Assembly: GCA_964511175.1 (NCBI GenBank)
Contig: CAZEEI010000002.1
Span: 66,063-130,062 of the forward strand
Source: an uncultured Pseudomonadales bacterium
Lineage (GTDB): Bacteria > Patescibacteriota > Microgenomatia > UBA1400 > UBA1396
Direction of reading: 5' to 3'
Length of the DNA: 64,000 nucleotides
Position numbers and translations under genes: made by a program. Positions 1 through 64,000 of the stretch are shown here, piece after piece (position 1 is the first letter of the stretch; the number at the start of each line of letters is the position of its first letter). Below the pieces are notes generated by a model. It was not told the DNA's origin. It ran no database searches and saw only the letters and a program-made list of their open reading frames with translations.

Positions 1-1056
1 CGGGTCATGAAGATTTTGGTTTTGCCGCCGGACATCAACCGTTCCAGCGTTGGCTTCACTTTAGAAGAAAACCAAAAGTCACGTAATAATTTGGCTATCC
101 GTTTTGGTTTAGGGGCGATTAAAAATGTTGGTACCGCGGCAATTGAAGCTATTTTGGCTGCTCGGGAGCCGGGTGACTTCACTTCCGTAACTGACTTTTT
201 CCAGCGAGTAGATGCGCGTAAAGTTAATAAAAAAGTAGTCGAAAGTTTAGTACGGGTGGGAGGGTTTGACGTTTTTAGCACGCGCTCCAGCATTCTAGAA
301 AACTTAGAACAAATTCGCGCCACCGCCGCTCAATTTCAGAGTGGGATTGAGGGGCAGGATACTTTATTTACCGCCGCCGCCACCGTTACCAAAGTGGAAG
401 TCAAAGACACTTTTCCCCAATTGGCGGAGTACCCCCAAGCCGAACTGCTTTCTTACGAAAAAGAACTGTTAGGTTTCTATTTGACCGATCACCCGATGTC
501 GCGAGTGCTGAAACAAATTACCCAACAAGCAGAGCGCAAAATCGGTGACATTGATCCGGATATTCATCGCGACCAAACTTTAGTACTGGGCGGTATTTTA
601 ACCGGCATCAAACAAGTTAGGACTAAGAAGAATAATGACAAAATGGCTTTTGGCAACTTGGAAGACCAATCGGGTTCAATCCGGGTGGTGTGTTTCCCCA
701 AATGTTACAGTGTTTGCGAAAAATATTTTCAGAATGACGCTGCCGTACTAGTGCGCGGCAAGTTGGATATGCGGGATGACGAACCCCAAATTGTGGCGGA
801 AAAAGTTTGGTCGCCAGTGGTTAACGGTCAAGCGGTTGAGTCTGAACAAAAGAGTGTGGAGGTGACTATCCCCCGCGGTGTTAGCCAAGATAAATTACAG
901 AAGTTGGGCGATCTCTTAAAACATAGTCCCGGCGATACGCCAATTACTTTACTTATCCCGGCCGTTAATAATGATCACATTACTAAACTTAGGCTACCTT
1001 ATACCGTTAATTGGAATGATGAGTTGGCTAAGTATGTCCGGGAATTACTGGTATAG
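1..1056 (+). CDS. dnaE: DNA polymerase III alpha subunit, C-terminal approx. 350 aa (5' end lies outside the window)
   Basis: The reading frame is open from nt 1 (cgg gtc atg...). The translation aligns by eye with the E. coli DnaE C-terminal region (KILVLPPDINRS...AIKNVGTAAIEAILAAR...FTSVTDFFQRVDARKVNKKVVESLVRVGGFD), i.e. the HhH/OB/tau-binding tail. Confidence 0.8.
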   Translation, partial: RVMKILVLPPDINRSSVGFTLEENQKSRNNLAIRFGLGAIKNVGTAAIEAILAAREPGDFTSVTDFFQRVDARKVNKKVVESLVRVGGFDVFSTRSSILENLEQIRATAAQFQSGIEGQDTLFTAAATVTKVEVKDTFPQLAEYPQAELLSYEKELLGFYLTDHPMSRVLKQITQQAERKIGDIDPDIHRDQTLVLGGILTGIKQVRTKKNNDKMAFGNLEDQSGSIRVVCFPKCYSVCEKYFQNDAAVLVRGKLDMRDDEPQIVAEKVWSPVVNGQAVESEQKSVEVTIPRGVSQDKLQKLGDLLKHSPGDTPITLLIPAVNNDHITKLRLPYTVNWNDELAKYVRELLV

Positions 1057-2409
1057 CTCGCGACAGCCGCCTTCCAACCAAAGTGTATCCAAAGGCCAAC
1101 GTTGCTGACCGATAATAGCTAGCGCTTCGTCAAGTGTATAGGCTTCGGCATAACGAAAATCCTTATTTTTTTGAGCGTATTGACTAAGAATGTCGCGTAA
1201 AGATTGATTGGCCTGAGTGCGTAAAATAACTACGCCACTGGCTAAACCGATAATGTCACGGGCAAACTTAGTGTGTTCCTGCCGAGTAGTTTCGGGATCA
1301 AGCTCCACAAATCCAGCCGTAACAAGCGCCACTTTCCCAAGCGAAAGCGATGACCATAGTGGTTTAATCTCTTGCCAAGAACCAGGGTTGCTATTGTAAC
1401 TGTTGTCGATTACGGTAGTGCCGTTGGGATTATGGTGCACTTCTAAACGGCGCGGTGTGGGCGAGGCGTATTGCAGAGCACGAGTGATAGAGCCCAGTGT
1501 TGGATCGAGACTAAGCACAATGATTCCCGGCAAAGCGTTGACTAATTGATGCGTACCTAAGAGAGGAGTACTTATTTTAACTGTGGCGGCTGGTGTATGT
1601 AGTTGACCGCTCGTGCCGGCGATGGTTGATTTAATCTGGGTTAAGTGGAAAGGCGAGGTTGTATTCGTGCCATACCAGATGGTTTCAGCCGAGGGTTTAA
1701 AGACGTTTTGATTGCGATCGTCCACGATGAACAGAGTTGGTCGGTGGGGAGAGTCGGCAATTTCCTGAAAAGATTGTTGTAGTTGTTTTTCTGAACCAAA
1801 GTGGGCTAAGTGGGCAAAACCCAGCGGTGTAATTACCGCGATATCCGGCCGAATGAACCCAGTTAAACGAGCAATATCACCTGGTTTTTGTTCGCCAAAC
1901 TCGACGATGAGGGCGGCGTGTTTAGGAGTTAGTTGCTGTCGAATAATACCAGCGATGCCGAGTGGTGTGTTGACACTCTCTGGCGTCATTAGGGTGTAGT
2001 GGTGAATCGAAAGCAAGTGGTGCAGTAAATGTTTAACCGATGTCTTGCCGTAACTGCCAACTACAGCAATAACGGTCAGACCGTTGGCTTGCAGGTGATG
2101 CAGGCGCTGCGCCGCGCGCCAAAGAAGCCAGCTTTTCAGGATTTTTTCCGGTAATTGCACTAAATTGGTGCTAAACACCACCGCGCGCGGCGCACCCACT
2201 AGTGGTGCCAACCAAACCGCTAGTGAACGGATTAATTTCAGTTTAGCTGTCCAGCGTTCCGGTTCGGCTTGATTAACGTGCTGCCAATCAACATCACTAC
2301 GTGGTTGTCTAATCCAGGCTCGAAAAACAGTCAGGTCATATTCAGATTGTTGCAGGATAGCCAGGAGTGCAATTAAGCGGTACTTCATAAACCGTGTGCC
2401 TCCAACCAA
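1045..2409 (-). CDS. Mur ligase family protein (MurF-like UDP-MurNAc-peptide ligase)
   Basis: P-loop of the Mur ligase central domain (IAVVGSYGKTSVKHLL) and the overall length fit. The exact paralogue (MurF versus another Mur ligase) cannot be decided from sequence alone. Confidence 0.55.
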   Translation of the reverse strand: MVGGTRFMKYRLIALLAILQQSEYDLTVFRAWIRQPRSDVDWQHVNQAEPERWTAKLKLIRSLAVWLAPLVGAPRAVVFSTNLVQLPEKILKSWLLWRAAQRLHHLQANGLTVIAVVGSYGKTSVKHLLHHLLSIHHYTLMTPESVNTPLGIAGIIRQQLTPKHAALIVEFGEQKPGDIARLTGFIRPDIAVITPLGFAHLAHFGSEKQLQQSFQEIADSPHRPTLFIVDDRNQNVFKPSAETIWYGTNTTSPFHLTQIKSTIAGTSGQLHTPAATVKISTPLLGTHQLVNALPGIIVLSLDPTLGSITRALQYASPTPRRLEVHHNPNGTTVIDNSYNSNPGSWQEIKPLWSSLSLGKVALVTAGFVELDPETTRQEHTKFARDIIGLASGVVILRTQANQSLRDILSQYAQKNKDFRYAEAYTLDEALAIIGQQRWPLDTLWLEGGCRELYQ

Positions 2410-3152
2410 CTCAGAATTAGTGGTGTTCGTTCCTGGTGGGGGAAGTGGCCAGCTTGAGGTACCACAAAGACGTCGCTATGGTTAGCAATTGTGGCAAACT
2501 CATAAGCCATCCACAGAGGTGTGGCTTGATCATTAGCTCCCCAGGCTAAGTGCAGCGGCAAATCCTGTGTCTGAGTGTTTAGGCGAATATCTTCAAGCAA
2601 AATGTGGTTCAAAGTTTCCTCTTGGAAGGAATTGGCGGCATAGTAGTCAGTCTCGTGTAGGAGGCGGGTGTAAAGAGTGCGACGCAATTGAGCTAGTGCG
2701 CCGCGCTTGAGCTGGCGCGGCACCACACGGATTGCTGACCGCAGCGCGCGGCGCCCCCAAGGCAATTCATTAGTAATACCAGAGGGATCCAATAGAAAGA
2801 AACCTTTGGTAACGACTGGTAAGGCAACATTTTCACCCCACCAGCCGAAAGCCGCCAGTTTTCCGCCCAAGGAGTGTCCTAAAACACCAGTCAATGTTTC
2901 AATTTTGAGTTCCGCCAAAAAAGCAGCTAACCACACCTGGTACTTACTCATATCCCAGCCAGTGTTTGGCGACTGCGACTGACCAAATCCGGGCAGATCA
3001 GGGATAATCAAGCGGTGGCGACGACTCAGCTCAGGGATTAAAGGTGCCCAAGCTTCCCAGTTATTATTCCAACCGTGAAGCAGTAGCAGAGTACTGGTAT
3101 GGCGGCCAATCGACTGGTAATAAGTAGAGAGATGATTAAGCTCAACGCGCAT
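2385..3152 (-). CDS. alpha/beta-fold hydrolase
   Basis: HGW..NW motif near the N-terminus, nucleophile-elbow-like GHSLGG, and an acid/His pair towards the C-terminus (AGH). Confidence 0.6.
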   Translation of the reverse strand: MRVELNHLSTYYQSIGRHTSTLLLLHGWNNNWEAWAPLIPELSRRHRLIIPDLPGFGQSQSPNTGWDMSKYQVWLAAFLAELKIETLTGVLGHSLGGKLAAFGWWGENVALPVVTKGFFLLDPSGITNELPWGRRALRSAIRVVPRQLKRGALAQLRRTLYTRLLHETDYYAANSFQEETLNHILLEDIRLNTQTQDLPLHLAWGANDQATPLWMAYEFATIANHSDVFVVPQAGHFPHQERTPLILSWLEAHGL

Positions 3153-3175
3153 AGGACTAAGCTTATTGTACAGGT

Positions 3176-4378
3176 TTACTCGTACCGCAGGGCTTCAATC
3201 GGCGAGAGATTGGCGGCTCGCTTAGCCGGTGCCGCGCCAAAGATCAATCCCACCGCGGTCGATACGCCAAAAGCCAACATCACCGCTTCCCAAGTAATTT
3301 TAGCCGGGAAATATGGCTGGATAATTAGAGCGCCAATAAAGGCAATTAATAAACCAATTAATCCGCCTAGTACGGAAAGCAGAGCCGCCTCGATCAGAAA
3401 CTGGAACATAATTAAATTAGGAGTAGCTCCCAGTGCTTTCCGCAAACCAATTTCGCGGGTACGTTCGGTTACTGAAACCAGCATGATGTTCATAATGCCG
3501 ATGCCACCCACTACCAGGGAAATAGCCGCAATACCGCCTAAACCAATGGTTAATACACCTAATATCTGATTAATGGTGCTAAGCATTTTAGCTTGGTCTA
3601 CCACACTAAACTCATCTTCCTTTAGAACTTTTAGCATGGTTTTTTCGATTCTTTTCTGGGCTTCTTCCACATAATCCTTGTCACGTACTTGAAGGGTAAA
3701 ATGGTCAATCAGTTCCGAATTAACAAGATCAAATAACGTGTGTAGGGGAAGAAAAACGTAATTATCTATTCCTTCTGCGCCAAAGCCGCCCTTTTCTTCT
3801 AAAACGCCGACTACCTTAAAAGTTTGACCCTCCAGCTTCATTTTTTTATTAACCGGATCAACGCTACCGAAAAGCTCCGTGGCCACCTTATGACCCAGAA
3901 CCGCAACCCGTTCTTTGCGCTCATCATCGGCGTCAGTAAACCACTGCCCTCGCGCTATTTTGATGTCACCAATGTCCTTATAATCAATAGTAATACCCAG
4001 TAAAGTAACCACTTTAGTAGTTTCGCGGTATTTGCCATCAGCGACGTTGGTCGCCGCCACCGCTCCATTACTCAGTAGATCGGAGTTTTCCCGTAGAATC
4101 ATGTTGAGGTAACGTGGTTTGAGTGTCGGCTTCATAGACTCAAGAAAGGTTGACTGACCAAAGCCACCACTTTCGCCAAAAGGGTTTCCTGGGACAACGT
4201 AAATGGTGTTGGTTCCTAAACTAGCGAATTGATCGGTAATGTAGGCCTGGAGACCGGTACCGATACTAGTTAACAGAACTACCGAGCCCACGCCGATCAC
4301 CACCCCCAGCATGGTTAAAAAGGAGCGGGTTTTATTAGCGAGTATGGCCTTCAGGGCGATTAGGACGATGTCTTTCAT
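3176..4378 (-). CDS. ABC transporter permease, MacB/FtsX-like
   Basis: An N-terminal TM helix, a large extracytoplasmic domain and then 3 C-terminal TM helices (FtsX-like fold). It overlaps the upstream ATPase gene by 4 nt. Confidence 0.7.
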   Translation of the reverse strand: MKDIVLIALKAILANKTRSFLTMLGVVIGVGSVVLLTSIGTGLQAYITDQFASLGTNTIYVVPGNPFGESGGFGQSTFLESMKPTLKPRYLNMILRENSDLLSNGAVAATNVADGKYRETTKVVTLLGITIDYKDIGDIKIARGQWFTDADDERKERVAVLGHKVATELFGSVDPVNKKMKLEGQTFKVVGVLEEKGGFGAEGIDNYVFLPLHTLFDLVNSELIDHFTLQVRDKDYVEEAQKRIEKTMLKVLKEDEFSVVDQAKMLSTINQILGVLTIGLGGIAAISLVVGGIGIMNIMLVSVTERTREIGLRKALGATPNLIMFQFLIEAALLSVLGGLIGLLIAFIGALIIQPYFPAKITWEAVMLAFGVSTAVGLIFGAAPAKRAANLSPIEALRYE

Positions 4379-5106
4379 TTTTTCTTCTTAGCTTGTTTAG
4401 CAGCCAGGTGCCGGAGCTCGGTCTGATTTTTTACTTTTTGATCACCCGTAACGTGGCCGTCTCTAAAGGTAATCAACCGGCGGGCCATTTCGGCGGTTTC
4501 CAGTTCGTGGGTGACCACAATGACGGTTTTACCTTCGTGGTATAGATCGCTCAACAACTTAATGATATCTTCACCGCTTTTGGAATCCAGGTTACCGGTG
4601 GGTTCGTCGGCAAAAATAATTGATGGATCATTAATGAGAGCCCGGGCAATGGCGACTCTTTGCTGCTGACCGCCGGAAAGTTGAGATGGTTGATTATTGA
4701 TCCGATCAGCCAAATCAACCTTAGCCAACATGGCCAGCGCGCGCTGCCGACGTTCACGGCTGGAAACACCGGCGTAAACCAGCGGCAAAGCCACGTTTTC
4801 CCAAGCGGAGGTGCGGGGTAGCAGGTTAAATTGCTGGAAGATGAAACCAATTTCGCGGTTTCGCAAGCGCGCCCGCTCAACTTCGTTGTATTCGGTTACT
4901 TTTTTGTCCTTAAGGTAAATTTCGCCGGTCGAAGGATGAGCCAACATACTGGCAATCTGCAGGAAAGTAGATTTGCCGGAACCGGAGGGACCCATGACTG
5001 CGACAAACTCACCCTCACCCACCGACAAGGAAATATCGTCGAGCGCCTTAATGGTAGTCTCGCCTAGAGTGTAGAGCTTGGAGACTTTCTCTAGTTGCAA
5101 CAGCAT
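4375..5106 (-). CDS. ABC transporter ATP-binding protein (MacB/LolD class)
   Basis: Walker A GPSGSGKST, ABC signature LSGGQQQRVAIARAL and Walker B IIFADEPTGNLD. Confidence 0.85.
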   Translation of the reverse strand: MLLQLEKVSKLYTLGETTIKALDDISLSVGEGEFVAVMGPSGSGKSTFLQIASMLAHPSTGEIYLKDKKVTEYNEVERARLRNREIGFIFQQFNLLPRTSAWENVALPLVYAGVSSRERRQRALAMLAKVDLADRINNQPSQLSGGQQQRVAIARALINDPSIIFADEPTGNLDSKSGEDIIKLLSDLYHEGKTVIVVTHELETAEMARRLITFRDGHVTGDQKVKNQTELRHLAAKQAKKKK

Positions 5107-5108
5107 GT

Positions 5109-6161
5109 TTACTCGGGTACCACGATTTCGTCTTGTTCACTCAGTCCAGAAGTAACCTCAATCTTGTCTTCATTTTCCAGTCCCGTGGTAATTTCCCTAT
5201 CTTCAGTAGTATCTGGGCCGGTTTTAACACTGACGTAGGTTTTACCATCACGTTGCTTGATGGCAATTAAAGGGATGGCCAGAACCGATTGGTGTGTATC
5301 GATCGTAATCGCTACATCGCCATTCATACCAATTTTGAATTGCTGTAATTGTGGGTCCTGCAGCGGAAATTCGACGATAAAAACCGTACCGGTAGTGGCT
5401 TGACTGCTGGTATAGGCAACATAAGTGATGGTGCTGGAAAAATCTTGATCCGGAAAAGCATCAAGAGAAATGTTAGCTGATTGGCCAATTTTCACCTGGC
5501 TGATATCAGCCTCATCTACAGCTGCTCGGAAGACTAAAGTCTTAGGGTTGACTACTTCAAAATAATCAGTGGCTAACAGTTGCACTCCTGGAACGAGAGT
5601 TGGCGTATGGGTTAGCAAACCATCCATTGGTGAAAACAGAGAAGTGTTTTTAATGGCGATATCGCGAATTTCCACATCGAGCACAGTGTTAGTTAGATCC
5701 CACTGCTCCTGATCTTTTTCCCGCCGTTCATTTTGGGGCAGGGCGCGATCCTTACTGTCGTCCAAGGTCTGGTCCCAGTCCCAGCGTTCCTGCATATAAG
5801 CATTAAGATCTTGCTGCAGTTCTTTTTGTAAAGTAGCTCGGTCAATAGTGGCAATGGTTTGGTACTTTTTGACAAATTCACCCTCTTTAGCGCCGACGTA
5901 AACTACTTTGCCGCCCGCAATAAAACGCAGGTTGGCTTTTTCCTTAGCATCGATTAGGCCGGATACCTCGAGAGTTTGAGTAATATCTTCAATCTGCGGC
6001 TTAGCAAAGATTAATTGGGGTTTACTTTTCTGCTGCTGCCGATACCGCCAAAAAACAACTAAACCGATGATAATAAGCAATGAAAGTAATAATTTCCAAT
6101 GCCGTTGAATGAAGGCTATAACCCATTTAAATGGTCGAATTAACAAATTAATCATAATCAT
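5109..6161 (-). CDS. HlyD-family periplasmic adaptor (membrane fusion protein)
   Basis: An N-terminal TM anchor, a coiled-coil-rich middle and a beta-barrel-like C-terminus. It is the first gene of a 3-gene operon with the ABC ATPase and permease. Confidence 0.6.
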   Translation of the reverse strand: MIMINLLIRPFKWVIAFIQRHWKLLLSLLIIIGLVVFWRYRQQQKSKPQLIFAKPQIEDITQTLEVSGLIDAKEKANLRFIAGGKVVYVGAKEGEFVKKYQTIATIDRATLQKELQQDLNAYMQERWDWDQTLDDSKDRALPQNERREKDQEQWDLTNTVLDVEIRDIAIKNTSLFSPMDGLLTHTPTLVPGVQLLATDYFEVVNPKTLVFRAAVDEADISQVKIGQSANISLDAFPDQDFSSTITYVAYTSSQATTGTVFIVEFPLQDPQLQQFKIGMNGDVAITIDTHQSVLAIPLIAIKQRDGKTYVSVKTGPDTTEDREITTGLENEDKIEVTSGLSEQDEIVVPE

Positions 6162-6251
6162 TTTCTACACAACAAACTGGTCGTGACCGACCAGATTGAT
6201 TATAACAACAAACGGTGATTGTAGCACAGTTGCTATACTGTGAAGGAGATT

Positions 6252-6695
6252 ATGAAACGGTTGCGCTTACTACTAGCCCTGCTCCTTACGATTGGCAGCG
6301 GCGCGCTTTTATGGTGGATACAGTTTTCGCCCCAGAATCCAAGTGCTTCTCTGGCTCAATTTAAACCTGTTTTGCCAGGTTGGCAGGAAACAATCAGTAA
6401 TGCGGATCAAACAGTGGCTCAAGGCATTCGCGAAGTTGCCGCTGGCCGGATAAAGTTGGGGGATATCCTACCCGTCACGGCTTGGCAGCAAGTTAGTAAC
6501 GCCACTTTGTCAGCTGAGATTGTTACTTCGCCGGACGAACTATGGCGAACTTGGCGCGAGCAGGGTAGTCAGGCGGTGTTGCAATCTTTAGGCAATAACG
6601 TCGAGTACAAAGTTAACGATGTTTCTGCCGCCACGGTTAACGAGGTGCGCTACCAGTACTGTAAGGGTGTAGTCGAAGAGTACGAGAAACATTAG
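6252..6695 (+). CDS. hypothetical secreted/membrane-anchored protein
   Basis: The ORF track starts at GTG 6240, but the ATG at 6252 is preceded by AAGGAG. There is a hydrophobic N-terminal signal-like segment (LLLALLLTIGSGALLWW). Confidence 0.4.
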   Translation: MKRLRLLLALLLTIGSGALLWWIQFSPQNPSASLAQFKPVLPGWQETISNADQTVAQGIREVAAGRIKLGDILPVTAWQQVSNATLSAEIVTSPDELWRTWREQGSQAVLQSLGNNVEYKVNDVSAATVNEVRYQYCKGVVEEYEKH

Positions 6696-6821
6696 GGTTA
6701 AGCCGAATCGGATTCGTTAGGTACAATATATCGAAATGGCCGAAACCAACAGTTGTACAACTATTGGTTTTACGGTTTTTTCACTCTACCTCAAGAGGGA
6801 AGCTCCCGCTATACTATACCC

Positions 6822-7922
6822 ATGATTCTGGATAAAACTCTTACCGATCGTTGGGATAGCGCCCAGCAAAAAGCACTCGATCTACAGCACTCGATTTCCC
6901 GTCAAGCCAAACACAATGAGCTAGCCGATTTACAAAAAGAAACTCTCCAACCTGATTTTTGGCAGGATCAGAGTCGAGCCGCCGCGATTAATCAGCAAAT
7001 TGCGGCCGCCCAAAATGAACTAGATATTTTAATCGAACAAGACCAATTATTAGCCGATATCCAAGCTTCACTGGAACTACTGGCTGAAGCCGCTGATGAA
7101 ACACTGCGTAGTGATGTGGCCAGACAGATAGGTCGGCTCGAAAAAATTAATAAAGAGATTGAATTAAAAACTTATTTAAACGGTCCCTATGATGCCAATG
7201 ACGCTATTTTAGCGATCCACGCCGGACAAGGTGGTACCGAGGCCATGGATTGGGCCAGCATGCTACAGCGGATGTATACCCGCTACTTTGAACGCCGCGG
7301 TTGGTCAGCGGAATTGATCGATGAAAACCAGGGAGAGGAAGCGGGGATCAAATCGGTAGCCTACCTAGTTTCGGCGCCTTATGCTTATGGTTATCTGAAG
7401 GGAGAAAAGGGAACCCACCGTTTAGTACGTCAAAGTCCTTTTAACGCGGATGCACTTCGTCAAACCTCTTTTGCCGGCGTGGAAGTGACGCCGGTTTTAC
7501 CAGAGGAAGATGCTTCGATTGAGCTTAGCCTGGACGACTTAGAGTGGCAGTTCACCCGCGCTGGCGGGCATGGCGGCCAAAACGTCAACAAGGTTAATAC
7601 CGCGGTGCGCCTAACTCACTTGCCCAGCGGCATTATTGTAGAAACACGTCAGGAGCGTAGCCAGGAACAGAATAAAAAATTGGCCCTTCAGTTACTAAAG
7701 GGTAAACTGGCCGAAAAACAGGAAGCGCAGCGCGAGCAAGAGCTAGCCGCCGTCAAGGGGATACATAAGCAGGCTTCGTGGGGAAACCAGATTCGCAATT
7801 ACGTTTTACACCCATATCATTTGGTTAAAGACACCCGCACCGAAGTTGAAACCAGCGATACCGCCGGAGTTTTAGATGGTGATTTGGACGAATTTATTTT
7901 TGCCGAAGTAACTCTTTTGTAA
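6822..7922 (+). CDS. prfB: peptide chain release factor 2
   Basis: GGQ motif ([13 protein letters not shown]) and the RF2-specific SPF motif (QSPFNA). The N-terminus MILDKTL... aligns with the RF2 N-terminus in a single frame. Confidence 0.85.
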
Positions 7923-8603
7923 TTGGTCGCTCGCTGGTATATTGAATCCATGTCATTCAATCGCGTCTCACTTTCCCACAAAACTAGTGAAAAAACTAGC
8001 GATGAACCGGCCGAGAAACCGATTTCTTTTCGTTCGCGAGTGGTGATTGAACCGGACGGGGACGCGGCCATAACCGATCATTTTCAGGAGGTAGATAGCG
8101 ATATGTTCACTGGAGTTTCACGGCGGGTGGTAATTGGTGTACTAATTGCAGTCGTACTGCTGGGTACGGGTAGTGGCTATGGTGTAGCTCGCTTAATGGC
8201 TGCGGGTGGCGCAAATTATCAAGTAGAGACTTCAACGCCCGAGGAAGTGGAAAATAAGATTCAGGCCGGTGCCGTCTTTGGTGTACCAGACGAAAAAACC
8301 TTTAAGGATGATGCTGAAGGCGTCTTGATTAAAGGTGGTTTGTCCGGTGAGGGGTCGCATACCCTACTGCGCCCAGGTGGAGAATCACAGAACGTTTACC
8401 TAACTTCCTCCGTAGTTGATTTAGATCAGTTTGTGGATGCCCGCGTTCAGGTGTGGGGAGAAACTTTTAAAGGTCAAAAAGCCGGTTGGCTAATGGACGT
8501 TGGCCGCTTAGAAATTAAAGAACTAGCTGCAGCCAAGCCAGACTGGTACCAGGCCGATCAAGAAGAAAAAACCAGCCAAGAAGATCAAGAAAATAACGAG
8601 TAG
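7923..8603 (+). CDS. hypothetical membrane-anchored protein (start uncertain, possibly at internal MFTGVS)
   Basis: A single TM helix (VVIGVLIAVVLLGTGSGYGVARLMAAGG) is followed by a roughly 130-aa acidic extracytoplasmic region. Confidence 0.35.
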   Translation: MVARWYIESMSFNRVSLSHKTSEKTSDEPAEKPISFRSRVVIEPDGDAAITDHFQEVDSDMFTGVSRRVVIGVLIAVVLLGTGSGYGVARLMAAGGANYQVETSTPEEVENKIQAGAVFGVPDEKTFKDDAEGVLIKGGLSGEGSHTLLRPGGESQNVYLTSSVVDLDQFVDARVQVWGETFKGQKAGWLMDVGRLEIKELAAAKPDWYQADQEEKTSQEDQENNE

Positions 8604-8616
8604 TGGTGATACAACC

Positions 8617-9345
8617 ATGGTCAAGTTCGAAAAGGTTAGCAAGATTTTTGCCAATGGTTATATCGGTTTGCAGGACGTTTCCTTTATCATTGAGCCTCAG
8701 ACCTTAACTTATTTAGTCGGTGAGTCTGGCGCGGGCAAAACTACCTTGATGCGCCTATTGATTCGGGAAATGCCGGTTTCGGAAGGGGAAATTTGGATTG
8801 ACGACTGGTCGGTGACACAGTTGCCTAACAAAGAAATACCGCACCTGCGCCGGAAAGTAGCGGTGGTTTTTCAAGACTACAAGTTAATAGCCGACCGCAA
8901 TGTTTGGGAGAATGTCGCCTTACCTCTGGAAATTGTCGGTACATCGGCGGCGGTTTTAAACCAGCAAGTGCAGGATGTTTTAGACCTAGTTGGCTTGGCT
9001 GATCGGGGCGACATGTTTCCTACCCAATTATCAGGGGGAGAGTTACAGAGAGTATCTTTAGCCCGTTCGCTAATTACTTCGCCTAAAGTTTTATTTGCCG
9101 ACGAACCAACCGGCAACTTAGATCCAAAAACCTCACGCGCCATTGGTGAGTTGCTCCACAAGATTAGTGAGTTGGGCACGACCGTCATTATTGCCACCCA
9201 CGATCAAGTCTTGCTGCAAGATTTTCCGGCCAGGGAACTCCATCTACATAAGGGCAAATTGGTCAAAGATACCGGCACACGATCTAAACCAGCTCCCGCC
9301 ACCCAATCCAAACAGCGGAAAAAAGAGAAAAAGGAAAAGTTATGA
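8617..9345 (+). CDS. ftsE: cell division ATP-binding protein FtsE
   Basis: Walker A GESGAGKTT, signature LSGGELQRVSLARSL, Walker B LFADEPTGNLD. It is followed by an FtsX-like permease with a 4-nt overlap. Confidence 0.85.
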   Translation: MVKFEKVSKIFANGYIGLQDVSFIIEPQTLTYLVGESGAGKTTLMRLLIREMPVSEGEIWIDDWSVTQLPNKEIPHLRRKVAVVFQDYKLIADRNVWENVALPLEIVGTSAAVLNQQVQDVLDLVGLADRGDMFPTQLSGGELQRVSLARSLITSPKVLFADEPTGNLDPKTSRAIGELLHKISELGTTVIIATHDQVLLQDFPARELHLHKGKLVKDTGTRSKPAPATQSKQRKKEKKEKL

Positions 9346-10211
9346 ATTCCTTCAGCCAAGCGGTGAAAAGCATCCGTCGTTCGCCTTATCAGGCTATGGC
9401 GGCTACTATCATCCTCTTCTTAACTTTTTTTATCGGTTACAGTTTAGCCCTTTTTCTGCTTGGTTCCCACCAGGTTTTGCTTTACTTTGAAACCCGCCCG
9501 CAGGTTACTGCCTTCTTCCGCCAAGATACCACTTTGCCGCAATTACAAAGCTACGCTGAAGCTCTCAAGCAAAAGAGCTACGTCAAAAACGTCAAATTGG
9601 TTTCCCAAGAGGAAGCGTTGGAGATTTATCGCCAGCAGTCAAGTAACGATCCAGTTATGCTCGAGTTAGTAACAGCTGATATTTTGCCGCCCTCCCTGGA
9701 AGTTTCAACCTTTGCGCTGGACCAGTTAGCCCAAGTGGCTGCCGATTTACAGCAGTTGGCGGGCATTGACGAAGTAGTGTACCAGGAGGATGTGATCGCT
9801 GGTTTACGTCATTGGGCAACATTGTTGCGTCAGATTGGTTTGGCCATCATGGCAATCTTTACCGTTACGTCATTGCTGGTGATTCTGGTTATTACTAGCA
9901 TCCGGATCGCGAGCAAAAAGTTGGAAATTAGGGTACTGCGCCTAATGGGAGCTACTAAATGGTATATTCAGCGCCCCTTTTTATTGGAAGGAATGTTCTA
10001 CGGCGTGCTGGGATCGGTTTTGTCCTGGGGTGCGGTATATATTATTCTGCTTTACGCCAGTCCCAGCATTCAACAGTTTTTCGGCGAAGTACAATTATTA
10101 CCCGTGCCGGCAGAACTGATGCTAGCTCTACTAGCGGCTGGTACTGGCTTAGGCTTAATTTTAGGTATGTTGGCTAGCTTGTTAAGTGCGCGTCGGTTGT
10201 ACCGTATCTAG
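9342..10211 (+). CDS. ftsX: cell division permease FtsX
   Basis: An N-terminal TM helix, an extracellular loop domain and 3 C-terminal TM helices. The start overlaps ftsE as ATGA. Confidence 0.8.
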   Translation: MNSFSQAVKSIRRSPYQAMAATIILFLTFFIGYSLALFLLGSHQVLLYFETRPQVTAFFRQDTTLPQLQSYAEALKQKSYVKNVKLVSQEEALEIYRQQSSNDPVMLELVTADILPPSLEVSTFALDQLAQVAADLQQLAGIDEVVYQEDVIAGLRHWATLLRQIGLAIMAIFTVTSLLVILVITSIRIASKKLEIRVLRLMGATKWYIQRPFLLEGMFYGVLGSVLSWGAVYIILLYASPSIQQFFGEVQLLPVPAELMLALLAAGTGLGLILGMLASLLSARRLYRI

Positions 10212-10232
10212 AACCCTTTATACTGCTAATAC

Positions 10233-11468
10233 ATGCGTAAGATCTGGTCTGCTTGGCTATCTGGTTTAGTAATGATCCTGCTGGTGGGTTTTGCTTTGGC
10301 AGCCACTCAGCCCGTCCTGGCCGAAGAGTCAACCAGTGCTAGTACCGAAAAACAGAGCGCCATCGACAGGCTAAATCAAGAAATTCAAGATTTACAAAAT
10401 AAAATCAAGGACGCGCAGAACGAACAGAATACTTTAGCCAGCACGATTAAGTTTTTGGATAGCAAGATTTTGTTGACCGGTAAGGAAATTGAAAAATCCG
10501 AACGGGAAATTGAATTGTTGGAAGCGGCGATCGATGATCTAGGGCAGCGTATTCAAGGGCTAGAAGTTAATCTGCACGATCTCTCTGCCGAGTTGATCGA
10601 ACGCGTCCAAGAGCAATACAAACGCAGCTCGACCGATGCCGTCTCGGTGATTTTTGCCACGACCGGTTTTACCGATTTATTTAAAGAACATAAATATCTG
10701 GTCCAACTACGGGCTCATACCCAACGGTTGCTTTTGGATACAGAGACTAAGCGCCAACAATACGATGCGGAAAAGGGTAATAAGGAGGCCAAGCAAAAGG
10801 AGGTGGAGGCCTTGCGGCGTAAGTTGGAGGCTAACCGGCGTGATTTGTTAAGTCAGCAGGCGGCCAAAAAACAATTACTAGTTGAAACCCAGAATAGTGA
10901 GGCTAAGTACCAAAGTTTGTTGGCCCAGGCCAAATCGCAATTGGCTGCTCTCCACCGCTTCGTAGTGGGTCAAGGTGGCGCCAGTATTTTGCAGAATCAA
11001 ACTAAATGTGACGATTGGGGTTGTTACTATAACCAGCGGGATTCCCAGTGGGGTAATATCAGTTTAGGCGGTTCGTCATACTCGGTGGCGGAATACGGCT
11101 GTTTGGTTAGTTCGGTAGCGATGGTAGCCACTCATTACGGCAAAAATATTAAACCAGCCGACATTGCGGTAATATCTGCGGCTTTTGTACCAGGGTACGG
11201 TTGGCTTTATCATTCGTTTGCGGTTAACGGTACACAAGTTAACCTAACTAGTGCTTCCCGTAGTCTGCTGGATAACGAACTAGCGGCTGGGCGGCCGGTG
11301 ATCGCCGGTTTATACTCTGGTCCGGATCACTTTATCGTTATTGTGCGCAAAGAAGGGGATAACTACATCATGCATGACCCCTTTTTAGAGAATGGCAGTT
11401 ATCGATCGCTGACCGACAAATACAATGTCGCCGACATTCGCAGTTTGCGCCTAGTACGGTTCAATTAG
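10233..11468 (+). CDS. secreted coiled-coil protein with a C-terminal papain-like (Peptidase_C39_2-like) cysteine peptidase domain; PcsB/EnvC-type FtsEX partner candidate
   Basis: Signal peptide, then roughly 200 aa of heptad-rich coiled coil (LQNKIKDAQNEQNTLASTIKFLDSKI...). The C-terminus carries Cys in YGCLVSSVAMVATHYG and His in HFIVIVRKEGDNYIMHDPF, matching the C39-like Cys/His layout. Confidence 0.5.
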   Translation: MRKIWSAWLSGLVMILLVGFALAATQPVLAEESTSASTEKQSAIDRLNQEIQDLQNKIKDAQNEQNTLASTIKFLDSKILLTGKEIEKSEREIELLEAAIDDLGQRIQGLEVNLHDLSAELIERVQEQYKRSSTDAVSVIFATTGFTDLFKEHKYLVQLRAHTQRLLLDTETKRQQYDAEKGNKEAKQKEVEALRRKLEANRRDLLSQQAAKKQLLVETQNSEAKYQSLLAQAKSQLAALHRFVVGQGGASILQNQTKCDDWGCYYNQRDSQWGNISLGGSSYSVAEYGCLVSSVAMVATHYGKNIKPADIAVISAAFVPGYGWLYHSFAVNGTQVNLTSASRSLLDNELAAGRPVIAGLYSGPDHFIVIVRKEGDNYIMHDPFLENGSYRSLTDKYNVADIRSLRLVRFN

Positions 11469-11506
11469 TCAGTATTTGGTCACTTTTACCCCCTATCGTA
11501 TAAAGA

Positions 11507-12370
11507 GTGCGAAGCTACGGGTGGTGGTTGGCCGGTTTGGTTTTCTTTGGTCTAGCGGGGCGGGTTTGGGCCGCCGAATTGCACCTGCGGGCAATCTATC
11601 CCAATCCGCCGGGTAACGATACCGGCGAATGGCTGGCTGTAGAAAATAACGGTACAGCTTCCGTGGCCGCCGGTTTGGCTAGTTTGCGCGATAAATTCGG
11701 GTCGACTAAAACCTACCTCTTACCAGCTCTTTCGGCCCAGGAATTAAAAATTATTACCGCCAGCGAATCCGGCATTACTCTCAACAATACCCGCGAGGCG
11801 GTGGAACTGCTGAAGCAAAACGTAGTGATTGATGCCTCACCGGAGTTTGTGGCTAGCCAAGAAGGAATGGTATTTATCCAGTTAAACGAAGGCTGGCGGG
11901 AAATTAGTTTGGCCGAGTATTTGGAGAGACAATTGAATCGCAACTGGTCAACTGTCGCGGTAACAGAAGATGATGATAGTACGGAACCGGATACCACAAC
12001 AGCCACAGTCAGCGCTACTTTTACTCCTTTACCCTGGGCAACACTCATTGCACCGGCACCTGACCGTGCGGCAAAACAAGTTGAACTTTCGTCGGATTTG
12101 CCAACTCAGGCCAGCCCTGCGCCGCTGCCTTATCGTGTCCCGCATTTGTTTACCGGTTCGCCTGCCCGTGCTTCACCAGCCGGAGAGTTAAACTGGCCTT
12201 TGCCGCCGGAGCCGGATTATGATGCCGAAATGCAGGTTTTCCTTGATTGGAAACGACGTGCTCTGTTTGGTTCACTGGCTTTGGTTTGGGGTGGTCTATG
12301 TTGGTTGCTACTGGTGATACCGCCGCCGCCAGTCCTGTGGCACTGGTTGCGGGATGAACTTTTACTGTAG
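11507..12370 (+). CDS. lamin-tail-domain (LTD) protein with a C-terminal Pro-rich TM anchor
   Basis: Signal peptide, then an LTD-like motif IYPNPPGNDTGEWLAVENNGTASV. There is a Thr/Pro-rich linker and a C-terminal hydrophobic helix plus PPPP. Confidence 0.4.
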   Translation: MRSYGWWLAGLVFFGLAGRVWAAELHLRAIYPNPPGNDTGEWLAVENNGTASVAAGLASLRDKFGSTKTYLLPALSAQELKIITASESGITLNNTREAVELLKQNVVIDASPEFVASQEGMVFIQLNEGWREISLAEYLERQLNRNWSTVAVTEDDDSTEPDTTTATVSATFTPLPWATLIAPAPDRAAKQVELSSDLPTQASPAPLPYRVPHLFTGSPARASPAGELNWPLPPEPDYDAEMQVFLDWKRRALFGSLALVWGGLCWLLLVIPPPPVLWHWLRDELLL

Positions 12371-12379
12371 GATAAACAA

Positions 12380-12772
12380 GTGTCTAGTTGGCAGAAATGG
12401 TTTTCTTTTGGACCGGCGGCGGCGTGGTACGCCTTCATTTTTTGGCTTTCCAGCCAGCCCAAACTGCCTGGTCCTGAAAATACTTTAGCGCAATTGTTAT
12501 GGTTTAAAACCGCCCACCTGATTTTTTACGCCATTCTCACTTGTTTATTAATTTGGGCCCTGCGACAGACAATGCACTGGCGAGCCGCCACTTACCGCTG
12601 GTTACTGTTGCTGGCTTTTTGGTTAGTGGTATTCCCGGCTGGACTAGACGAGCTTCACCAGGGTTTAGTGCCGGGGCGCCATATGCGTTGGCGAGACATA
12701 GTAGTTGACGCATCGGCAGCTGCGGCTGTAATCCTGGTATTCTCGCGGTATAATCGCCCTGGTAAGCCTTAA
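12380..12772 (+). CDS. VanZ-like family membrane protein
   Basis: Four TM helices and a conserved C-terminal acidic/Arg region (GRHMRWRDIVVDA), typical of the VanZ-like family. Confidence 0.45.
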   Translation: MSSWQKWFSFGPAAAWYAFIFWLSSQPKLPGPENTLAQLLWFKTAHLIFYAILTCLLIWALRQTMHWRAATYRWLLLLAFWLVVFPAGLDELHQGLVPGRHMRWRDIVVDASAAAAVILVFSRYNRPGKP

Positions 12773-12774
12773 TT

Positions 12775-12852
12775 CGGGATGTAGCTCAGATGGCTTAGAG
12801 CGCACGCATGGGGTGCGTGAGGTCGCTGGTTCGAGTCCAGTCATCCCGACCA
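12775..12852 (+). tRNA. tRNA-Pro (anticodon GGG), 3' CCA encoded
   Basis: Manual cloverleaf: acceptor CGGGATG/CATCCCG, D-arm GCTC..GAGC, anticodon stem CACGC/GCGTG with loop AUGGGGU (U33, anticodon GGG, G37). T-arm GCTGG-TTCGAGT-CCAGT, discriminator A, then CCA. Confidence 0.8.
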
Positions 12853-12991
12853 TAAGCAGCCGTTCAAAAACGGTCACCTGTTTTCTGTGGAATTATAAGA
12901 GAGGTTGTTTTATCAGTAACTATTTTGCAAACTTGGACATACTCTTCTTATCGGTTTAGAATCTACTCAGTACAAAATTAACGGAGGTACG

Positions 12992-13201
12992 ATGTCTGAA
13001 ACTCAACCAAAGGTGTTGAGCGACCAGGACACAACGCGCAATGTCCAATTCTATGACAACCTCATGCCCATGTTGCCTGAAGATGGGGTTACCCGATATT
13101 TAGTCAAAGATGGTGAAAGACACGAGCTTTCTGAGCTCAATAGGGTCGACTGGTTGATTCTCAACGCCCTGTTTCCACAAGGTCCTCAAGTACTGTCCTA
13201 A
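12992..13201 (+). CDS. small hypothetical protein (69 aa)
   Basis: An ORF with GGAGG-like RBS (aacggaggtacgATG). No recognisable motifs. It is the first gene after tRNA-Pro, in an AT-richer block. Confidence 0.3.
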   Translation: MSETQPKVLSDQDTTRNVQFYDNLMPMLPEDGVTRYLVKDGERHELSELNRVDWLILNALFPQGPQVLS

Positions 13202-13237
13202 ACCAATAGCCAACAAATTAGGAAGAAACCATCGACC

Positions 13238-14002
13238 ATGGGTATAAAAATTGTCTGTTTAAACTTATGGAATGGTGGCTTTCTCTTTGAGTCAATGGTG
13301 GAGTACCTACAAAGAGAAAAAGCCGATATTTATTTACTGCAAGAAGTTTTTAATGGGACTGATCCTCATTTACCGCCGCAACATAGGACATTCACCGAGC
13401 TTCAGCAGCAACTTGATTTACCCCACGGACATTTTGCACCATGCTTTAATGAAAATATTAATGGAGCTGTCATTGTTCAAGGTAACGCAATTTTTAGTAG
13501 ATTTCCCCTACAAGAAGTTTCGGTAACGTTCTATGATGTTCCGTTTGGAGCACGCGACAATACCAGAGAAGCATTTCCCTTTTCGCCGCGCAATCTGCAG
13601 CACGTCAAAACCGCAGTTGGTTCTCACGAACTCCATTTATTGAACACACAAGGGATTTGGGGTGAAGATGGTCAGGATTCACCAAGACGCTTGAATATGG
13701 CGACATACATCATACGAGAGATAGATGGTTGTACGCCATTAGTTTTAGCCGGGGATTTCAATGTACAGCCGGAAACTCAAGCCATTGCCTTGATTGAAAG
13801 TAAGCTACACAACGTATTCAAAGGTGAATTGGACACATCATTCAACCTTAAGCGGAAAGATCTGGTTAGGGATCCAGGCTTTACTTCGGCCGTGGTGGAT
13901 ATGTTTTTTATAACTCCTGACTTGAAAGTAACTAAGCAGGTTTGTCCTAAAGTTGACGTATCCGATCACTACCCCTTAGTGGTGGAACTAGACATCGGCT
14001 AG
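13238..14002 (+). CDS. endonuclease/exonuclease/phosphatase (EEP) family protein
   Basis: EEP hallmarks: N-terminal LNLWNGG, catalytic Glu in LLQEV, and C-terminal GDFN...SDHYPLVVELD. No signal peptide is evident. Confidence 0.65.
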   Translation: MGIKIVCLNLWNGGFLFESMVEYLQREKADIYLLQEVFNGTDPHLPPQHRTFTELQQQLDLPHGHFAPCFNENINGAVIVQGNAIFSRFPLQEVSVTFYDVPFGARDNTREAFPFSPRNLQHVKTAVGSHELHLLNTQGIWGEDGQDSPRRLNMATYIIREIDGCTPLVLAGDFNVQPETQAIALIESKLHNVFKGELDTSFNLKRKDLVRDPGFTSAVVDMFFITPDLKVTKQVCPKVDVSDHYPLVVELDIG

Positions 14003-14071
14003 TTTAAGTATCATCCTTGGTTGTGCTATAGTTTTAGATATAGATATAACAAAATATCTAGAAAGGGCGTT

Positions 14072-14398
14072 ATGCCAATAGGTTGGGGTAGAAAAAAAGA
14101 ACACCAAGCAGCAGTTCCAGAAGTTCTTAGTGTCGATGCCCGAGCGCAGGCATTGCTTGATCAGTCAGTGCCTGAGGGACAGCGGTGGTATACAGCCTTT
14201 TTTAAAGTAGTGCTGATAGTTGAGGGCGCCGTACTCAGGGTTGGACCCGTTCCAATTACCGTTCAATCGGTTGAGCTTGATAAGTTAGGCGGTATTATCC
14301 ACACAGTGGATGGTGTTGAGGTGGCTTTTCGTTATGCCGGCGGCGATAAGAGTTTTGTCAAAGTGCATTGTTTGCAAGACCAAAATCGTCAGAGATAG
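14072..14398 (+). CDS. hypothetical protein
   Basis: The ORF track starts at 14021. The internal ATG (MPIGWG) sits downstream of an AGAAAGGG RBS-like stretch. No motifs were recognised. Confidence 0.3.
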   Translation: MPIGWGRKKEHQAAVPEVLSVDARAQALLDQSVPEGQRWYTAFFKVVLIVEGAVLRVGPVPITVQSVELDKLGGIIHTVDGVEVAFRYAGGDKSFVKVHCLQDQNRQR

Positions 14399-14470
14399 CC
14401 AAGATGGGGCTTAGAGCGCCGGGTGTTGTTTTGTATTCATCATTGATACCGAATGATACAATAGGAGCCT

Positions 14471-14851
14471 ATGCCACGAAAAATAGAAGTACCTCAACCC
14501 CTTGACGATTCAATGTCCTTGCCGGATGCCATGCGTGCTTTGGGTTGGTTTGATGCCAGTAAACCGACAATTAATAATTTGTACTCGATTCATCGACATA
14601 TTAACAATCTTTTGAGTTTTATAGATACTTTGCCGGCCAGTGTGGTTACCATCCAAAAATCAATAGATATGCTTTCGGTTTTGGTCATTATTTTGAACAA
14701 ACACTTAAGCTCAATGCCTCCGATTATTAAATCGACAACTATAGAATTAGGTGTTCGCAACAAGATTGAGGAAGCAATTGGGGCTCTTTCCTTTTACCAG
14801 CGCGGTTTTGCGCGGGCGGCTAGTTTATCCGGGGATAAATCGGTAAGATAA
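14471..14851 (+). CDS. hypothetical protein, paralogue A of a duplicated small-protein pair
   Basis: Its N-terminus (PLDDSMSLPDAMRALGWFDASKP) is shared with the ORF at 15720..16091. The stop lies 4 nt before the next ORF. Confidence 0.4.
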   Translation: MPRKIEVPQPLDDSMSLPDAMRALGWFDASKPTINNLYSIHRHINNLLSFIDTLPASVVTIQKSIDMLSVLVIILNKHLSSMPPIIKSTTIELGVRNKIEEAIGALSFYQRGFARAASLSGDKSVR

Positions 14852-14855
14852 AAAA

Positions 14856-15713
14856 ATGTCAACGGAATTGCTGCGTTACCCCGAACATCTCCGTCAATCT
14901 CTAAAATTAGATGGACTAGAACTTGCCAATTTTAATTTTTCGTTAGGATTGAGAGAAATTTTGCAAAAACGCGGTATCAGCGCCCTACCCTTGATTTATT
15001 TGGGTGCCGGCGGCGATTGGTGGACAGCAGCGCTGATTTCGGGCTCATCGCATCTTGTTTTAGTTGATTCGCATCCGTTTTTGAGCAAAGGAGACGTTGA
15101 AGACGGACTTTTTGCCAGTCTAGACGAATTGTTTAGGGCGGTTAATCCAGAGCGTGAACGTTTGGGTGCCACGCGGGCAGGGAAAGATGTGCAACCGGCT
15201 GTGCAGATGGTGGCTAATTTATTCAGGATCGGCATCGGTCGAAATAATATTCGTATCACTACCAATGACGGCCGGGATGCTCGCGTCAAAATTAAACTAG
15301 GTAAGCAGGAAATGCGGGTAGATTTTTGTTCCCGAATCGTTAAGAGTGCGGCTGAGCTTGGGATTCTACTGCATGATCAGGATATCGATGGCGAATACGG
15401 CATAATGGCTAAGGGGGGAGCCGACCGCGCTTTAACCACGATTATTAATCAATTAAGTCAGCAACCCGATTTTCAACCCCTCTATTTTGTGGTGGATGAC
15501 CCGCGATCCATGGCAGGAAAAACTTTGACGGTGGCCGAAGAGGCAAAGTTGTTTTCGGGATATGATTTGCAGGAGAGGAAGTCTGATCAAGAAACTGGCT
15601 GGGGTTATTCCTGGAATGAAGAACCGGGTGGCCAGGCTGGACCGGCAGCCAATGAGTTTGATTACCGTACGCGGGCTGTGGTGGGGATTCGCCGGCCTAA
15701 TTTACCTTACTAA
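14856..15713 (+). CDS. hypothetical protein (285 aa), possible Rossmann-like fold
   Basis: LIYLGAGGDWWTAALISGSSHLVLVDSHP resembles a Gly-rich nucleotide-binding loop followed by an acidic beta2 end. No secure family assignment is possible. Confidence 0.35.
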   Translation: MSTELLRYPEHLRQSLKLDGLELANFNFSLGLREILQKRGISALPLIYLGAGGDWWTAALISGSSHLVLVDSHPFLSKGDVEDGLFASLDELFRAVNPERERLGATRAGKDVQPAVQMVANLFRIGIGRNNIRITTNDGRDARVKIKLGKQEMRVDFCSRIVKSAAELGILLHDQDIDGEYGIMAKGGADRALTTIINQLSQQPDFQPLYFVVDDPRSMAGKTLTVAEEAKLFSGYDLQERKSDQETGWGYSWNEEPGGQAGPAANEFDYRTRAVVGIRRPNLPY

Positions 15714-15719
15714 GCTAGT

Positions 15720-16091
15720 GTGATATTCTCGGCAATAGTTATGGCTACAAAAGAAGGATATTTACCTATTGATCGATCTATGTCGCTAGAGACGGCTTTG
15801 TCCGTGCTTGGCTTGTTTGATTCAAAACAAGGGTTGTTCGTGGTTGATGCCACCATGGAAGCACTAATCGAGCAAACGAGTCGATTTTTGCGTGCTAGAA
15901 CAACTGATTTGGCTCGACTGCATATTGATGATCTTTATGTATTAAGGGACATTTTGAGTCGAACAAAAGGGGAAGAAAAGCGAAGCGCACCAGAGTTGGC
16001 TCATATCCGGGATGCCTATATCACCGTTAACACTTATCTTCGGGGTTTAGTCGATGGCCGCTTGTTTCAGAGCAAAGAGATGGTGCGCTAG
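15720..16091 (+). CDS. hypothetical protein, paralogue B of the duplicated small-protein pair
   Basis: Its N-terminus (LPIDRSMSLETALSVLGLFDSKQG) matches paralogue A, and the C-terminal two-thirds diverge. It ends 5 nt before the convergent gdh stop. Confidence 0.4.
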   Translation: MIFSAIVMATKEGYLPIDRSMSLETALSVLGLFDSKQGLFVVDATMEALIEQTSRFLRARTTDLARLHIDDLYVLRDILSRTKGEEKRSAPELAHIRDAYITVNTYLRGLVDGRLFQSKEMVR

Positions 16092-16096
16092 AAGCT

Positions 16097-17365
16097 CTAA
16101 GCCACGCCCCGCAATAGCATCGCCTCAATAACGCGTTTCACGCCCAAAACATATGCCGCCTGTCGGTAGGAAAGTGAACGTTGCTCTGCCAGCTGGGCAA
16201 TCGCCTGCCAGGCGGTGAGTTGATGTTCCTGCAGTTCGGTTTGCACGCGCTCCAGTGTCCAACGGTAGCCATGCAGGTTTTGCACCCACTCAAAATAACT
16301 AACTGTGACACCACCAGCGTTACAGAGCACGTCAGGAAGCACGTCAATATGACGTTTTTGTAGCGCCTCATCTGCTTCTGGTGTGGTGGGTCCGTTAGCC
16401 ATTTCTAAGATGGTTTTGGCTTGAATCTGCTCCACATTATCAGCATGAATAGTGTTTTCCAACGCCGCCGGCACCAGGATGTCGACCGGTAGAGCCAATA
16501 ATTTTTGGTTGGTGATATATTCCCAGCCCAATTCTTGTGCCGCTTTTTCCAGAGAGCCGAGCCGCTGTTTGGCCTCAATCGCCATGGTGGGGTTAAGGCC
16601 AGTGGCGAGGTAAACGGCGCCGCGGGAATCAGAGAGAGCTACAATTTTGAAACCGCGCTGGTAGGCAAACTCAGCAAACCAGGAACCAACGTTACCCATG
16701 CCTTGGATCGCTACACTGGTTGAACTTGGTTCGAGCTTTTTTGATCGCGCGTAGGCTTCTAGGATATGAACACCACCTTGGCCGGTAGCCTCAGTGCGGC
16801 CCAGTGAACCACCAAGCTCAATAGGTTTGCCAGTAAATGTGGCTGGAGCCAACTGGCCAATAGTTTTTTCGTAAGCATCCAGCATCCAGGCCATAATTTG
16901 ACCATTAGTGTTAACATCTGGGGCAGGTACATCTTGCCATGGCCCGATATGAGGTGCCAACCATTGAGCGTAGGCCTGAGCCAAACGCTGGAGTTCAGTG
17001 CGGGACAAAGTATGAGGATCAACCGCAATTCCTCCTTTAGAGCCACCAAAGGGAATGTCGGCAATGGCGCACTTCCAGGTCATCCACATGGAAAGGGCTT
17101 GTACTTCTTCCACCGATACTTGAGGGTGAAAACGTAAACCACCTTTATACGGGCCGCGGGCCGCGTTATGTTGGCTGCGGTAAGCTGGGAAAGTAGCAGT
17201 TTCACCATTATCCAGTTTGATGGTTAATTGCTCCGACCAAAGGTGTTCTGGTTTTTGTAAAAGAGCAACAGCCTGACGGAATCGTTCCTGGTCGGCAAAC
17301 TCACTCGCCAGAAGAGGGACGATAGCGCTAAGCTGCTGTTGGGCGACAGCGAGCGGCGAATCCAT
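16097..17365 (-). CDS. gdhA: Glu/Leu/Phe/Val-family glutamate dehydrogenase
   Basis: Catalytic Lys motif GGSKGGIAVDP, Rossmann motif GMGNVG, and a length (422 aa) typical of GdhA. Confidence 0.85.
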   Translation of the reverse strand: MDSPLAVAQQQLSAIVPLLASEFADQERFRQAVALLQKPEHLWSEQLTIKLDNGETATFPAYRSQHNAARGPYKGGLRFHPQVSVEEVQALSMWMTWKCAIADIPFGGSKGGIAVDPHTLSRTELQRLAQAYAQWLAPHIGPWQDVPAPDVNTNGQIMAWMLDAYEKTIGQLAPATFTGKPIELGGSLGRTEATGQGGVHILEAYARSKKLEPSSTSVAIQGMGNVGSWFAEFAYQRGFKIVALSDSRGAVYLATGLNPTMAIEAKQRLGSLEKAAQELGWEYITNQKLLALPVDILVPAALENTIHADNVEQIQAKTILEMANGPTTPEADEALQKRHIDVLPDVLCNAGGVTVSYFEWVQNLHGYRWTLERVQTELQEHQLTAWQAIAQLAEQRSLSYRQAAYVLGVKRVIEAMLLRGVA

Positions 17366-17410
17366 GATTCCTTTCTATATTTTTAACGAAAATCATCATA
17401 GCATGTATAT

Positions 17411-18451
17411 GTGTTAACAAACGACTTAACTTTAATCGATGCGGCTTGGTGGGTGGGCGGGAACCGACGCCGTGGTATCGGTAAATACTTGGCTTATTTC
17501 TTTGAATATGTCTTTCCAGTTAAAGCGGCGGCGCGGGTTTGGTTGTTTCCGGCGACGGTTCCCGCCCGCGAGATAGCTGACTTTACGGCGCGTTTTGGCG
17601 GTAAAGCTGAGATTATCAACACTGCTGATTCGGCCGAACAACAGGCTCAGTGGCTCACTGAACTAATCGAACGTTATTCAGTTAAACGAGTTCTATTTAG
17701 CTCGCCGTTTGAGCGGCCTTGGTCATTGCTAGACCACGTCCCACTATTTATTGCCCACAAAATCCCTACACAGGCGATTGTTTTTGATCTTTTGCCGCTA
17801 CAGTTTACCAAAGAAATCTTGGCCACTTGGCCTCTAGCCGAACAGAAGATCTACCGCACGCGCGCCAGTCACTTGCGGTTGCTAGACGCCTATTGGGCCA
17901 TCTCACCCCAAACTGCCCATTCTCTGGAACGTTTGCTGGCGGTGGCAGCGGACCGAATTCAAATTTTGAAGTTTGGTTTAACGACTGCTTGGTTAAAGCC
18001 GCCGCCCCGCGGTACACCGCCAACCTGGCCGCATCCGGAAAAAAAAGCTGCTTTAACTATTTCCGGCGGTGAGTGGCGCAAAAATTTAGCCGGAACTTTA
18101 GCCTATTTTGCCCGCAAACTAATGAACAGCCACGATTTAGCGATTATCTGCCGTCTAAGTTTACGCGAACATTTTCGTTTGCGCCGGCAGACTTTGCAGT
18201 CGGATTCTTATAACGCCGTACGTTTTTTGGGCGAAGTAAACGAGCGGGACAAATGGCGCTACTTGTACAGTACTGATATCTTTCTGTTTTTGTCTTTAGC
18301 CGAAGGTTTGGGGATTCCATTACTAGAGGCGCGCGCCGCTGGTGTGCCTCGTGTGATCATTAGTCAGGAATTATATGACCAGGGATTTCACAAACTAGTA
18401 CCAGGTTGTGAGGTGGTAAAAACTACACCAACTCGCGGATCAATTGGTTAA
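17411..18451 (+). CDS. GT4-family (GT-B) glycosyltransferase-like protein, divergent
   Basis: N-terminal G.GKY motif (GIGKYL) and the C-terminal GT4 E-x7-E region (LAEGLGIPLLEARAAGVPRVI). The core is divergent. Confidence 0.4.
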   Translation: MLTNDLTLIDAAWWVGGNRRRGIGKYLAYFFEYVFPVKAAARVWLFPATVPAREIADFTARFGGKAEIINTADSAEQQAQWLTELIERYSVKRVLFSSPFERPWSLLDHVPLFIAHKIPTQAIVFDLLPLQFTKEILATWPLAEQKIYRTRASHLRLLDAYWAISPQTAHSLERLLAVAADRIQILKFGLTTAWLKPPPRGTPPTWPHPEKKAALTISGGEWRKNLAGTLAYFARKLMNSHDLAIICRLSLREHFRLRRQTLQSDSYNAVRFLGEVNERDKWRYLYSTDIFLFLSLAEGLGIPLLEARAAGVPRVIISQELYDQGFHKLVPGCEVVKTTPTRGSIG

Positions 18452-18860
18452 CCCGACCGCCATCCGCGCGACCCGCGGCTTGTTGCATAACTTTGCCGGT
18501 GAGTGGTCCAGGCTGGATGTTCGGATTTTCACCTTTGATTTGGGTGATTAAAGCCTTAAGCTCATCATCGCTGAGAGCTGGCGGCAGATAACCGCGCATT
18601 AGGGCTAATTTTTCCGTTTCTTCTTCAACTAAATCGGCTCGGCCACCTGCCGCGTATTGTTCGATGGCTTCTTCGGTGTTTTTGACGACCCGTTTCACCA
18701 CCTGCTGAAATTCGGCAGTAGTGAGCGGTGCGTGATCAGGCTTATCGATTTGAAAGTTCTTAACCTGAGCCAAGAGGTAACGTACGGCTTCCAAACCGCG
18801 CTTATTGCCGCTACGGAGCGCTTTTTTGAGGTCTTCGGTAAGAGTAGCGGTGACGTCCAT
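18423..18860 (-). CDS. GatB/YqeY domain protein
   Basis: The full-length pattern (LTEDLKKALRSGNKRGLEAVRYLLAQVKN...GKVMQQ) matches the YqeY family. It overlaps the upstream convergent gene by 29 nt. Confidence 0.7.
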   Translation of the reverse strand: MDVTATLTEDLKKALRSGNKRGLEAVRYLLAQVKNFQIDKPDHAPLTTAEFQQVVKRVVKNTEEAIEQYAAGGRADLVEEETEKLALMRGYLPPALSDDELKALITQIKGENPNIQPGPLTGKVMQQAAGRADGGRVNQLIRELV

Positions 18861-18894
18861 ATCGCCTTAGTATAGCAGATGCTATGATGAAATT

Positions 18895-19881
18895 ATGAGC
18901 GAAGGGATCTTTGACCGGGTTCTCTTAACCGGTGGTGGTGGTTTTATCGGTTCTAACCTTTTGGGGGAAATTCGCCGCCGGTATTCTGGCAGCCACGTGA
19001 CCGTAATCGATAATTGGCTGACTGGCCGGCCGGAAAACCTGGAACCATGGCGAACCGATCCACAAGTTGAGTTAATTGAACATGATTTAACTGACGCGGT
19101 GTGGTTAACTTCCTGGTTGAACCAGTCAACTGAGCAGCCCTTTACGCTCATTCTCCATTTTGCTTCGCCCGCCAGTCCGCCCCGCTATCGGGTTGAACCG
19201 ATTCGCACTTATTTAGTCAATACTCTCGCCACACATCAGTTATGCCAGTACGCTTGGTCGGCTGGCGCGCGCCTCCTCTTTGCTTCTACTTCCGAAGTTT
19301 ACGGTGATCCGCTAATTCATCCCCAAGCTGAATCTTATTGGGGCAATGTTAATCCCAATGGACCACGCTCCTGTTATGATGAGGCAAAACGCCTGGGTGA
19401 AACTATTTGTGGCGTGCACTACCGCGATTTTGGTGTTGATACCCGTATTGTTCGCATTTTTAACACCTATGGCCCCAATATGGATCCCTATGATGGGCGA
19501 GTCATTCCCGATTTTTGCCTAAATGCTTTACAAGGCCAGCCGCTGGCGGTATTTGGTGACGGGCAGCAGACTCGCTCTTTTTGCTACATCGACGATTTGG
19601 TAGCAGGGATTTTAGCCTTCGCACAGCGTGAGGGTTTGGCTGGGGAGACGATTAATTTGGGCAACACACACGAATTTACCATCCAAGAATTAGCGGCCGA
19701 ATTAGAAAAAATTATTGGACATGAGCTCGAAAGAGAACGTTGTCCTCTACCCACCGATGATCCCCAACGCCGTCGGCCGCAAATTACTAAAGCTCAACAG
19801 TTATTGGGCTGGGAGCCGCAAATTGACCTTGCTACTGGTTTACGTCGCACTTACCGTTACTTTGCTGGACTATTGGCATGA
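18895..19881 (+). CDS. UDP-glucuronate decarboxylase (UDP-xylose synthase)-like extended SDR
   Basis: NAD loop TGGGGFIGSNL, HFASPASP, the catalytic YDEAKR triad and TSEVYGDP are all characteristic of UXS/ArnA-decarboxylase-type SDRs. Confidence 0.7.
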   Translation: MSEGIFDRVLLTGGGGFIGSNLLGEIRRRYSGSHVTVIDNWLTGRPENLEPWRTDPQVELIEHDLTDAVWLTSWLNQSTEQPFTLILHFASPASPPRYRVEPIRTYLVNTLATHQLCQYAWSAGARLLFASTSEVYGDPLIHPQAESYWGNVNPNGPRSCYDEAKRLGETICGVHYRDFGVDTRIVRIFNTYGPNMDPYDGRVIPDFCLNALQGQPLAVFGDGQQTRSFCYIDDLVAGILAFAQREGLAGETINLGNTHEFTIQELAAELEKIIGHELERERCPLPTDDPQRRRPQITKAQQLLGWEPQIDLATGLRRTYRYFAGLLA

Positions 19882-21335
19882 AGAAGTTAACCGACAGTCG
19901 TTTTACTTACGGGGTAGGAGTATTACTGCTCGTAGCTTTGGTATTACGTTGGCCTTTTCTGTCGGGGTCATTTTGGTTAGATGAGGCCGCCCAAGCTTTA
20001 GAAAGCGCCCGCCCGCTGGCGCAGCAGTTGGCAATTAGTGCTGATTTTCAACCGCCTTTGTTTCATTTAGTGGTTTATGTTTTAGCGCGTTTTTCTCACC
20101 AAGAGTGGTGGTTGCGCTTAGCCTCGCTTGCGCCAGGTCTGTTAAGCATTGTTTGGACAGTTCGTTTGGCCCGTCGCCGCCTGGATAATGAATCAGCTTT
20201 GGTGGCTGGGGCAGTCTTAACCTTTTCTGCCCTGCATATTTTTTTCTCACAGGAACTACGGCCCTACTCCTTGGCAGTTTGGTGGGCGGTGGCCTCTTGG
20301 GATGCCCTAGACCGCCGCCGTTGGCGTTGCTTGGCCTTAACTACCGCGGCCGGACTATATACTTCCTATGTTTTTATTTTTTGGCCATTGGCTCTGTTGG
20401 TACTAGCAGTACTGCAGCGTTCCTGGCGGATCGCGTGGCGTTCTTTGGCGGTAAGCGGTATCTTTTTTTTGGCCTGGTACCCCTTTTTGCGCGCCCAGCT
20501 GGCGGCTGGGGCAGCGCTGCGCCAAAGTTTACCTGGCTGGGAGCAGGTGGTTTCTTTGCCGCAAGCTAAAGCGCTATTGCTCACCATTACTAAGTTTTTG
20601 GTGGGTCCCATGCTGGTTGATTTCACCTGGCTCTACCTTGTAGTCATAGGTGGTACGGTAGCAGGGGGTGGTTTAGTCTTAGTTTGGCTTTGGTGCCGCG
20701 GCACGACTGCATCTCGGCAGAAATGGTTGGAATTAAATCTAGTTTTAATTTTGCCTTTGTTGGCCGCCTGGTTGTTTTCCTTTTTGGTGCCGGTGGTACA
20801 GCCCAAACGTGTGCTTTTTCTTTACCCGGCCTTAGCACTGTTACTGGCTCATTTTTGGTTCAGTCGGCACTGGGCGGCGCGTTGGTTAGTAGCTGTTTTC
20901 TTTGTCTGGCAAATGGTCGCCATTGGGGGTTATTGGTTGCAACCAGCTTGGCAGCGTGAAAATTGGCGATCGGCCATCACCACGATCGAAGATAATTTTT
21001 CGACTGCCAACACAGCGATTATTTTTAGTTTTAATGCCCCTTTTGCTCCCTGGGATTGGTATTCGCGAGAGGAGTTTACTACCTATCAAACTGGCCTAGC
21101 CCCATTGCAGAGTTTAGCCGAACTCGACAGTAAGCTGGTTGGTATGGAACGCTACCGCTACGTGATCGTGTTCGATTATTTGCGTGACCTAACCGATCCC
21201 TACCGCCTAATTGATGCTTATCTCCAACAAAAGGAATACCGTGAACTTGGTAGTTATACTTATGCTAATCTGGGTGTAATCCGGGTATGGGAACAAAGTA
21301 AGCTGTATGCAGGAATTAGCCATGAACCGTCTTGA
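19878..21335 (+). CDS. GT-C fold membrane glycosyltransferase (GT39/GT83 PMT/ArnT-like)
   Basis: More than 10 TM helices. The first extracytoplasmic loop carries the acidic DE motif (SFWLDEAAQA) typical of polyprenyl-phosphate-sugar-dependent GT-C enzymes. Confidence 0.55.
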   Translation: MKKLTDSRFTYGVGVLLLVALVLRWPFLSGSFWLDEAAQALESARPLAQQLAISADFQPPLFHLVVYVLARFSHQEWWLRLASLAPGLLSIVWTVRLARRRLDNESALVAGAVLTFSALHIFFSQELRPYSLAVWWAVASWDALDRRRWRCLALTTAAGLYTSYVFIFWPLALLVLAVLQRSWRIAWRSLAVSGIFFLAWYPFLRAQLAAGAALRQSLPGWEQVVSLPQAKALLLTITKFLVGPMLVDFTWLYLVVIGGTVAGGGLVLVWLWCRGTTASRQKWLELNLVLILPLLAAWLFSFLVPVVQPKRVLFLYPALALLLAHFWFSRHWAARWLVAVFFVWQMVAIGGYWLQPAWQRENWRSAITTIEDNFSTANTAIIFSFNAPFAPWDWYSREEFTTYQTGLAPLQSLAELDSKLVGMERYRYVIVFDYLRDLTDPYRLIDAYLQQKEYRELGSYTYANLGVIRVWEQSKLYAGISHEPS

Positions 21336-22440
21336 CCAAGTTAAGGTTTTAATCGATGTTTCAGCCCTACCATATGGACGGGGGGTGTCGCGCTATACCA
21401 GCAATCTGGTTCAGTCTTTGGCCGCACGACCAGATATTAAACTCAGTCTTTTTGGCACAGCTTACCAACATTACCAAGAGTTGGCGCAGTGGTCTGACCA
21501 GTTTGGTGCAGATGTAACCAAACATATTTGGCGGTGTCCGCCGCGGGTCTTACAGGCCAGTTGGCGACTAGCCGGTGTTCCCAAGATAGAGTGGATTGAT
21601 GCCGCAACCGAAGTTTTTCACGCCTGGGATTGGCAGTTAGCACCACTAGGTCGTGTCCCACAGGTAGTAACGATTCACGATTTAGCCTACAAGCTTTTTC
21701 CGGAAACAGCTCACACGGCAGTTAGACAGCAGTATGATCGCTTACTACATACACTCGAGCAGTATACTGATCTGCAGATTATTGCGGTATCCCACGCCAC
21801 CAAAGCTGACATTGTTAACTTAACTGCCATCAGCCCGGAACGTATCCATGTTGTCTATGAAGCCTTGCCGGAGGAAGCTCGTTATGTCCCCTCGGAAGAA
21901 GAACGTAGTGCGGTTTTAGTGCAAAAGAATCTCCATCGTCCTTTCCTGTTAACCGTTGGCACCACCGAACCCCGTAAGAACTTAAGACGGGTCATTGAAG
22001 CTTGGCAGCGGTTACGTGATCGCTTTGATTTAGTTATTGCCGGTGCGGCCGGTTGGGAGGTGCTTGCGCCTGAACCAGGCATCCACTTTTTGGGATATGT
22101 TTCGCCAGAGGAATTAGCTAGCCTCTACCGCAGTGCTCATGCTTTGGTTTATGTCTCCCTGTATGAAGGTTTTGGTTTGCCGATCTTAGAAGCTTATTTT
22201 CACCGTTGTCCGGTGGTGAGTTCCAATGTGTCCAGTATGGCGGAAATTGCTGGTTCGCCAGCCATTTTAGTTGATCCTTATAATGTGGAAATGATTGCTG
22301 AGGCCTGCTTAGCTATTGAAGATGCCGATAGTGCGGCGCGTAAACGTCGTATTAAGGATATGGATTTGGTGCTTCAGAATTTTTCTTGGACTCGGGCGGC
22401 TGAGGATACGGTTAATGTATATCAGATTACTCGAAGGTGA
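21322..22440 (+). CDS. GT4-family glycosyltransferase
   Basis: N-terminal GVSRYT motif and C-terminal EGFGLPILEA. Start chosen at the internal MNRLDQ to limit overlap. Confidence 0.7.
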   Translation: MNRLDQVKVLIDVSALPYGRGVSRYTSNLVQSLAARPDIKLSLFGTAYQHYQELAQWSDQFGADVTKHIWRCPPRVLQASWRLAGVPKIEWIDAATEVFHAWDWQLAPLGRVPQVVTIHDLAYKLFPETAHTAVRQQYDRLLHTLEQYTDLQIIAVSHATKADIVNLTAISPERIHVVYEALPEEARYVPSEEERSAVLVQKNLHRPFLLTVGTTEPRKNLRRVIEAWQRLRDRFDLVIAGAAGWEVLAPEPGIHFLGYVSPEELASLYRSAHALVYVSLYEGFGLPILEAYFHRCPVVSSNVSSMAEIAGSPAILVDPYNVEMIAEACLAIEDADSAARKRRIKDMDLVLQNFSWTRAAEDTVNVYQITRR

Positions 22441-22445
22441 AAAAT

Positions 22446-23585
22446 ATGAAAATATATCGATTAGGCATTGACGGCAATGAGGCTAACGTTATTAACCGGG
22501 TAGGTAGCAATGTTTTTGCTTGGGAGTTACTGCAGGCTTTATATCGTTATTGGGCTAAAACTCAGAATTGGGCAGTAACCATTTATTTAAGTACCCCGCC
22601 AGTCAATGGTTGGCCGCAACCAACTAGTTGGTGGCGGTACCGAGTGATTCCGCCAGCTAAGTTATGGACTCAGTGGCGATTACCGTTGGAGTTATACCAG
22701 CATTGTCAGCTTGATCTTTTTTTCTCGCCTGGACATTACCTGCCGCGCTGGTCACCTGTACCCACTGTACCCACGATTATGGATTTAGCTTTTGAGTACT
22801 ATCCTACTTATTTCCGTCAAGCGGATTATTTACAGTTACACAACTGGACACGTCGTAGTGTAGAGCAAGCGCGGCACATTTTTGCCATCTCCGAATCAAC
22901 GCGTCAGGATATCAGTCAGCACTATGGTCGGCGCAAAAGCGACATTACGGTAATTTACCCGGCAGTGAAAAGTATGAAAAAACTAAATGCCGCTGAAGTA
23001 AAACAGTCTTTGGCCAAACTAAAACTCGAACCCCCTTATTTGTTATACGTTGGCACTTTGCAGCCGCGCAAAAATATTGAACGCCTAATTGGCGCTTTTG
23101 AACAATTGGCTCAAAAAAATTGGCCAGGATCTTTGGTTTTGGCTGGCAAAAATGGTTGGTTGAGTGAACCAATTCAGGCTAGGATTGCCGCTTCGCCCTA
23201 CCGCGAACGCATTCGGCAAACTGGTTTTGTTGACGAAATAACCAAAAGAGCCTTAATTCAGGGAGCAGAGTGTAGTGTACTGGTTAGTTTGTATGAAGGT
23301 TTCGGCATCCCACCTTTGGAGTCAATTCAACTGGGCACCATTCCGGTAGTGAGCAGTAATTCTTCTTTGCCCGAAGTAGTGGGGACGGGCGGCTCCTTTG
23401 TGGATCCGTTGGTGGAAAGCGATATTGCCCGTGGTTTGGAAGAGGTGATTAATCTAGATCATAACGAACGTGATAAACGTTTAGGACAGATGCTGGCTCA
23501 TACCTCCCAGTTTTCTTGGGAAGCCAGTGCTCAACGGGCCGATGCGGTGCTGTTAAGTCTGGTCAGCGGCACGCATGTACTATGA
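22446..23585 (+). CDS. GT4-family glycosyltransferase
   Basis: C-terminal EGFGIPPLES motif and G-rich N-terminal domain. Tandem with the previous GT4. Confidence 0.7.
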   Translation: MKIYRLGIDGNEANVINRVGSNVFAWELLQALYRYWAKTQNWAVTIYLSTPPVNGWPQPTSWWRYRVIPPAKLWTQWRLPLELYQHCQLDLFFSPGHYLPRWSPVPTVPTIMDLAFEYYPTYFRQADYLQLHNWTRRSVEQARHIFAISESTRQDISQHYGRRKSDITVIYPAVKSMKKLNAAEVKQSLAKLKLEPPYLLYVGTLQPRKNIERLIGAFEQLAQKNWPGSLVLAGKNGWLSEPIQARIAASPYRERIRQTGFVDEITKRALIQGAECSVLVSLYEGFGIPPLESIQLGTIPVVSSNSSLPEVVGTGGSFVDPLVESDIARGLEEVINLDHNERDKRLGQMLAHTSQFSWEASAQRADAVLLSLVSGTHVL

Positions 23586-24067
23586 AAGTAATTGGTATTG
23601 ACCCAGGCTATGACCGTTGTGGCTGGGCAGTGGTTGAGCAATCAGGTAATCGCTACCAAGCTCTTGATTGCGGTTGTTGGCAAACCAATCGTCAGGACGA
23701 CAAATGGCATCGTTATGACCAACTACGAATTGCTTTTGCCAAATTAATTGATCAATACCAGCCGGAGGTGATGGCGATTGAATCACTTTATTTTTCGCGT
23801 AACGTCTCTACCGCTTTGCCGGTGAGTGAAGTACGCGGCCTTCTATTTGGTTTAGCTCTAGCCGCCCAGATACCGATCGTTGAGTACACGCCAGCCACGG
23901 TAAAATTAGCGGTCACCGGCTATGGTCGGGCGGATAAGACGCAAGTGACTAAAATGGTGATTTTGTTACTCAAACTTGCCAAAACTCCCTTGATTGACGA
24001 TACTGGGGATGCTCTGGCGGTAGCCCTAACCCATTTGTTACAGCACCGTCCTGACCAAAAGTTATGA
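23582..24067 (+). CDS. ruvC: crossover junction endodeoxyribonuclease RuvC
   Basis: MKVIGIDPGYDRCGWAV with the catalytic Asp in IGIDPG. The ATG overlaps the GT4 stop as ATGA. Confidence 0.85.
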   Translation: MKVIGIDPGYDRCGWAVVEQSGNRYQALDCGCWQTNRQDDKWHRYDQLRIAFAKLIDQYQPEVMAIESLYFSRNVSTALPVSEVRGLLFGLALAAQIPIVEYTPATVKLAVTGYGRADKTQVTKMVILLLKLAKTPLIDDTGDALAVALTHLLQHRPDQKL

Positions 24068-24639
24068 TTCGCTTACTAACCGGCACCATTGTTGAAACCT
24101 TCGGCGAAGGGATAATTCTGGATGTGCAGGGAGTGGGGTACGAGATTTGGCTTGGCCCCCAGGCACGGCAACAGTTACTGGTTGGTCAGACAGCATCACT
24201 GCCGATTTATTGCCACGTGCGGCAAGACGTTCTGCAGCTGTTTGGTTTTTTGGATACCGATCAGCGACAGTTATTCACCCAATTACTGGCAGTAAGCGGC
24301 GTTGGTCCCAAATCCGCCTTGCAGATTACCGATCGGGGCGGCGAGGCGGTGCGGCAGGCTCTACGCGCCTCCAATGTGGCCTTTTTCCAAAGCATTCCGC
24401 GCTTGGGTAAAAAGACGGCTCAGAAGATCATTGTGGAATTGCAGTCTAAATTTGGTGCTACTACCGAGTGGTCTTTACCACCTATCGATTCAATTCAGTA
24501 TGATGTGCGGGAAGCGTTGCTGGGATTGGGCTATAGTGAAGCGGCAATTCAGGCGGTCCTACCTCAACTGGAACAAGATTGGCCGCTGGCGCAAGCGATT
24601 AAGTTTGCCCTCAAGCAACTAGGGAGTAAGCATGGATAA
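24064..24639 (+). CDS. ruvA: Holliday junction branch migration protein RuvA
   Basis: The N-terminal OB domain (MIRLLTGTIVE...GVGYEI) and HhH motifs (VSGVGPKSALQI) match RuvA. Confidence 0.85.
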   Translation: MIRLLTGTIVETFGEGIILDVQGVGYEIWLGPQARQQLLVGQTASLPIYCHVRQDVLQLFGFLDTDQRQLFTQLLAVSGVGPKSALQITDRGGEAVRQALRASNVAFFQSIPRLGKKTAQKIIVELQSKFGATTEWSLPPIDSIQYDVREALLGLGYSEAAIQAVLPQLEQDWPLAQAIKFALKQLGSKHG

Positions 24640-25588
24640 GTTACTGGTTAGCGGTGTAACACCGGAAGAGGAACGGCTATTTACCTCTTTGCGGGCGGCC
24701 GCGTGGGATGAGTTTCAGGGGCAAATTAAAGTTAAGGAAGCGCTACAGGTTGCCGTCGCGGCCGCCCGCCAACGCCAGGAAGCTTTAGAACACACCTTGT
24801 TTTACGGTCCGCCGGGATTAGGTAAAACGACGTTGTCGCACCTCATCGCTCAGGAGATGAAAGGCAATTTGCGTACGGCAACCGGTACCAGTCTCACCAA
24901 GATCGGTGACTTGGCGGCCATTCTAACCAACCTGGAGCCGTACGACATTTTATTTATCGATGAAATCCACCGCCTACCCCAAGCGATTGAAGAGACGCTT
25001 TATCCAGCCATGGAAGATTTTGTATTGGATATTGTGCTGGGCAAAGGACCGGCGGCGCGGGTGGTACGTATCGATTTACCACCGTTTACCTTAGTGGGAG
25101 CGACGACGCGTTTTGGTGCTTTATCCGGTCCATTCCGCGACCGCTTTGGCATGGTGCACCGCGTGACTTACTATGAACCAAGCGATCTAGCCAGTATTAT
25201 TCGTCAGGCAGCCGCTAAGTTGAAGATTAAAATTAACGAACCGGAAAGCCGTTTATTGGCTCAGCGTTCGCGTGGTACACCGCGGATTGCCCTGCGTTTG
25301 CTCAAACGGGTGCGGGACGTAATGCAGTTGGCTGGCAAGGATACCATCGATCAACAGCACATCAACGAAGCGTTGCGCCTGCAACAAGTCGACGCCGAAG
25401 GATTGGACGAACCTGATCGGCGCTATCTACAAGTGTTAACTAAACAGTTTGGCGGTGGTCCAGTCGGTTTGCAAACCATGGCGGCCGCACTATCGGAAGA
25501 TACTGGTACTTTGGAGGAAGTGATTGAACCCTACTTAATGCAGATTGGTAAGATTAAGCGGACCGCGCGCGGCCGTATGTTAATATAG
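24632..25588 (+). CDS. ruvB: Holliday junction ATP-dependent DNA helicase RuvB
   Basis: Walker A GPPGLGKTT, Walker B LFIDEIHRL, the sensor and the winged-helix C-terminus. Confidence 0.9.
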   Translation: MDKLLVSGVTPEEERLFTSLRAAAWDEFQGQIKVKEALQVAVAAARQRQEALEHTLFYGPPGLGKTTLSHLIAQEMKGNLRTATGTSLTKIGDLAAILTNLEPYDILFIDEIHRLPQAIEETLYPAMEDFVLDIVLGKGPAARVVRIDLPPFTLVGATTRFGALSGPFRDRFGMVHRVTYYEPSDLASIIRQAAAKLKIKINEPESRLLAQRSRGTPRIALRLLKRVRDVMQLAGKDTIDQQHINEALRLQQVDAEGLDEPDRRYLQVLTKQFGGGPVGLQTMAAALSEDTGTLEEVIEPYLMQIGKIKRTARGRMLI

Positions 25589-25634
25589 GGGCCAATATCA
25601 CCTTTAGCCGAAGAGGTGGTACGATAAAGCAAAT

Positions 25635-26240
25635 ATGTCCTCACCTTTTCATGACCGCATGGGTCAATCCCTATCTTGGAGTCAAGCCGTCCGCAAAATT
25701 CTACGCCGCTGGTGGTCTTATTTGGAAGATTTAGAACTACTGTGGTTGTCGCTGGTAGCGGTAGTGCCGCTCCATTGGTTCCGCCGTTTGTTCTTTCGTC
25801 TCTCGGGAGTGAAAATCGGGAAAAACAGTACCATTCACATTGGTGCCCGCTTTTACGCGCCGCGCGGAGTGCGTATTGGTGAGGGGACTCTGGTGGGCGA
25901 CCACGTGGTTTTAGACGGTCGGGCGCCGCTGCAAATTGGTAATCACGTTGATATTGCTTCAGAGGTGATGATTTACAACGGTGAGCACAATATCCAAGCG
26001 GAAGATTTCCGGCCGGTTGAAGCGCCGGTTACGATTGGTGATTACGTGTTTATCGGGCCACGAGCCATTGTTTTGCCAGGGGTGAAAGTCGGCCGCGGGG
26101 CAGTTGTGGCGGCGGGTGCGGTAGTTACCAAGGATGTGCCGGAACAGGCGATGGTGGGTGGTGTGCCGGCTAAAGTTATCGGCGAACGGTCTTTGACCGA
26201 TTTTCACTACCGCCTCGGGCGGCCGCGACTGTTTCAGTAA
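25635..26240 (+). CDS. hexapeptide-repeat (LbH) acetyltransferase, WcaF/maltose-O-acetyltransferase-like
   Basis: Repeated [LIV]G.... hexapeptides ([52 protein letters not shown]). Confidence 0.7.
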
Positions 26241-26973
26241 AATTTTTACCTGGGTAGAACGCGCAGAGATTCCAGCTACGGCTTTCGTCAGTCATAAATA
26301 AAGTTGCTTCATTTAGTTGAGATGTCGTAATTTGACGTAATAAATCTTTGGCGATGGAGTCTGATGGATCGCTTAAATCAATCCAACCACGTCGACTTTG
26401 TTTAACATGAAAAAGGTGTCCGATAAGACCTTCTTCAGTAGTAAAACACAGAGCCAGAGTAGTTTGCCAACCACGGTGCTGATAATCGGCAACTTGGTCT
26501 AGGGTAGCCCGTTGAAAACAAAGTGCTGCATCGGCTGGTAATAAATTCTGTTTTTGCAAAGAAGATAATTCTTGCCGATATAAATACTGAGCCAATTTGT
26601 TTTCATAGCGAATAGCAGCTGACAAAATTTTAGGAGCTCGGGTTAGTTCATGAAAGAGGAAAGCACCCGGAGATAAATAAGCAACGGCTATTTGTTTTTT
26701 ACGTAGATGGTCGTGCTGTAAACGGTTAGTGGCGACTATTTGTTGTTGACGCTGCCGCCGCATTGATTGGGGCGGGTAGAGGTTCAGCGGCAATCCAGCC
26801 TGTTTGAGCATAGAGCGCCAGGCACGAACCACGCAAAGTCCAGATTGACCTTCGCGGGCTTGTTGCATTTCTGCCAGGCCCTGTTCAATTAAAGCTAGAG
26901 TTTCAGAATTATGGGCTTTAGACACAGTGCTTATTTTAACACCATCTTCGCCTTTTCTTAGTGTTGCTATCAC
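26176..26973 (-). CDS. hypothetical protein
   Basis: A long ORF on the minus strand with no recognised motif. Its 3' end overlaps the convergent acetyltransferase by 65 nt. Confidence 0.3.
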
Positions 26974-27038
26974 GCCTTTTTGCGTTTATAACTATCAATA
27001 GGGAGAAAAAGGAAAAAAGTCCTAGAATAAAATACGAG

Positions 27039-27479
27039 ATGTTAATCGGCAAATCCTACCACCTACTTGATTCGCAGCGGCGGGTGACTATTCCCAAAAA
27101 CCTGCGTGGTGAACTAGGATCACAGCCTATTTTGACGCGCGGCCTGGATGGGGGTATTTTCCTTTTGCCGGAAGTTTTTTGGTTCACCCTAGTTAACAAC
27201 CTTGAAAATCAAACCTTTACCAAAAAGAAAGCGCGTGACTTTTTGCGCTTGATGAGCAACGACGCTTACCCGGTGGAGCCGGATCGATTAGGGCGCATCA
27301 CGATTGCCGAATCACTGGCTACTCTGGCCGGTTTACGTAAAGAAGTGGTGGTAGTCGGTTCCCTGCAGTATGCCGAAATCTGGGATCGGGATAAATACCA
27401 TCAGTATTTAGACTCATTGTCCGGTGAAACGGAGAACATCGCCGAGTCGCTGGAGTGGGGAGAGACTTATGCATGTTAG
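27039..27479 (+). CDS. mraZ: transcriptional regulator MraZ
   Basis: Duplicated MraZ half-domains with DxxxR motifs (LDSQRRVTIP..., VEPDRLGRITIA). Start set at the internal MLIGKSYH. Confidence 0.8.
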   Translation: MLIGKSYHLLDSQRRVTIPKNLRGELGSQPILTRGLDGGIFLLPEVFWFTLVNNLENQTFTKKKARDFLRLMSNDAYPVEPDRLGRITIAESLATLAGLRKEVVVVGSLQYAEIWDRDKYHQYLDSLSGETENIAESLEWGETYAC

Positions 27480-28350
27480 TGTCTTAACCAAAGAGGCCGT
27501 AGATGCCTTGCAAGTCCAATCCGGACAGTGGTACTTAGATGGTACTTTCGGCCGAGGTGGACATACCCGTCATATTTTGGCAGCTGGTGGCAAGGTAATT
27601 GCCTTTGACGTTGATAGCGACGCGATCGCCTACGGTCAAACCGAATTAGCAACCGAGATTAAAGCCAAGCAATTAGTATTGGTCAATAGTAATTTTGCTA
27701 ATTTGAGCCGAGAACTATTCGGCCTAGGGCGCGAACAACACTCGTTGTCCGGAGCCATTTTTGATCTAGGCATGAGCTCCAATCAACTGGAGGAGTCGGG
27801 CCGCGGCTTTAGTTTTCAAAAAGATGAGCCACTCGATATGCGCATGAGTACCGAATTGGGCGTTACTGCTGCCGATTTGGTTAATGCTCTGCCGGAAAAG
27901 CATTTGAAAAATCTGTTTTGGGAGAATGCCCAAGAGAGTTTTGCCAGCGCTATTGCCCGAGCAATTGTGGAACAGCGTCAAAAACAGCCCTTCCACACTA
28001 CCACGGAATTAGCTGATCTTATTACCAAAGTTAAGCGCGGCCGCCAGGGATCACATCTACACCCGGCGACCAAAGTGTTCCAGGCGCTACGAATCGCCGT
28101 TAACATGGAACTAGATAATTTAACCGTTTTGCTGGATCAGGTACGCAACTGGCTTAAGCCGCACGGACGGTTGGTGATTATTTCCTTTCACGAAGGTGAA
28201 GACCGCCTGGTCAAACAGCGTTTCCAAACTTGGGAGGAAATGGGACGCGGTACTCAGATTACCGCTAAACCTATGGTTCCCAGTGAAGCGGAGTTGCAGG
28301 CCAACCCGCGTAGCCGCAGTGCCAAATTACGCGTATTGGAGGTAAAGTGA
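27469..28350 (+). CDS. rsmH: 16S rRNA (cytosine1402-N4)-methyltransferase RsmH
   Basis: HVSVL start, SAM loop DGTFGRGGH and FDLGMSS motif. It lies immediately downstream of mraZ. Confidence 0.85.
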   Translation: MHVSVLTKEAVDALQVQSGQWYLDGTFGRGGHTRHILAAGGKVIAFDVDSDAIAYGQTELATEIKAKQLVLVNSNFANLSRELFGLGREQHSLSGAIFDLGMSSNQLEESGRGFSFQKDEPLDMRMSTELGVTAADLVNALPEKHLKNLFWENAQESFASAIARAIVEQRQKQPFHTTTELADLITKVKRGRQGSHLHPATKVFQALRIAVNMELDNLTVLLDQVRNWLKPHGRLVIISFHEGEDRLVKQRFQTWEEMGRGTQITAKPMVPSEAELQANPRSRSAKLRVLEVK

Positions 28351-28616
28351 TCGGCAAAGTTGGCGGCGGCATCGTCCTGTTTACCCTTCTAATTGGAGCA
28401 GTTTTGGCGGCCGGCAGTACCGTGCACGCTTCCTATTTTTCCGCTCAGCTGGCGCGGCGGGAGCAAGCGGCGCTAGCCAAACAACGTCTCCTGCGCGAAG
28501 AATTAGCCCAAGCCCAATCCTTGCAGGAAGTGGTACGCTATGCCGCAGCGAATGGTTTAGAGCGTACTGAGGTTTTGGCTTCGCTCGACCTCAGTGCGTC
28601 GTTGGCCCAACGCTAG
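28347..28616 (+). CDS. ftsL: FtsL-like cell division protein
   Basis: An 89-aa single-TM protein with a short coiled coil, positioned between rsmH and ftsI as in canonical dcw clusters. Confidence 0.45.
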   Translation: MIGKVGGGIVLFTLLIGAVLAAGSTVHASYFSAQLARREQAALAKQRLLREELAQAQSLQEVVRYAAANGLERTEVLASLDLSASLAQR

Positions 28617-28618
28617 TT

Positions 28619-30367
28619 ATGCGTGATTTTAATCAAGGTTTATCACTAATCGAACAACGCCTGCGGTTGGGGCGTCTGGTTTTTGGTCTAGTTGTTTTAC
28701 TACTGTTGGGGCGTTTGGCTTACTGGCAATTATGGCAGCATGTGACTTTGTCTCAGGCAGCAGAGGCACAGTATGCCACCTCGCGAGCCATTCAAACTCA
28801 GCGCGGCACTATTTTTGACCGACATGGCCAAGTGATGGCCACTAACCAAGAGCGATATACTTTATTTGCCGAACCGCCGGTTCTGACGGCCGATCCGCCC
28901 ACTATTGTAGATAAGTTGTGGCCGATTTTAGCTACTTCGCTGGAGATTCCAGCCGAACGTGCGTCCGATGAAGCTTGGTTAAAAACCCAATCTCAAAATT
29001 GGCAAAACGAATTAGTTTCGACCTTAAGCGCTACGGATCGCAAGTGGTTGCCGCTCTGGCACCGTCTGGACCGCACCCAGCGTGACCAGATTAACGGTTT
29101 ATCTCTGACTGGTTTGGGTTTTGATCCCCGGGAGTATCGCTTGTATCCAGACGCGTCGGTATCGGCTCACATTTTAGGATTTGTCGGCAAGAATGAACAG
29201 GGCGAAGATCAAGGGTATTTTGGGGTAGAAGGTTACTATGATTTGGAGTTGCGCGGCCGGGCAGGGCGCGAAGAGCGCCAAACCACTGCCTTGGGTTTGC
29301 CGATCGCTCTAGGTCAAAGTCAGCAGTTGCGCGCCCAGCCCGGCCGCGACTTAGTACTAACCATCGACAAGGCCCTGCAATTTCGGGTTGAACAAGCCTT
29401 GCTAGCTGGTATTGAGCGTTATGGTGCCGCCAGTGGTGAGGTGGTAATTATGGATCCCCACAACGGTGAGATTTTAGCGATGGCGGCTTTTCCTAATTAC
29501 GACCCCAGCCATTTTCTCGATTTTGATCCCAAAGATTATCGTAATCCGGCGATTGCCGACCTTTATGAACCAGGTTCGACCTTTAAGATTCTAACGGTCG
29601 CGGCTGGTTTGGAAGAGGGGGTGATTACGCCGGAAACCCAGTGTCCAGACTGTGATGGCCCGCGCCTCATTTCCGGTTCCCCCATCCGCACCTGGGATGA
29701 ACAGTATCACCCCAACATCAACATTCGTGACGCGCTGGCCTTATCCGACAACACAGCTATGGTTTTTGTACAGGAACAGTTGGGTAAAGAATCTTTTCTG
29801 TCCTGGTTGCGCCGATTTGGTTTAGACCAGAAGACAGGAATTGATTTGCAGGGCGAAGAACAATACCTTTTCCGGCCGGATGACCAGTGGCGAACCATCG
29901 ACATAGCTACCGCCTCGTTTGGGCAAGGGATTGCTGTTTCCAGCCTAAGTCTAGTGAGAGCGGCGAGCGCGATTGCCAACGGTGGTTTTTTGATTCAACC
30001 TCACGTAGTGCAATCGGTTATTGATCAGGGTGTAACCCTGCCGGTGGAAACCGATCCGCCTCAAACCATTTTGTCGCCGGAAACGACCCGCACCGTTACC
30101 GACTTAATGATCAACGCTGTCCAAAAAGGTGATGCTAAATGGGTGGCTCCCCAGGATATGGTGGTGGCCGGTAAGACTGGCACTGCCCAAATTGCGGAAA
30201 AGGGGAAGTATTTAGAAGACAAAACGATTGCCAGTTTTATTGGTTTTGCGCCGGCCGATCATCCCGAATTTGTAATGTTGGTTAAACTGCGCGAACCAAC
30301 TACTTCACCTTGGGGTTCGGAGACGGCCGCACCGCTTTGGTTCCAGATTGCTCACTTTTTACGGTAA
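28619..30367 (+). CDS. ftsI: penicillin-binding protein 2/3 (FtsI-type transpeptidase)
   Basis: A TM anchor, a PBP dimerisation domain, and transpeptidase motifs SxxK (STFK), SxN (SDN) and KTG(T) (KTGTAQ). Confidence 0.85.
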   Translation: MRDFNQGLSLIEQRLRLGRLVFGLVVLLLLGRLAYWQLWQHVTLSQAAEAQYATSRAIQTQRGTIFDRHGQVMATNQERYTLFAEPPVLTADPPTIVDKLWPILATSLEIPAERASDEAWLKTQSQNWQNELVSTLSATDRKWLPLWHRLDRTQRDQINGLSLTGLGFDPREYRLYPDASVSAHILGFVGKNEQGEDQGYFGVEGYYDLELRGRAGREERQTTALGLPIALGQSQQLRAQPGRDLVLTIDKALQFRVEQALLAGIERYGAASGEVVIMDPHNGEILAMAAFPNYDPSHFLDFDPKDYRNPAIADLYEPGSTFKILTVAAGLEEGVITPETQCPDCDGPRLISGSPIRTWDEQYHPNINIRDALALSDNTAMVFVQEQLGKESFLSWLRRFGLDQKTGIDLQGEEQYLFRPDDQWRTIDIATASFGQGIAVSSLSLVRAASAIANGGFLIQPHVVQSVIDQGVTLPVETDPPQTILSPETTRTVTDLMINAVQKGDAKWVAPQDMVVAGKTGTAQIAEKGKYLEDKTIASFIGFAPADHPEFVMLVKLREPTTSPWGSETAAPLWFQIAHFLR

Positions 30368-30399
30368 TTTGCTATGCTAAGTGGCGAAAGGTTTAAAGT

Positions 30400-31644
30400 A
30401 TGAGGGTTGGCAAAGCAAGCACGGGCGAATCAGGATTAGGTAGAACTCAATTATTAACCGAAAAGCTTAAGCCGCAAAAAGAAAGAAAAATCCGCTGGTT
30501 CCGTTGGTGGAAAATTCTTTTAGGTTTAATTTTAGTAGGAGTGGTGACGGCGCCCAGCGGGAGTGAAAAAGTTTCCGCATTTGATCCGAATAATCAAGAG
30601 ATTCCAAGCGGGTGGGGGCTAGCCAGCTTGCTTGTTGACGCTGTCCGACAAGAGGCAGAAGCCGAAGCCAAAAAAATTGAAGATACCCTGGCCAGTGAGG
30701 TTGGAGAACGGGTTAATCCCTACTACCAACCCTACAGCGAAATAATGGCGCAGGGAATAGAAGAGTTTAAAGCGGCCCACCCAGATATACCAGTGGTCTG
30801 GCATAAATCTGAACAATATTTTGATGATACCGATCTGATCCGCATACTACTGACACCAATTACCGCAGAGGAGGTTTGGACTGACGAGGATGTTGGTACA
30901 TTACCAATCAAATATTTAGCCTCAGCAGCCACTAATAGTAGTACTGAAGACATGTCTAAACTTTCCTTGTTGATAAAGCATCGTTTACCTCCAGAAATAC
31001 TTGAGACTATTTTGCTTGCCGAGAGTCAAATACCAGTTGTCCCGGGGACTGATTTATATAACCAAGCAGGCGATCTTTATGACGAGAGTAGTTGGCAGCT
31101 TTTTGAGACATACTACAACGAAATTAAGCAAGATTTAGAAACAATATATCAAGAGAGAGGTGGTGGGGAGCCATTGTCCCAGTCTGCGGTCTTAGCTTAT
31201 TTTTTGGACAAATATAACGGTGATCTCAATGCTGCCCTGAGCGATTTATCCGGATTTATGAAGCAAATGAGATTCCAAATTAATTGGTTGCGAAAATATA
31301 TTCAGGATCAACATAATCCCTATTTTTCCCTCAATGATTTACCTCCTTTTGGTGAAACTACGGATTTTCCGGGCAAACATTTTGCCCAAAGTGATTTACT
31401 ACTCTATGACACAATGCCTGGGGAACAGCAGGATTGGGCCACCAGTATTTGGGGTCTGAGCTATCACTCACCATATATGGTAAAGCTTTTGTCGGACTCT
31501 TCGCCAGAAGTAATTAAATTGTTTTGTCTCTACGAATACATAAACTATGATCATGTAGCCGAGCCATACAAAGAAATTTATGATTTTCTTATGCTGGACG
31601 AACTTTACGAGATACTCGCCCTGCTTGAGTCCTATAGTCGATAG
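30400..31644 (+). CDS. hypothetical membrane-anchored protein (414 aa)
   Basis: A basic cytoplasmic N-terminus, one TM helix (WKILLGLILVGVVTA) and an approx. 350-aa acidic ectodomain with no recognised motif. It sits in an AT-richer segment. Confidence 0.4.
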   Translation: MRVGKASTGESGLGRTQLLTEKLKPQKERKIRWFRWWKILLGLILVGVVTAPSGSEKVSAFDPNNQEIPSGWGLASLLVDAVRQEAEAEAKKIEDTLASEVGERVNPYYQPYSEIMAQGIEEFKAAHPDIPVVWHKSEQYFDDTDLIRILLTPITAEEVWTDEDVGTLPIKYLASAATNSSTEDMSKLSLLIKHRLPPEILETILLAESQIPVVPGTDLYNQAGDLYDESSWQLFETYYNEIKQDLETIYQERGGGEPLSQSAVLAYFLDKYNGDLNAALSDLSGFMKQMRFQINWLRKYIQDQHNPYFSLNDLPPFGETTDFPGKHFAQSDLLLYDTMPGEQQDWATSIWGLSYHSPYMVKLLSDSSPEVIKLFCLYEYINYDHVAEPYKEIYDFLMLDELYEILALLESYSR

Positions 31645-31731
31645 GTATTCCTGTAAAAGGGATGAAGTTGTATAGGGATATAGACCAATACCGAGAATTG
31701 TAATAGGATGAATGTATTGTAAGGGAGTGTT

Positions 31732-33819
31732 ATGCCAGAAAAAAATGGGCCTGATTTTGATAATCCAGGAATGACACCACAGCTCTATGAGGGTCCGGTT
31801 GCCTATACTCTGGATACACAAAAGCATTCGGTGAAAATTGGTGCTACAGATCTGGATTCTATAGAAACTACGCGCATAACTAATGAATCTTCTCCAGAAA
31901 GCCAGCAAGCCTTTGTCGAACAACGTCAGCATATGGCTGAGATGGAAAATGCCATGATGGATGCATCAGTGCTTATTACTGCAGAGGGTGTGGATCCGGC
32001 AGTTAAAGCTGAATTGCGAGCCTATCTACAGTCAATTGGGAAAAGCATTCAAACACTTGTTGCCAAGATGCCAAAGTTGAAAGAAACATATGCCTATATT
32101 TTTAAGGCACAAAAGAGACAGCTCGAACCGCACAGACCATCGCTTACAGTTGCCCCGGAAGTGGTTTTACCCGTAGATTTGGCAAGGGAAGCCAAACAAC
32201 ATGTCCAGGATTTTCTGTTTGGGGGCGAGGGGTCTTCTGGCACGCCGCGCATTAACATTAAAGAGAATACCACTACACAAAAACTGGAGATAAGTTCCTA
32301 TCGGTATATTCCTGATCCCGGCGGAAATCCTCATTTAGATAGAGAAGAGGTTGTTCCTCTCGGATGGAGAGGTAATGTTGATTGGCAACCAGATAGCGGG
32401 GTGCGACGCAAATATCCCGATCTAGACAAGCTTTGTTTAGCTTTAAAACCGATTCTAGAGAGAGAAGTAGCCAGTATTTTGCCGAGTTTATCAACAGAGC
32501 CCTTGGCCAAGGCAACTAGGGCAAAAATTGAAGCCTGTTGTGCCAATAAAACGGCTAATGTTTTGTATACCCTTGATAGTGCCTTTGACTCCAAGAGTTT
32601 GGTGACCGATATATCCCTAGAGGGGCCGGACAAATCAGGCATAGTAGAGGCTGTGATGTTGCGACGGGAACAAGGGGTAGGAAAAAAGAAAGCCGACCGT
32701 TTACATTTGCCTGAAACGGCTTATCTAGATAGAAAACGAGTTGAGCCTCAAGATCTGTCTGACCCCCAACTACGAGCTGATTTGAGTGATCTACACGGTT
32801 CGGGCGTGTCAGAGGCTGAGTTGATGGGGTTATATGCTCCTCTGCCTGATTATGCACTACGAGCGTTGGAAGGCTTGCTGGACGACGAGGGGAATGTGGT
32901 GAGTTTGGTGTCGCGTGATCAGATTATGGCGCTGTTTGATGTTTCATCAGGAGCTCCACATCAGTCGAAAAATACTTTGTTAGACCAAATAAGTAAAGAT
33001 GTGGCCGATATTGTCATCCTAAAAGAAAAAAGGAAACATCAAGCTGATGTTGATTTAAAATCTACGCTTGATCGGCAACAAAACGGTTTATATCAGGAGA
33101 TTAGGAGTTTTCTGGCTAAATTAAATCCGCCCGCTTCTCGACTAGAGGATGTAGTGGCGCGAAAAGGAAGACTTGGCTTAGGTGGCGTAACCAATCAAGC
33201 CGATGTCGAAGCCAGGGAAGATTTTGAACGCCGCCAGACTGAATTGAGCGAACAGCAACGAGTGGTTAGTGAAAGGTTGAAGGCCTATAAGCCACAGACT
33301 GTTTATGGTTCGCAGGATGAGGGACAAGTTATGGCAGGGATTCAGAGACAGCTTGATCGTGCTGTCACGCTTACCTACAAAGCGGGGTCCTTACCAATCA
33401 TTTTGGACCAAGATTTATTTAAGGGTGTGACATCGGAACCGATGGAAACTTTAGTTGACCGATTACGGGAAAAACTTGATCAGCAAGCACAAAAGATAGC
33501 GTCGACCGTAGCGGCTGAAACGGCAGCGACGATAGATAAATTGACACAGGACTTTGCCAGAACTAAGGCTCTTTTAGAAAGAGTGATGGAAACCCCGGAT
33601 CAATCAAGGATGCAGGAGGCTGTTTTAGCCTATATTCAGGGAAGAATGTACAATTTTTCAGATGATCGGTTGTCTATGTATAAACCTGAGCAAAGAATCT
33701 TCTATTATGCTGGCCAAAGAAGCCGGGCAACGGCGGCGAGGTGGTCTGTTTCGTCGGTTCCTGAGAATATCCGAGAGAGAGTGCGGCTTTTTGATGTTTT
33801 GCCTCAAGATGCGGTATAG
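31732..33819 (+). CDS. large hypothetical protein (695 aa)
   Basis: A long uninterrupted ORF with an RBS-like GGGAG upstream. No TM segments or motifs were recognised. The composition is similar to the preceding ORF. Confidence 0.45.
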   Translation: MPEKNGPDFDNPGMTPQLYEGPVAYTLDTQKHSVKIGATDLDSIETTRITNESSPESQQAFVEQRQHMAEMENAMMDASVLITAEGVDPAVKAELRAYLQSIGKSIQTLVAKMPKLKETYAYIFKAQKRQLEPHRPSLTVAPEVVLPVDLAREAKQHVQDFLFGGEGSSGTPRINIKENTTTQKLEISSYRYIPDPGGNPHLDREEVVPLGWRGNVDWQPDSGVRRKYPDLDKLCLALKPILEREVASILPSLSTEPLAKATRAKIEACCANKTANVLYTLDSAFDSKSLVTDISLEGPDKSGIVEAVMLRREQGVGKKKADRLHLPETAYLDRKRVEPQDLSDPQLRADLSDLHGSGVSEAELMGLYAPLPDYALRALEGLLDDEGNVVSLVSRDQIMALFDVSSGAPHQSKNTLLDQISKDVADIVILKEKRKHQADVDLKSTLDRQQNGLYQEIRSFLAKLNPPASRLEDVVARKGRLGLGGVTNQADVEAREDFERRQTELSEQQRVVSERLKAYKPQTVYGSQDEGQVMAGIQRQLDRAVTLTYKAGSLPIILDQDLFKGVTSEPMETLVDRLREKLDQQAQKIASTVAAETAATIDKLTQDFARTKALLERVMETPDQSRMQEAVLAYIQGRMYNFSDDRLSMYKPEQRIFYYAGQRSRATAARWSVSSVPENIRERVRLFDVLPQDAV

Positions 33820-33860
33820 CTTGTTTATCTACTTCGCTGAGGTGCTATTCTATAAAAGTA

Positions 33861-35054
33861 ATGTTGAGTTTATTGCGTGTCCGCCGCATTCACCACTGGT
33901 TTAGTTCTTTTCTGTTTAGGGCTTTACCAGCCAATCTGTATTATGGTTTCCCAGGTCGAAGGCTGAAAATCTACGGCATTACCGGTACAGATGGTAAAAC
34001 GACTAGTGCCACTTTGCTTTATCAAGTACTTAAAACGGCTGGTTATAAAGTGGCACTAATTTCGACCGTGGCGGCTTTTATCGGCAATGAGGAAATCGAT
34101 ACCGGCTTCCACGTGACTTCGCCGGAGCCGTGGGCGCTGCAGCGATTGTTGCGCCGTTGTTTGGATCGTGGAATCGAACATGTAGTGCTGGAGGTAACTT
34201 CGCATGGTTTTTTTCAGTACCGAACGTGGGGCACTGAGTTTGCTGTGGCTGGTTTGACCAATATCACTCCGGAGCACCTCGATTATTTTGAAACTTATGA
34301 GCGATATGCACGAGTAAAAGGCGAATTTTTATTATCAGCTAAACAAGCGATTCTTAATAAATCCGATCGTTCCTTTTCTTTACTGCAGCTGATGTTTAAC
34401 CGACACCATCACACCTATTTAATTTATGATCAGAAACTAAGCAGTAATGAGGTTGATCGTGCCATTAGTGATCGTTTTACCGAACCCTACAATTGCTGGA
34501 ATGCCAAATTGGTGTGGGCCATGGCGGAGCAACTAGGTATTACCACTAATGTTTTTACCCAAGCCTCAACCTCTTTTACTGGTGTGCGCGGCCGGATGGA
34601 AGAGATTGCCAACCGAACCGGTAAGCGGGTGATTGTTGATTTTGCCCATACACCCAACGGACTAGAGCAAGCCCTGACCGCTTTGCGCCCGCAAGCCAAA
34701 CAACAACTAATTGCGGTTTATGGGTGCGCGGGTTTTCGCGACCGTAGTAAACGGGCGCCGATGGGACGAATTGGCACCGAGATTGCTGATCTTTGCGTTT
34801 TCACCAGCGAAGACCCGCGCACGGAAGATATCCAAGTAATCATGCGCCAGATGAAAGAGGGAGTGCAGCCGCCCCACCACCGCAAGATCGTTACTATTCC
34901 CGATCGACGCGCCGCCATCGCTTTTGCTCTCCAACAAGCCAAACGCGGTGACGTGGTAGGCATCTTTGGTAAGGGTCACGAAAAGTCTTTGTGTATCGGT
35001 AAAAAGGAATATCCCTGGTCGGATCAGGAAACGGTGCGGGAGTTGTTAGGCTAG
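33861..35054 (+). CDS. murE: UDP-N-acetylmuramoyl-L-alanyl-D-glutamate--2,6-diaminopimelate ligase
   Basis: Mur ligase P-loop GITGTDGKTT and the DxR/HTP C-terminal region (DFAHTPNGL) match MurE. The N-terminal domain is short. Confidence 0.75.
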   Translation: MLSLLRVRRIHHWFSSFLFRALPANLYYGFPGRRLKIYGITGTDGKTTSATLLYQVLKTAGYKVALISTVAAFIGNEEIDTGFHVTSPEPWALQRLLRRCLDRGIEHVVLEVTSHGFFQYRTWGTEFAVAGLTNITPEHLDYFETYERYARVKGEFLLSAKQAILNKSDRSFSLLQLMFNRHHHTYLIYDQKLSSNEVDRAISDRFTEPYNCWNAKLVWAMAEQLGITTNVFTQASTSFTGVRGRMEEIANRTGKRVIVDFAHTPNGLEQALTALRPQAKQQLIAVYGCAGFRDRSKRAPMGRIGTEIADLCVFTSEDPRTEDIQVIMRQMKEGVQPPHHRKIVTIPDRRAAIAFALQQAKRGDVVGIFGKGHEKSLCIGKKEYPWSDQETVRELLG

Positions 35055-35087
35055 TTTAGTCGGGATTAACCGAATGTTTAAGATAAG

Positions 35088-35906
35088 ATGGTAAAGAATA
35101 AACTGACAGCAATCACTCGCTGGTTTATTGGCACCTTCTTTGTTCTAGCAATTCTCTCGGTCTGTCAACCGAAATCCGCTCCGACACCTGTTCTCGAAGT
35201 TATTCAGCCAGAAACGACACCAACCCTCACTAGCGAACCACCCACCCAGCCAGAAAGCAACAAACAAGAAGCCACTTTAATTCGGGTAATTGATGGCGAT
35301 ACGGTGGAGGCTTCAATCAGTGGCAGTAAGCAGACAATTCGGGTTATTGGCATTGATACTCCTGAGACGGTTGATCCTCGGAAAAGGGTTGAGTGTTTTG
35401 GCACTGAGGCATCTAAGCAAGCCAAACTTTACTTTGAAGGTAATGAACAAATTTGGCTGGAGTCAGATTCGACTCAGAGTGATAGGGACAAATACGGCCG
35501 ATTGTTGCGTTATATTTTTACCGATGATGGTTCGGTGGATTATGGCCGGGTAATGATTACTCTTGGCTATGCGAACGAATACACCTACAGCAATCCTTAT
35601 AAATATCAATCAATTTATCAGCAAGCCGAACAAGAGGCTCGAGACGGCAAGAAAGGGTTGTGGGCAGATGATGCTTGCGTGGCTACGCCGAATCCAACTG
35701 CTAAACCAATTACTAATTCACAACCAGTCGCGCCGGCAACGAGTGTTGGGAAAAAAAGTTGCTCTGGACCAGATTTAGACTGCGGTGATTTTTCTTCGCG
35801 TTCCGAAGTCCGCCAATTTTGGAACGCTTGTGGATTTTCAGCCAGTAATGATCCGCATAGACTTGATGGTAGTGACCAAGATGGTCAACCCTGTGAGAGT
35901 TTATAA
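35088..35906 (+). CDS. secreted thermonuclease (SNase-like) with a C-terminal Excalibur Ca-binding domain
   Basis: A signal/anchor segment. The SNase core is VIDGDTV...IRVIGIDTPE...GRLLRYIF...GYA. The C-terminus DCGDFSSRSEVRQFWNACG...DPHRLDGSDQDGQPCE matches the Excalibur consensus. Confidence 0.7.
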   Translation: MVKNKLTAITRWFIGTFFVLAILSVCQPKSAPTPVLEVIQPETTPTLTSEPPTQPESNKQEATLIRVIDGDTVEASISGSKQTIRVIGIDTPETVDPRKRVECFGTEASKQAKLYFEGNEQIWLESDSTQSDRDKYGRLLRYIFTDDGSVDYGRVMITLGYANEYTYSNPYKYQSIYQQAEQEARDGKKGLWADDACVATPNPTAKPITNSQPVAPATSVGKKSCSGPDLDCGDFSSRSEVRQFWNACGFSASNDPHRLDGSDQDGQPCESL

Positions 35907-35981
35907 AACCTGATTAGAGACCGCAGGCTAGGGCGATGTATAATTTTCTTGTATCACTACGCTACTACATAGAAAAAAGAC

Positions 35982-36476
35982 ATGGTCAGCCAGTCAGTTT
36001 CCGTTACCCGCAAGCCAGTTTTCTCCGGCGAACGTCAGTTTACGGTTTCGGTCTGGTTGTTAACCAAAAGCCGGCCGGCCAAGGTTTTACTGGTTCATCA
36101 CCGCAAGTTAGGTAGCTGGCTGCAGCCAGGCGGCCATATCGAACCGGCGGAAAACCCAAGACAAGCGGCTATTCGGGAAGTAAAGGAAGAAACTAATTTG
36201 GATATTTCTCAACAACTTAAGCCCAGCAGCCAAGCCAGCGAGGACGCCCTGCTATTATCAGTGCCGCGTTTTATTATGGAACAGCCAATTCCGGCGCATG
36301 GCGATCAACCGGCGCATTTTCATATCGATTTAGAATATGTAGTGATCCTGCCAGAGCAAACCGTCACCCATCAAGCCGAAGAGGCGCACGATATCGGCTG
36401 GTTTACGTTGGCCCAAACCAAGCCGCTCCACCTATTTGCCAATACCCGTTTCATCTTGCAAAAACTCTTGGCTTGA
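35982..36476 (+). CDS. NUDIX hydrolase
   Basis: Nudix box GGHIEPAENPRQAAIREVKEETNL (GX5EX7REVXEEXGL). Confidence 0.7.
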   Translation: MVSQSVSVTRKPVFSGERQFTVSVWLLTKSRPAKVLLVHHRKLGSWLQPGGHIEPAENPRQAAIREVKEETNLDISQQLKPSSQASEDALLLSVPRFIMEQPIPAHGDQPAHFHIDLEYVVILPEQTVTHQAEEAHDIGWFTLAQTKPLHLFANTRFILQKLLA

Positions 36477-36492
36477 AGTAGCCTGGCAGCAT

Positions 36493-37497
36493 ATGGTTAA
36501 ACGTCCCGCGGTGGTGGTTTTGGGTGGTGGTACCGGTACCTTCATGATGTTAACGGCGCTCAAACGACTACCAGTTGACTTGACCGCGATCCTCACCATG
36601 GTTGACGAAGGCGGCTCTAATAAAATTCTCCGTGATCAGTTTGGGCTATTACCAACCTCGGGTATTAGACAGGCGATTGTGGCTCTGTCCGAAGATGATT
36701 CCTTGTTGCGTGATCTCTTCAACTACCGTTTCCATCAGGGCGAAGGGATTAGCGGCATGACTTTTGGCAATCTCTTTATGGCGGCACTAACCGACATTGT
36801 TGGTTCGCAGAAAAAGGCCATTGTGGAGACGCAGAACTTACTGCGTGTCCGGGGTAAGATTTTACCGATTTCTTACGATGATGTTCGCCTAATTGCCCAT
36901 TATGCCGACGGCACGGAAGCGGTGGGCGAGCACCTCATTGATGAACCAACTCACACTGAGGCGAAACGGATTATTTCTTTGCACACCGAGCCGATCGCTC
37001 ATCTTTCCACGGAAGCCCAGCAAGCCATTAGTGCGGCCGATTTTATCGTGATCGGGCCGGGCGACTTTTTCACCAACACGATAGCTAACTTTGTGGTTGA
37101 CGGCGTACCAGAGGCTCTGCACCAGAGCCAAGCTAAAAAAATGTTTATCCTTAACTTAATGACCAAATTTGGCGAGACTCCCAGTTACACCACCACCACC
37201 TTTTTAAACGATATTGATCAATATTATGGTTTAGCTGGCCTTGACTACGCCGTGGTTAACAACAACCACGCGTTTCCAACGGCAGCTCTCCAGCTTTATG
37301 CGCAGGAAAAGGCTGAACCAATTCAGGATGATATTGGGGGTGATGCCTACCGTGGCGTGAAAATATTGCGCACCGATTTGTTGGCTGAACAGGTTTTTAC
37401 TAAAGCCCCAGGTGATGCCATTGCCCGCAGTATTTTGCGTCACGATCCGGAAAAATTTGCCCGTTTCTTTGCCGATCAATTTTTAACCGTGCTATGA
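36493..37497 (+). CDS. YvcK/CofD-family gluconeogenesis-factor-like protein (UPF0052)
   Basis: N-terminal VVVLGGGTG and MVDEGGS motifs characteristic of the YvcK/2-phospho-L-lactate-transferase fold. Start set at the internal MVKRPAVVV. Confidence 0.65.
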   Translation: MVKRPAVVVLGGGTGTFMMLTALKRLPVDLTAILTMVDEGGSNKILRDQFGLLPTSGIRQAIVALSEDDSLLRDLFNYRFHQGEGISGMTFGNLFMAALTDIVGSQKKAIVETQNLLRVRGKILPISYDDVRLIAHYADGTEAVGEHLIDEPTHTEAKRIISLHTEPIAHLSTEAQQAISAADFIVIGPGDFFTNTIANFVVDGVPEALHQSQAKKMFILNLMTKFGETPSYTTTTFLNDIDQYYGLAGLDYAVVNNNHAFPTAALQLYAQEKAEPIQDDIGGDAYRGVKILRTDLLAEQVFTKAPGDAIARSILRHDPEKFARFFADQFLTVL

Positions 37498-38960
37498 ACT
37501 TTACTGCTCCTCTGCCATCGCTTCGCCTCAGTCAGTGCCGACACGCTTATTTAGTCGGTATTAAGGGAGTGGGTATGACTTCCTTAGCCGTTTTACTGCA
37601 ACAGGCCGGTCTGACCGTAGCGGGCGCCGACACAGAAGAAACTTTTGTGACCGACCAACTATTAGCGCAGCACCAGATTGTGCCAGATAGCTTTGCCAGC
37701 GCCATTTTGCCGGATAAAACAGATGTAGTGATTTATTCGGGCGCTCACCAGGGTGCTAACAATCCGCTGGTAAAACTCGCCCGCACAAAAAAGATACCCA
37801 CTTTATCTCAAGCCGAAGCACTGGGCTTGCTTTCGGTGCGCAAGGAAACAATTGCGGTGGCTGGAGTGGGCGGCAAATCAACTACCGCCGCTCTACTCAG
37901 TTGGATTTTGGAAGTGGGTGGCCAAGATCCATCCTACTCGGTGGGAGTGGGTAATATTCCCAACCTCGGTTCATCCGGGCGCTGGCGGAAAAATCGGGGA
38001 CCCTTTGTCGTGGAGGCTGATGAGTATGTAGCCGACCCAACCCAAAATTTGACCCCGCGTTTTCTCTACCTTCGGCCCAAACACCTAATCTGTACTTCCC
38101 TTAGTTACGATCACCCGGATGTCTATCAATCTTTGGCTGATACGCAGCAGGCCTTCAGTAGTTTGCTGGCCTATTTGACCCCGGAGAGTATTTTGGTTTA
38201 CAACGGTGATTTGCCGGTGTTGGTCGAATTGGTGCGCAACCATCCTGGTCAATTTCGGCGTTTATCAGTGGGTGAAGGTAAACACAATCAAGTACGAATT
38301 AACGATTTCCAAGTAGTGGCTGGTGTGGGTCTAGCCACCATTATTGCTCCAGGCTTACCGTTGGATCATCAATTAATACGCTCACCCATTCCAGGCAAAC
38401 ATAATCTGCTTAATGCAGTTTATGCCGCAGTGATGGCGGCGGAACTGGGTGTTGATCTATCCGCTATTGATCAGGCAATAACTAGTTTCCGCTCTACCCA
38501 ACGCCGTTTTGAGTATATTGGTCGCACGCTGGCTGGTTGTGAGTGTTACGACGACTACGCGCACCACCCGCGGGAAATTGTGGCCATCGGTGAAACCCTA
38601 CACGACTGGTTTCCTGGCAAAAAATTGGCCGTCGCTTTTGAGCCGCATACTTTTTCCCGCACCAAGGCCTTGTATGCTGATTTTCTTAATGCCTTGGAAG
38701 GTCTCAAGGCGCAGGTATTTTTGTTACCGATTTTTGCCTCGGCTCGGGAAACAGAGGACGCCAGTATTAGTTCAGTGATGATGGCGGATGATCTAACCCG
38801 CCGCGGCGTTGAGGTTCGCTACTGTCCCGATCAAACGACTTTGCTAGAATACATCCAGGCTTTGGATGCCGATACCGTGCTAATAACCTTAGGAGCCGGT
38901 ACGATCTATAAGGTGTATGCCAAACTCACTTTTAACCCAACTACAGAATCACTTTCCTGA
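37494..38960 (+). CDS. murC: UDP-N-acetylmuramate--L-alanine ligase
   Basis: An N-terminal Rossmann domain (YLVGIKGVGMTSLA), Mur ligase P-loop AGVGGKSTT and a C-terminal domain. Confidence 0.8.
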   Translation: MNFTAPLPSLRLSQCRHAYLVGIKGVGMTSLAVLLQQAGLTVAGADTEETFVTDQLLAQHQIVPDSFASAILPDKTDVVIYSGAHQGANNPLVKLARTKKIPTLSQAEALGLLSVRKETIAVAGVGGKSTTAALLSWILEVGGQDPSYSVGVGNIPNLGSSGRWRKNRGPFVVEADEYVADPTQNLTPRFLYLRPKHLICTSLSYDHPDVYQSLADTQQAFSSLLAYLTPESILVYNGDLPVLVELVRNHPGQFRRLSVGEGKHNQVRINDFQVVAGVGLATIIAPGLPLDHQLIRSPIPGKHNLLNAVYAAVMAAELGVDLSAIDQAITSFRSTQRRFEYIGRTLAGCECYDDYAHHPREIVAIGETLHDWFPGKKLAVAFEPHTFSRTKALYADFLNALEGLKAQVFLLPIFASARETEDASISSVMMADDLTRRGVEVRYCPDQTTLLEYIQALDADTVLITLGAGTIYKVYAKLTFNPTTESLS

Positions 38961-39927
38961 ATTATCCTTTCAGGGTGAAGTGGCATTGGCTGCCTACACT
39001 TACATGCGGGTGGGCGGTCCTGCCGAGGTTTTATGGCGCGCCCAGCGGTTAACCGATTTAGTCGACGTGGTTAGATTTGTCCGCCAGCGGCATTGGCCGC
39101 TGACTGTTTTTGGTGGAGCCAGCAATGTGGTAATCCGCGATGGTGGGATTCGGGGTTTAGTGATTATTAACGAATGTAACCAGGTGCAGATTCCGGCTGA
39201 TTTGACCCAACTCGATCTGCCAGCGGAGTCAGTAACTAAGACGGCGGGTACCAAACAATTTGTTTTAGCCGAATCAGGAATTAAAACGGCTTTACTGATA
39301 CGTGCCACCATCGACGCTGGTTTGACCGGGCTGGAACCTTTTTTAGGTGTGCCTGGTACCTTGGGGGGAGCAATTTATAACAATTCGCACTACACGGAAG
39401 AATTGATTGGTAACTATGTGGTGGCGGTGGAAGTAGCGGCCGAGGACGGTCACTCTTATTGGTTGCCGGCCAGCGTTTGTGAGTTTAGTTATGACCACTC
39501 CCGCTTTCATCACACCCAGGAAATAATTTTGCGTGTTTTGTTTGCTCTGTCCAAAGGCGACGCACCCACTTCACTGCAAAAAATAACCACTGCCACTCAG
39601 AAAAGAGCGGCCACCCAGCCTTTAGGCGAAGCTAGTTCAGGCTGTATGTTTCAAAACGTAACTTTAACGCCAGCCCAACAAGAACGGTTTGGCAAAAAGG
39701 TGCTTTCGGCCGGCTGGCTGATTGATCAGGCCGGGCTGAAAGGCCTGCGGGTGGGCGACGCATCGGTTTCGACTAAGCACGCTAACTTTGTGATTAATGA
39801 AGGCCGCGCCAGTTACCGCGATATTGAACAACTGATCCAAAAAGTGCAACAAGCCGTGGAACAACAATTCGGGATTCACCTCGAACCAGAGGTTTTCTTT
39901 CTCGGAGAACCAAAGAAAGGATCGTAA
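38917..39927 (+). CDS. murB: UDP-N-acetylenolpyruvoylglucosamine reductase
   Basis: FAD-binding domain (YMRVGGPAEV...FGGASNV) and the MurB C-terminal domain (SGCMFQN...GWLID). The start is uncertain, with a 44-nt overlap with murC if 38917 is used. Confidence 0.75.
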   Translation: MPNSLLTQLQNHFPELSFQGEVALAAYTYMRVGGPAEVLWRAQRLTDLVDVVRFVRQRHWPLTVFGGASNVVIRDGGIRGLVIINECNQVQIPADLTQLDLPAESVTKTAGTKQFVLAESGIKTALLIRATIDAGLTGLEPFLGVPGTLGGAIYNNSHYTEELIGNYVVAVEVAAEDGHSYWLPASVCEFSYDHSRFHHTQEIILRVLFALSKGDAPTSLQKITTATQKRAATQPLGEASSGCMFQNVTLTPAQQERFGKKVLSAGWLIDQAGLKGLRVGDASVSTKHANFVINEGRASYRDIEQLIQKVQQAVEQQFGIHLEPEVFFLGEPKKGS

Positions 39928-41259
39928 ATGCCAGTATATGTGGTGACCGGAGGTACGCCCCTACATGGCTCGGTCCGTCTAGGTGGGGCCAAGAATGTTA
40001 GTTACAAATTGATGATTGCGGCGCTGTTAGGAGAAGAAGAATCGCGTATTCTCAATTTTTCCCACATTAGCGATGTTGATCTGGTGCGTCAGGCGATTAA
40101 TGATTTGGGGGCGAAGGCCTACAGTGCCGGGGAGCGCACGATGTTTGTTGATCCTCAAGGACTAAAGGGTTGGCAGATAGCGGCGCGTTATGGCGAAGGT
40201 TCGCGTGCCTCCACGATGTTTTTACCAGCTCTATTGCATAAGTTTGGCCGAGCGAGCGTGCCGCTTCCTGGAGGAGATAAAATCGGCGCGCGGCCGATTG
40301 ACCGCCATTTGGAGGCGCTGAAAGCCATGGGTGTTCGCTTTAATACGACTAAGGGTGTGTTGGAGGCCTACGCCGATGCGGGTCTAACCGGGGCGACCAT
40401 TCGTTTTGCTAAGAATACCCACACCGGTACGGAAACTGTTTTAATGGCGGCGGCGGTGGCGCGCGGGACTACTATTTTGGAAAATGCAGCGGAAGAGCCG
40501 GAAGTCGACGACCTTATTGCTTTTCTCAACGCGATGGGCGCGCACATCCGCCGCCGCGCTCACCGGGTCATTGAGGTGGAAGGAGTGCCGCACCTGAGTC
40601 GAGCCGTTCATAAAATCATGCCGGACCAAAACGAAGCCGTTTCCTATGCAGTAGCAGCGGTGGTTACCAAGGGCGACATTATTGTGGAAAATGCCAAGCA
40701 CCAACACATGCAGGCTTTTTTGGATAAACTCGAGGAAATAGGTGGCGGTTTTGAAGTTGGCTCCTACGGTATCCGCTTTTTTTACCGCGGGCCACTGCGA
40801 GCCACTGACGTAGTGACCGATGTCCATCCCGGCTTCAAAACTGACTGGCAGCCACTCTGGGCCGTTTTATTAACCCAAGCTGAAGGTACTAGCGAAATTC
40901 ACGAAACAGTTTCAGCCAATCGTTTCCAGTATGCCTCTGCTCTGGAAACCATGGGTGCCCAAATCGAAAAATATAATCCGGAAGTGAAGGATCCGGACAA
41001 GGTTTATAACTTCAACCTAGCCGATGATCAGCCAAATTTTTACCACGCCTTGCGAGTGACCGGTCCGACCCGCTTGCGGCCCATCGAATATACCGTGCCC
41101 GATTTACGGGCAGGGGCGACAATTATTTTGGCGTCTTTAATTGCCGACGGCACTTCGACAATCCATGATTTAGAACGTCATGTAGAGCGTGGCTATGAGG
41201 CGGTGACCGACCGGCTCAATAGTATGGGCGCTAATATTAAGCGGAGTGATCCGGAGTGA
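39928..41259 (+). CDS. murA: UDP-N-acetylglucosamine 1-carboxyvinyltransferase
   Basis: GGAKN, the catalytic Cys/Asp loop region and the EPT-fold length. Confidence 0.85.
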   Translation: MPVYVVTGGTPLHGSVRLGGAKNVSYKLMIAALLGEEESRILNFSHISDVDLVRQAINDLGAKAYSAGERTMFVDPQGLKGWQIAARYGEGSRASTMFLPALLHKFGRASVPLPGGDKIGARPIDRHLEALKAMGVRFNTTKGVLEAYADAGLTGATIRFAKNTHTGTETVLMAAAVARGTTILENAAEEPEVDDLIAFLNAMGAHIRRRAHRVIEVEGVPHLSRAVHKIMPDQNEAVSYAVAAVVTKGDIIVENAKHQHMQAFLDKLEEIGGGFEVGSYGIRFFYRGPLRATDVVTDVHPGFKTDWQPLWAVLLTQAEGTSEIHETVSANRFQYASALETMGAQIEKYNPEVKDPDKVYNFNLADDQPNFYHALRVTGPTRLRPIEYTVPDLRAGATIILASLIADGTSTIHDLERHVERGYEAVTDRLNSMGANIKRSDPE

Positions 41260-41274
41260 AGTACAATACAACCC

Positions 41275-42027
41275 ATGGCCACTATCCATTCTAAATTCGC
41301 ATTAGACCAAATACGTATGGCGGGTCGCATGGCTGCCGAAATTGTGGAAAGTTTGTCGCACCAACTGGAACCAGGTGTTTCGGCTGATTGGATCGATCAG
41401 GAAGCACGGCGTTTGTGCCGCGAGCGCGGTGTGGAGCCGGCCTTCTTGGGCTACCAGGGTTTTCCGGGGGCAATTTGTTTGAGTGTTAATGATGAAGTGG
41501 TGCACGGTATTCCGGCTGCCCAGAAGATTTTGGCGGTCGGCGATTTAGTAAAACTCGATTTTGGGGTGAAATATAACGGTTACTATTCGGATCACTGCCG
41601 GACCTTTGCAGTAGGGCAGGTTAGTCCGATTCACCAAAAACTGTTAACCATTGGTCAGGCAGCCACAAATAATGCGGTTAAACTAGTGCGTCCGGACAAC
41701 CGGATTGGCGACTTGTCTTGGGCTATGCAGTCGACGGCGGAAGAAGCCGGTTTTTCCGTGGTGCGGCTTTACATTGGGCACGGCATTGGTAAACATCTGC
41801 ACGAAGATCCGGAGATTCCAGCTTTTGGGCGACCTGGCACCGGTCCTACTTTACATCCAGATATGGTGATTTGTGTGGAGTGCCAAGTTTGTGAAAAAGG
41901 CTACGCCATCACGCATGATCGCGACGGTTGGACTAGCCGAACCAAAGACGGTGGTTACGTAGTGATGTTTGAGCACATGGTTCATATTACGGCTGGCGAT
42001 CCAGAAATTCTTACGAAGCTGGATTGA
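41275..42027 (+). CDS. map: type I methionine aminopeptidase
   Basis: Metal ligands in [15 protein letters not shown] and the C-terminal E..H pattern. The length of 250 aa fits. Confidence 0.85.
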
Positions 42028-43492
42028 TTTTCGTTAAACGCAAAATATCGACGCCCCAATAATGCAGCCGCGCGTAGCCCATACCGGCAATATTTTTTAA
42101 GTCCTGCCAGGTTTGCGGCGGCTGAGCAGCCAAGCGATGTAAGGTTTGATTAGTTCCCAAAAAATAGGGTGGTATTTGTAAGTTCTGGGCTTTGCGCCGC
42201 CGCAGTTCGCGTAGTTGGGCGAATAATTCCGGCGATGGTTGACTGATCGGTGGTGGTATCCAGGGACGGACATTTTGACAACGGCAGCAGCCGCAGCCAG
42301 GAGTAGTGATTTTAACCAGTGGATTGAGTGAGAAATAGTTAGCCAGCAACTCGGATGCACAGCGGGGTGATTGGGCAAAACGTTGGACCTGGTGGGCGAG
42401 GCGGCGCAAGTGATTGCGACGACCGGGGGCCGCGGCGGACAGAGTGAATTGGTAATTACGCAGTAGATCGTTGTCGCGGTAAAGCAGAACGCACCAGGCT
42501 TCCAGACCATCCCGGCCGCCGCGGCCCGACTCTTGGGCAAAAGCAGCTAAAGAAGTGGGCGGAGTGTGGTGAATAACCAAGCGCACATTGGGTTTATCTA
42601 CTCCCATGCCAAAAGCACTGGTCGCTACCAGAAGAGCGCGTGGTTCGGTTAAGAAACGGTGTAAATGGCGCTGTCTGATTGGGGTGCTCAGGCCAGCGTG
42701 GTAGGGTCGGGTCTGCCTAAAGCCAAATTTTTTAATCAGCTGGGTTAACTCTTCCGTTTCGGAACGGGTAGCCGCGTAAACAATAGCGCTTCCCCAAAGT
42801 TCTTTTTGCCACCAGCGCAAAATACCCAATAATATTGAACGTTTTTGGGCTTCGCTGGTAGGTGTTTCAATAACATAACGCAGATTGGGACGGTAAAAAG
42901 GCAGAGTGAAAAGTTGGGGTTTAATTAGCTGTAGGGAATGACTGATTTCTTTAATGGTGGCAGCTGTAGCCGTGGCGGTCAGAGCGGCTACAACTGGCCG
43001 GTGCGGTAAAGCAGTCAGGAAGTCATGGATTAGCAAATACTCTGGTCGAAAATCGTGTCCCCACTGGCTCAGGCAGTGTGCTTCATCAACACAAACTAGG
43101 GCGATATTTTGCCGCATCAGCAACTGGTGGACTAAAGCAGAATGTAACTTCTCTGGGCTTAGATACAGAATTTTAATGTTTCCCGACTGAATTTTTTGTT
43201 GAACCAGCTGACTCTGCTGTGGTGAAAGTGTACTGTTCCAGGTTACCGAGGGAATATTATGTTTGGTTAATTTGGCGAGTTGATCCTGCATGAGGGATAA
43301 AAGCGGGGAAATGACAATCGTTAGACCATCCAGCAGTGTGGCGGGAAATTGGTAACAAAGTGATTTACCGCCGCCGGTTGGCAAAACGGCCAATGTGTCG
43401 TGGCCGCTAAGGATAGCGTTAATAATTTCTTTTTGAGGCGGGCGGAACGATTGGAGGTGAAAAGTATCGCGGAGGTGGTTTTCTAAATTCAT
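42011..43492 (-). CDS. recQ: RecQ-family ATP-dependent DNA helicase
   Basis: Motif [17 protein letters not shown] box [16 protein letters not shown], the Zn-binding CxxC cluster and a C-terminal HRDC-like tail. Confidence 0.8.
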
Positions 43493-43540
43493 ATTTTCAA
43501 ACTACCGCACAATTCTGACCAAACCTGTACAATAAAAGCT

Positions 43541-45190
43541 ATGCGCAAGGCGCGTACCTGGTTAGTAGCCATTGTTTTGCTGGGGGCAATTTTGCGTCTG
43601 GTTGGTTTTGGGCACGTTCCCGTGGCACCATATTGGGACGAGATGGCGATTTGGGATGACGCCCAGTCGATTTTGGCGACGGGTCGCGACATGCACCACC
43701 GCTCTTGGCTGCAGCCGCTGTTTATTTCCTATGGCGATTTTAAGTTGCCGGTTTATATCTGGCTAACGGCGCTGGGTAGTAATTTAACCCAGGACATCTT
43801 AACGGCGGTGCGTTTGCCTAGTTTGGTGGCTGGCATCCTAAGCATTCCGGTTTTATATTATTTAGCTATTTGGCTTTGGCCACGGCAACGCGGTATTGGT
43901 TTAGCAGCGGCGGGAATAGCGGCGATATTGCCTTGGTCGCTGCATTTTTCGCGGGTTGGTTATGAGGGGCACGTGGGAATGGTTTGGTTACTTAGTTCAG
44001 CAGCGGCATTGTGGTGGAGTCGGCGGCAAAAAATAGGATCGCGGCAGTGGTTGGGTGTTCTGCTTAGTGCGGGTTTAGGTACTTTAGCGGTTTATACCTA
44101 TTTTAGTGTCCGCTTTGTTTTTCCGGTGGTTTTTTTGGGGGTGGCCGGTATCGAATGGCCTCACTGGCGACGCCGCTGGCCGCAGTTAGCCCTAGCTTTA
44201 CTGCTTTGGCTGGCTCTATTGATGCCAATGACACGTGCCGATTTTTACCAAGCCAGCAATCAATTTAGGCTTAGTGCGACCAATATTCTTAATAATCCCG
44301 ACCAGCCCAACATCATTAATTTGTGGCGGTTTCGGTCCGGCAACAACTTATTTAGTCGCCTGGTCTTCAACCGTTATACTTTTACAGCTCACAGTTTAAT
44401 GGTGAACTATGCCACATTTTTAAGTCCTAACTATTTGTGGTTTCAGGGCGACACTAATGTGCGTCATAGCTCTGGTGTGACTGGTATTATGCTGGTGACA
44501 ATGTTCCCACTTTGGGTAGTCGGGTGGCTGTCATTAGTGCGCCGGCAACCCAAACTCGCGATTTATTTTGGTCTTTGGTGGGCAGCCGGCATTCTGCCGG
44601 CCGCCGTACCTACTGATGTCCCGCACGCTCTGCGTTCGCTCAACACCTTGCCAGTGGTGGTTTTAGTTTTGGCTTGGGGCTTGGTAACCATTGCTCAGTG
44701 GTGGCAAACGATGGTGTCTCGTTTTGGTCGTTATCAAATTATCGGTAAATGGGTTGGCGCAGTGGCGCTGTCTTTAGCTATCGGCTTGGAACTGATTCGC
44801 TACGAGCATCACTGGCTCACCGTTTATCCCACTGTTTCGGCGCAAGAGTGGCAGGACGGCTACCTCGCGGCTGCCCGGTATGTTGCTCAAATACGCAATC
44901 AGTACACGTTTGTTTACGTCGATGCCTTTGATGATCGTTTTTTCTTGTATTACCTTCCTTATTCTGGTTTGAGCTGGTCGGCAATTCAAGATTCGCCCAG
45001 CGATGGTTTTAAACGCAGTATCTTCGACAATGTCCGAATTAGTAACATTGATAACTGGGAAGCGTTAGAGCACAATTCGTTAGTGGTTACTACGCCGGAT
45101 CGATTGCCGGCCGACCAAATGGTCGCGGCGACATTAGCCGACTCAACCGGAAAGGACCAATTTGTTACCGTGGTCACGCCTCGCGACTAA
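43541..45190 (+). CDS. GT-C fold membrane glycosyltransferase (GT39/GT83-like)
   Basis: More than 10 TM helices. The first-loop acidic motif is PYWDEMAIWDDAQSI. It is similar to the next ORF. Confidence 0.6.
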   Translation: MRKARTWLVAIVLLGAILRLVGFGHVPVAPYWDEMAIWDDAQSILATGRDMHHRSWLQPLFISYGDFKLPVYIWLTALGSNLTQDILTAVRLPSLVAGILSIPVLYYLAIWLWPRQRGIGLAAAGIAAILPWSLHFSRVGYEGHVGMVWLLSSAAALWWSRRQKIGSRQWLGVLLSAGLGTLAVYTYFSVRFVFPVVFLGVAGIEWPHWRRRWPQLALALLLWLALLMPMTRADFYQASNQFRLSATNILNNPDQPNIINLWRFRSGNNLFSRLVFNRYTFTAHSLMVNYATFLSPNYLWFQGDTNVRHSSGVTGIMLVTMFPLWVVGWLSLVRRQPKLAIYFGLWWAAGILPAAVPTDVPHALRSLNTLPVVVLVLAWGLVTIAQWWQTMVSRFGRYQIIGKWVGAVALSLAIGLELIRYEHHWLTVYPTVSAQEWQDGYLAAARYVAQIRNQYTFVYVDAFDDRFFLYYLPYSGLSWSAIQDSPSDGFKRSIFDNVRISNIDNWEALEHNSLVVTTPDRLPADQMVAATLADSTGKDQFVTVVTPRD

Positions 45191-46751
45191 GCGGCAGTTA
45201 ATTTTCTGGCTAGGTTTGGTTTTGGTGATGGTGGGGCGTTTGTTTTACTATCATTACACCGCTCCCCAGATTTTAAACCAGGATGAGGCGGCCATTCTAC
45301 TTAACGCCCGCTTAATCGCTGAAGCCGGACTTGACGAATGGGGGGTAGCTTGGCCGCTTACCTTTCGTTCCTTTGGTGATTTTAAGTTGCCGGGATACAT
45401 CTACCTGGTGGCTGGTTTGGGTAAAATAATTGGTTTTACCAATTTAACGGTACGTTTGCCTTCTTTGGTGGCTGGGGTAGTACTGTTGTGGCTAGTTTGG
45501 CGTGTCGCCGCCAAATTAACCAACTCGCCTGTGGTAGGATTGGCCGCTGCTTTACTTTTGGCTGTTTCTCCTTGGAGTTGGCACTATGGTACTTTAGGTT
45601 ACGAAGCTCATCTGGGCTTAGTATGGTGGTTGGGTGCTTTATGGTTAATTCTCACCAGCCGTCGATGGCCGGCTTATGTACTAGGCGGATTGATCCTGAC
45701 TTTAGCCTTGTTTACTTATAATGCGCCGCTGATCTTGCTGCCAATTTTGGTGGTAGCAGTAGTTTGTCAAGATTGGGGGCGATGGCGTTTGTTTGGCGCT
45801 AAACTAGTGGTCATTGTGGCAGCCGGCTTGATCGACAGTTGGCTAACTCTACCCGCTACACTACAAAAAGGGGGAATCGCCATTTTTCAGGATCCAACTC
45901 TGCTTGATGCCTATCCGCTCTACCGCGCCAGTTGGTTTGGTTTAGTCCAGACCTGGCTAGGTAACAAGTACGTTTACTTTATCGGTATTGCGATCAGTCA
46001 TTGGTGGCAACATTTCTCCTGGCAGTTCTTGGTTATGCAAGGCGGCAACAATCCTTGGCACACCATTCCCCAGACCGGACACTTAGTTTTCCTTTTACCG
46101 CTTTTACTAGCGATCGGTTTAGGGACGACTGGCCGACGTCTTTACTTAGCTTTGGTGCAGCGGCGCTGGTGGGTCGTCCGCCGGGAAGTAATACTGTTGG
46201 TTTTGTTCATTGGGAGTCTGGCCCCGGCGGCAATTACGGCGGACGCCCCGCACGCCACCCGCAGTTTATTTTTTTTCGTGATGGCTACCGTGTTGGGAGC
46301 CAGGGGACTAGTTGATGCACAAGACCGTTACTGCCGTTCTGGTTTACCCGCCAAATTAAAACACGTCCTAACTTTGATTTTGGCCGGCAGCTTAATTCTT
46401 GGTTTCACTTGGTGGTGGGTGCCAGCAACTCAGCACTGGCAACGCTCAGCTCAGGCTCGCTGGAATATTGGTTTAGAGACAGCCTTGCACGACTCCCGAA
46501 TTGACCAAGCCCAACGCGTTTTTATCGTTGATCCTAATGGGGTGCTGTATACGCTGGTGGCTACCACTAAGATGGTGCCGGCCAGTGTGTTCTACCAAAC
46601 GGTTAAACGTTCGCCGCCGGATACGGCTGGTTTGGTACGCGTGGAGAGTTTAGATCGTTACGAATTTATTTTCCAAACTAGCGACGCCCGCGCCCCCGGA
46701 TTGCTTTTGCAGCCCCGCAGTAACACCCAGTGGGATATCATCGAATTATGA
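45162..46751 (+). CDS. GT-C fold membrane glycosyltransferase (GT39/GT83-like), tandem paralogue
   Basis: The first loop NQDEAAILLNARLIAEAGLDEWG...FGDFKLPGYIYL parallels ...FISYGDFKLPVYIWL in the preceding gene. Confidence 0.6.
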   Translation: MLPWSRLATKRQLIFWLGLVLVMVGRLFYYHYTAPQILNQDEAAILLNARLIAEAGLDEWGVAWPLTFRSFGDFKLPGYIYLVAGLGKIIGFTNLTVRLPSLVAGVVLLWLVWRVAAKLTNSPVVGLAAALLLAVSPWSWHYGTLGYEAHLGLVWWLGALWLILTSRRWPAYVLGGLILTLALFTYNAPLILLPILVVAVVCQDWGRWRLFGAKLVVIVAAGLIDSWLTLPATLQKGGIAIFQDPTLLDAYPLYRASWFGLVQTWLGNKYVYFIGIAISHWWQHFSWQFLVMQGGNNPWHTIPQTGHLVFLLPLLLAIGLGTTGRRLYLALVQRRWWVVRREVILLVLFIGSLAPAAITADAPHATRSLFFFVMATVLGARGLVDAQDRYCRSGLPAKLKHVLTLILAGSLILGFTWWWVPATQHWQRSAQARWNIGLETALHDSRIDQAQRVFIVDPNGVLYTLVATTKMVPASVFYQTVKRSPPDTAGLVRVESLDRYEFIFQTSDARAPGLLLQPRSNTQWDIIEL

Positions 46752-47539
46752 AAACAAAGCACCAACATTCTTTATCAGTGGTTTACGCCGTCTACAATGA
46801 AGCAGCCAACTTGGCTCGTTCGCTGGACAGCATTAAGGATTTAGCCGATGAAATCATTGTGGTAGACGGTTCTTCCACCGACCAAACCAGGGAAATTGCC
46901 AAACAATACGGCGCTCAGATTATTAAGACGACCAATAAACCTATTTTTCACATCAACAAACAGATGGCCATGGCCGCGGCGCGAGGCGAGTGGACGCTGC
47001 AGATGGATGCCGACGAGGTAGTGGATGGTGAGATGCGGCAAGACATTAAACGCTTGGTTAATGCACCGTTGGACGCGCAACCGGCTGCTTTTTGGCTGCG
47101 GCGGCGCAACTGGTTTTTGGGTCGGTTTTTGACCAAAGGCGGACAGTATCCAGATCCGGTGATTCGTTTTTACCAAACTGGACGTGCCCATTTGCCCATG
47201 AAATCGGTTCACGAACAAATGGCAGTGGACGGTGAAGTCGGCTGGTTGGCTGGCCATCTTTTGCACTATAACGCCCCCAGTTTTAGTGACTACTTGCGCA
47301 AGGCCAACACCTATACTTCACTAACGGCTGGGGAAATGCTGGAACATAAAGTACCGCTTAATCTTTTCACCTTCGGCCGTTATTGGTATTGGTTGCCACT
47401 GAAAACTTTTTTCTCTCTTTATTTTCGCCATCTGGGTTTAGTCGACGGTTTTCCCGGCCTGATGTTTGCCCTTTTTTCCGGATTACACTACCGATTGGCC
47501 TACATTAAGTATTGGGAGAAGAAACGGACGACGACGTGA
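46748..47539 (+). CDS. GT2-family glycosyltransferase
   Basis: SVVYAVYNEA...VVDGSSTDQT...DAD(E) DxD motif. The ATG overlaps the upstream stop as ATGA. Confidence 0.7.
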   Translation: MKTKHQHSLSVVYAVYNEAANLARSLDSIKDLADEIIVVDGSSTDQTREIAKQYGAQIIKTTNKPIFHINKQMAMAAARGEWTLQMDADEVVDGEMRQDIKRLVNAPLDAQPAAFWLRRRNWFLGRFLTKGGQYPDPVIRFYQTGRAHLPMKSVHEQMAVDGEVGWLAGHLLHYNAPSFSDYLRKANTYTSLTAGEMLEHKVPLNLFTFGRYWYWLPLKTFFSLYFRHLGLVDGFPGLMFALFSGLHYRLAYIKYWEKKRTTT

Positions 47540-48615
47540 GAGTTTTACTGGATACTACACCGTTACTAAATCAGAATCGCGCACGCGGTGTGGGTCGCTA
47601 TACGCAAGAACTATTGCAAGCTTTGCGACAATTAACGGATACGGATGAGCCGCTAATAGTCCAAGCGACCCATGAGGTAGGAATCATACTTGATCCTAGT
47701 CAAGATTTCGACTTAATTCATTATCCCTACTTTGATTTGTTTTTTAGTACCCTACCCAAACCATCGCGTTTGCCGGTGGTAGTAACCGTCCATGATGTCA
47801 TCCCGCTTTTGTTCCCCCAACATTATCCACCCGGTCTGAAGGGCAAATGGCGCTTTTGGCAACAAAAACGCCACTTACAACAAGCTACCGCTGTGATTAC
47901 CGACTCGGAAAATTCCAAACGGGATATTAACCAATACTTGGATATTCCGGCGGCGCGGATTTACGTTACGCCCTTGGCCGCTAATCCAGCATTGCAACCG
48001 CCCACCGAATACGCGCAACAAAAAGCCAAACAAGCACTAAATTTGCCCAGCCAGTATGTTTTGTATATCGGCGATATTAACTACAACAAAAATTTGCCAA
48101 CCTTATTGTTGGCCCTCACCCAGTTGCCGGCCGAAATTCACCTCGGTGTGGTGAGCCAAACTTTTAATGACACTACCATTCCGGAAGGGCAAATGTTGGC
48201 GGAATTAATTCACAAAAATGATTTGGCAGAAAGAGTACACGTTTGGTCCATTCCGCCGGAAGATACTAATACTTTGGCGGCAGTAATCGCCGCCGCTAAA
48301 TGTTTGGTCCAGCCATCCTTATACGAAGGTTTTGGTTTGCCGGTTTTAGAAGCGATGCAAGTAGGAACAGTGGTGGTAGCGGCTAACACCTCCTCTTTAC
48401 CGGAAGTGGCGGGAGAAGCAGCTTTACTAGTTGAACCCACTATTGTTGGCCTAACTAACGGTTTGCAGGAAGCAGTAAGCTGGCGTGGGGAAGAACGAGA
48501 GAAAAGAATAAAATCAGGTCAACAACAGGCGGCTCGTTTCTCTTGGGAACAGACAGCCCGTTTAACTTACCAGGTTTATCAGGAGGCGCAGCGACTGGCT
48601 GGGCGGGGAAAATGA
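47536..48615 (+). CDS. GT4-family glycosyltransferase
   Basis: N-terminal GVGRYT motif and C-terminal EGFGLPVLEA. A GTG start overlapping the upstream stop (GTGA) is proposed. Confidence 0.65.
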   Translation: MRVLLDTTPLLNQNRARGVGRYTQELLQALRQLTDTDEPLIVQATHEVGIILDPSQDFDLIHYPYFDLFFSTLPKPSRLPVVVTVHDVIPLLFPQHYPPGLKGKWRFWQQKRHLQQATAVITDSENSKRDINQYLDIPAARIYVTPLAANPALQPPTEYAQQKAKQALNLPSQYVLYIGDINYNKNLPTLLLALTQLPAEIHLGVVSQTFNDTTIPEGQMLAELIHKNDLAERVHVWSIPPEDTNTLAAVIAAAKCLVQPSLYEGFGLPVLEAMQVGTVVVAANTSSLPEVAGEAALLVEPTIVGLTNGLQEAVSWRGEEREKRIKSGQQQAARFSWEQTARLTYQVYQEAQRLAGRGK

Positions 48616-50300
48616 TGAAAAAGATAATTAAAATCAACTGGTCAGTGGTTTGGGTTTGGCTATTGGCGTTGCTGTTGGCGGTAGTCTTAACGAAAGTTTA
48701 CTGGGGAAACGCTTTTCCCTACACGCACGATGGAGCCAATCATTTAGCGCGTTTCGTTAATTATGCCGCCGCTTTGCGGGAAGGCCAGTTTCCGCCGCGT
48801 TTTGCTCCTTATATCTATTCCGGCTATGGTTTTCCCATCTTTAATTATAACTACCCGCTGGCCAACATTTTGGCTTTACCTTGGTTAGCGATCGGTTTTC
48901 ATACGGAGCGCGTGTTTGCGATTCTCATTACCAGTAGTTTAACCGTCGGCATTGTGGCTGTGTTTTATTCCCTGCGTCACTATTTTAAGCGCAGCGCTAG
49001 CGTAATTGGCACGCTGACTTACGCCTTGTCTTGGTACTTAAATATCGGTTTAGTTTACCGGGGCGGAATTGGGGAAGTTATCGCCTACGCCCTAACGCCG
49101 ATAGTTTTTTGGTGTTTGTACCGTTGGCAGAAAAAACCACAACTTTACGCCTGGTTTTTGGCTACTTTTAGTTTGGCCGTTTTACTTTTGGCTCATAATG
49201 TTATGTCCTTGTTTAGTTTCGGTTTACTGGGTTTATTTAGTTTGAATTGGCTAATTGACCACCGCCTTACTTGGCGATCTTGGCTCTTATTGTGGCTGGT
49301 ACCGGTTGGCTTGACGCTCTGGTTTTGGTTGCCGGCCTTAGCCGAAATGAATCTTGTCGCTCTAGCGGGTGATGCTTTGCAAACCGAAACCAGCCAACAC
49401 GTGGTGCCACTGTCCCAACTGCTTTTTTCACCTTGGCGATTCGGTTTTTCGCGCACGGGGTCACTCAAATCATTGGGTTTTGGTCAGGGATCGCTGTTTA
49501 TTACGGTGGCGTTTTGGGCAATTGTCGGGCTAATTCAAGAGAGTTGGGAGTGGTCTTGGCGTAGGGCAACCTGGCCGTCGGCGCAGGGTCGTTTACGCTG
49601 GATACTGGCAGTGGTGTTGGCGGGCAGTTTTTGGCTCGCCAGTGATTGGTCGCAAATTGTTTGGCAGACGGTGAGCCCACTGGCCGTTTTGCAGTTTCCG
49701 TGGCGCTGCTTATTTATCACGAGCTTATTATTAGCTCCGACCGCCGCTTGGGTTTACCAGCGCTATACTTCAGGTTGGATTAAACTTGGCTTATTGGTTG
49801 CCGTGGTTTGGCAGATGCGGTGGGTGATTAACTTAAAGCCGGTTGATTATTTCCATTATGATCAGCAGTATTATCTCCAATTTCCCCATAGTACGACCGC
49901 CCGCAATGAGAACCGACCACTGACTTTTTCGCCAGATGCCATAGTTTCCTGGCAACCTCAACCAACTGTTGCCACCGGTGCCGCCACAACTAATGTTTTG
50001 GTTTGGCTTGGTTCCCGGCGTGAGTATACGGTTCAGGTAACCACTGACGCTATTCTCACCGAACCAACGGTTTATTTTCCTGGCTGGCAAGTTAAAGCCG
50101 ATGACCAGTTGCTCACGCCGGAATTAACACCTCAATTGGGTGGTCTGGTAGCGTATCGTTTGCCAGCTCGCCGCGAACCTTACCTAATTACTTCCGGTTT
50201 TACCGGCCGTACGATGGCGCGCCAGTGGGGGGAAATTATTTCCGTTCTGACAGCGGTTAGTTTACTAGTAGCACTAGTTTGGCGGGGGAGGCGACGGTGA
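48612..50300 (+). CDS. polytopic membrane protein, GT-C-like putative glycosyltransferase
   Basis: More than 12 TM helices. A conserved-looking first loop (THDGANHLARF...GQFPPRFAPYIYSGYGFPIFNYNYPL) is reminiscent of GT-C/YfhO-type enzymes. The ATG overlaps the upstream stop. Confidence 0.4.
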   Translation: MMKKIIKINWSVVWVWLLALLLAVVLTKVYWGNAFPYTHDGANHLARFVNYAAALREGQFPPRFAPYIYSGYGFPIFNYNYPLANILALPWLAIGFHTERVFAILITSSLTVGIVAVFYSLRHYFKRSASVIGTLTYALSWYLNIGLVYRGGIGEVIAYALTPIVFWCLYRWQKKPQLYAWFLATFSLAVLLLAHNVMSLFSFGLLGLFSLNWLIDHRLTWRSWLLLWLVPVGLTLWFWLPALAEMNLVALAGDALQTETSQHVVPLSQLLFSPWRFGFSRTGSLKSLGFGQGSLFITVAFWAIVGLIQESWEWSWRRATWPSAQGRLRWILAVVLAGSFWLASDWSQIVWQTVSPLAVLQFPWRCLFITSLLLAPTAAWVYQRYTSGWIKLGLLVAVVWQMRWVINLKPVDYFHYDQQYYLQFPHSTTARNENRPLTFSPDAIVSWQPQPTVATGAATTNVLVWLGSRREYTVQVTTDAILTEPTVYFPGWQVKADDQLLTPELTPQLGGLVAYRLPARREPYLITSGFTGRTMARQWGEIISVLTAVSLLVALVWRGRRR

Positions 50301-51694
50301 GCAAATGGTCCCAAATTTGGTCGCGGCAGTTAATTATTCCGGTTGTCTTGGTGTTACTTGGTATCTTTTTGCGCAGTTGGCAATATTGGTCTTTACCCGT
50401 GATTGGCGAGACCCAAGATGAAGCAGCCTGGACGATGCTTGGCGCCAGCTTGCTACAAACTGGCCAGCCAGCTAGTTGGTCTTTTTTTGCGGGTTACCAG
50501 ACTTACGCCGTACTAGAAAGTGATGGCGCCAAGTTTCGGGTAGTTCGTCCGGTTTTGGATCACCCGCCGTTATTTAGTTTACTGCCAGGTGCCGTCCAAA
50601 CCATCATGGGCCATCCTTGGTTAAGTATCCCGTCAATCAAATTGGCGCGTTTCCCCCTCATCGTACTTGGTGCGCTGAATTTGATTCTTTTCGCCGTTTG
50701 GCTTTATCGTTTACCAACCAAAATGATTGGTAATTTTGGTCGAGCGGCGGCCCTCCTGGTTTGGGCGACTGCCCCCAGTTTTGTTCTGCTTTCCCGTTTA
50801 GTAGTGAGTGAAAACTTAATCGTTACTGGAACGCTAGGTTTATTATTAGCCACCACAATTAAATCAGCCCGCGGTCGGTGGCTACAGTGGGTAATTTTGC
50901 TTTTACTACCGCTGACCAAAATATCTGGTCTGGCGCTAGCCGCTGGCGAAGTAGTAGCCAATTGGTTAATCCAGCCTACTCGCCGTTGGTCGGTAATAAT
51001 CGTTGCCGCCGCTGGTTTGGGTTTACTATTACTTTACGCAGGGCTAATCGACTTTAATCTATTTTGGCAAATTCAGGTACAACAAGCCCAACGCGATACC
51101 GGTTTATTAACCCTGTTTAGTTCCCAGCTCTGGCAGCCGACCCTAGTCCAAAAGCAGTTCGCCGATGTTTGGATTACGCTGGGTTATCTAGCCACCTTTG
51201 GTTGGCTGTTATTGAGCGCCAAAGAAGATAAACACGAAAGGCAATTGGCAATCCTTTTTATAGCACAATTGTCGTTTATGGTTCTCAGCGTTGGTGAGTT
51301 AACAGTACATGGTTGGTACCGGATTGTTTTATTGCCGTTTTTTGCTTACAGTCTAGGTTGGCTGGCCGAACGAGTTAACCGGGAACAAAACTGGTTAGGT
51401 TTAGCACTGGCTTGGTTATTAATGATGCCGGTAGTACGCTTGGGTTGGCTATCTTGGGACAATCAGTCCTTATTTGCCCATCAAGCTGTAGCGGGCAAAG
51501 TGATATTACTTTTAGCGGGCGTTAGCTTAGCGGGGATGACCTTCCCCCTGATTTGGCGTCGTCGTCTTTGGCAGGGATTGGGTTTGGTCTTGGTGCTGGC
51601 GGTTCTTTCTAGTAACATACTGACGATACTCTGTTTGCGCGATACTACCCTGTGGCAAGACGCGCTATATTTGGAGCAAGGTATTCGACCTTAA
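50297..51694 (+). CDS. GT-C fold membrane glycosyltransferase (PMT_2/ArnT-like)
   Basis: A multi-TM protein with a first-loop acidic motif (GETQDEAAWTM). A GTG start overlapping the upstream TGA is proposed. The ORF track gives a TTG at 50279. Confidence 0.45.
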   Translation: MSKWSQIWSRQLIIPVVLVLLGIFLRSWQYWSLPVIGETQDEAAWTMLGASLLQTGQPASWSFFAGYQTYAVLESDGAKFRVVRPVLDHPPLFSLLPGAVQTIMGHPWLSIPSIKLARFPLIVLGALNLILFAVWLYRLPTKMIGNFGRAAALLVWATAPSFVLLSRLVVSENLIVTGTLGLLLATTIKSARGRWLQWVILLLLPLTKISGLALAAGEVVANWLIQPTRRWSVIIVAAAGLGLLLLYAGLIDFNLFWQIQVQQAQRDTGLLTLFSSQLWQPTLVQKQFADVWITLGYLATFGWLLLSAKEDKHERQLAILFIAQLSFMVLSVGELTVHGWYRIVLLPFFAYSLGWLAERVNREQNWLGLALAWLLMMPVVRLGWLSWDNQSLFAHQAVAGKVILLLAGVSLAGMTFPLIWRRRLWQGLGLVLVLAVLSSNILTILCLRDTTLWQDALYLEQGIRP

Positions 51695-51709
51695 GAAGGG
51701 GGAGAGTTT

Positions 51710-52636
51710 ATGGCTAGGATTATAGTTACCGGTGGTGCCGGTTTTATTGCTTCGCACGTAGCCGATGCTTACGTGGCGGCTGGACACACCGTGTTTATTT
51801 TAGATAATCTTTCGACCGGTAAAAAGGAATACGTTAATCCCCAAGCTCAGTTTTACCAAGTCGATATTACCGACCGCGAACAGGTTACCCAGGTTTTGCG
51901 GGAAATTAGGCCGGAAGTAATTAACCACCATGCCGCCCACATCCAAGTCGGTCATTCGGTGGAAGATCCCCATTTTGATGCCCAGGCTAATATTTTGGGT
52001 GTACTCAACATTATGGAAGCAGTGAAAGATTTGGGAACAGTGCAGCGGGTTATTATGGCTTCCACCGGTGGTGCCATGTATGGCCACCAGAGCGTGCCTT
52101 TTAACGAAACGATGTTGCCGCAGCCGCTGGCTCCTTACGGTATTTCCAAGCGGGCGGGCGAAATGTACCTTTATTTCTACCAGGAGCAGTACGGTATTCC
52201 CTACGTGGTGCTGCGTTACTCCAACGTCTACGGACCGCGGCAGAATCCCCACGGTGAATCAGGAGTGATTGCTATTTTCTTGGATCGTCTCCTGCGCGGT
52301 GAGCAGCCGATTATTTTGGGCGATGGCAGCCATACTCGTGATTATGTTTTTATTGAAGATGTCGTGCAGGCCAACGTTTTAGCTTTAAGTACCGATCAAA
52401 CTGGTGAATTTAACATTGGTACTAATACCGAAACTAGTACGAACGAAGTTTTCCACAAAGTGATTGCCGCTATGCAGGCTAATGTACCGGAGCAGCATGG
52501 GGAGCCGCGTCCGGGAGAACAAGTACGTAGTGTTTTGGATTATACTAAGGCCCAACGTGAGCTGGGCTGGTCGCCCACCGTGAGTTTTGACGACGGCGTG
52601 GCCAGGACAGTGCAGTACTTTTTAGCGCAAAAATGA
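51710..52636 (+). CDS. NAD-dependent sugar-nucleotide epimerase/dehydratase (GalE-like)
   Basis: TGGAGFIASH NAD loop and catalytic YxxxK (YGISKRAGE). Confidence 0.75.
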   Translation: MARIIVTGGAGFIASHVADAYVAAGHTVFILDNLSTGKKEYVNPQAQFYQVDITDREQVTQVLREIRPEVINHHAAHIQVGHSVEDPHFDAQANILGVLNIMEAVKDLGTVQRVIMASTGGAMYGHQSVPFNETMLPQPLAPYGISKRAGEMYLYFYQEQYGIPYVVLRYSNVYGPRQNPHGESGVIAIFLDRLLRGEQPIILGDGSHTRDYVFIEDVVQANVLALSTDQTGEFNIGTNTETSTNEVFHKVIAAMQANVPEQHGEPRPGEQVRSVLDYTKAQRELGWSPTVSFDDGVARTVQYFLAQK

Positions 52637-53313
52637 ACGGTTCGATTGCCGTCATCATCCCTGCCTACAACGAAGCCGCCACTTTAGGGGCGGTGTTGCA
52701 GGTAGTGCGGTCGCTGGTTTGGCCCGTGATAGTGGTGGATGATGGTTCAACCGATAACACTTACCAGATCGCTCAACAGGCGGGTGTCCACCTTTTGGCC
52801 CACCGCTCCAATTTAGGTAAAGGGGCGGCTATGACCACTGGCGCCGAATATGCTTTTCAACACCTAGGTGCGGCGGCAATCATCTTTTTGGACGGTGACG
52901 GCCAGCATGATCCGCAAGAGTTGCCGCGTTTTGTCGAACTACTGGAAAATGGGGAGCCGGTGGTTTTGGGGGTCCGTCAATTAGGTGGTGCCATGCCGCG
53001 GAGTCGTATTTTGGGTAATTATCTAATTTCGCTGGTTAATTGTTGGTTGTTCGGTGTTCATATTCCCGATATTCCCAGTGGCTATAAAGCTTTTTCACGG
53101 GAAGCCTACCAACAGCTGGATTGGGAGGCCAGTGGGTATCAAGTGGAGATGGAAATTGCCGCCCGCCTAGCAGTTTCAGGCTTATCTTTTGGTGTAGTAC
53201 CGATCAAAACACTTTACTTTGATCTACAGCGTGGTATGAATTTTCTTGATTCCTGGCAAGCCATAATGCACCTGCTGATTTTGCGTTTGCGCCTGCGTAT
53301 ACTAAGAGGGTGA
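52633..53313 (+). CDS. GT2-family polyprenyl-phosphate glycosyltransferase (Dpm1/GtrB-like)
   Basis: VIIPAYNEA...VVDDGSTDNT...DGDGQHD, typical of Dpm1/GtrB-type enzymes that make lipid-linked monosaccharide donors. The gene is short, at 226 aa. Confidence 0.65.
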   Translation: MNGSIAVIIPAYNEAATLGAVLQVVRSLVWPVIVVDDGSTDNTYQIAQQAGVHLLAHRSNLGKGAAMTTGAEYAFQHLGAAAIIFLDGDGQHDPQELPRFVELLENGEPVVLGVRQLGGAMPRSRILGNYLISLVNCWLFGVHIPDIPSGYKAFSREAYQQLDWEASGYQVEMEIAARLAVSGLSFGVVPIKTLYFDLQRGMNFLDSWQAIMHLLILRLRLRILRG

Positions 53314-54491
53314 AAGTGTGGTCCAAAGTACTTGGCTGGATAGTTATTTGGCGGGTGGTTTTGCTGATGGTGGCGGGGTTGGCGGCTCGGTATGTGCCAC
53401 TAGTGGTTGATTTTACTCCTTCTTGGACTGTGTTTGGCATGTACGAACCTTATTGGGCCTGGATTTGGGGCAACTTTGATGGGGTGGTTTTCATGTTAAT
53501 CGCCCAGTCCGGTTACTCAGCCGAGCAGTTGCCGTTTTTTCCACTGCTGCCCCTCCTGATTGCCGCTACTCACTACTTGTTGGCTTTGCCGCACTTATAC
53601 GCCGGCATACTGGTTTCTGCCATGGTTTTTTTGGTGGCCCAGTATTACTTGTGGCAATTGTTAAAGCTGGATAAAAAAACGAACCTATACTGGTTGTTGT
53701 TAGCCGTCATGTTATTTTTCCCTACCTCACTTTTTTATACGGCAATTTATGCCGACGCCCTCTTTTTGGCTTTAGCTAGTGCCACGCTATACTACGCGCG
53801 ACGGCAACAGTGGGGGTGGGCGTCGGTAGTGGGAATGCTGGCCGCGCTGGCACGCTTGAACGGTTTGGCGCTAATTGCGGTAGTTGGTATGGAGTATCTC
53901 TTGACACAGTCGCCGCAGCTGGCTAAACACTGGGATTGGCGTTTACTTGGTCAAACGACGGTAAAGGCTTTACAGCCGCGTCGACTTTGGCGCAGCGGCA
54001 TCTTATGGTGTTTACTGATTCCAGCCGCCTTGGTTGGTTACTTAATTTATATCCAGTTGTCTTTTGGCGACTGGCACCTTTTCTTCACCGGGGTGACGGT
54101 TTGGCACCGGGATCACTTAGTTTTCCCACTACAGACTTTTTGGCGTTACTTTAAGATACTGGTACTTTACCCGCGTTGGTCGTTTACCTACGCGGTGGCC
54201 GCGCTAGAGGCCGGTTTTACCGGCTTATATCTGTCGGCAATGGCTTGGTCGTGGGGTAAGATTCGGTTGAGTTATTGGTTAATGATTTTCTGTCATTTAC
54301 TAATTCCGGTGGTAACCGGCACCCTGCAAGGTATGCCGCGTTACGGCCTACACCTCTATCCCTTGTTTCTCATTTACGCTCTATGGCTACACTCCAAGCC
54401 GCGGTGGGTGAAAATTGGTTGGTTGGCTCTATCGGCTTTAATTTCGATCTTTTATCTAGCCGGTTATACACGCGGTTATTTTGTGGCGTAA
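53310..54491 (+). CDS. polytopic membrane protein, Mannosyl_trans2 (PIG-V-like, GT76-type) candidate
   Basis: More than 9 TM helices. The first loop WGNFDGVVFMLIAQSGY resembles the WD..HYL.IA..GY signature of PIG-V-type mannosyltransferases. Confidence 0.4.
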   Translation: MKVWSKVLGWIVIWRVVLLMVAGLAARYVPLVVDFTPSWTVFGMYEPYWAWIWGNFDGVVFMLIAQSGYSAEQLPFFPLLPLLIAATHYLLALPHLYAGILVSAMVFLVAQYYLWQLLKLDKKTNLYWLLLAVMLFFPTSLFYTAIYADALFLALASATLYYARRQQWGWASVVGMLAALARLNGLALIAVVGMEYLLTQSPQLAKHWDWRLLGQTTVKALQPRRLWRSGILWCLLIPAALVGYLIYIQLSFGDWHLFFTGVTVWHRDHLVFPLQTFWRYFKILVLYPRWSFTYAVAALEAGFTGLYLSAMAWSWGKIRLSYWLMIFCHLLIPVVTGTLQGMPRYGLHLYPLFLIYALWLHSKPRWVKIGWLALSALISIFYLAGYTRGYFVA

Positions 54492-54493
54492 GT

Positions 54494-55075
54494 TTAAGGT
54501 CGAAAAAGTTTCCGTAACTTAGTTAATTCGGTTTTATTTTTGCTGAGCCGCAAAATCTGTAATGCTATGTCCCAGTCGCGGAAATTTTCTTGAGTTGTTA
54601 AGTCGACAAATTGGTCAAAGGTAAACTCCAGGAGCTTAATTTTTTCACCCACATCAAGTGATGGTGGTTGTATCTGCCGACAGCCTTTGGCGATAAAGTT
54701 ATAAATAGCCCAGTCGATTTTTTCCAGTGGCTGTTCGGCTTGCCAGAGAATCCAGTGGTCGGCAACCATCCCGGCTTCTTCCAAGAGTTCGCGCTGGGCA
54801 GCGGCCAAGGGAGTTTCCTGGGGATCCAGGCGTCCGCCCAAAGTGCCAATGAATGGTTCAACACCCGGCTGGCTTTGTTCGGATAAAATTAGCCGACCAT
54901 CATCGGTGATGGGAATGACACCAACCGTATCGGTACGTCTTACCTTTTCAAAGATGGCCTTACTGCCGTCGAACATAGTTTGTTCCCACTGGTAGATGGT
55001 AAAGACCTGGCCGCTAAACACTTTTTTAGCGTGATTCGGGATAGGTTGACGGGAAAGAGGGCGTTTAAGATCCAT
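54494..55075 (-). CDS. NUDIX hydrolase
   Basis: Nudix box GGRLDPQETPLAAAQRELLEEAGM. Confidence 0.65.
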   Translation of the reverse strand: MDLKRPLSRQPIPNHAKKVFSGQVFTIYQWEQTMFDGSKAIFEKVRRTDTVGVIPITDDGRLILSEQSQPGVEPFIGTLGGRLDPQETPLAAAQRELLEEAGMVADHWILWQAEQPLEKIDWAIYNFIAKGCRQIQPPSLDVGEKIKLLEFTFDQFVDLTTQENFRDWDIALQILRLSKNKTELTKLRKLFRP

Positions 55076-55089
55076 AGTGTTTATTTTTT

Positions 55090-55581
55090 TTAAATCTTTT
55101 TATAAAGTGAGTACTGCCGGGTAACGAATCCGGTTTTTTGGTAAAAATCTAAACCCTGACGATTAAAAGACGAACACTGCAAGCTAATATAATTCAAGCC
55201 CAGATTGCGCAAGAAAGTTTCCACCTCAGTCATTAGTTTTTGGCCGACACCCCTGCGGCGATAATTAGGGCTGACGTATAGCTCAATAACCTCGCCGTAT
55301 TTAGTAATATTGGTGTCAAAATAATGGTCGGTGACTTTTTTGAAAGTGACAAAGCCAATCAGTTTGCTACCGCTTTCGGCTAATAAAACGTAAGGATCAC
55401 TCTTAGTAATGGCTTTTTTGAGATACTGTGTGAACTTCCGATTCAATTGTGGGGAACTGGGCACATAGTAAACCGGATCGAGGTCGTAGTGGTAATCGCA
55501 TTGACCCTGCCAGAGAGTAAGCAAATCCGGTAAATCACTAAGGCTGGGTTTCCTAATATTGATTTTATAGTCGCGGCTCAT
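55090..55581 (-). CDS. GNAT-family N-acetyltransferase
   Basis: Acetyl-CoA motif A RRRGVGQKLM (R/Q-x-x-G-x-G/A) and GNAT-size length of 163 aa. Confidence 0.7.
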   Translation of the reverse strand: MSRDYKINIRKPSLSDLPDLLTLWQGQCDYHYDLDPVYYVPSSPQLNRKFTQYLKKAITKSDPYVLLAESGSKLIGFVTFKKVTDHYFDTNITKYGEVIELYVSPNYRRRGVGQKLMTEVETFLRNLGLNYISLQCSSFNRQGLDFYQKTGFVTRQYSLYKKI

Positions 55582-55583
55582 AG

Positions 55584-55904
55584 TTATTTGGTGAGTTTGG
55601 CCAAATATTCTCTACCCAGGAAAAGCCCGCCGATAACCATCAAGAGAACAGATAAAATCATTGATTCCCAACGAGAGAAAATCAACAGCAACAATCCCAC
55701 AGCGATAAAAACCAATCCTCCCAAGCGTTCGTATTTCCAGGCAAGAGCGGTCAACAGAGCCAAGATGAAATTGGGGATTAAGTGCATTAATAAAGCGATG
55801 GGCCATTGGGGTTGATCAAAAACATCCAGGGCGAATAAAGCGAGGAAGGCATTAAATAAGATTGCTAGGACGCGGGGGAGGTAGTAGAGAGTTTTTTTGA
55901 GCAT
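55584..55904 (-). CDS. small hypothetical membrane protein (3 TM)
   Basis: A hydrophobic 106-aa ORF with no motifs. Confidence 0.3.
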   Translation of the reverse strand: MLKKTLYYLPRVLAILFNAFLALFALDVFDQPQWPIALLMHLIPNFILALLTALAWKYERLGGLVFIAVGLLLLIFSRWESMILSVLLMVIGGLFLGREYLAKLTK

Positions 55905-55938
55905 GATTCCATTCTACCACTTGGGAAAAATTAACAAG

Positions 55939-56682
55939 TTAGGATGACTTTCTGGTTATCTTTATCCATTTTCCAGCAGGCTCCACTTTTTCTATCATTG
56001 CAAAGGCTTTAGAACCAATTTTATCAGCCATTCTTTGAAGATCATTTGGCTTGCAGCTGATATATAAAACACCACCAGGTTTCGCTAGCATAAGTTGTGC
56101 CTCAAGAGTTTCATCACTAGGTCCAAAAGCATTGACAATAACATCTCCGGTTCCATTTAGGTTCGCAAAATCATCTTTACCGATAAGACCGGTTTGCATA
56201 CTCAATTCTTCCTCTTTTCGCATCGAAGCTTCTACTAACGTCTGGATACGTTCTCTTTGTTTACCGATGTCAAAAGTATCGGTAAATCCCATTTTATTAA
56301 GCTGTGACTCAATGGATTTTAAATCTTCCAGTAACAATTCAAGGTTTACCTGATCGATAATGACTTTAGTATTAGGGGAATGCCCTCTTTCCCTTTGTTT
56401 TTGCGATATTTCTAGTGGAACTAAACTTGAACCATTGCCTAAAAATATTGTTGTTCCACGATTGTCAGTTATATCTTGTACAACCTGATCGCCAAATTCA
56501 TGACCAAACATTTCAAGAGTTCTTGCTGTGATGCCGCTACCCATACTAAAAGCATCAAGTTCATGTTGCGGTCTCAAGGATAATCCATCTAATTCGATAC
56601 CGCTTTTCATGGGGGTATTCAAAGCTATTTGTTGAAGAGCTTCAGAAATTGCGTAGATATCTTTAGGTTGTTCGTCTGACAT
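55939..56682 (-). CDS. hypothetical protein, possible SAM-MTase-like Rossmann fold
   Basis: TIFLGNGSS and DVIVNAFGP...LAKPGGVLYI resemble methyltransferase motifs I and post-III. This is weak. Confidence 0.3.
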   Translation of the reverse strand: MSDEQPKDIYAISEALQQIALNTPMKSGIELDGLSLRPQHELDAFSMGSGITARTLEMFGHEFGDQVVQDITDNRGTTIFLGNGSSLVPLEISQKQRERGHSPNTKVIIDQVNLELLLEDLKSIESQLNKMGFTDTFDIGKQRERIQTLVEASMRKEEELSMQTGLIGKDDFANLNGTGDVIVNAFGPSDETLEAQLMLAKPGGVLYISCKPNDLQRMADKIGSKAFAMIEKVEPAGKWIKITRKSS

Positions 56683-56689
56683 AAATATC

Positions 56690-56968
56690 CTATTTTGAGT
56701 TCGATTGCCGCGCTTTATTTAATAATTCCGGGATAAAGTACATAGCCAGTCCAGTTGTTGCCATAATTATCAGGGCAACCGAAAACAAAACACTCATTTC
56801 CCGATGAATATATCTAATCAACCCTAGATCAATGTTAACGATTTCTCCTAAATTAGGATATTTTAGCAACATTCCCGTACTACCCATTATCAAAGTAAGT
56901 AAAACGGTAACCAGCAGGCTCCAACGGTGGATTTTTTTCGATAATAGAAACAATTGTGATAGGGACAT
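56690..56968 (-). CDS. small 2-TM membrane protein with His residues in both helices
   Basis: A 92-aa ORF with a TM helix after KIHRW and a second after IRYIHREM. It lies directly downstream of the cyt-b5-like gene. Confidence 0.3.
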   Translation of the reverse strand: MSLSQLFLLSKKIHRWSLLVTVLLTLIMGSTGMLLKYPNLGEIVNIDLGLIRYIHREMSVLFSVALIIMATTGLAMYFIPELLNKARQSNSK

Positions 56969-56969
56969 A

Positions 56970-57356
56970 TTATTTTAAGGTTCCTAGATAGTAGTTGGTT
57001 AATAATTCGCGGGCGGTGTTGGAATGAACCCGACCTTTCTTAATGGAGTTGTAGGCTTGGGTGGCATCTTGGCCGCAAAATTGAATAATATTTGCGCCCC
57101 CGGGGTGCTGATCAATAAAGCTGGTTAGGTTATACACCTTGCCCTCAATGGCCTGCCAGCAATCTGTGGGAGAACTATGCTGCTGCAGTTCGGCTAATGA
57201 ATGGGTAGTAGCTGTACTGAGGGGTAAAGATGAGGTCTGGATACCGCTTTGGTTATTAATCGATCGGGCGTTGCCGGGATAGTGCTGCACGACCAAAATC
57301 AAAAAAACCAGGGCAAACACACATAAAACGCTGCCGATGATGATCTCTTTCTTCAT
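56970..57356 (-). CDS. membrane-anchored cytochrome b5-like heme-binding domain protein
   Basis: An N-terminal TM anchor. The C-terminal domain carries the b5 HPGG motif (FIDQHPGGANIIQFCGQDATQAY) and an upstream WxAIxGKVYN pattern. Confidence 0.55.
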   Translation of the reverse strand: MKKEIIIGSVLCVFALVFLILVVQHYPGNARSINNQSGIQTSSLPLSTATTHSLAELQQHSSPTDCWQAIEGKVYNLTSFIDQHPGGANIIQFCGQDATQAYNSIKKGRVHSNTARELLTNYYLGTLK

Positions 57357-57387
57357 ACCTACTTAAAAGTATACTATACAGAGCCGA

Positions 57388-57636
57388 ATGCGGCGCCGGG
57401 CCTGTATCCTTGTGTTATACTTGGCTGATATGAGCCGAAAAAAGGAATTATTAAGCGAAGGCGACGCAGATTCAGTTGTTTCCGAAGCGGAAATAAACAG
57501 GGAAATTCGAGAACATTTGGAAAGACATGGATGTGGGGAAACTTTTATTGCTACAGAGTATCGCCGATGGCGATTAGCGGGATATTCTCAACAACAACTC
57601 GAAGAAGATTACGATATGTGTCATATCTGGAGATGA
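57388..57636 (+). CDS. small hypothetical protein (82 aa)
   Basis: An ORF in an AT-rich segment with no motifs. Confidence 0.25.
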   Translation: MRRRACILVLYLADMSRKKELLSEGDADSVVSEAEINREIREHLERHGCGETFIATEYRRWRLAGYSQQQLEEDYDMCHIWR

Positions 57637-57667
57637 TTTTAGAAGGAGATGTTAGGCCATAGCTTTT

Positions 57668-58015
57668 TTACAGTAAGCCACCTTTAAGTAACCTGAATTC
57701 TTTTTTGCTTTCCCAAAGCTTCTGCAACTCTTCAAAATTGGCGTCTGGATCAAGCATGAGTTTTGCTAGCTCATCAATTTGCTTGGCATCTTGTTCGTTA
57801 ATTGGTTGTTGGGCATCAAATAGGCTCTTAGTCTTTGCGCTCCCATCTTGGCGAATGCGTCCAATATAATAACAAACACCAACCAATTTTTGTGATCGAG
57901 AAAGTAACTGAACAAATTTGGTGAAGTTAAGTAGAAGAAGTTTTTGGAGCTTGAGATCCTTAAGCTTGAAGTAAAAACTACTACCATCTATGAGAACAAG
58001 ACATCGTTCACTCAT
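57668..58015 (-). CDS. hypothetical protein, weak NYN/LabA-like N-terminus
   Basis: CLVLIDGSSFYF resembles the first strand and acidic residue of NYN-domain nucleases. The ORF is short for that fold. Confidence 0.25.
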   Translation of the reverse strand: MSERCLVLIDGSSFYFKLKDLKLQKLLLLNFTKFVQLLSRSQKLVGVCYYIGRIRQDGSAKTKSLFDAQQPINEQDAKQIDELAKLMLDPDANFEELQKLWESKKEFRLLKGGLL

Positions 58016-58331
58016 TTACCAATACTACCAAATAAAAGGCGAAAATAAAGCCCTGCAAATGTCTTTCGACCTCACAGGGCGGTTTAGTGTTCACATACTA
58101 TCAAATTGATCTGGGAAAGTCAACCAATCATCTGGTTTCGCTTGGATAGAATCCAAATCTAGTTTGATTGATCAGGTAATTTATCCTTTTTTGATTTTCA
58201 GTACACTCTGGAGCTGGGGACGGTACTCAGCTCGAACCTGCCACTACCATCATGGCTTTTTCTCAACTTGTATCGTCTTATAACTCCTGAACTGATTTTA
58301 CAACTTGCCACGTTAAAAGATCATTTAGGAA

Positions 58332-58952
58332 TTAAATCTTTTGCCAACCAACTCTAATTGACCACTTTTCAAAAGACTTTTGTCTCTCAAGTCTATCTTT
58401 TGGCGGTTTTTCATTACTTTCTTCAACAAGTTTTCTCTGTTTTGTTATCGTTTCGGATAATGGAGGCAATCCCATTCCTTTTCTAAGAATGTCTACTTTT
58501 TCAGGATTTTCAATCGGATTAGGCGACATTTGGTTATTTTCATCCCAATCAAATTGAGTACCGTAGATTTGCTTTTTTCCTTCAAAAATTCTGATTCTAT
58601 CTTCTAACATAGCTATTTGGTCTAGCGGAACCTCACCTTTGTTTGCTTGGACCTTCAGTATTTTCAGACAATTTCTCTGCAGTTCAGGCAAACTAATGGC
58701 ATGTTGGGCAATAAGCCAAGCATTTCTTGCACCAGTTTCACCAACTAAACTTTTCCCTGGCCAGCCATACTGATTAATAATTTCCAAAAGTCTTTCACCG
58801 TTTCTGTTGTGAACTTTTTCCATTTCAGGGTGATACCCCTCAAACAAACTTCCATCTTTTGCAAGTTCGTCACGTAATCGATAGTCCTCATCTATCATTT
58901 TTTGAAGTTCAAACGAGATAGTTTTCCAATTAGAATCGTAAGGAGTTGTCAT
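58332..58952 (-). CDS. hypothetical protein (206 aa)
   Basis: A clean ORF with a Lys/Glu-rich C-terminus and no motif recognised. Confidence 0.35.
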   Translation of the reverse strand: MTTPYDSNWKTISFELQKMIDEDYRLRDELAKDGSLFEGYHPEMEKVHNRNGERLLEIINQYGWPGKSLVGETGARNAWLIAQHAISLPELQRNCLKILKVQANKGEVPLDQIAMLEDRIRIFEGKKQIYGTQFDWDENNQMSPNPIENPEKVDILRKGMGLPPLSETITKQRKLVEESNEKPPKDRLERQKSFEKWSIRVGWQKI

Positions 58953-59009
58953 TTATTGTATTCTTATGTAATTTCCTAGTAACTTTGCGGTTATTTCTGT
59001 CACTTTATG

Positions 59010-59080
59010 AGCGGGTGAAGGGAATCGGACCCTCGTATTCTGCTTGGAAGGCAGACGCTCTACCACTGAGCTACACCCGC
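59010..59080 (-). tRNA. tRNA-Gly (anticodon TCC), no encoded CCA
   Basis: The minus-strand cloverleaf has acceptor GCGGGTG/CACCCGC and D-arm GCTC-AGTGGTA-GAGC. The anticodon stem is TCTGC/GCAGA with loop CUUCCAA. There is a 4-nt variable loop, T-arm GAGGG-TCCGATT-CCCTT and discriminator U. Confidence 0.8.
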
Positions 59081-59110
59081 AGGGGTTGATTCAATTATAC
59101 AGGATTAACT

Positions 59111-59482
59111 TTAACGATTTCTGTTGCTCAACCAGTGGGCTGCTTCATCTTGATCCAACTCAGCTGCCAGACGACGTTTTTCAGCGCTCGCGGCAAACCG
59201 ATCGCGTCGTTTGGTAACCGAATCATCACCGGTTACTCCCGGAATTGGTCTGTCGTCCAGAGCACGACAGGTAGCCATCGATTCAACTGTGAGATTTTCC
59301 CCGGCGCCATCTATTTCGATAGCGGCCCTAAGCATAGCTGTACGCGGATCTTCACCTTCGGCCACCAACTCATCTACCAGTTGCCACGCACCCCTCGCAC
59401 TTCGGGGGCTATACCCTAGGAGGTAATCTTTACGGCTCATCTTGCCAGGTATTATAACAAATGGGGTTTTAACTCCGGTCAA
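59111..59482 (-). CDS. hypothetical protein (123 aa)
   Basis: An ORF with a charged C-terminus and no motif recognised. Confidence 0.3.
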   Translation of the reverse strand: MTGVKTPFVIIPGKMSRKDYLLGYSPRSARGAWQLVDELVAEGEDPRTAMLRAAIEIDGAGENLTVESMATCRALDDRPIPGVTGDDSVTKRRDRFAASAEKRRLAAELDQDEAAHWLSNRNR

Positions 59483-61103
59483 AAAACTCTTTTCGGGAAA
59501 AAGGATCCGGTTTTTGCTCTGACGGCAGCACTACTGCTGATAGAAGTGGATCGATTTTAGCTGCCTGCTGGGAAAGTTCGTAGGCTAGGCTACGGTAGTT
59601 TATGTGCCCACCGGGACGGATACGCAATTGGGGTAGGTAGGAAAGTTCTTTGGGCCCACCAGTAAGATAATAGCGAATGTAGTGGGCGTTAGGCAGAAGG
59701 GACAAGAGCAGACGCGGTGATACGTCGGCTGGTAATGTTTGACTAAACTTGAGCAGATCGCGGTAATGTTGCTGAAGAACTTGAGTGAAAGCTTTTTTCA
59801 GGGCACGACAGCGGGGGTGATCCAGGTAAAGCGGTAAGGTATAGCCGTCGCGGATGAGAGTGGCTACGTCTTGAGTTTCCAGAAAAGGCGTAAACCTGCC
59901 CCAAGCGCGGTGGCGGTTAAAGTCGATCATTTCGGACAAGGAAGCTTTGAGTTCAAAAGTGTAACCGCCGGTGCGCGCGTAGAGCGGCAAGTGATGATGG
60001 TGGGTATAGCGGTCAAAGAGGATGTGGGAGAGGCGGCGTTTAGTGTAACCGCTCAAAGTCTGGTACCAGGCAGTGAACTTACCAACCGTCAATTGGGGAT
60101 GGAGGCGGACTAAGCTAAAGAAGAGATAGGTGCTGGCCGGATCAAGTAAGTCATTTAAGTGGCGGACTTTTTGGGAATGCAGATTGGGTTTTTTGCCAGG
60201 ACCGGCAATTGCGGTGGCCAGGTCGACGGCAATGGGAGCTAATTCAGTTAAAACCTCTGTGGTGCGGGAGTCGGCTTCGGTATGGCGCAGTAAATCGGGC
60301 GCCTCTGGTACATAGCCTAGTTTGGCGGCAACTGCCGCCGGGGGAGAAAAAAGCGTTTCCAGTTGTTCGGCTAAGCAGCACAATGAGCGGTCGGGCGAGG
60401 CCTTAAATAGTGTTATCAGCCGCGCCCATTCGCGGGCGGCGGTGATGTAGGCACCAGAGGTGCTGGCGCCAGCTGGCAGGAGAGCACGAATGGTGTCAAA
60501 AGAGCGGGCTTGGAGGGCCGCCGCCTGTTGTTTATCGTCAGGTTCGGGTCGGTAGATCTTTGTAAAAGTGCTGACCACTTCCGGTAAAAGTGTTTTATAA
60601 CTATGGATCAGGCTGGTGTAAAGCTGTTGGTATTCGGTTTCAATATCCGGTAGAGCTTGATCGGTAAAGAGCGAAAAAAGCGGTGGTTGGGAGGCGGCAA
60701 AGTTTTGGTAGCGGGAGGAGCGTTCTTGGCCGCCGCCCAGTGCTGTGGAATAGAGAAATTGAAAAAGCAGGTAACGCGGCACGTTTTCGATATAAGCAAA
60801 CAGCATGGCCATATCGCCCACGGAAGCGTGGCCGTAGTTGTGAAAGATATTGGCCAGCTTTTTTTGGGCGGAAACGGCACTGGTGTTGATTTCGGCAAAT
60901 AATTCTTCTGCGGTCAAGGCTGAGCGGGAAAAACGGGCGCCGGCAAAAGCCATGATGGCTGGGACTTGGAGGCCGTCGTTGGCCAAGGCGGTGCGGACAG
61001 TAAAACCAGTGCGAGCGTCGTAGAGGGCAACTAGTTTGAGCGCGGTTTGCCGAGCGTTGGAGCAAGTAAAGTGAAAGTGGGAAGGAAGAGTGTTGGTAGA
61101 CAT
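59469..61103 (-). CDS. ThyX (Thy1 / flavin-dependent thymidylate synthase)-fold protein, double length and divergent
   Basis: The first half has FAGARFSRSA (cf. ThyX FAGRACYQS), HNYGHASVGDMAM (cf. GHFSVLEHASV) and ERSSRY (cf. SQRY). The RHRxxS position reads PRYLLFQF instead. The second half has NRHRAWGRF. Confidence 0.4.
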   Translation of the reverse strand: MSTNTLPSHFHFTCSNARQTALKLVALYDARTGFTVRTALANDGLQVPAIMAFAGARFSRSALTAEELFAEINTSAVSAQKKLANIFHNYGHASVGDMAMLFAYIENVPRYLLFQFLYSTALGGGQERSSRYQNFAASQPPLFSLFTDQALPDIETEYQQLYTSLIHSYKTLLPEVVSTFTKIYRPEPDDKQQAAALQARSFDTIRALLPAGASTSGAYITAAREWARLITLFKASPDRSLCCLAEQLETLFSPPAAVAAKLGYVPEAPDLLRHTEADSRTTEVLTELAPIAVDLATAIAGPGKKPNLHSQKVRHLNDLLDPASTYLFFSLVRLHPQLTVGKFTAWYQTLSGYTKRRLSHILFDRYTHHHHLPLYARTGGYTFELKASLSEMIDFNRHRAWGRFTPFLETQDVATLIRDGYTLPLYLDHPRCRALKKAFTQVLQQHYRDLLKFSQTLPADVSPRLLLSLLPNAHYIRYYLTGGPKELSYLPQLRIRPGGHINYRSLAYELSQQAAKIDPLLSAVVLPSEQKPDPFSRKEFFDRS

Positions 61104-61170
61104 ATTGGGAACATCATACCGCACCTTCTGTACTTCTTGACATATGTGACATATATGACACAATGATGCA

Positions 61171-61488
61171 GTGAAGAAAGAGGTGTTGGTTGATTCGCGG
61201 GCGGCTAGAGAGCTTAAAAAATTCCCCCGACCGATTCAGCTGAAATTTAAAGCACTGTTTGAATTATTGGGGGAAGCAGGAAAATTAGAAGAACCATTTG
61301 CCAAGAAACTAAAGGGTTCAACAGACTTGTTTGAGATTCGGGTTAAATATGAAGGACAATGGCGGGCAATTTATGCCTATCTACATCAAGATGTAGCGAT
61401 TATCTTAAGTGCCTTCGCTAAAAAAACGCAAAAAACACCTTTGACAGAGTTGGAAAAAGCACACAAGAGGAGGAGAGACTATGAATAA
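61171..61488 (+). CDS. higB: type II toxin, HigB/RelE-like (phage Gp49-like 'killer protein' family)
   Basis: LFEIRVKYEGQWRAIYAYLHQDVAIILSAFAKKTQKTP matches the conserved ...YRiiY...FxKKTQKTP core of this family. The toxin-first order is typical of higBA. Confidence 0.6.
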   Translation: MKKEVLVDSRAARELKKFPRPIQLKFKALFELLGEAGKLEEPFAKKLKGSTDLFEIRVKYEGQWRAIYAYLHQDVAIILSAFAKKTQKTPLTELEKAHKRRRDYE

Positions 61489-61768
61489 GAAGCAAGTAAA
61501 AGCAATCAGTCTGAAAGATTTTAATCGAGATATCAATCAAGAAGAGCGAACTTTCATTGAGGTAGAGAAAAAATACTACCAAATAGTTGTGGCCTTAAAA
61601 CAAAAACGGGAAAGATTGGGTTTAACCCAAACCCAATTGGCATTAATGGCCAAAGTACCGCGTACCACCATTACTAGGGTCGAATCTGGTTCACGCAATG
61701 CTACATTGCAGACAGTCATGGCTTTAGCCCAGGCGATGGGTAAGACTGTAGAGTTGCGTTTGGTTTAA
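61481..61768 (+). CDS. higA: HTH XRE-family antitoxin (HigA-like)
   Basis: Helix-turn-helix LGLTQTQLALMAKVPRTTITRVESG. It overlaps the toxin gene by 8 nt. Confidence 0.65.
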   Translation: MNKKQVKAISLKDFNRDINQEERTFIEVEKKYYQIVVALKQKRERLGLTQTQLALMAKVPRTTITRVESGSRNATLQTVMALAQAMGKTVELRLV

Positions 61769-61920
61769 TTAACGTTTTTTAGAATCTGAACCGTGATTGG
61801 CGGCATAAGCTAGAAAGAGCAAAAATCCTGTGATACCGACCAGAAAAAATGATGTAATTCCAAGGAAGCGTAGATAGAAAAGCTAACATCGTTTAATCCC
61901 CTGATTTCGATTGATCTTAG

Positions 61921-62004
61921 TGCCGAGGAAGGGAATCGAACCCATACTCCCTTGCAGGAACGAGATTTTAAGTCTCGCGCGTCTACCAATTCCGCCACCC
62001 CGGC
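61921..62004 (-). tRNA. tRNA-Leu (anticodon TAA), type II with long variable arm, no encoded CCA
   Basis: The minus-strand fold has acceptor GCCGGGG/CCTCGGC (one G-U) and D-arm GCGGAATTGGTAGACGC. The anticodon stem is CGAGA/TCTCG with loop CUUAAAA. There is a long variable arm TCCTGCAAGGGAGT and a T-loop TTCGATT. Confidence 0.8.
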
Positions 62005-62018
62005 TAGAGTCTAGGAAA

Positions 62019-63293
62019 TTATACCATCTCCTGTTCGCGTTTTTCTTTGAGCGCGGTATGGTCTGGTACGCTATCGTAAACTACGGTGGCTGGGTAAACA
62101 ACCGCCTGAGTACCAACGCAAACGCCTGGCATTAGCGAAGTATTCACCCCGATTTCGGTGCCGGCGGCGATGAGTGCCCCCAGCTTGTTACGACTGCTGT
62201 CCAGTTCGTTTTCTCCCCACTTCACCTTAATCGATTGTTGATCCAGACGGTAATTAGCCGTATGGGCGTTAAAGCCAAAGTGCACTTGCCGTTCCAGTAC
62301 CGAATCACCGATATAGGCGTGGTGTAAATCGCACTGGGGCCCAACGTAGCTGCGTACAATCTCACAGCCAAAACCGATGGTTGTCCCAGCTTCGACGATA
62401 CTTTGGCGCACCAAAGCGTTATTGCCGATAATCACGTCGGGGCCAATCCAGCATGGTCCCTGAATAATGGCGCCATCGAGTACTTGGGCACCTGCCTCAA
62501 TAACAACTTCGCCGTTAAGAGTGGCGCCAGCGGCGATTTTTGCCTCTGGTGAGATAAAATGCTGCAGTGGTTGGAGCAGATAGTTGACCATATCTAAAAC
62601 GTGGTGGCCGTATTTAAGTTTTTGCCAGGGGCCGTCGTAGCGGTAAACCTCGACGCCACCCTGCTCAATCAGGCGGTTGAGAGCCTGTTCGTAGACGTCG
62701 TCGGTGGCAGCGGTAGCAATTTGCTGCTGAGCAGCCACTAGGTCGATAAATTGGCGGGCTTCGTGAAAATAATGGAACACTAGGTTGGCTAGATCGCTGG
62801 GCATTTGGTCAGCACCTGGTTTTTCCTGAATGCCAGTAATCTGTCCGGCTTGATTGAGGGAGAAATAGCCCAGCGGCTGATAAGTTGGTGTGACGCGGCC
62901 GGTTAGAACGGCGGGTTTGCCAGGAGTTAGAGTAAGGAGTTCGGTTAAAAGATGCGATTCGACCATGTCGCCCGCGTTCATAATGAGAATATCTTGGGAC
63001 GGTAAGAGAGAGCGGATGGCTAGTAAAGCGTCGCCCATACCCTGCGGTTGCGGCTGTACCCCGACTTTGATCGACAGTTCCGGAAAAAGAGCTGGTGCCT
63101 CTTGGGTTAACCACGCTTCGTTATAGCGGTTGGCGGCCACCACTACTTGGGTGATGCCAGCTTTGGCCACCATGCTGAGAGTGCGAGCCAGCAAAGATTG
63201 GCCCAAGAAAGGAAAAAGGGTTTTGTCGGTGACAAAAGGAACAAAACGTTTGCCAATTCCTCCTGCCAAAATGACTGCGGTTACCGTGCTCAT
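62019..63293 (-). CDS. sugar-1-phosphate nucleotidyltransferase with C-terminal LbH domain (GlmU/GCD1-like)
   Basis: N-terminal NTP-transferase loop ILAGGIGKRF, then C-terminal hexapeptide repeats. Start set at the internal MSTVTAV, giving a 4-nt gap to the downstream gene. Confidence 0.65.
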   Translation of the reverse strand: MSTVTAVILAGGIGKRFVPFVTDKTLFPFLGQSLLARTLSMVAKAGITQVVVAANRYNEAWLTQEAPALFPELSIKVGVQPQPQGMGDALLAIRSLLPSQDILIMNAGDMVESHLLTELLTLTPGKPAVLTGRVTPTYQPLGYFSLNQAGQITGIQEKPGADQMPSDLANLVFHYFHEARQFIDLVAAQQQIATAATDDVYEQALNRLIEQGGVEVYRYDGPWQKLKYGHHVLDMVNYLLQPLQHFISPEAKIAAGATLNGEVVIEAGAQVLDGAIIQGPCWIGPDVIIGNNALVRQSIVEAGTTIGFGCEIVRSYVGPQCDLHHAYIGDSVLERQVHFGFNAHTANYRLDQQSIKVKWGENELDSSRNKLGALIAAGTEIGVNTSLMPGVCVGTQAVVYPATVVYDSVPDHTALKEKREQEMV

Positions 63294-63297
63294 ATTT

Positions 63298-64000
63298 TTA
63301 CTCCTGTGGTGTGGTCGAGCCGGGGCGGATAAAAGTAATATCCGCCTCATCGATGCGGCGCACTGGTTTTTCTTGATACTCTTCCAAAATATGGGCGATC
63401 ATGCCACCGCAGCGGGCGAGGGCGAAGAGACCGTTACCGGCTTGAGGCGGGAAACCTAGGTCTAACAGGAGCGCCGCGATGGCGCCGTCGATATTAATGA
63501 TGAGATGCTTGCCTAATCGTTCATAAATACTTTTTTGAATGAGGAAAGCGATTTCCTGATACTTGGTACCAATTGATTGTTGGCGGGCCAGATCAAAAAG
63601 CTGATCGGCGCGCGGGTCGTTGTGTTTGTAGTGCGGGTGACCAAAACCTAAAAGACGCTTTTTAGCTACAAAGTGTGTTTCTTCTAAGGAGTTGATACCC
63701 TGATCGGCTACCTGTTGAAAAATTTGGGCAGCACCTTCGATAGCGCCGCCATGGTAGGGTCCTAGCGCCATTAAACCAGCGGCAAGGGAATGAATAATGG
63801 GGTTGCCGGTACTAGCGACCACCCGCGGCACAAAACCAGAGGCCGGGCTAAGTCCGTGATCTAGGCTGGCTACTAGTAAAGCGTTAAACACTACTTCTTG
63901 GTTGGGGTTGGGCATTTGGCCGGTGATCATGTAAAACACGGCGGCGGCAAACGAAACTTGACCAACCAATTCGGCCAAAGGAAGGTTGCGGACGTAATGA
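63298..64000 (-). CDS. citrate synthase family protein, C-terminal part (5' end beyond window)
   Basis: Citrate-synthase signature GFGHPHYKHNDPR and upstream LGPYHGGA. The ORF-track 'M' at 63978 is a TTG, and the frame runs open to the window edge. Confidence 0.6.
   Translation of the reverse strand, partial: HYVRNLPLAELVGQVSFAAAVFYMITGQMPNPNQEVVFNALLVASLDHGLSPASGFVPRVVASTGNPIIHSLAAGLMALGPYHGGAIEGAAQIFQQVADQGINSLEETHFVAKKRLLGFGHPHYKHNDPRADQLFDLARQQSIGTKYQEIAFLIQKSIYERLGKHLIINIDGAIAALLLDLGFPPQAGNGLFALARCGGMIAHILEEYQEKPVRRIDEADITFIRPGSTTPQE

Follow-up and report, generated by a model that had tools for sequence, protein, structure and literature searches.

What does a dense run of membrane glycosyltransferase genes build in a bacterium of this kind? 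Positions 43541-54491 (11 kb, plus strand) of the window, by which we mean the whole 64-kb stretch of DNA analysed, hold nine co-directional ORFs, tightly packed and with no long ORF-free gap (Table 1). The block had been read as an extracytoplasmic pathway for protein O-glycosylation or for mannosylation of a glycolipid or lipoglycan. All six 4-nt overlaps named in that reading were found, with in-frame starts at 46748 (ATGA), 47536 (GTGA), 48612 (ATGA), 50297 (GTGA), 52633 (ATGA) and 53310 (GTGA), each overlapping the upstream stop. G1 and G2 overlap by 29 nt if TTG 45162 is the start of G2, and G6 and G7 are separated by 15 nt. Database gene calls for identical proteins give the same start for G6 (50297, 465 aa) and place those of G5 (48615, 561 aa) and G9 (53316, 391 aa) one and two codons, respectively, off the window calls. 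Overlaps of 4 nt are common throughout the window (e.g., 4375/4378, 9342/9345, 19878/19881, 22437/22440, 24064/24067, and 37494/37497), and such coupling is therefore nothing unusual; it is the recurrence of the syntenic cluster in at least 15 independent loci that marks the block as a genuine unit.

Table 1. Genes of the glycosylation block, with their positions in the window and assignments.
Gene	Position	Strand	Product
G1	43541..45190	+	549-aa polytopic GT-C, PMT_2 family, C-terminal extracytoplasmic domain
G2	45162..46751	+	529-aa PMT_2-family GT-C, tandem paralogue of G1; start uncertain
G3	46748..47539	+	263-aa soluble GT2 (GT-A fold) glycosyltransferase, cytoplasmic
G4	47536..48615	+	359-aa soluble GT4 (GT-B fold, retaining-type), cytoplasmic
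G5	48612..50300	+	562-aa GT-C, PTPS_related (PF10131) lineage
G6	50297..51694	+	465-aa divergent PMT_2/ArnT-like GT-C
G7	51710..52636	+	308-aa SDR nucleotide-sugar 4-epimerase, GalE-like
G8	52633..53313	+	226-aa GT2 without TM anchor, candidate polyprenyl-phosphate sugar synthase
G9	53310..54491	+	393-aa polytopic, Mannosyl_trans2 (PIG-V/Gpi18-like) GT-C lineage

The presence of five GT-C membrane enzymes was borne out, directly for two of them and through homologue families for the others, two of which (G5 and G6) also have structure models. G1 and G2 match Pfam PMT_2 at 5e-8 (33.7 bits) and 1.4e-9 (38.8 bits), both above the gathering score of 26.1 bits, and are 29% identical over 532 aa (E 5e-26), in agreement with their description as tandem paralogues. 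In G1, a basic N-terminus and TM1 precede WDE33-34 in loop 1; E34, the S63xGDxK68 motif, R91, E142, H309, H362, and R365 are at least 90% conserved among 36 homologues from the loci, and D41E42 and the F71GDxK75 motif of G2 are at least 92% conserved among 25. The labels 'GT39/83-like' and 'PIG-V-like' given in the initial annotation hold at the level of superfamily or distant family, but not for anything closer. A sixth GT-C enzyme proposed at 19878 does carry an LDE motif after TM1, but it scores 22.2 bits against PMT_2, below the gathering score.

G5, G6, and G9 have no direct match in Pfam or NCBIfam, even at E<=10, and profile searches against PDB sequences returned nothing meaningful for them; their labels can thus be verified only via homologue families and, for G5 and G6, structure models. 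PTPS_related (PF10131) is matched by 13 of the 46 aligned G5 homologues (and GT-C_AftD by one), PMT_2 and PMT by 10 and 5 of 35 for G6, and Mannosyl_trans2 (PF04188) and PMT_2 by 23 and 4 of 54 for G9. Each of these families also shows one stray transporter model beside its GT-C clan models, and HMM searches placed no polytopic protein of the block in any transporter family. PTPS_related, PMT_2, PMT, and Mannosyl_trans2 are members of the Pfam clan CL0111 GT-C (PMC7801869).

Foldseek searches with the AF2 models of G5 and G6 (pLDDT 92.3 and 94.3) confirmed the predicted fold, returning only GT-C structures at probability 1.0. The top matches of G5, which has a C-terminal beta-sandwich domain (~residues 450-530) followed by a final TM helix, are AglB, PglB, STT3, AftD, ArnT, AftA, Pmt4, and DPY19, with the best superposition on AftD (rmsd 5.5-6 Å over ~440 columns). 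G6 is closest to ArnT 5f15 (E 1.9e-7), followed by AglB, PglB, STT3, ALG9, Pmt4, Emb, Aft, and PimE. The first unrelated folds appear at E>0.2 and probability <0.3, with transporters at 0.12 or below. In all five proteins, the first loop, which follows TM1, carries an acidic motif; it is conserved in four families, and the Asp of G5 is invariant. Loop 1 contains invariant H39, D40, G41, N43, and H44 in G5, near-invariant D41E42 and invariant D88HPPLF93 in G6, and invariant D57 (of an NFDG motif) in G9, where FFP76-78 is invariant as well. The five enzymes form four mutually distant lineages, namely PMT_2 (G1/G2), PTPS_related/AftD-like (G5), PMT_2/ArnT-like (G6), and PIG-V-like (G9), with hhalign probabilities between GT-C families of 21% and 13%; these lineages are retained as one-to-one orthologues, and recent duplication does not account for them.

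The soluble enzymes also match their first descriptions. G3 is a Glycos_transf_2 protein (1.7e-19) without a TM segment that among solved structures is closest to GmaR (4e-12) and SunS, and G4 matches Glycos_transf_1, Glyco_transf_4, and related models and is nearest to MshA-type enzymes (3.8e-16). G7, of the SDR epimerase/dehydratase type, matches Epimerase/GDP_Man_Dehyd at 1e-60, and its closest solved relatives are the UDP-glucose 4-epimerases 4zrm (7e-88), 2p5u, and 7ys8, in keeping with a GalE-like enzyme; its 170 bits lie below the GalE equivalog cut-off of 262. G8 (Glycos_transf_2, 3e-28), which contains LDGDGQHDP, is a candidate synthase of a polyprenyl-phosphate sugar, as proposed: it matches P. 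furiosus DPMS (3e-13), ArnC (1e-10), and GtrB (5e-4) in the PDB and the NCBIfam models AglJ (1e-32), PpgS (6.5e-30), and Dol-P-hexose transferase (5e-17), all below their equivalog cut-offs. The suggested mannose has no support here; the coupling to G7 points to a Gal/GalNAc-type sugar instead.

Conservation of the block takes two forms. In seven Woesebacteria-type loci (L003-L008 and L081), the order RecQ (minus strand), G1 to G7, (G8), G9 is collinear at 37-77% identity, and Map precedes the block in six of them. A rearranged form occurs in about nine Paceibacterota-type loci (L009, L011, L013, L016, L021, L023, L026, L037, and L079), where G1-G5, (G9), G7, (G8) is kept, G6 is divergent, and G5 and G9 are either fused or adjacent. 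G5-G9 fusions account for 8 of the 120 homologues listed, in addition to a 946-aa ORF of L009, and the C-terminal half of one such fusion (P0068) aligns end to end with G9 (E 3e-30). The best-conserved members in syntenic loci are G3 (51-76% identity) and G4 (39-69%), always located between GT-C genes. G8, in contrast, is absent from four of the seven collinear clusters (L005, L006, L008, and L081) and is hence not a constant component; where it is absent, the donor synthase may be elsewhere or different.

The best reading, in which we place moderate confidence, is that polyprenyl-phosphate sugars are used outside the cytoplasm to assemble, step by step, a glycan linked to lipid or to the wall. 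G7 would epimerize a UDP-hexose or UDP-HexNAc at C4, and G8 would load the resulting sugar onto undecaprenyl phosphate at the inner face, while on the cytoplasmic side G3 and G4 would make a short primer linked to lipid. Both lipid intermediates would then be flipped, and the five GT-C enzymes would attach sugars taken from polyprenyl-phosphate donors in successive, non-redundant steps, with G5 and G9 acting as a pair. Most probably the acceptor is not protein but a glycan of this kind, with a lipoglycan-like product made much as lipomannan and arabinan are in actinobacteria. We favor a glycan because G3 and G4 are so well conserved and invariably lie between GT-C genes, because each of the four GT-C lineages is retained as one-to-one orthologues, and because fusion and 4-nt coupled adjacency of G5 and G9 link two GT-C types. 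The same conclusion is drawn from the Polysacc_synt (Wzx-like) flippase found 3' of the epimerase in variant clusters L079 and L013, the former also with an NDP-sugar pyrophosphorylase, from the superposition of G5 on AftD, and from another genome in which a G5-like gene adjoins a WecA/MraY-like transferase and a UbiA prenyltransferase. The absence of G8 from four clusters counts against this reading, as do a canonical PMT (PF02366 and PMT_4TMC) inserted in the L021 cluster and the examples of PMT_2 enzymes and the streptococcal Pgf system, in which this set of genes (GT2, epimerase, and GT-C) is seen to be capable of glycosylating proteins. An initiating phosphoglycosyl transferase is missing from the cluster, as is a flippase from the 64-kb window, and the literature searched has no report of a lipoglycan from Patescibacteria.

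The closest parallel to stepwise glycan assembly is that of actinobacterial PIM/lipomannan/LAM and arabinogalactan (Ppm1, PimA/PimB', PimE, MptA-C, EmbA-C, and AftA-D), in which the polyprenyl-phosphate sugar comes from a GT2, and cytoplasmic GT4 enzymes prime a lipid acceptor that several different GT-C enzymes extend outside the membrane (PMC3485146). The block encodes enzymes of these kinds, and AftD, Emb, AftA/B, and PimE are among the structures matched by the models of G5 and G6. However, sequence orthology was not detectable in the profile searches against PDB sequences, the actinobacterial genes are scattered instead of forming one compact operon, a 4-epimerase here replaces the mannose/arabinose donor routes, and the host is a Patescibacterium without known lipoglycan. 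In the galactosamine modification of arabinogalactan (Rv3631/Rv3632/Rv3779), M. tuberculosis PpgS (Rv3631) converts UDP-GalNAc to polyprenyl-P-GalNAc for a GT-C transferase (PMC3485146). G8 is likewise a short GT2, matching positions 3-202 of the 226 in the PpgS profile, and UDP-GalNAc could be supplied by the coupled G7; its 104 bits, however, are far short of the equivalog cut-off of 370, the window shows no small membrane partner resembling Rv3632, and there are five GT-C enzymes here versus one.

Two further systems share single components. Eukaryotic GPI mannosyltransferase II (PIG-V/Gpi18) resembles G9 through the PF04188 matches in its family and the invariant loop-1 Asp, and some G9 relatives are named 'Gpi18-like mannosyltransferase' in source records, whereas G9 itself falls below the model, is bacterial, and has a PTPS_related GT-C as its fusion partner or coupled neighbor, and other GPI pathway genes are absent. 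ArnC/ArnT, which transfer aminoarabinose to lipid A, are resembled through the ArnC match of G8 and the ArnT match of G6, but at only 15-16% sequence identity; Ara4N synthesis genes are missing and a monoderm Patescibacterium has no lipid A.

The main rival, which we consider rather unlikely, is protein O-glycosylation, in which G7 and G8 would supply a polyprenyl-phosphate sugar and each GT-C enzyme would pass it on to Ser/Thr residues, each in different proteins outside the cytoplasm. Polyprenyl-phosphate sugars serve protein O-glycosylation in actinobacterial Ppm1/Pmt and in streptococcal Pgf and GtrB/PgtC2. Candidate acceptors here would be S-layer proteins, pilins, and membrane-anchored enzymes. 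The Pgf system of S. mutans (PgfS, PgfE, PgfM1, and PgfM2) also unites in one cluster a 4-epimerase, a synthase of the GT-A type, and GT-C enzymes whose catalytic motifs lie outside the cytoplasm, and places GalNAc on Ser/Thr-rich regions (PMC11092751); G8 matches the PgfS model at 7e-16, although its 58 bits fall short of the cut-off of 500. PgfM1 and PgfM2 are, however, YfhO-type, for which the block has no match, and the block adds a soluble GT2 and GT4 and three more GT-C lineages. The PMT_2 and PMT matches of G1, G2, and the relatives of G6 are consistent with protein acceptors, as are the canonical PMT of L021, the protein- or peptide-glycosylating activity of GmaR and SunS, and the pilin glycosylation predicted in Saccharibacteria (PMC11623550). 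Against this, an extracytoplasmic transfer of one sugar leaves the strictly conserved cytoplasmic G3 and G4 without a function, the four distant one-to-one lineages and the G5-G9 fusion suggest sequential steps on one product, and the Wzx-like flippases also argue for a glycan. A Pfam scan of the block proteins found no MIR or TPR acceptor-binding domain, and the window ORFs have no Ser/Thr-rich tract, a weak point, given that a 64-kb window covers only part of the genome.

It is less probable still, and in our view improbable, that several Gtr-type systems here decorate an existing wall polymer (peptidoglycan, teichoic-acid-like, or rhamnan-like), each GT-C adding one branch sugar. The block shares the logic of CsbB/GtcA/YfhO, GtlA/GtlB, GacI/GacL, and phage Gtr, in which undecaprenyl phosphate receives a sugar from a cytoplasmic GT2 and, once flipped, gives it up to a GT-C enzyme for transfer on the outer side (PMC8035078, PMC5836110), and it adjoins murC-murB-murA in the window and L081. 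That linkage is lost in Paceibacterota-type loci, however, and neither a GtrA/GtcA-like small flippase ORF in the window nor TagF- or LtaS-type backbone-polymer synthesis genes among the window proteins scanned were found. In addition, the TM hairpin at the C-terminus of GtrB has no counterpart in G8, and five transferases per synthase is far above any described Gtr-type system. Finally, that the polytopic proteins are transporters or structural membrane proteins in chance juxtaposition is very improbable: the missing direct Pfam, NCBIfam, and PDB-sequence matches of G5, G6, and G9 would fit, but the fold searches, homologue families, conserved loop-1 acidic residues, and synteny all contradict it.

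The complexity of the block, once thought unusual for a small genome, is typical of the lineage and not unusual within it. The contrast between collinear and rearranged loci, the fusion or adjacency of G5 and G9, the Wzx-like flippase in two variants, and the absence of G8 from four collinear clusters are new. In this ultra-small, Woesebacteria-like bacterium, the block is an operon of Microgenomates (Woesebacteria type) that is conserved among uncultured relatives, and its product is probably a cell-surface glycan.

Nine ORFs (G1 to G9) occupy positions 43541-54491 of the window, all on the + strand, and encode five polytopic proteins with the hallmarks of GT-C glycosyltransferases together with four soluble enzymes. 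As the initial annotation had described, the in-frame starts of G3, G4, G5, G6, G8 and G9 each overlap the preceding stop by 4 nt, and identical database proteins begin within 0-2 codons of the starts called here. These overlaps indicate an operon, yet they are ordinary for this genome, because 4-nt overlaps are also frequent elsewhere in the window. A promoter and terminator consensus scan of 43300-55200 returned sites no more numerous than in shuffled sequence, and the limits of the operon are therefore set solely by gene spacing and strand. The block lies among genes for housekeeping and the cell wall (MraW, an FtsI-like PBP, Mur ligases, MurB, MurA and Map, as well as RuvCAB, RF, FtsEX and three tRNAs).

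Block genes and other features of the window, with two gene fusions in related loci
Feature	Position	Strand	Length	Character
RecQ-like helicase	42011-43492	-		divergent; upstream limit of block
G1	43541 (start)	+		polytopic; loop-1 motif WDE
G2	45162 (start)	+		polytopic; loop-1 motif QDE
G3	46748 (start)	+	263 aa	GT2, no TM segment; nearest solved relatives GmaR and SunS
G4	47536 (start)	+	359 aa	GT4; closest to MshA-type enzymes
G5	48612 (start)	+		polytopic; loop-1 motif THDG
G6	50297 (start)	+		polytopic; loop-1 motifs QDE and DHPPLF
G7	51710 (start)	+	308 aa	extended SDR; GxxGxxA(G) and YxxxK motifs in sequence
G8	52633 (start)	+	226 aa	GT2, no TM anchor; candidate polyprenyl-phosphate sugar synthase
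G9	53310 (start)	+		polytopic; loop-1 motif NFDG
NUDIX and GNAT genes	downstream of block			convergent
Small multi-TM ORF	12380-12772
Second, smaller glycosylation cluster	17411-23585	+		directly upstream of ruvC-ruvA-ruvB
SDR epimerase of second cluster	18895	+
GT-C-like protein of second cluster	19878	+		PMT_2-like; LDE after TM1
Pfam-less ORF	30400-31644	+	414 aa	between FtsI-like PBP and Mur ligase
Pfam-less ORF	31732-33819	+	695 aa	between FtsI-like PBP and Mur ligase
Small-gene run	55584-57356	-		downstream of block
DUF7670 protein	55584-55904	-		four TM segments
Small multi-TM ORF	56690-56968
Cytochrome b5-like protein	56970-57356	-		in small-gene run
ThyX-like ORF	59469-61163	-	564 aa	two weak Thy1 (ThyX) stretches
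GlmU-like gene	62019-63350	-	443 aa	sugar nucleotidyltransferase and hexapeptide domains
G5-G9 fusion, locus L009	979-3819	-
G5-G9 fusion, locus L079	10001-12814

The nearest relatives of the block proteins are found in Candidatus Woesebacteria, which NCBI places in the Microgenomates group of Patescibacteria, and in Pacebacteria/Paceibacterota, Roizmanbacteria and 'Patescibacteria group' MAGs. Many MAG records named 'uncultured Pseudomonadales bacterium' (L005-L008, L012, L016, L017 and others among the related loci) carry Woesebacteria-type synteny and Patescibacteria-like genes, and the organism names of those records look wrong.

The claim that the five polytopic proteins are GT-C enzymes was borne out along several lines. 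G1 and G2, paralogues at 29% identity, both reach the PMT_2 gathering score. Direct Pfam/NCBIfam scans of G5, G6 and G9 gave nothing usable, even at E<=10, and searches of PDB sequences by phmmer and by profile (with G1 and G5, and with the family alignments of G5, G6 and G9) matched nothing meaningful. Their homologue families support, at the level of sequence, the predicted GT-C membership of these three proteins: PTPS_related (PF10131) is matched in 13/46 members of the G5 family (best E 3.8e-16) and GT-C_AftD in 1/46; PMT_2 (PF13231) in 10/35 members of the G6 family and PMT (PF02366) in 5/35; and Mannosyl_trans2 (PF04188) in 23/54 members of the G9 family (best E 3.4e-15), with PMT_2 in 4/54. 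The models PF10131, PF13231, PF02366, PF04188 and AftD all belong to the Pfam GT-C clan CL0111 (PMC7801869).

All five proteins have 6-9 strong TM segments in a hydropathy scan and share a basic N-terminus, TM1 and then a long loop bearing an acidic motif, the arrangement by which GT-C enzymes are recognised; by the positive-inside rule, this loop would be extracytoplasmic. Within each family alignment the motif residues are conserved to at least 90%, in some cases without exception, namely E34 and GDxK in G1, D41E42 and GDxK in G2, H39-D40-G41 in G5, D41E42 and D88HPPLF93 in G6, and D57 in G9. As to the predicted use of lipid-phosphate-linked donors by the five, the block encodes only a candidate donor synthase, G8. 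Comparison of family profiles by hhalign gave probabilities of 21% for G9/G6 and 13% for G5/G6, values that, the families being only remotely related, speak neither for nor against a shared fold; being so weak, they indicate that the block combines four GT-C lineages distant from one another and not duplicates of recent origin.

AlphaFold2 models of G5 and G6, each built from its family alignment, reached pLDDT 92.3 and pTM 0.92 (G5) and pLDDT 94.3 and pTM 0.93 (G6). When searched against the PDB with Foldseek, both matched solved GT-C enzymes, and these exclusively, at probability 1.0, which answers, for these two proteins, the call for a structural check of the fold. The G6 model matches ArnT, AglB, PglB, STT3, ALG9, Pmt4, EmbA/B/C, AftA/B and PimE; the G5 model, which additionally has a C-terminal beta-sandwich domain and a final TM helix, matches AglB, PglB, STT3, AftD, ArnT, AftA, Pmt4 and DPY19. 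The assignment of the polytopic proteins to transporter families, named at the outset as the finding that would overturn the GT-C claim, did not materialise: transporters appear in the two Foldseek lists just at E>0.2 and probability <=0.12, and a transporter reading was rejected on the fold matches of G5 and G6. A role for the block outside glycosyl transfer is all but excluded.

The finer family labels fared less evenly. The GT39 label stands for G1 and G2 as far as PMT_2 and falls for PMT proper, since the Pfam scan found no PF02366, PMT_4TMC or MIR in G1, G2 or G6; of the 35 distant relatives of G6, only five match PF02366, and a canonical PMT in the cluster of locus L021 illustrates what a real PMT match looks like. 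The PIG-V label finds support in the G9 family through the PF04188 matches of its members, G9 itself giving no match. An oligosaccharyltransferase identity for G5 was considered and rejected: its top Foldseek matches are OSTs, but G5 is without WWDxG, and neither G5 nor its 46 relatives give an STT3 Pfam match. G1 scores only 25 bits against archaeo_STT3, for which the cut-off is 450.

Among the soluble enzymes, G8 corresponds to the Dpm1-like synthase of the initial annotation, a call that is supported by its best matches in both PDB (P. furiosus DPMS 5mlz, 3e-13; ArnC, 1e-10; GtrB, 5e-4) and NCBIfam (AglJ, PpgS and Dol-P-hexose transferase), which are polyprenyl- or dolichyl-phosphate sugar synthases. 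G8 contains LDGDGQHDP, which we take to be the DxDxQ signature characteristic of the polyprenyl-phosphate sugar synthase class, and it combines domain similarity and signature of the DPM1/GtrB/ArnC/PpgS/AglJ type. Its scores fall below the equivalog cut-offs of AglJ (113.7 of 325 bits), PpgS (104.2/370), Dol-P-hexose transferase (61.5/375) and PgfS (58.3/500), and no block gene reaches the equivalog threshold of a named NCBIfam family. The three best solved relatives of G7 are all UDP-glucose 4-epimerases (4zrm, 2p5u and 7ys8; E 7e-88, for 4zrm, to 8e-70); its scores against the GalE model TIGR01179 (169.7 bits, cut-off 262.3) and the dTDP-glucose 4,6-dehydratase (RmlB) model (187.9 bits) both lie under the equivalog cut-offs. 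Eight kilobases downstream of the block lies a GlmU-like gene, a possible source of UDP-HexNAc for it.

Several other loci of the window deserve mention. The second, smaller glycosylation cluster comprises a GT4, an SDR epimerase, a PMT_2-like GT-C protein and two further GT4 genes, with 4-nt overlaps; its epimerase and GT4s share 27-30% identity with G7 and G4, respectively. The PMT_2-like protein had been put forward as a sixth GT-C enzyme; it carries LDE after TM1, and its PMT_2 match is sub-threshold. The two Pfam-less ORFs lie in a division/cell-wall cluster, and the longer is highly charged and coiled-coil-like; both were rejected as glycosylation acceptors, being without signal or Ser/Thr-rich features. 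The run of small genes also holds a 247-aa ORF without a Pfam match, an ORF with two TM segments that matches PepSY_TM faintly, and the cytochrome b5-like protein, which is unexpected for a fermentative ultra-small bacterium. The ThyX-like ORF is about twice the usual ThyX length and has a conserved counterpart of 548 aa in locus L081.

To follow the block across genomes, we scanned GTDB species representatives once with the G6 profile and compared the resulting 76 loci by tblastn with all block proteins and by two gene-context look-ups, which revealed two arrangements. In the first, the Woesebacteria type, the gene order of the window recurs in L003-L008 and L081 at 37-77% identity, running RecQ(-), G1, G2, G3, G4, G5, G6, G7, (G8), G9, preceded by Map except in L003. 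The 4-nt overlaps are retained in L081, where a Zip transporter gene lies on the opposite strand between G7 and G9, and G8 is missing from 4/7 of these clusters (L005, L006, L008 and L081). In the second arrangement, the Paceibacterota or Microgenomates type (L009, L011, L013, L016, L021, L023, L026, L037 and L079/L080), the order is G1-G2-G3-G4-G5-(G9)-G7-(G8), with G6 divergent and adjoining G1. Variant clusters of this kind carry a Polysacc_synt (Wzx-like) flippase gene directly 3' of the epimerase (L079, L013), an added NDP-sugar pyrophosphorylase (L079), or an additional GT2, an additional GT4 and a DegT aminotransferase (L016). Relatives of G6 outside Patescibacteria (cyanobacteria, Dormibacteria and Chloroflexota) are solitary, with no cluster.

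Within the second arrangement, neighbouring G5 and G9 genes overlap by 4 nt in L023 and L037, and elsewhere the two are fused in a single protein of about 925-946 aa, including the L009 ORF and P0069 in L079; such fusions account for 8/120 of the G5 homologues listed (P0052, P0062, P0068, P0069, P0084, P0085, P0097 and P0117). The fusion joins two GT-C enzymes, one resembling G5 (PTPS_related) and the other G9 (PIG-V-like), and together with the adjacency provides Rosetta-stone evidence that G5 and G9 act together. In the context of another G5 homologue, P0073 (JGI sample 3300072015, 953-kb contig), a further patescibacterial genome has a G5-like PTPS_related gene and a 400-aa gene directly after Glycos_transf_4 (MraY/WecA-like) and UbiA-family prenyltransferase genes, reminiscent of the mycobacterial decaprenyl-phosphate ribose/arabinose donor route.

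With enzyme fold and family, conserved putative catalytic residues, operon structure, synteny and fusion established, we infer the pathway steps that lie beyond them. G7 would epimerise a UDP-hexose or UDP-HexNAc, G8 would place the resulting sugar on undecaprenyl phosphate, and G3 and G4 would synthesise a lipid-linked primer in the cytoplasm; intermediates would then cross the membrane via a flippase encoded outside the window, and the five GT-C enzymes would add sugars in successive extracytoplasmic steps. We give about an even chance to the product being a lipid- or wall-linked glycan, a reading favoured on four grounds: G3 and G4, both soluble, show the strongest conservation of all members and lie between GT-C genes; four distant GT-C lineages are kept one-to-one; some relatives carry G5 and G9 as a fusion; and Wzx-like flippases occur repeatedly among the variant clusters.

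Protein O-glycosylation is a serious, if somewhat unlikely, rival. It draws on the PMT_2 enzymes and on the streptococcal Pgf cluster, in which a GT-A enzyme, an epimerase and two GT-C enzymes, parts like those seen here, glycosylate Ser/Thr-rich regions (PMC11092751), but a search for candidate acceptors among the ORFs of the window, a small share of the genome, found no Ser/Thr-rich tract. Decoration of a wall polymer by a Gtr-type system (PMC8035078) is less likely, and on our estimate distinctly improbable: no ORF for a small four-TM flippase like GtrA/GtcA occurs in the window (again a small share of the genome), whose small multi-TM ORFs number three (the DUF7670 protein and two others), none annotated as GtrA.

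The block shares its logic with actinobacterial lipomannan, LAM and arabinogalactan assembly and with PpgS/Rv3779, Pgf and CsbB/YfhO-type systems. PpgS, which G8 resembles in size and in having no TM anchor, synthesises the polyprenyl-P-GalNAc that the GT-C enzyme Rv3779 uses (PMC3485146). Assignment of the block to GT39, STT3 or Gtr failed in each case. The literature searched on Patescibacteria/CPR/Microgenomates describes neither this cluster nor a multi-GT-C operon in Patescibacteria, and glycosylation in Saccharibacteria has been termed unexplored (PMC11623550). Undescribed in that literature is the composition, which Microgenomates conserve: five GT-C enzymes of four lineages, among them a PIG-V-like enzyme of bacteria that is coupled to a PTPS_related partner. 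The enzymology is familiar and GT-C genes in such genomes are unsurprising by themselves; as it obeys known principles, the block extends a known kind of system and does not found a new one.

It is conceivable, though quite unlikely, that the product is a new membrane-anchored lipoglycan of Microgenomates, in which enzymes of four GT-C lineages, acting outside the cell as a fixed relay, would extend a GT4/GT2-primed membrane lipid, possibly scavenged from the host; within the relay, a PTPS_related/AftD-like enzyme and a PIG-V-like one would be physically coupled. If so, the pathway would be the bacterial equivalent of lipomannan or GPI-core assembly, and its product would cover these ultra-small cells as a major surface layer that mediates host attachment.

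To our knowledge, almost nothing is known of the cell covering of Patescibacteria (CPR) past peptidoglycan, S-layers and pili. With a genome of roughly 1 Mb, the commitment of about 11 kb to a compact, lineage-conserved operon with five predicted extracytoplasmic glycosyltransferases marks a surface glycoconjugate that is likely important for envelope integrity or host attachment. Three GT-C lineages that have so far received little characterisation (PF10131, bacterial PF04188 and the G6 clade) gain a pathway context, and the block offers experimental handles, with G7 and G8 leading to the identity of the donor and the G5-G9 pair to complex formation, and so a concrete way into CPR cell surface biology.
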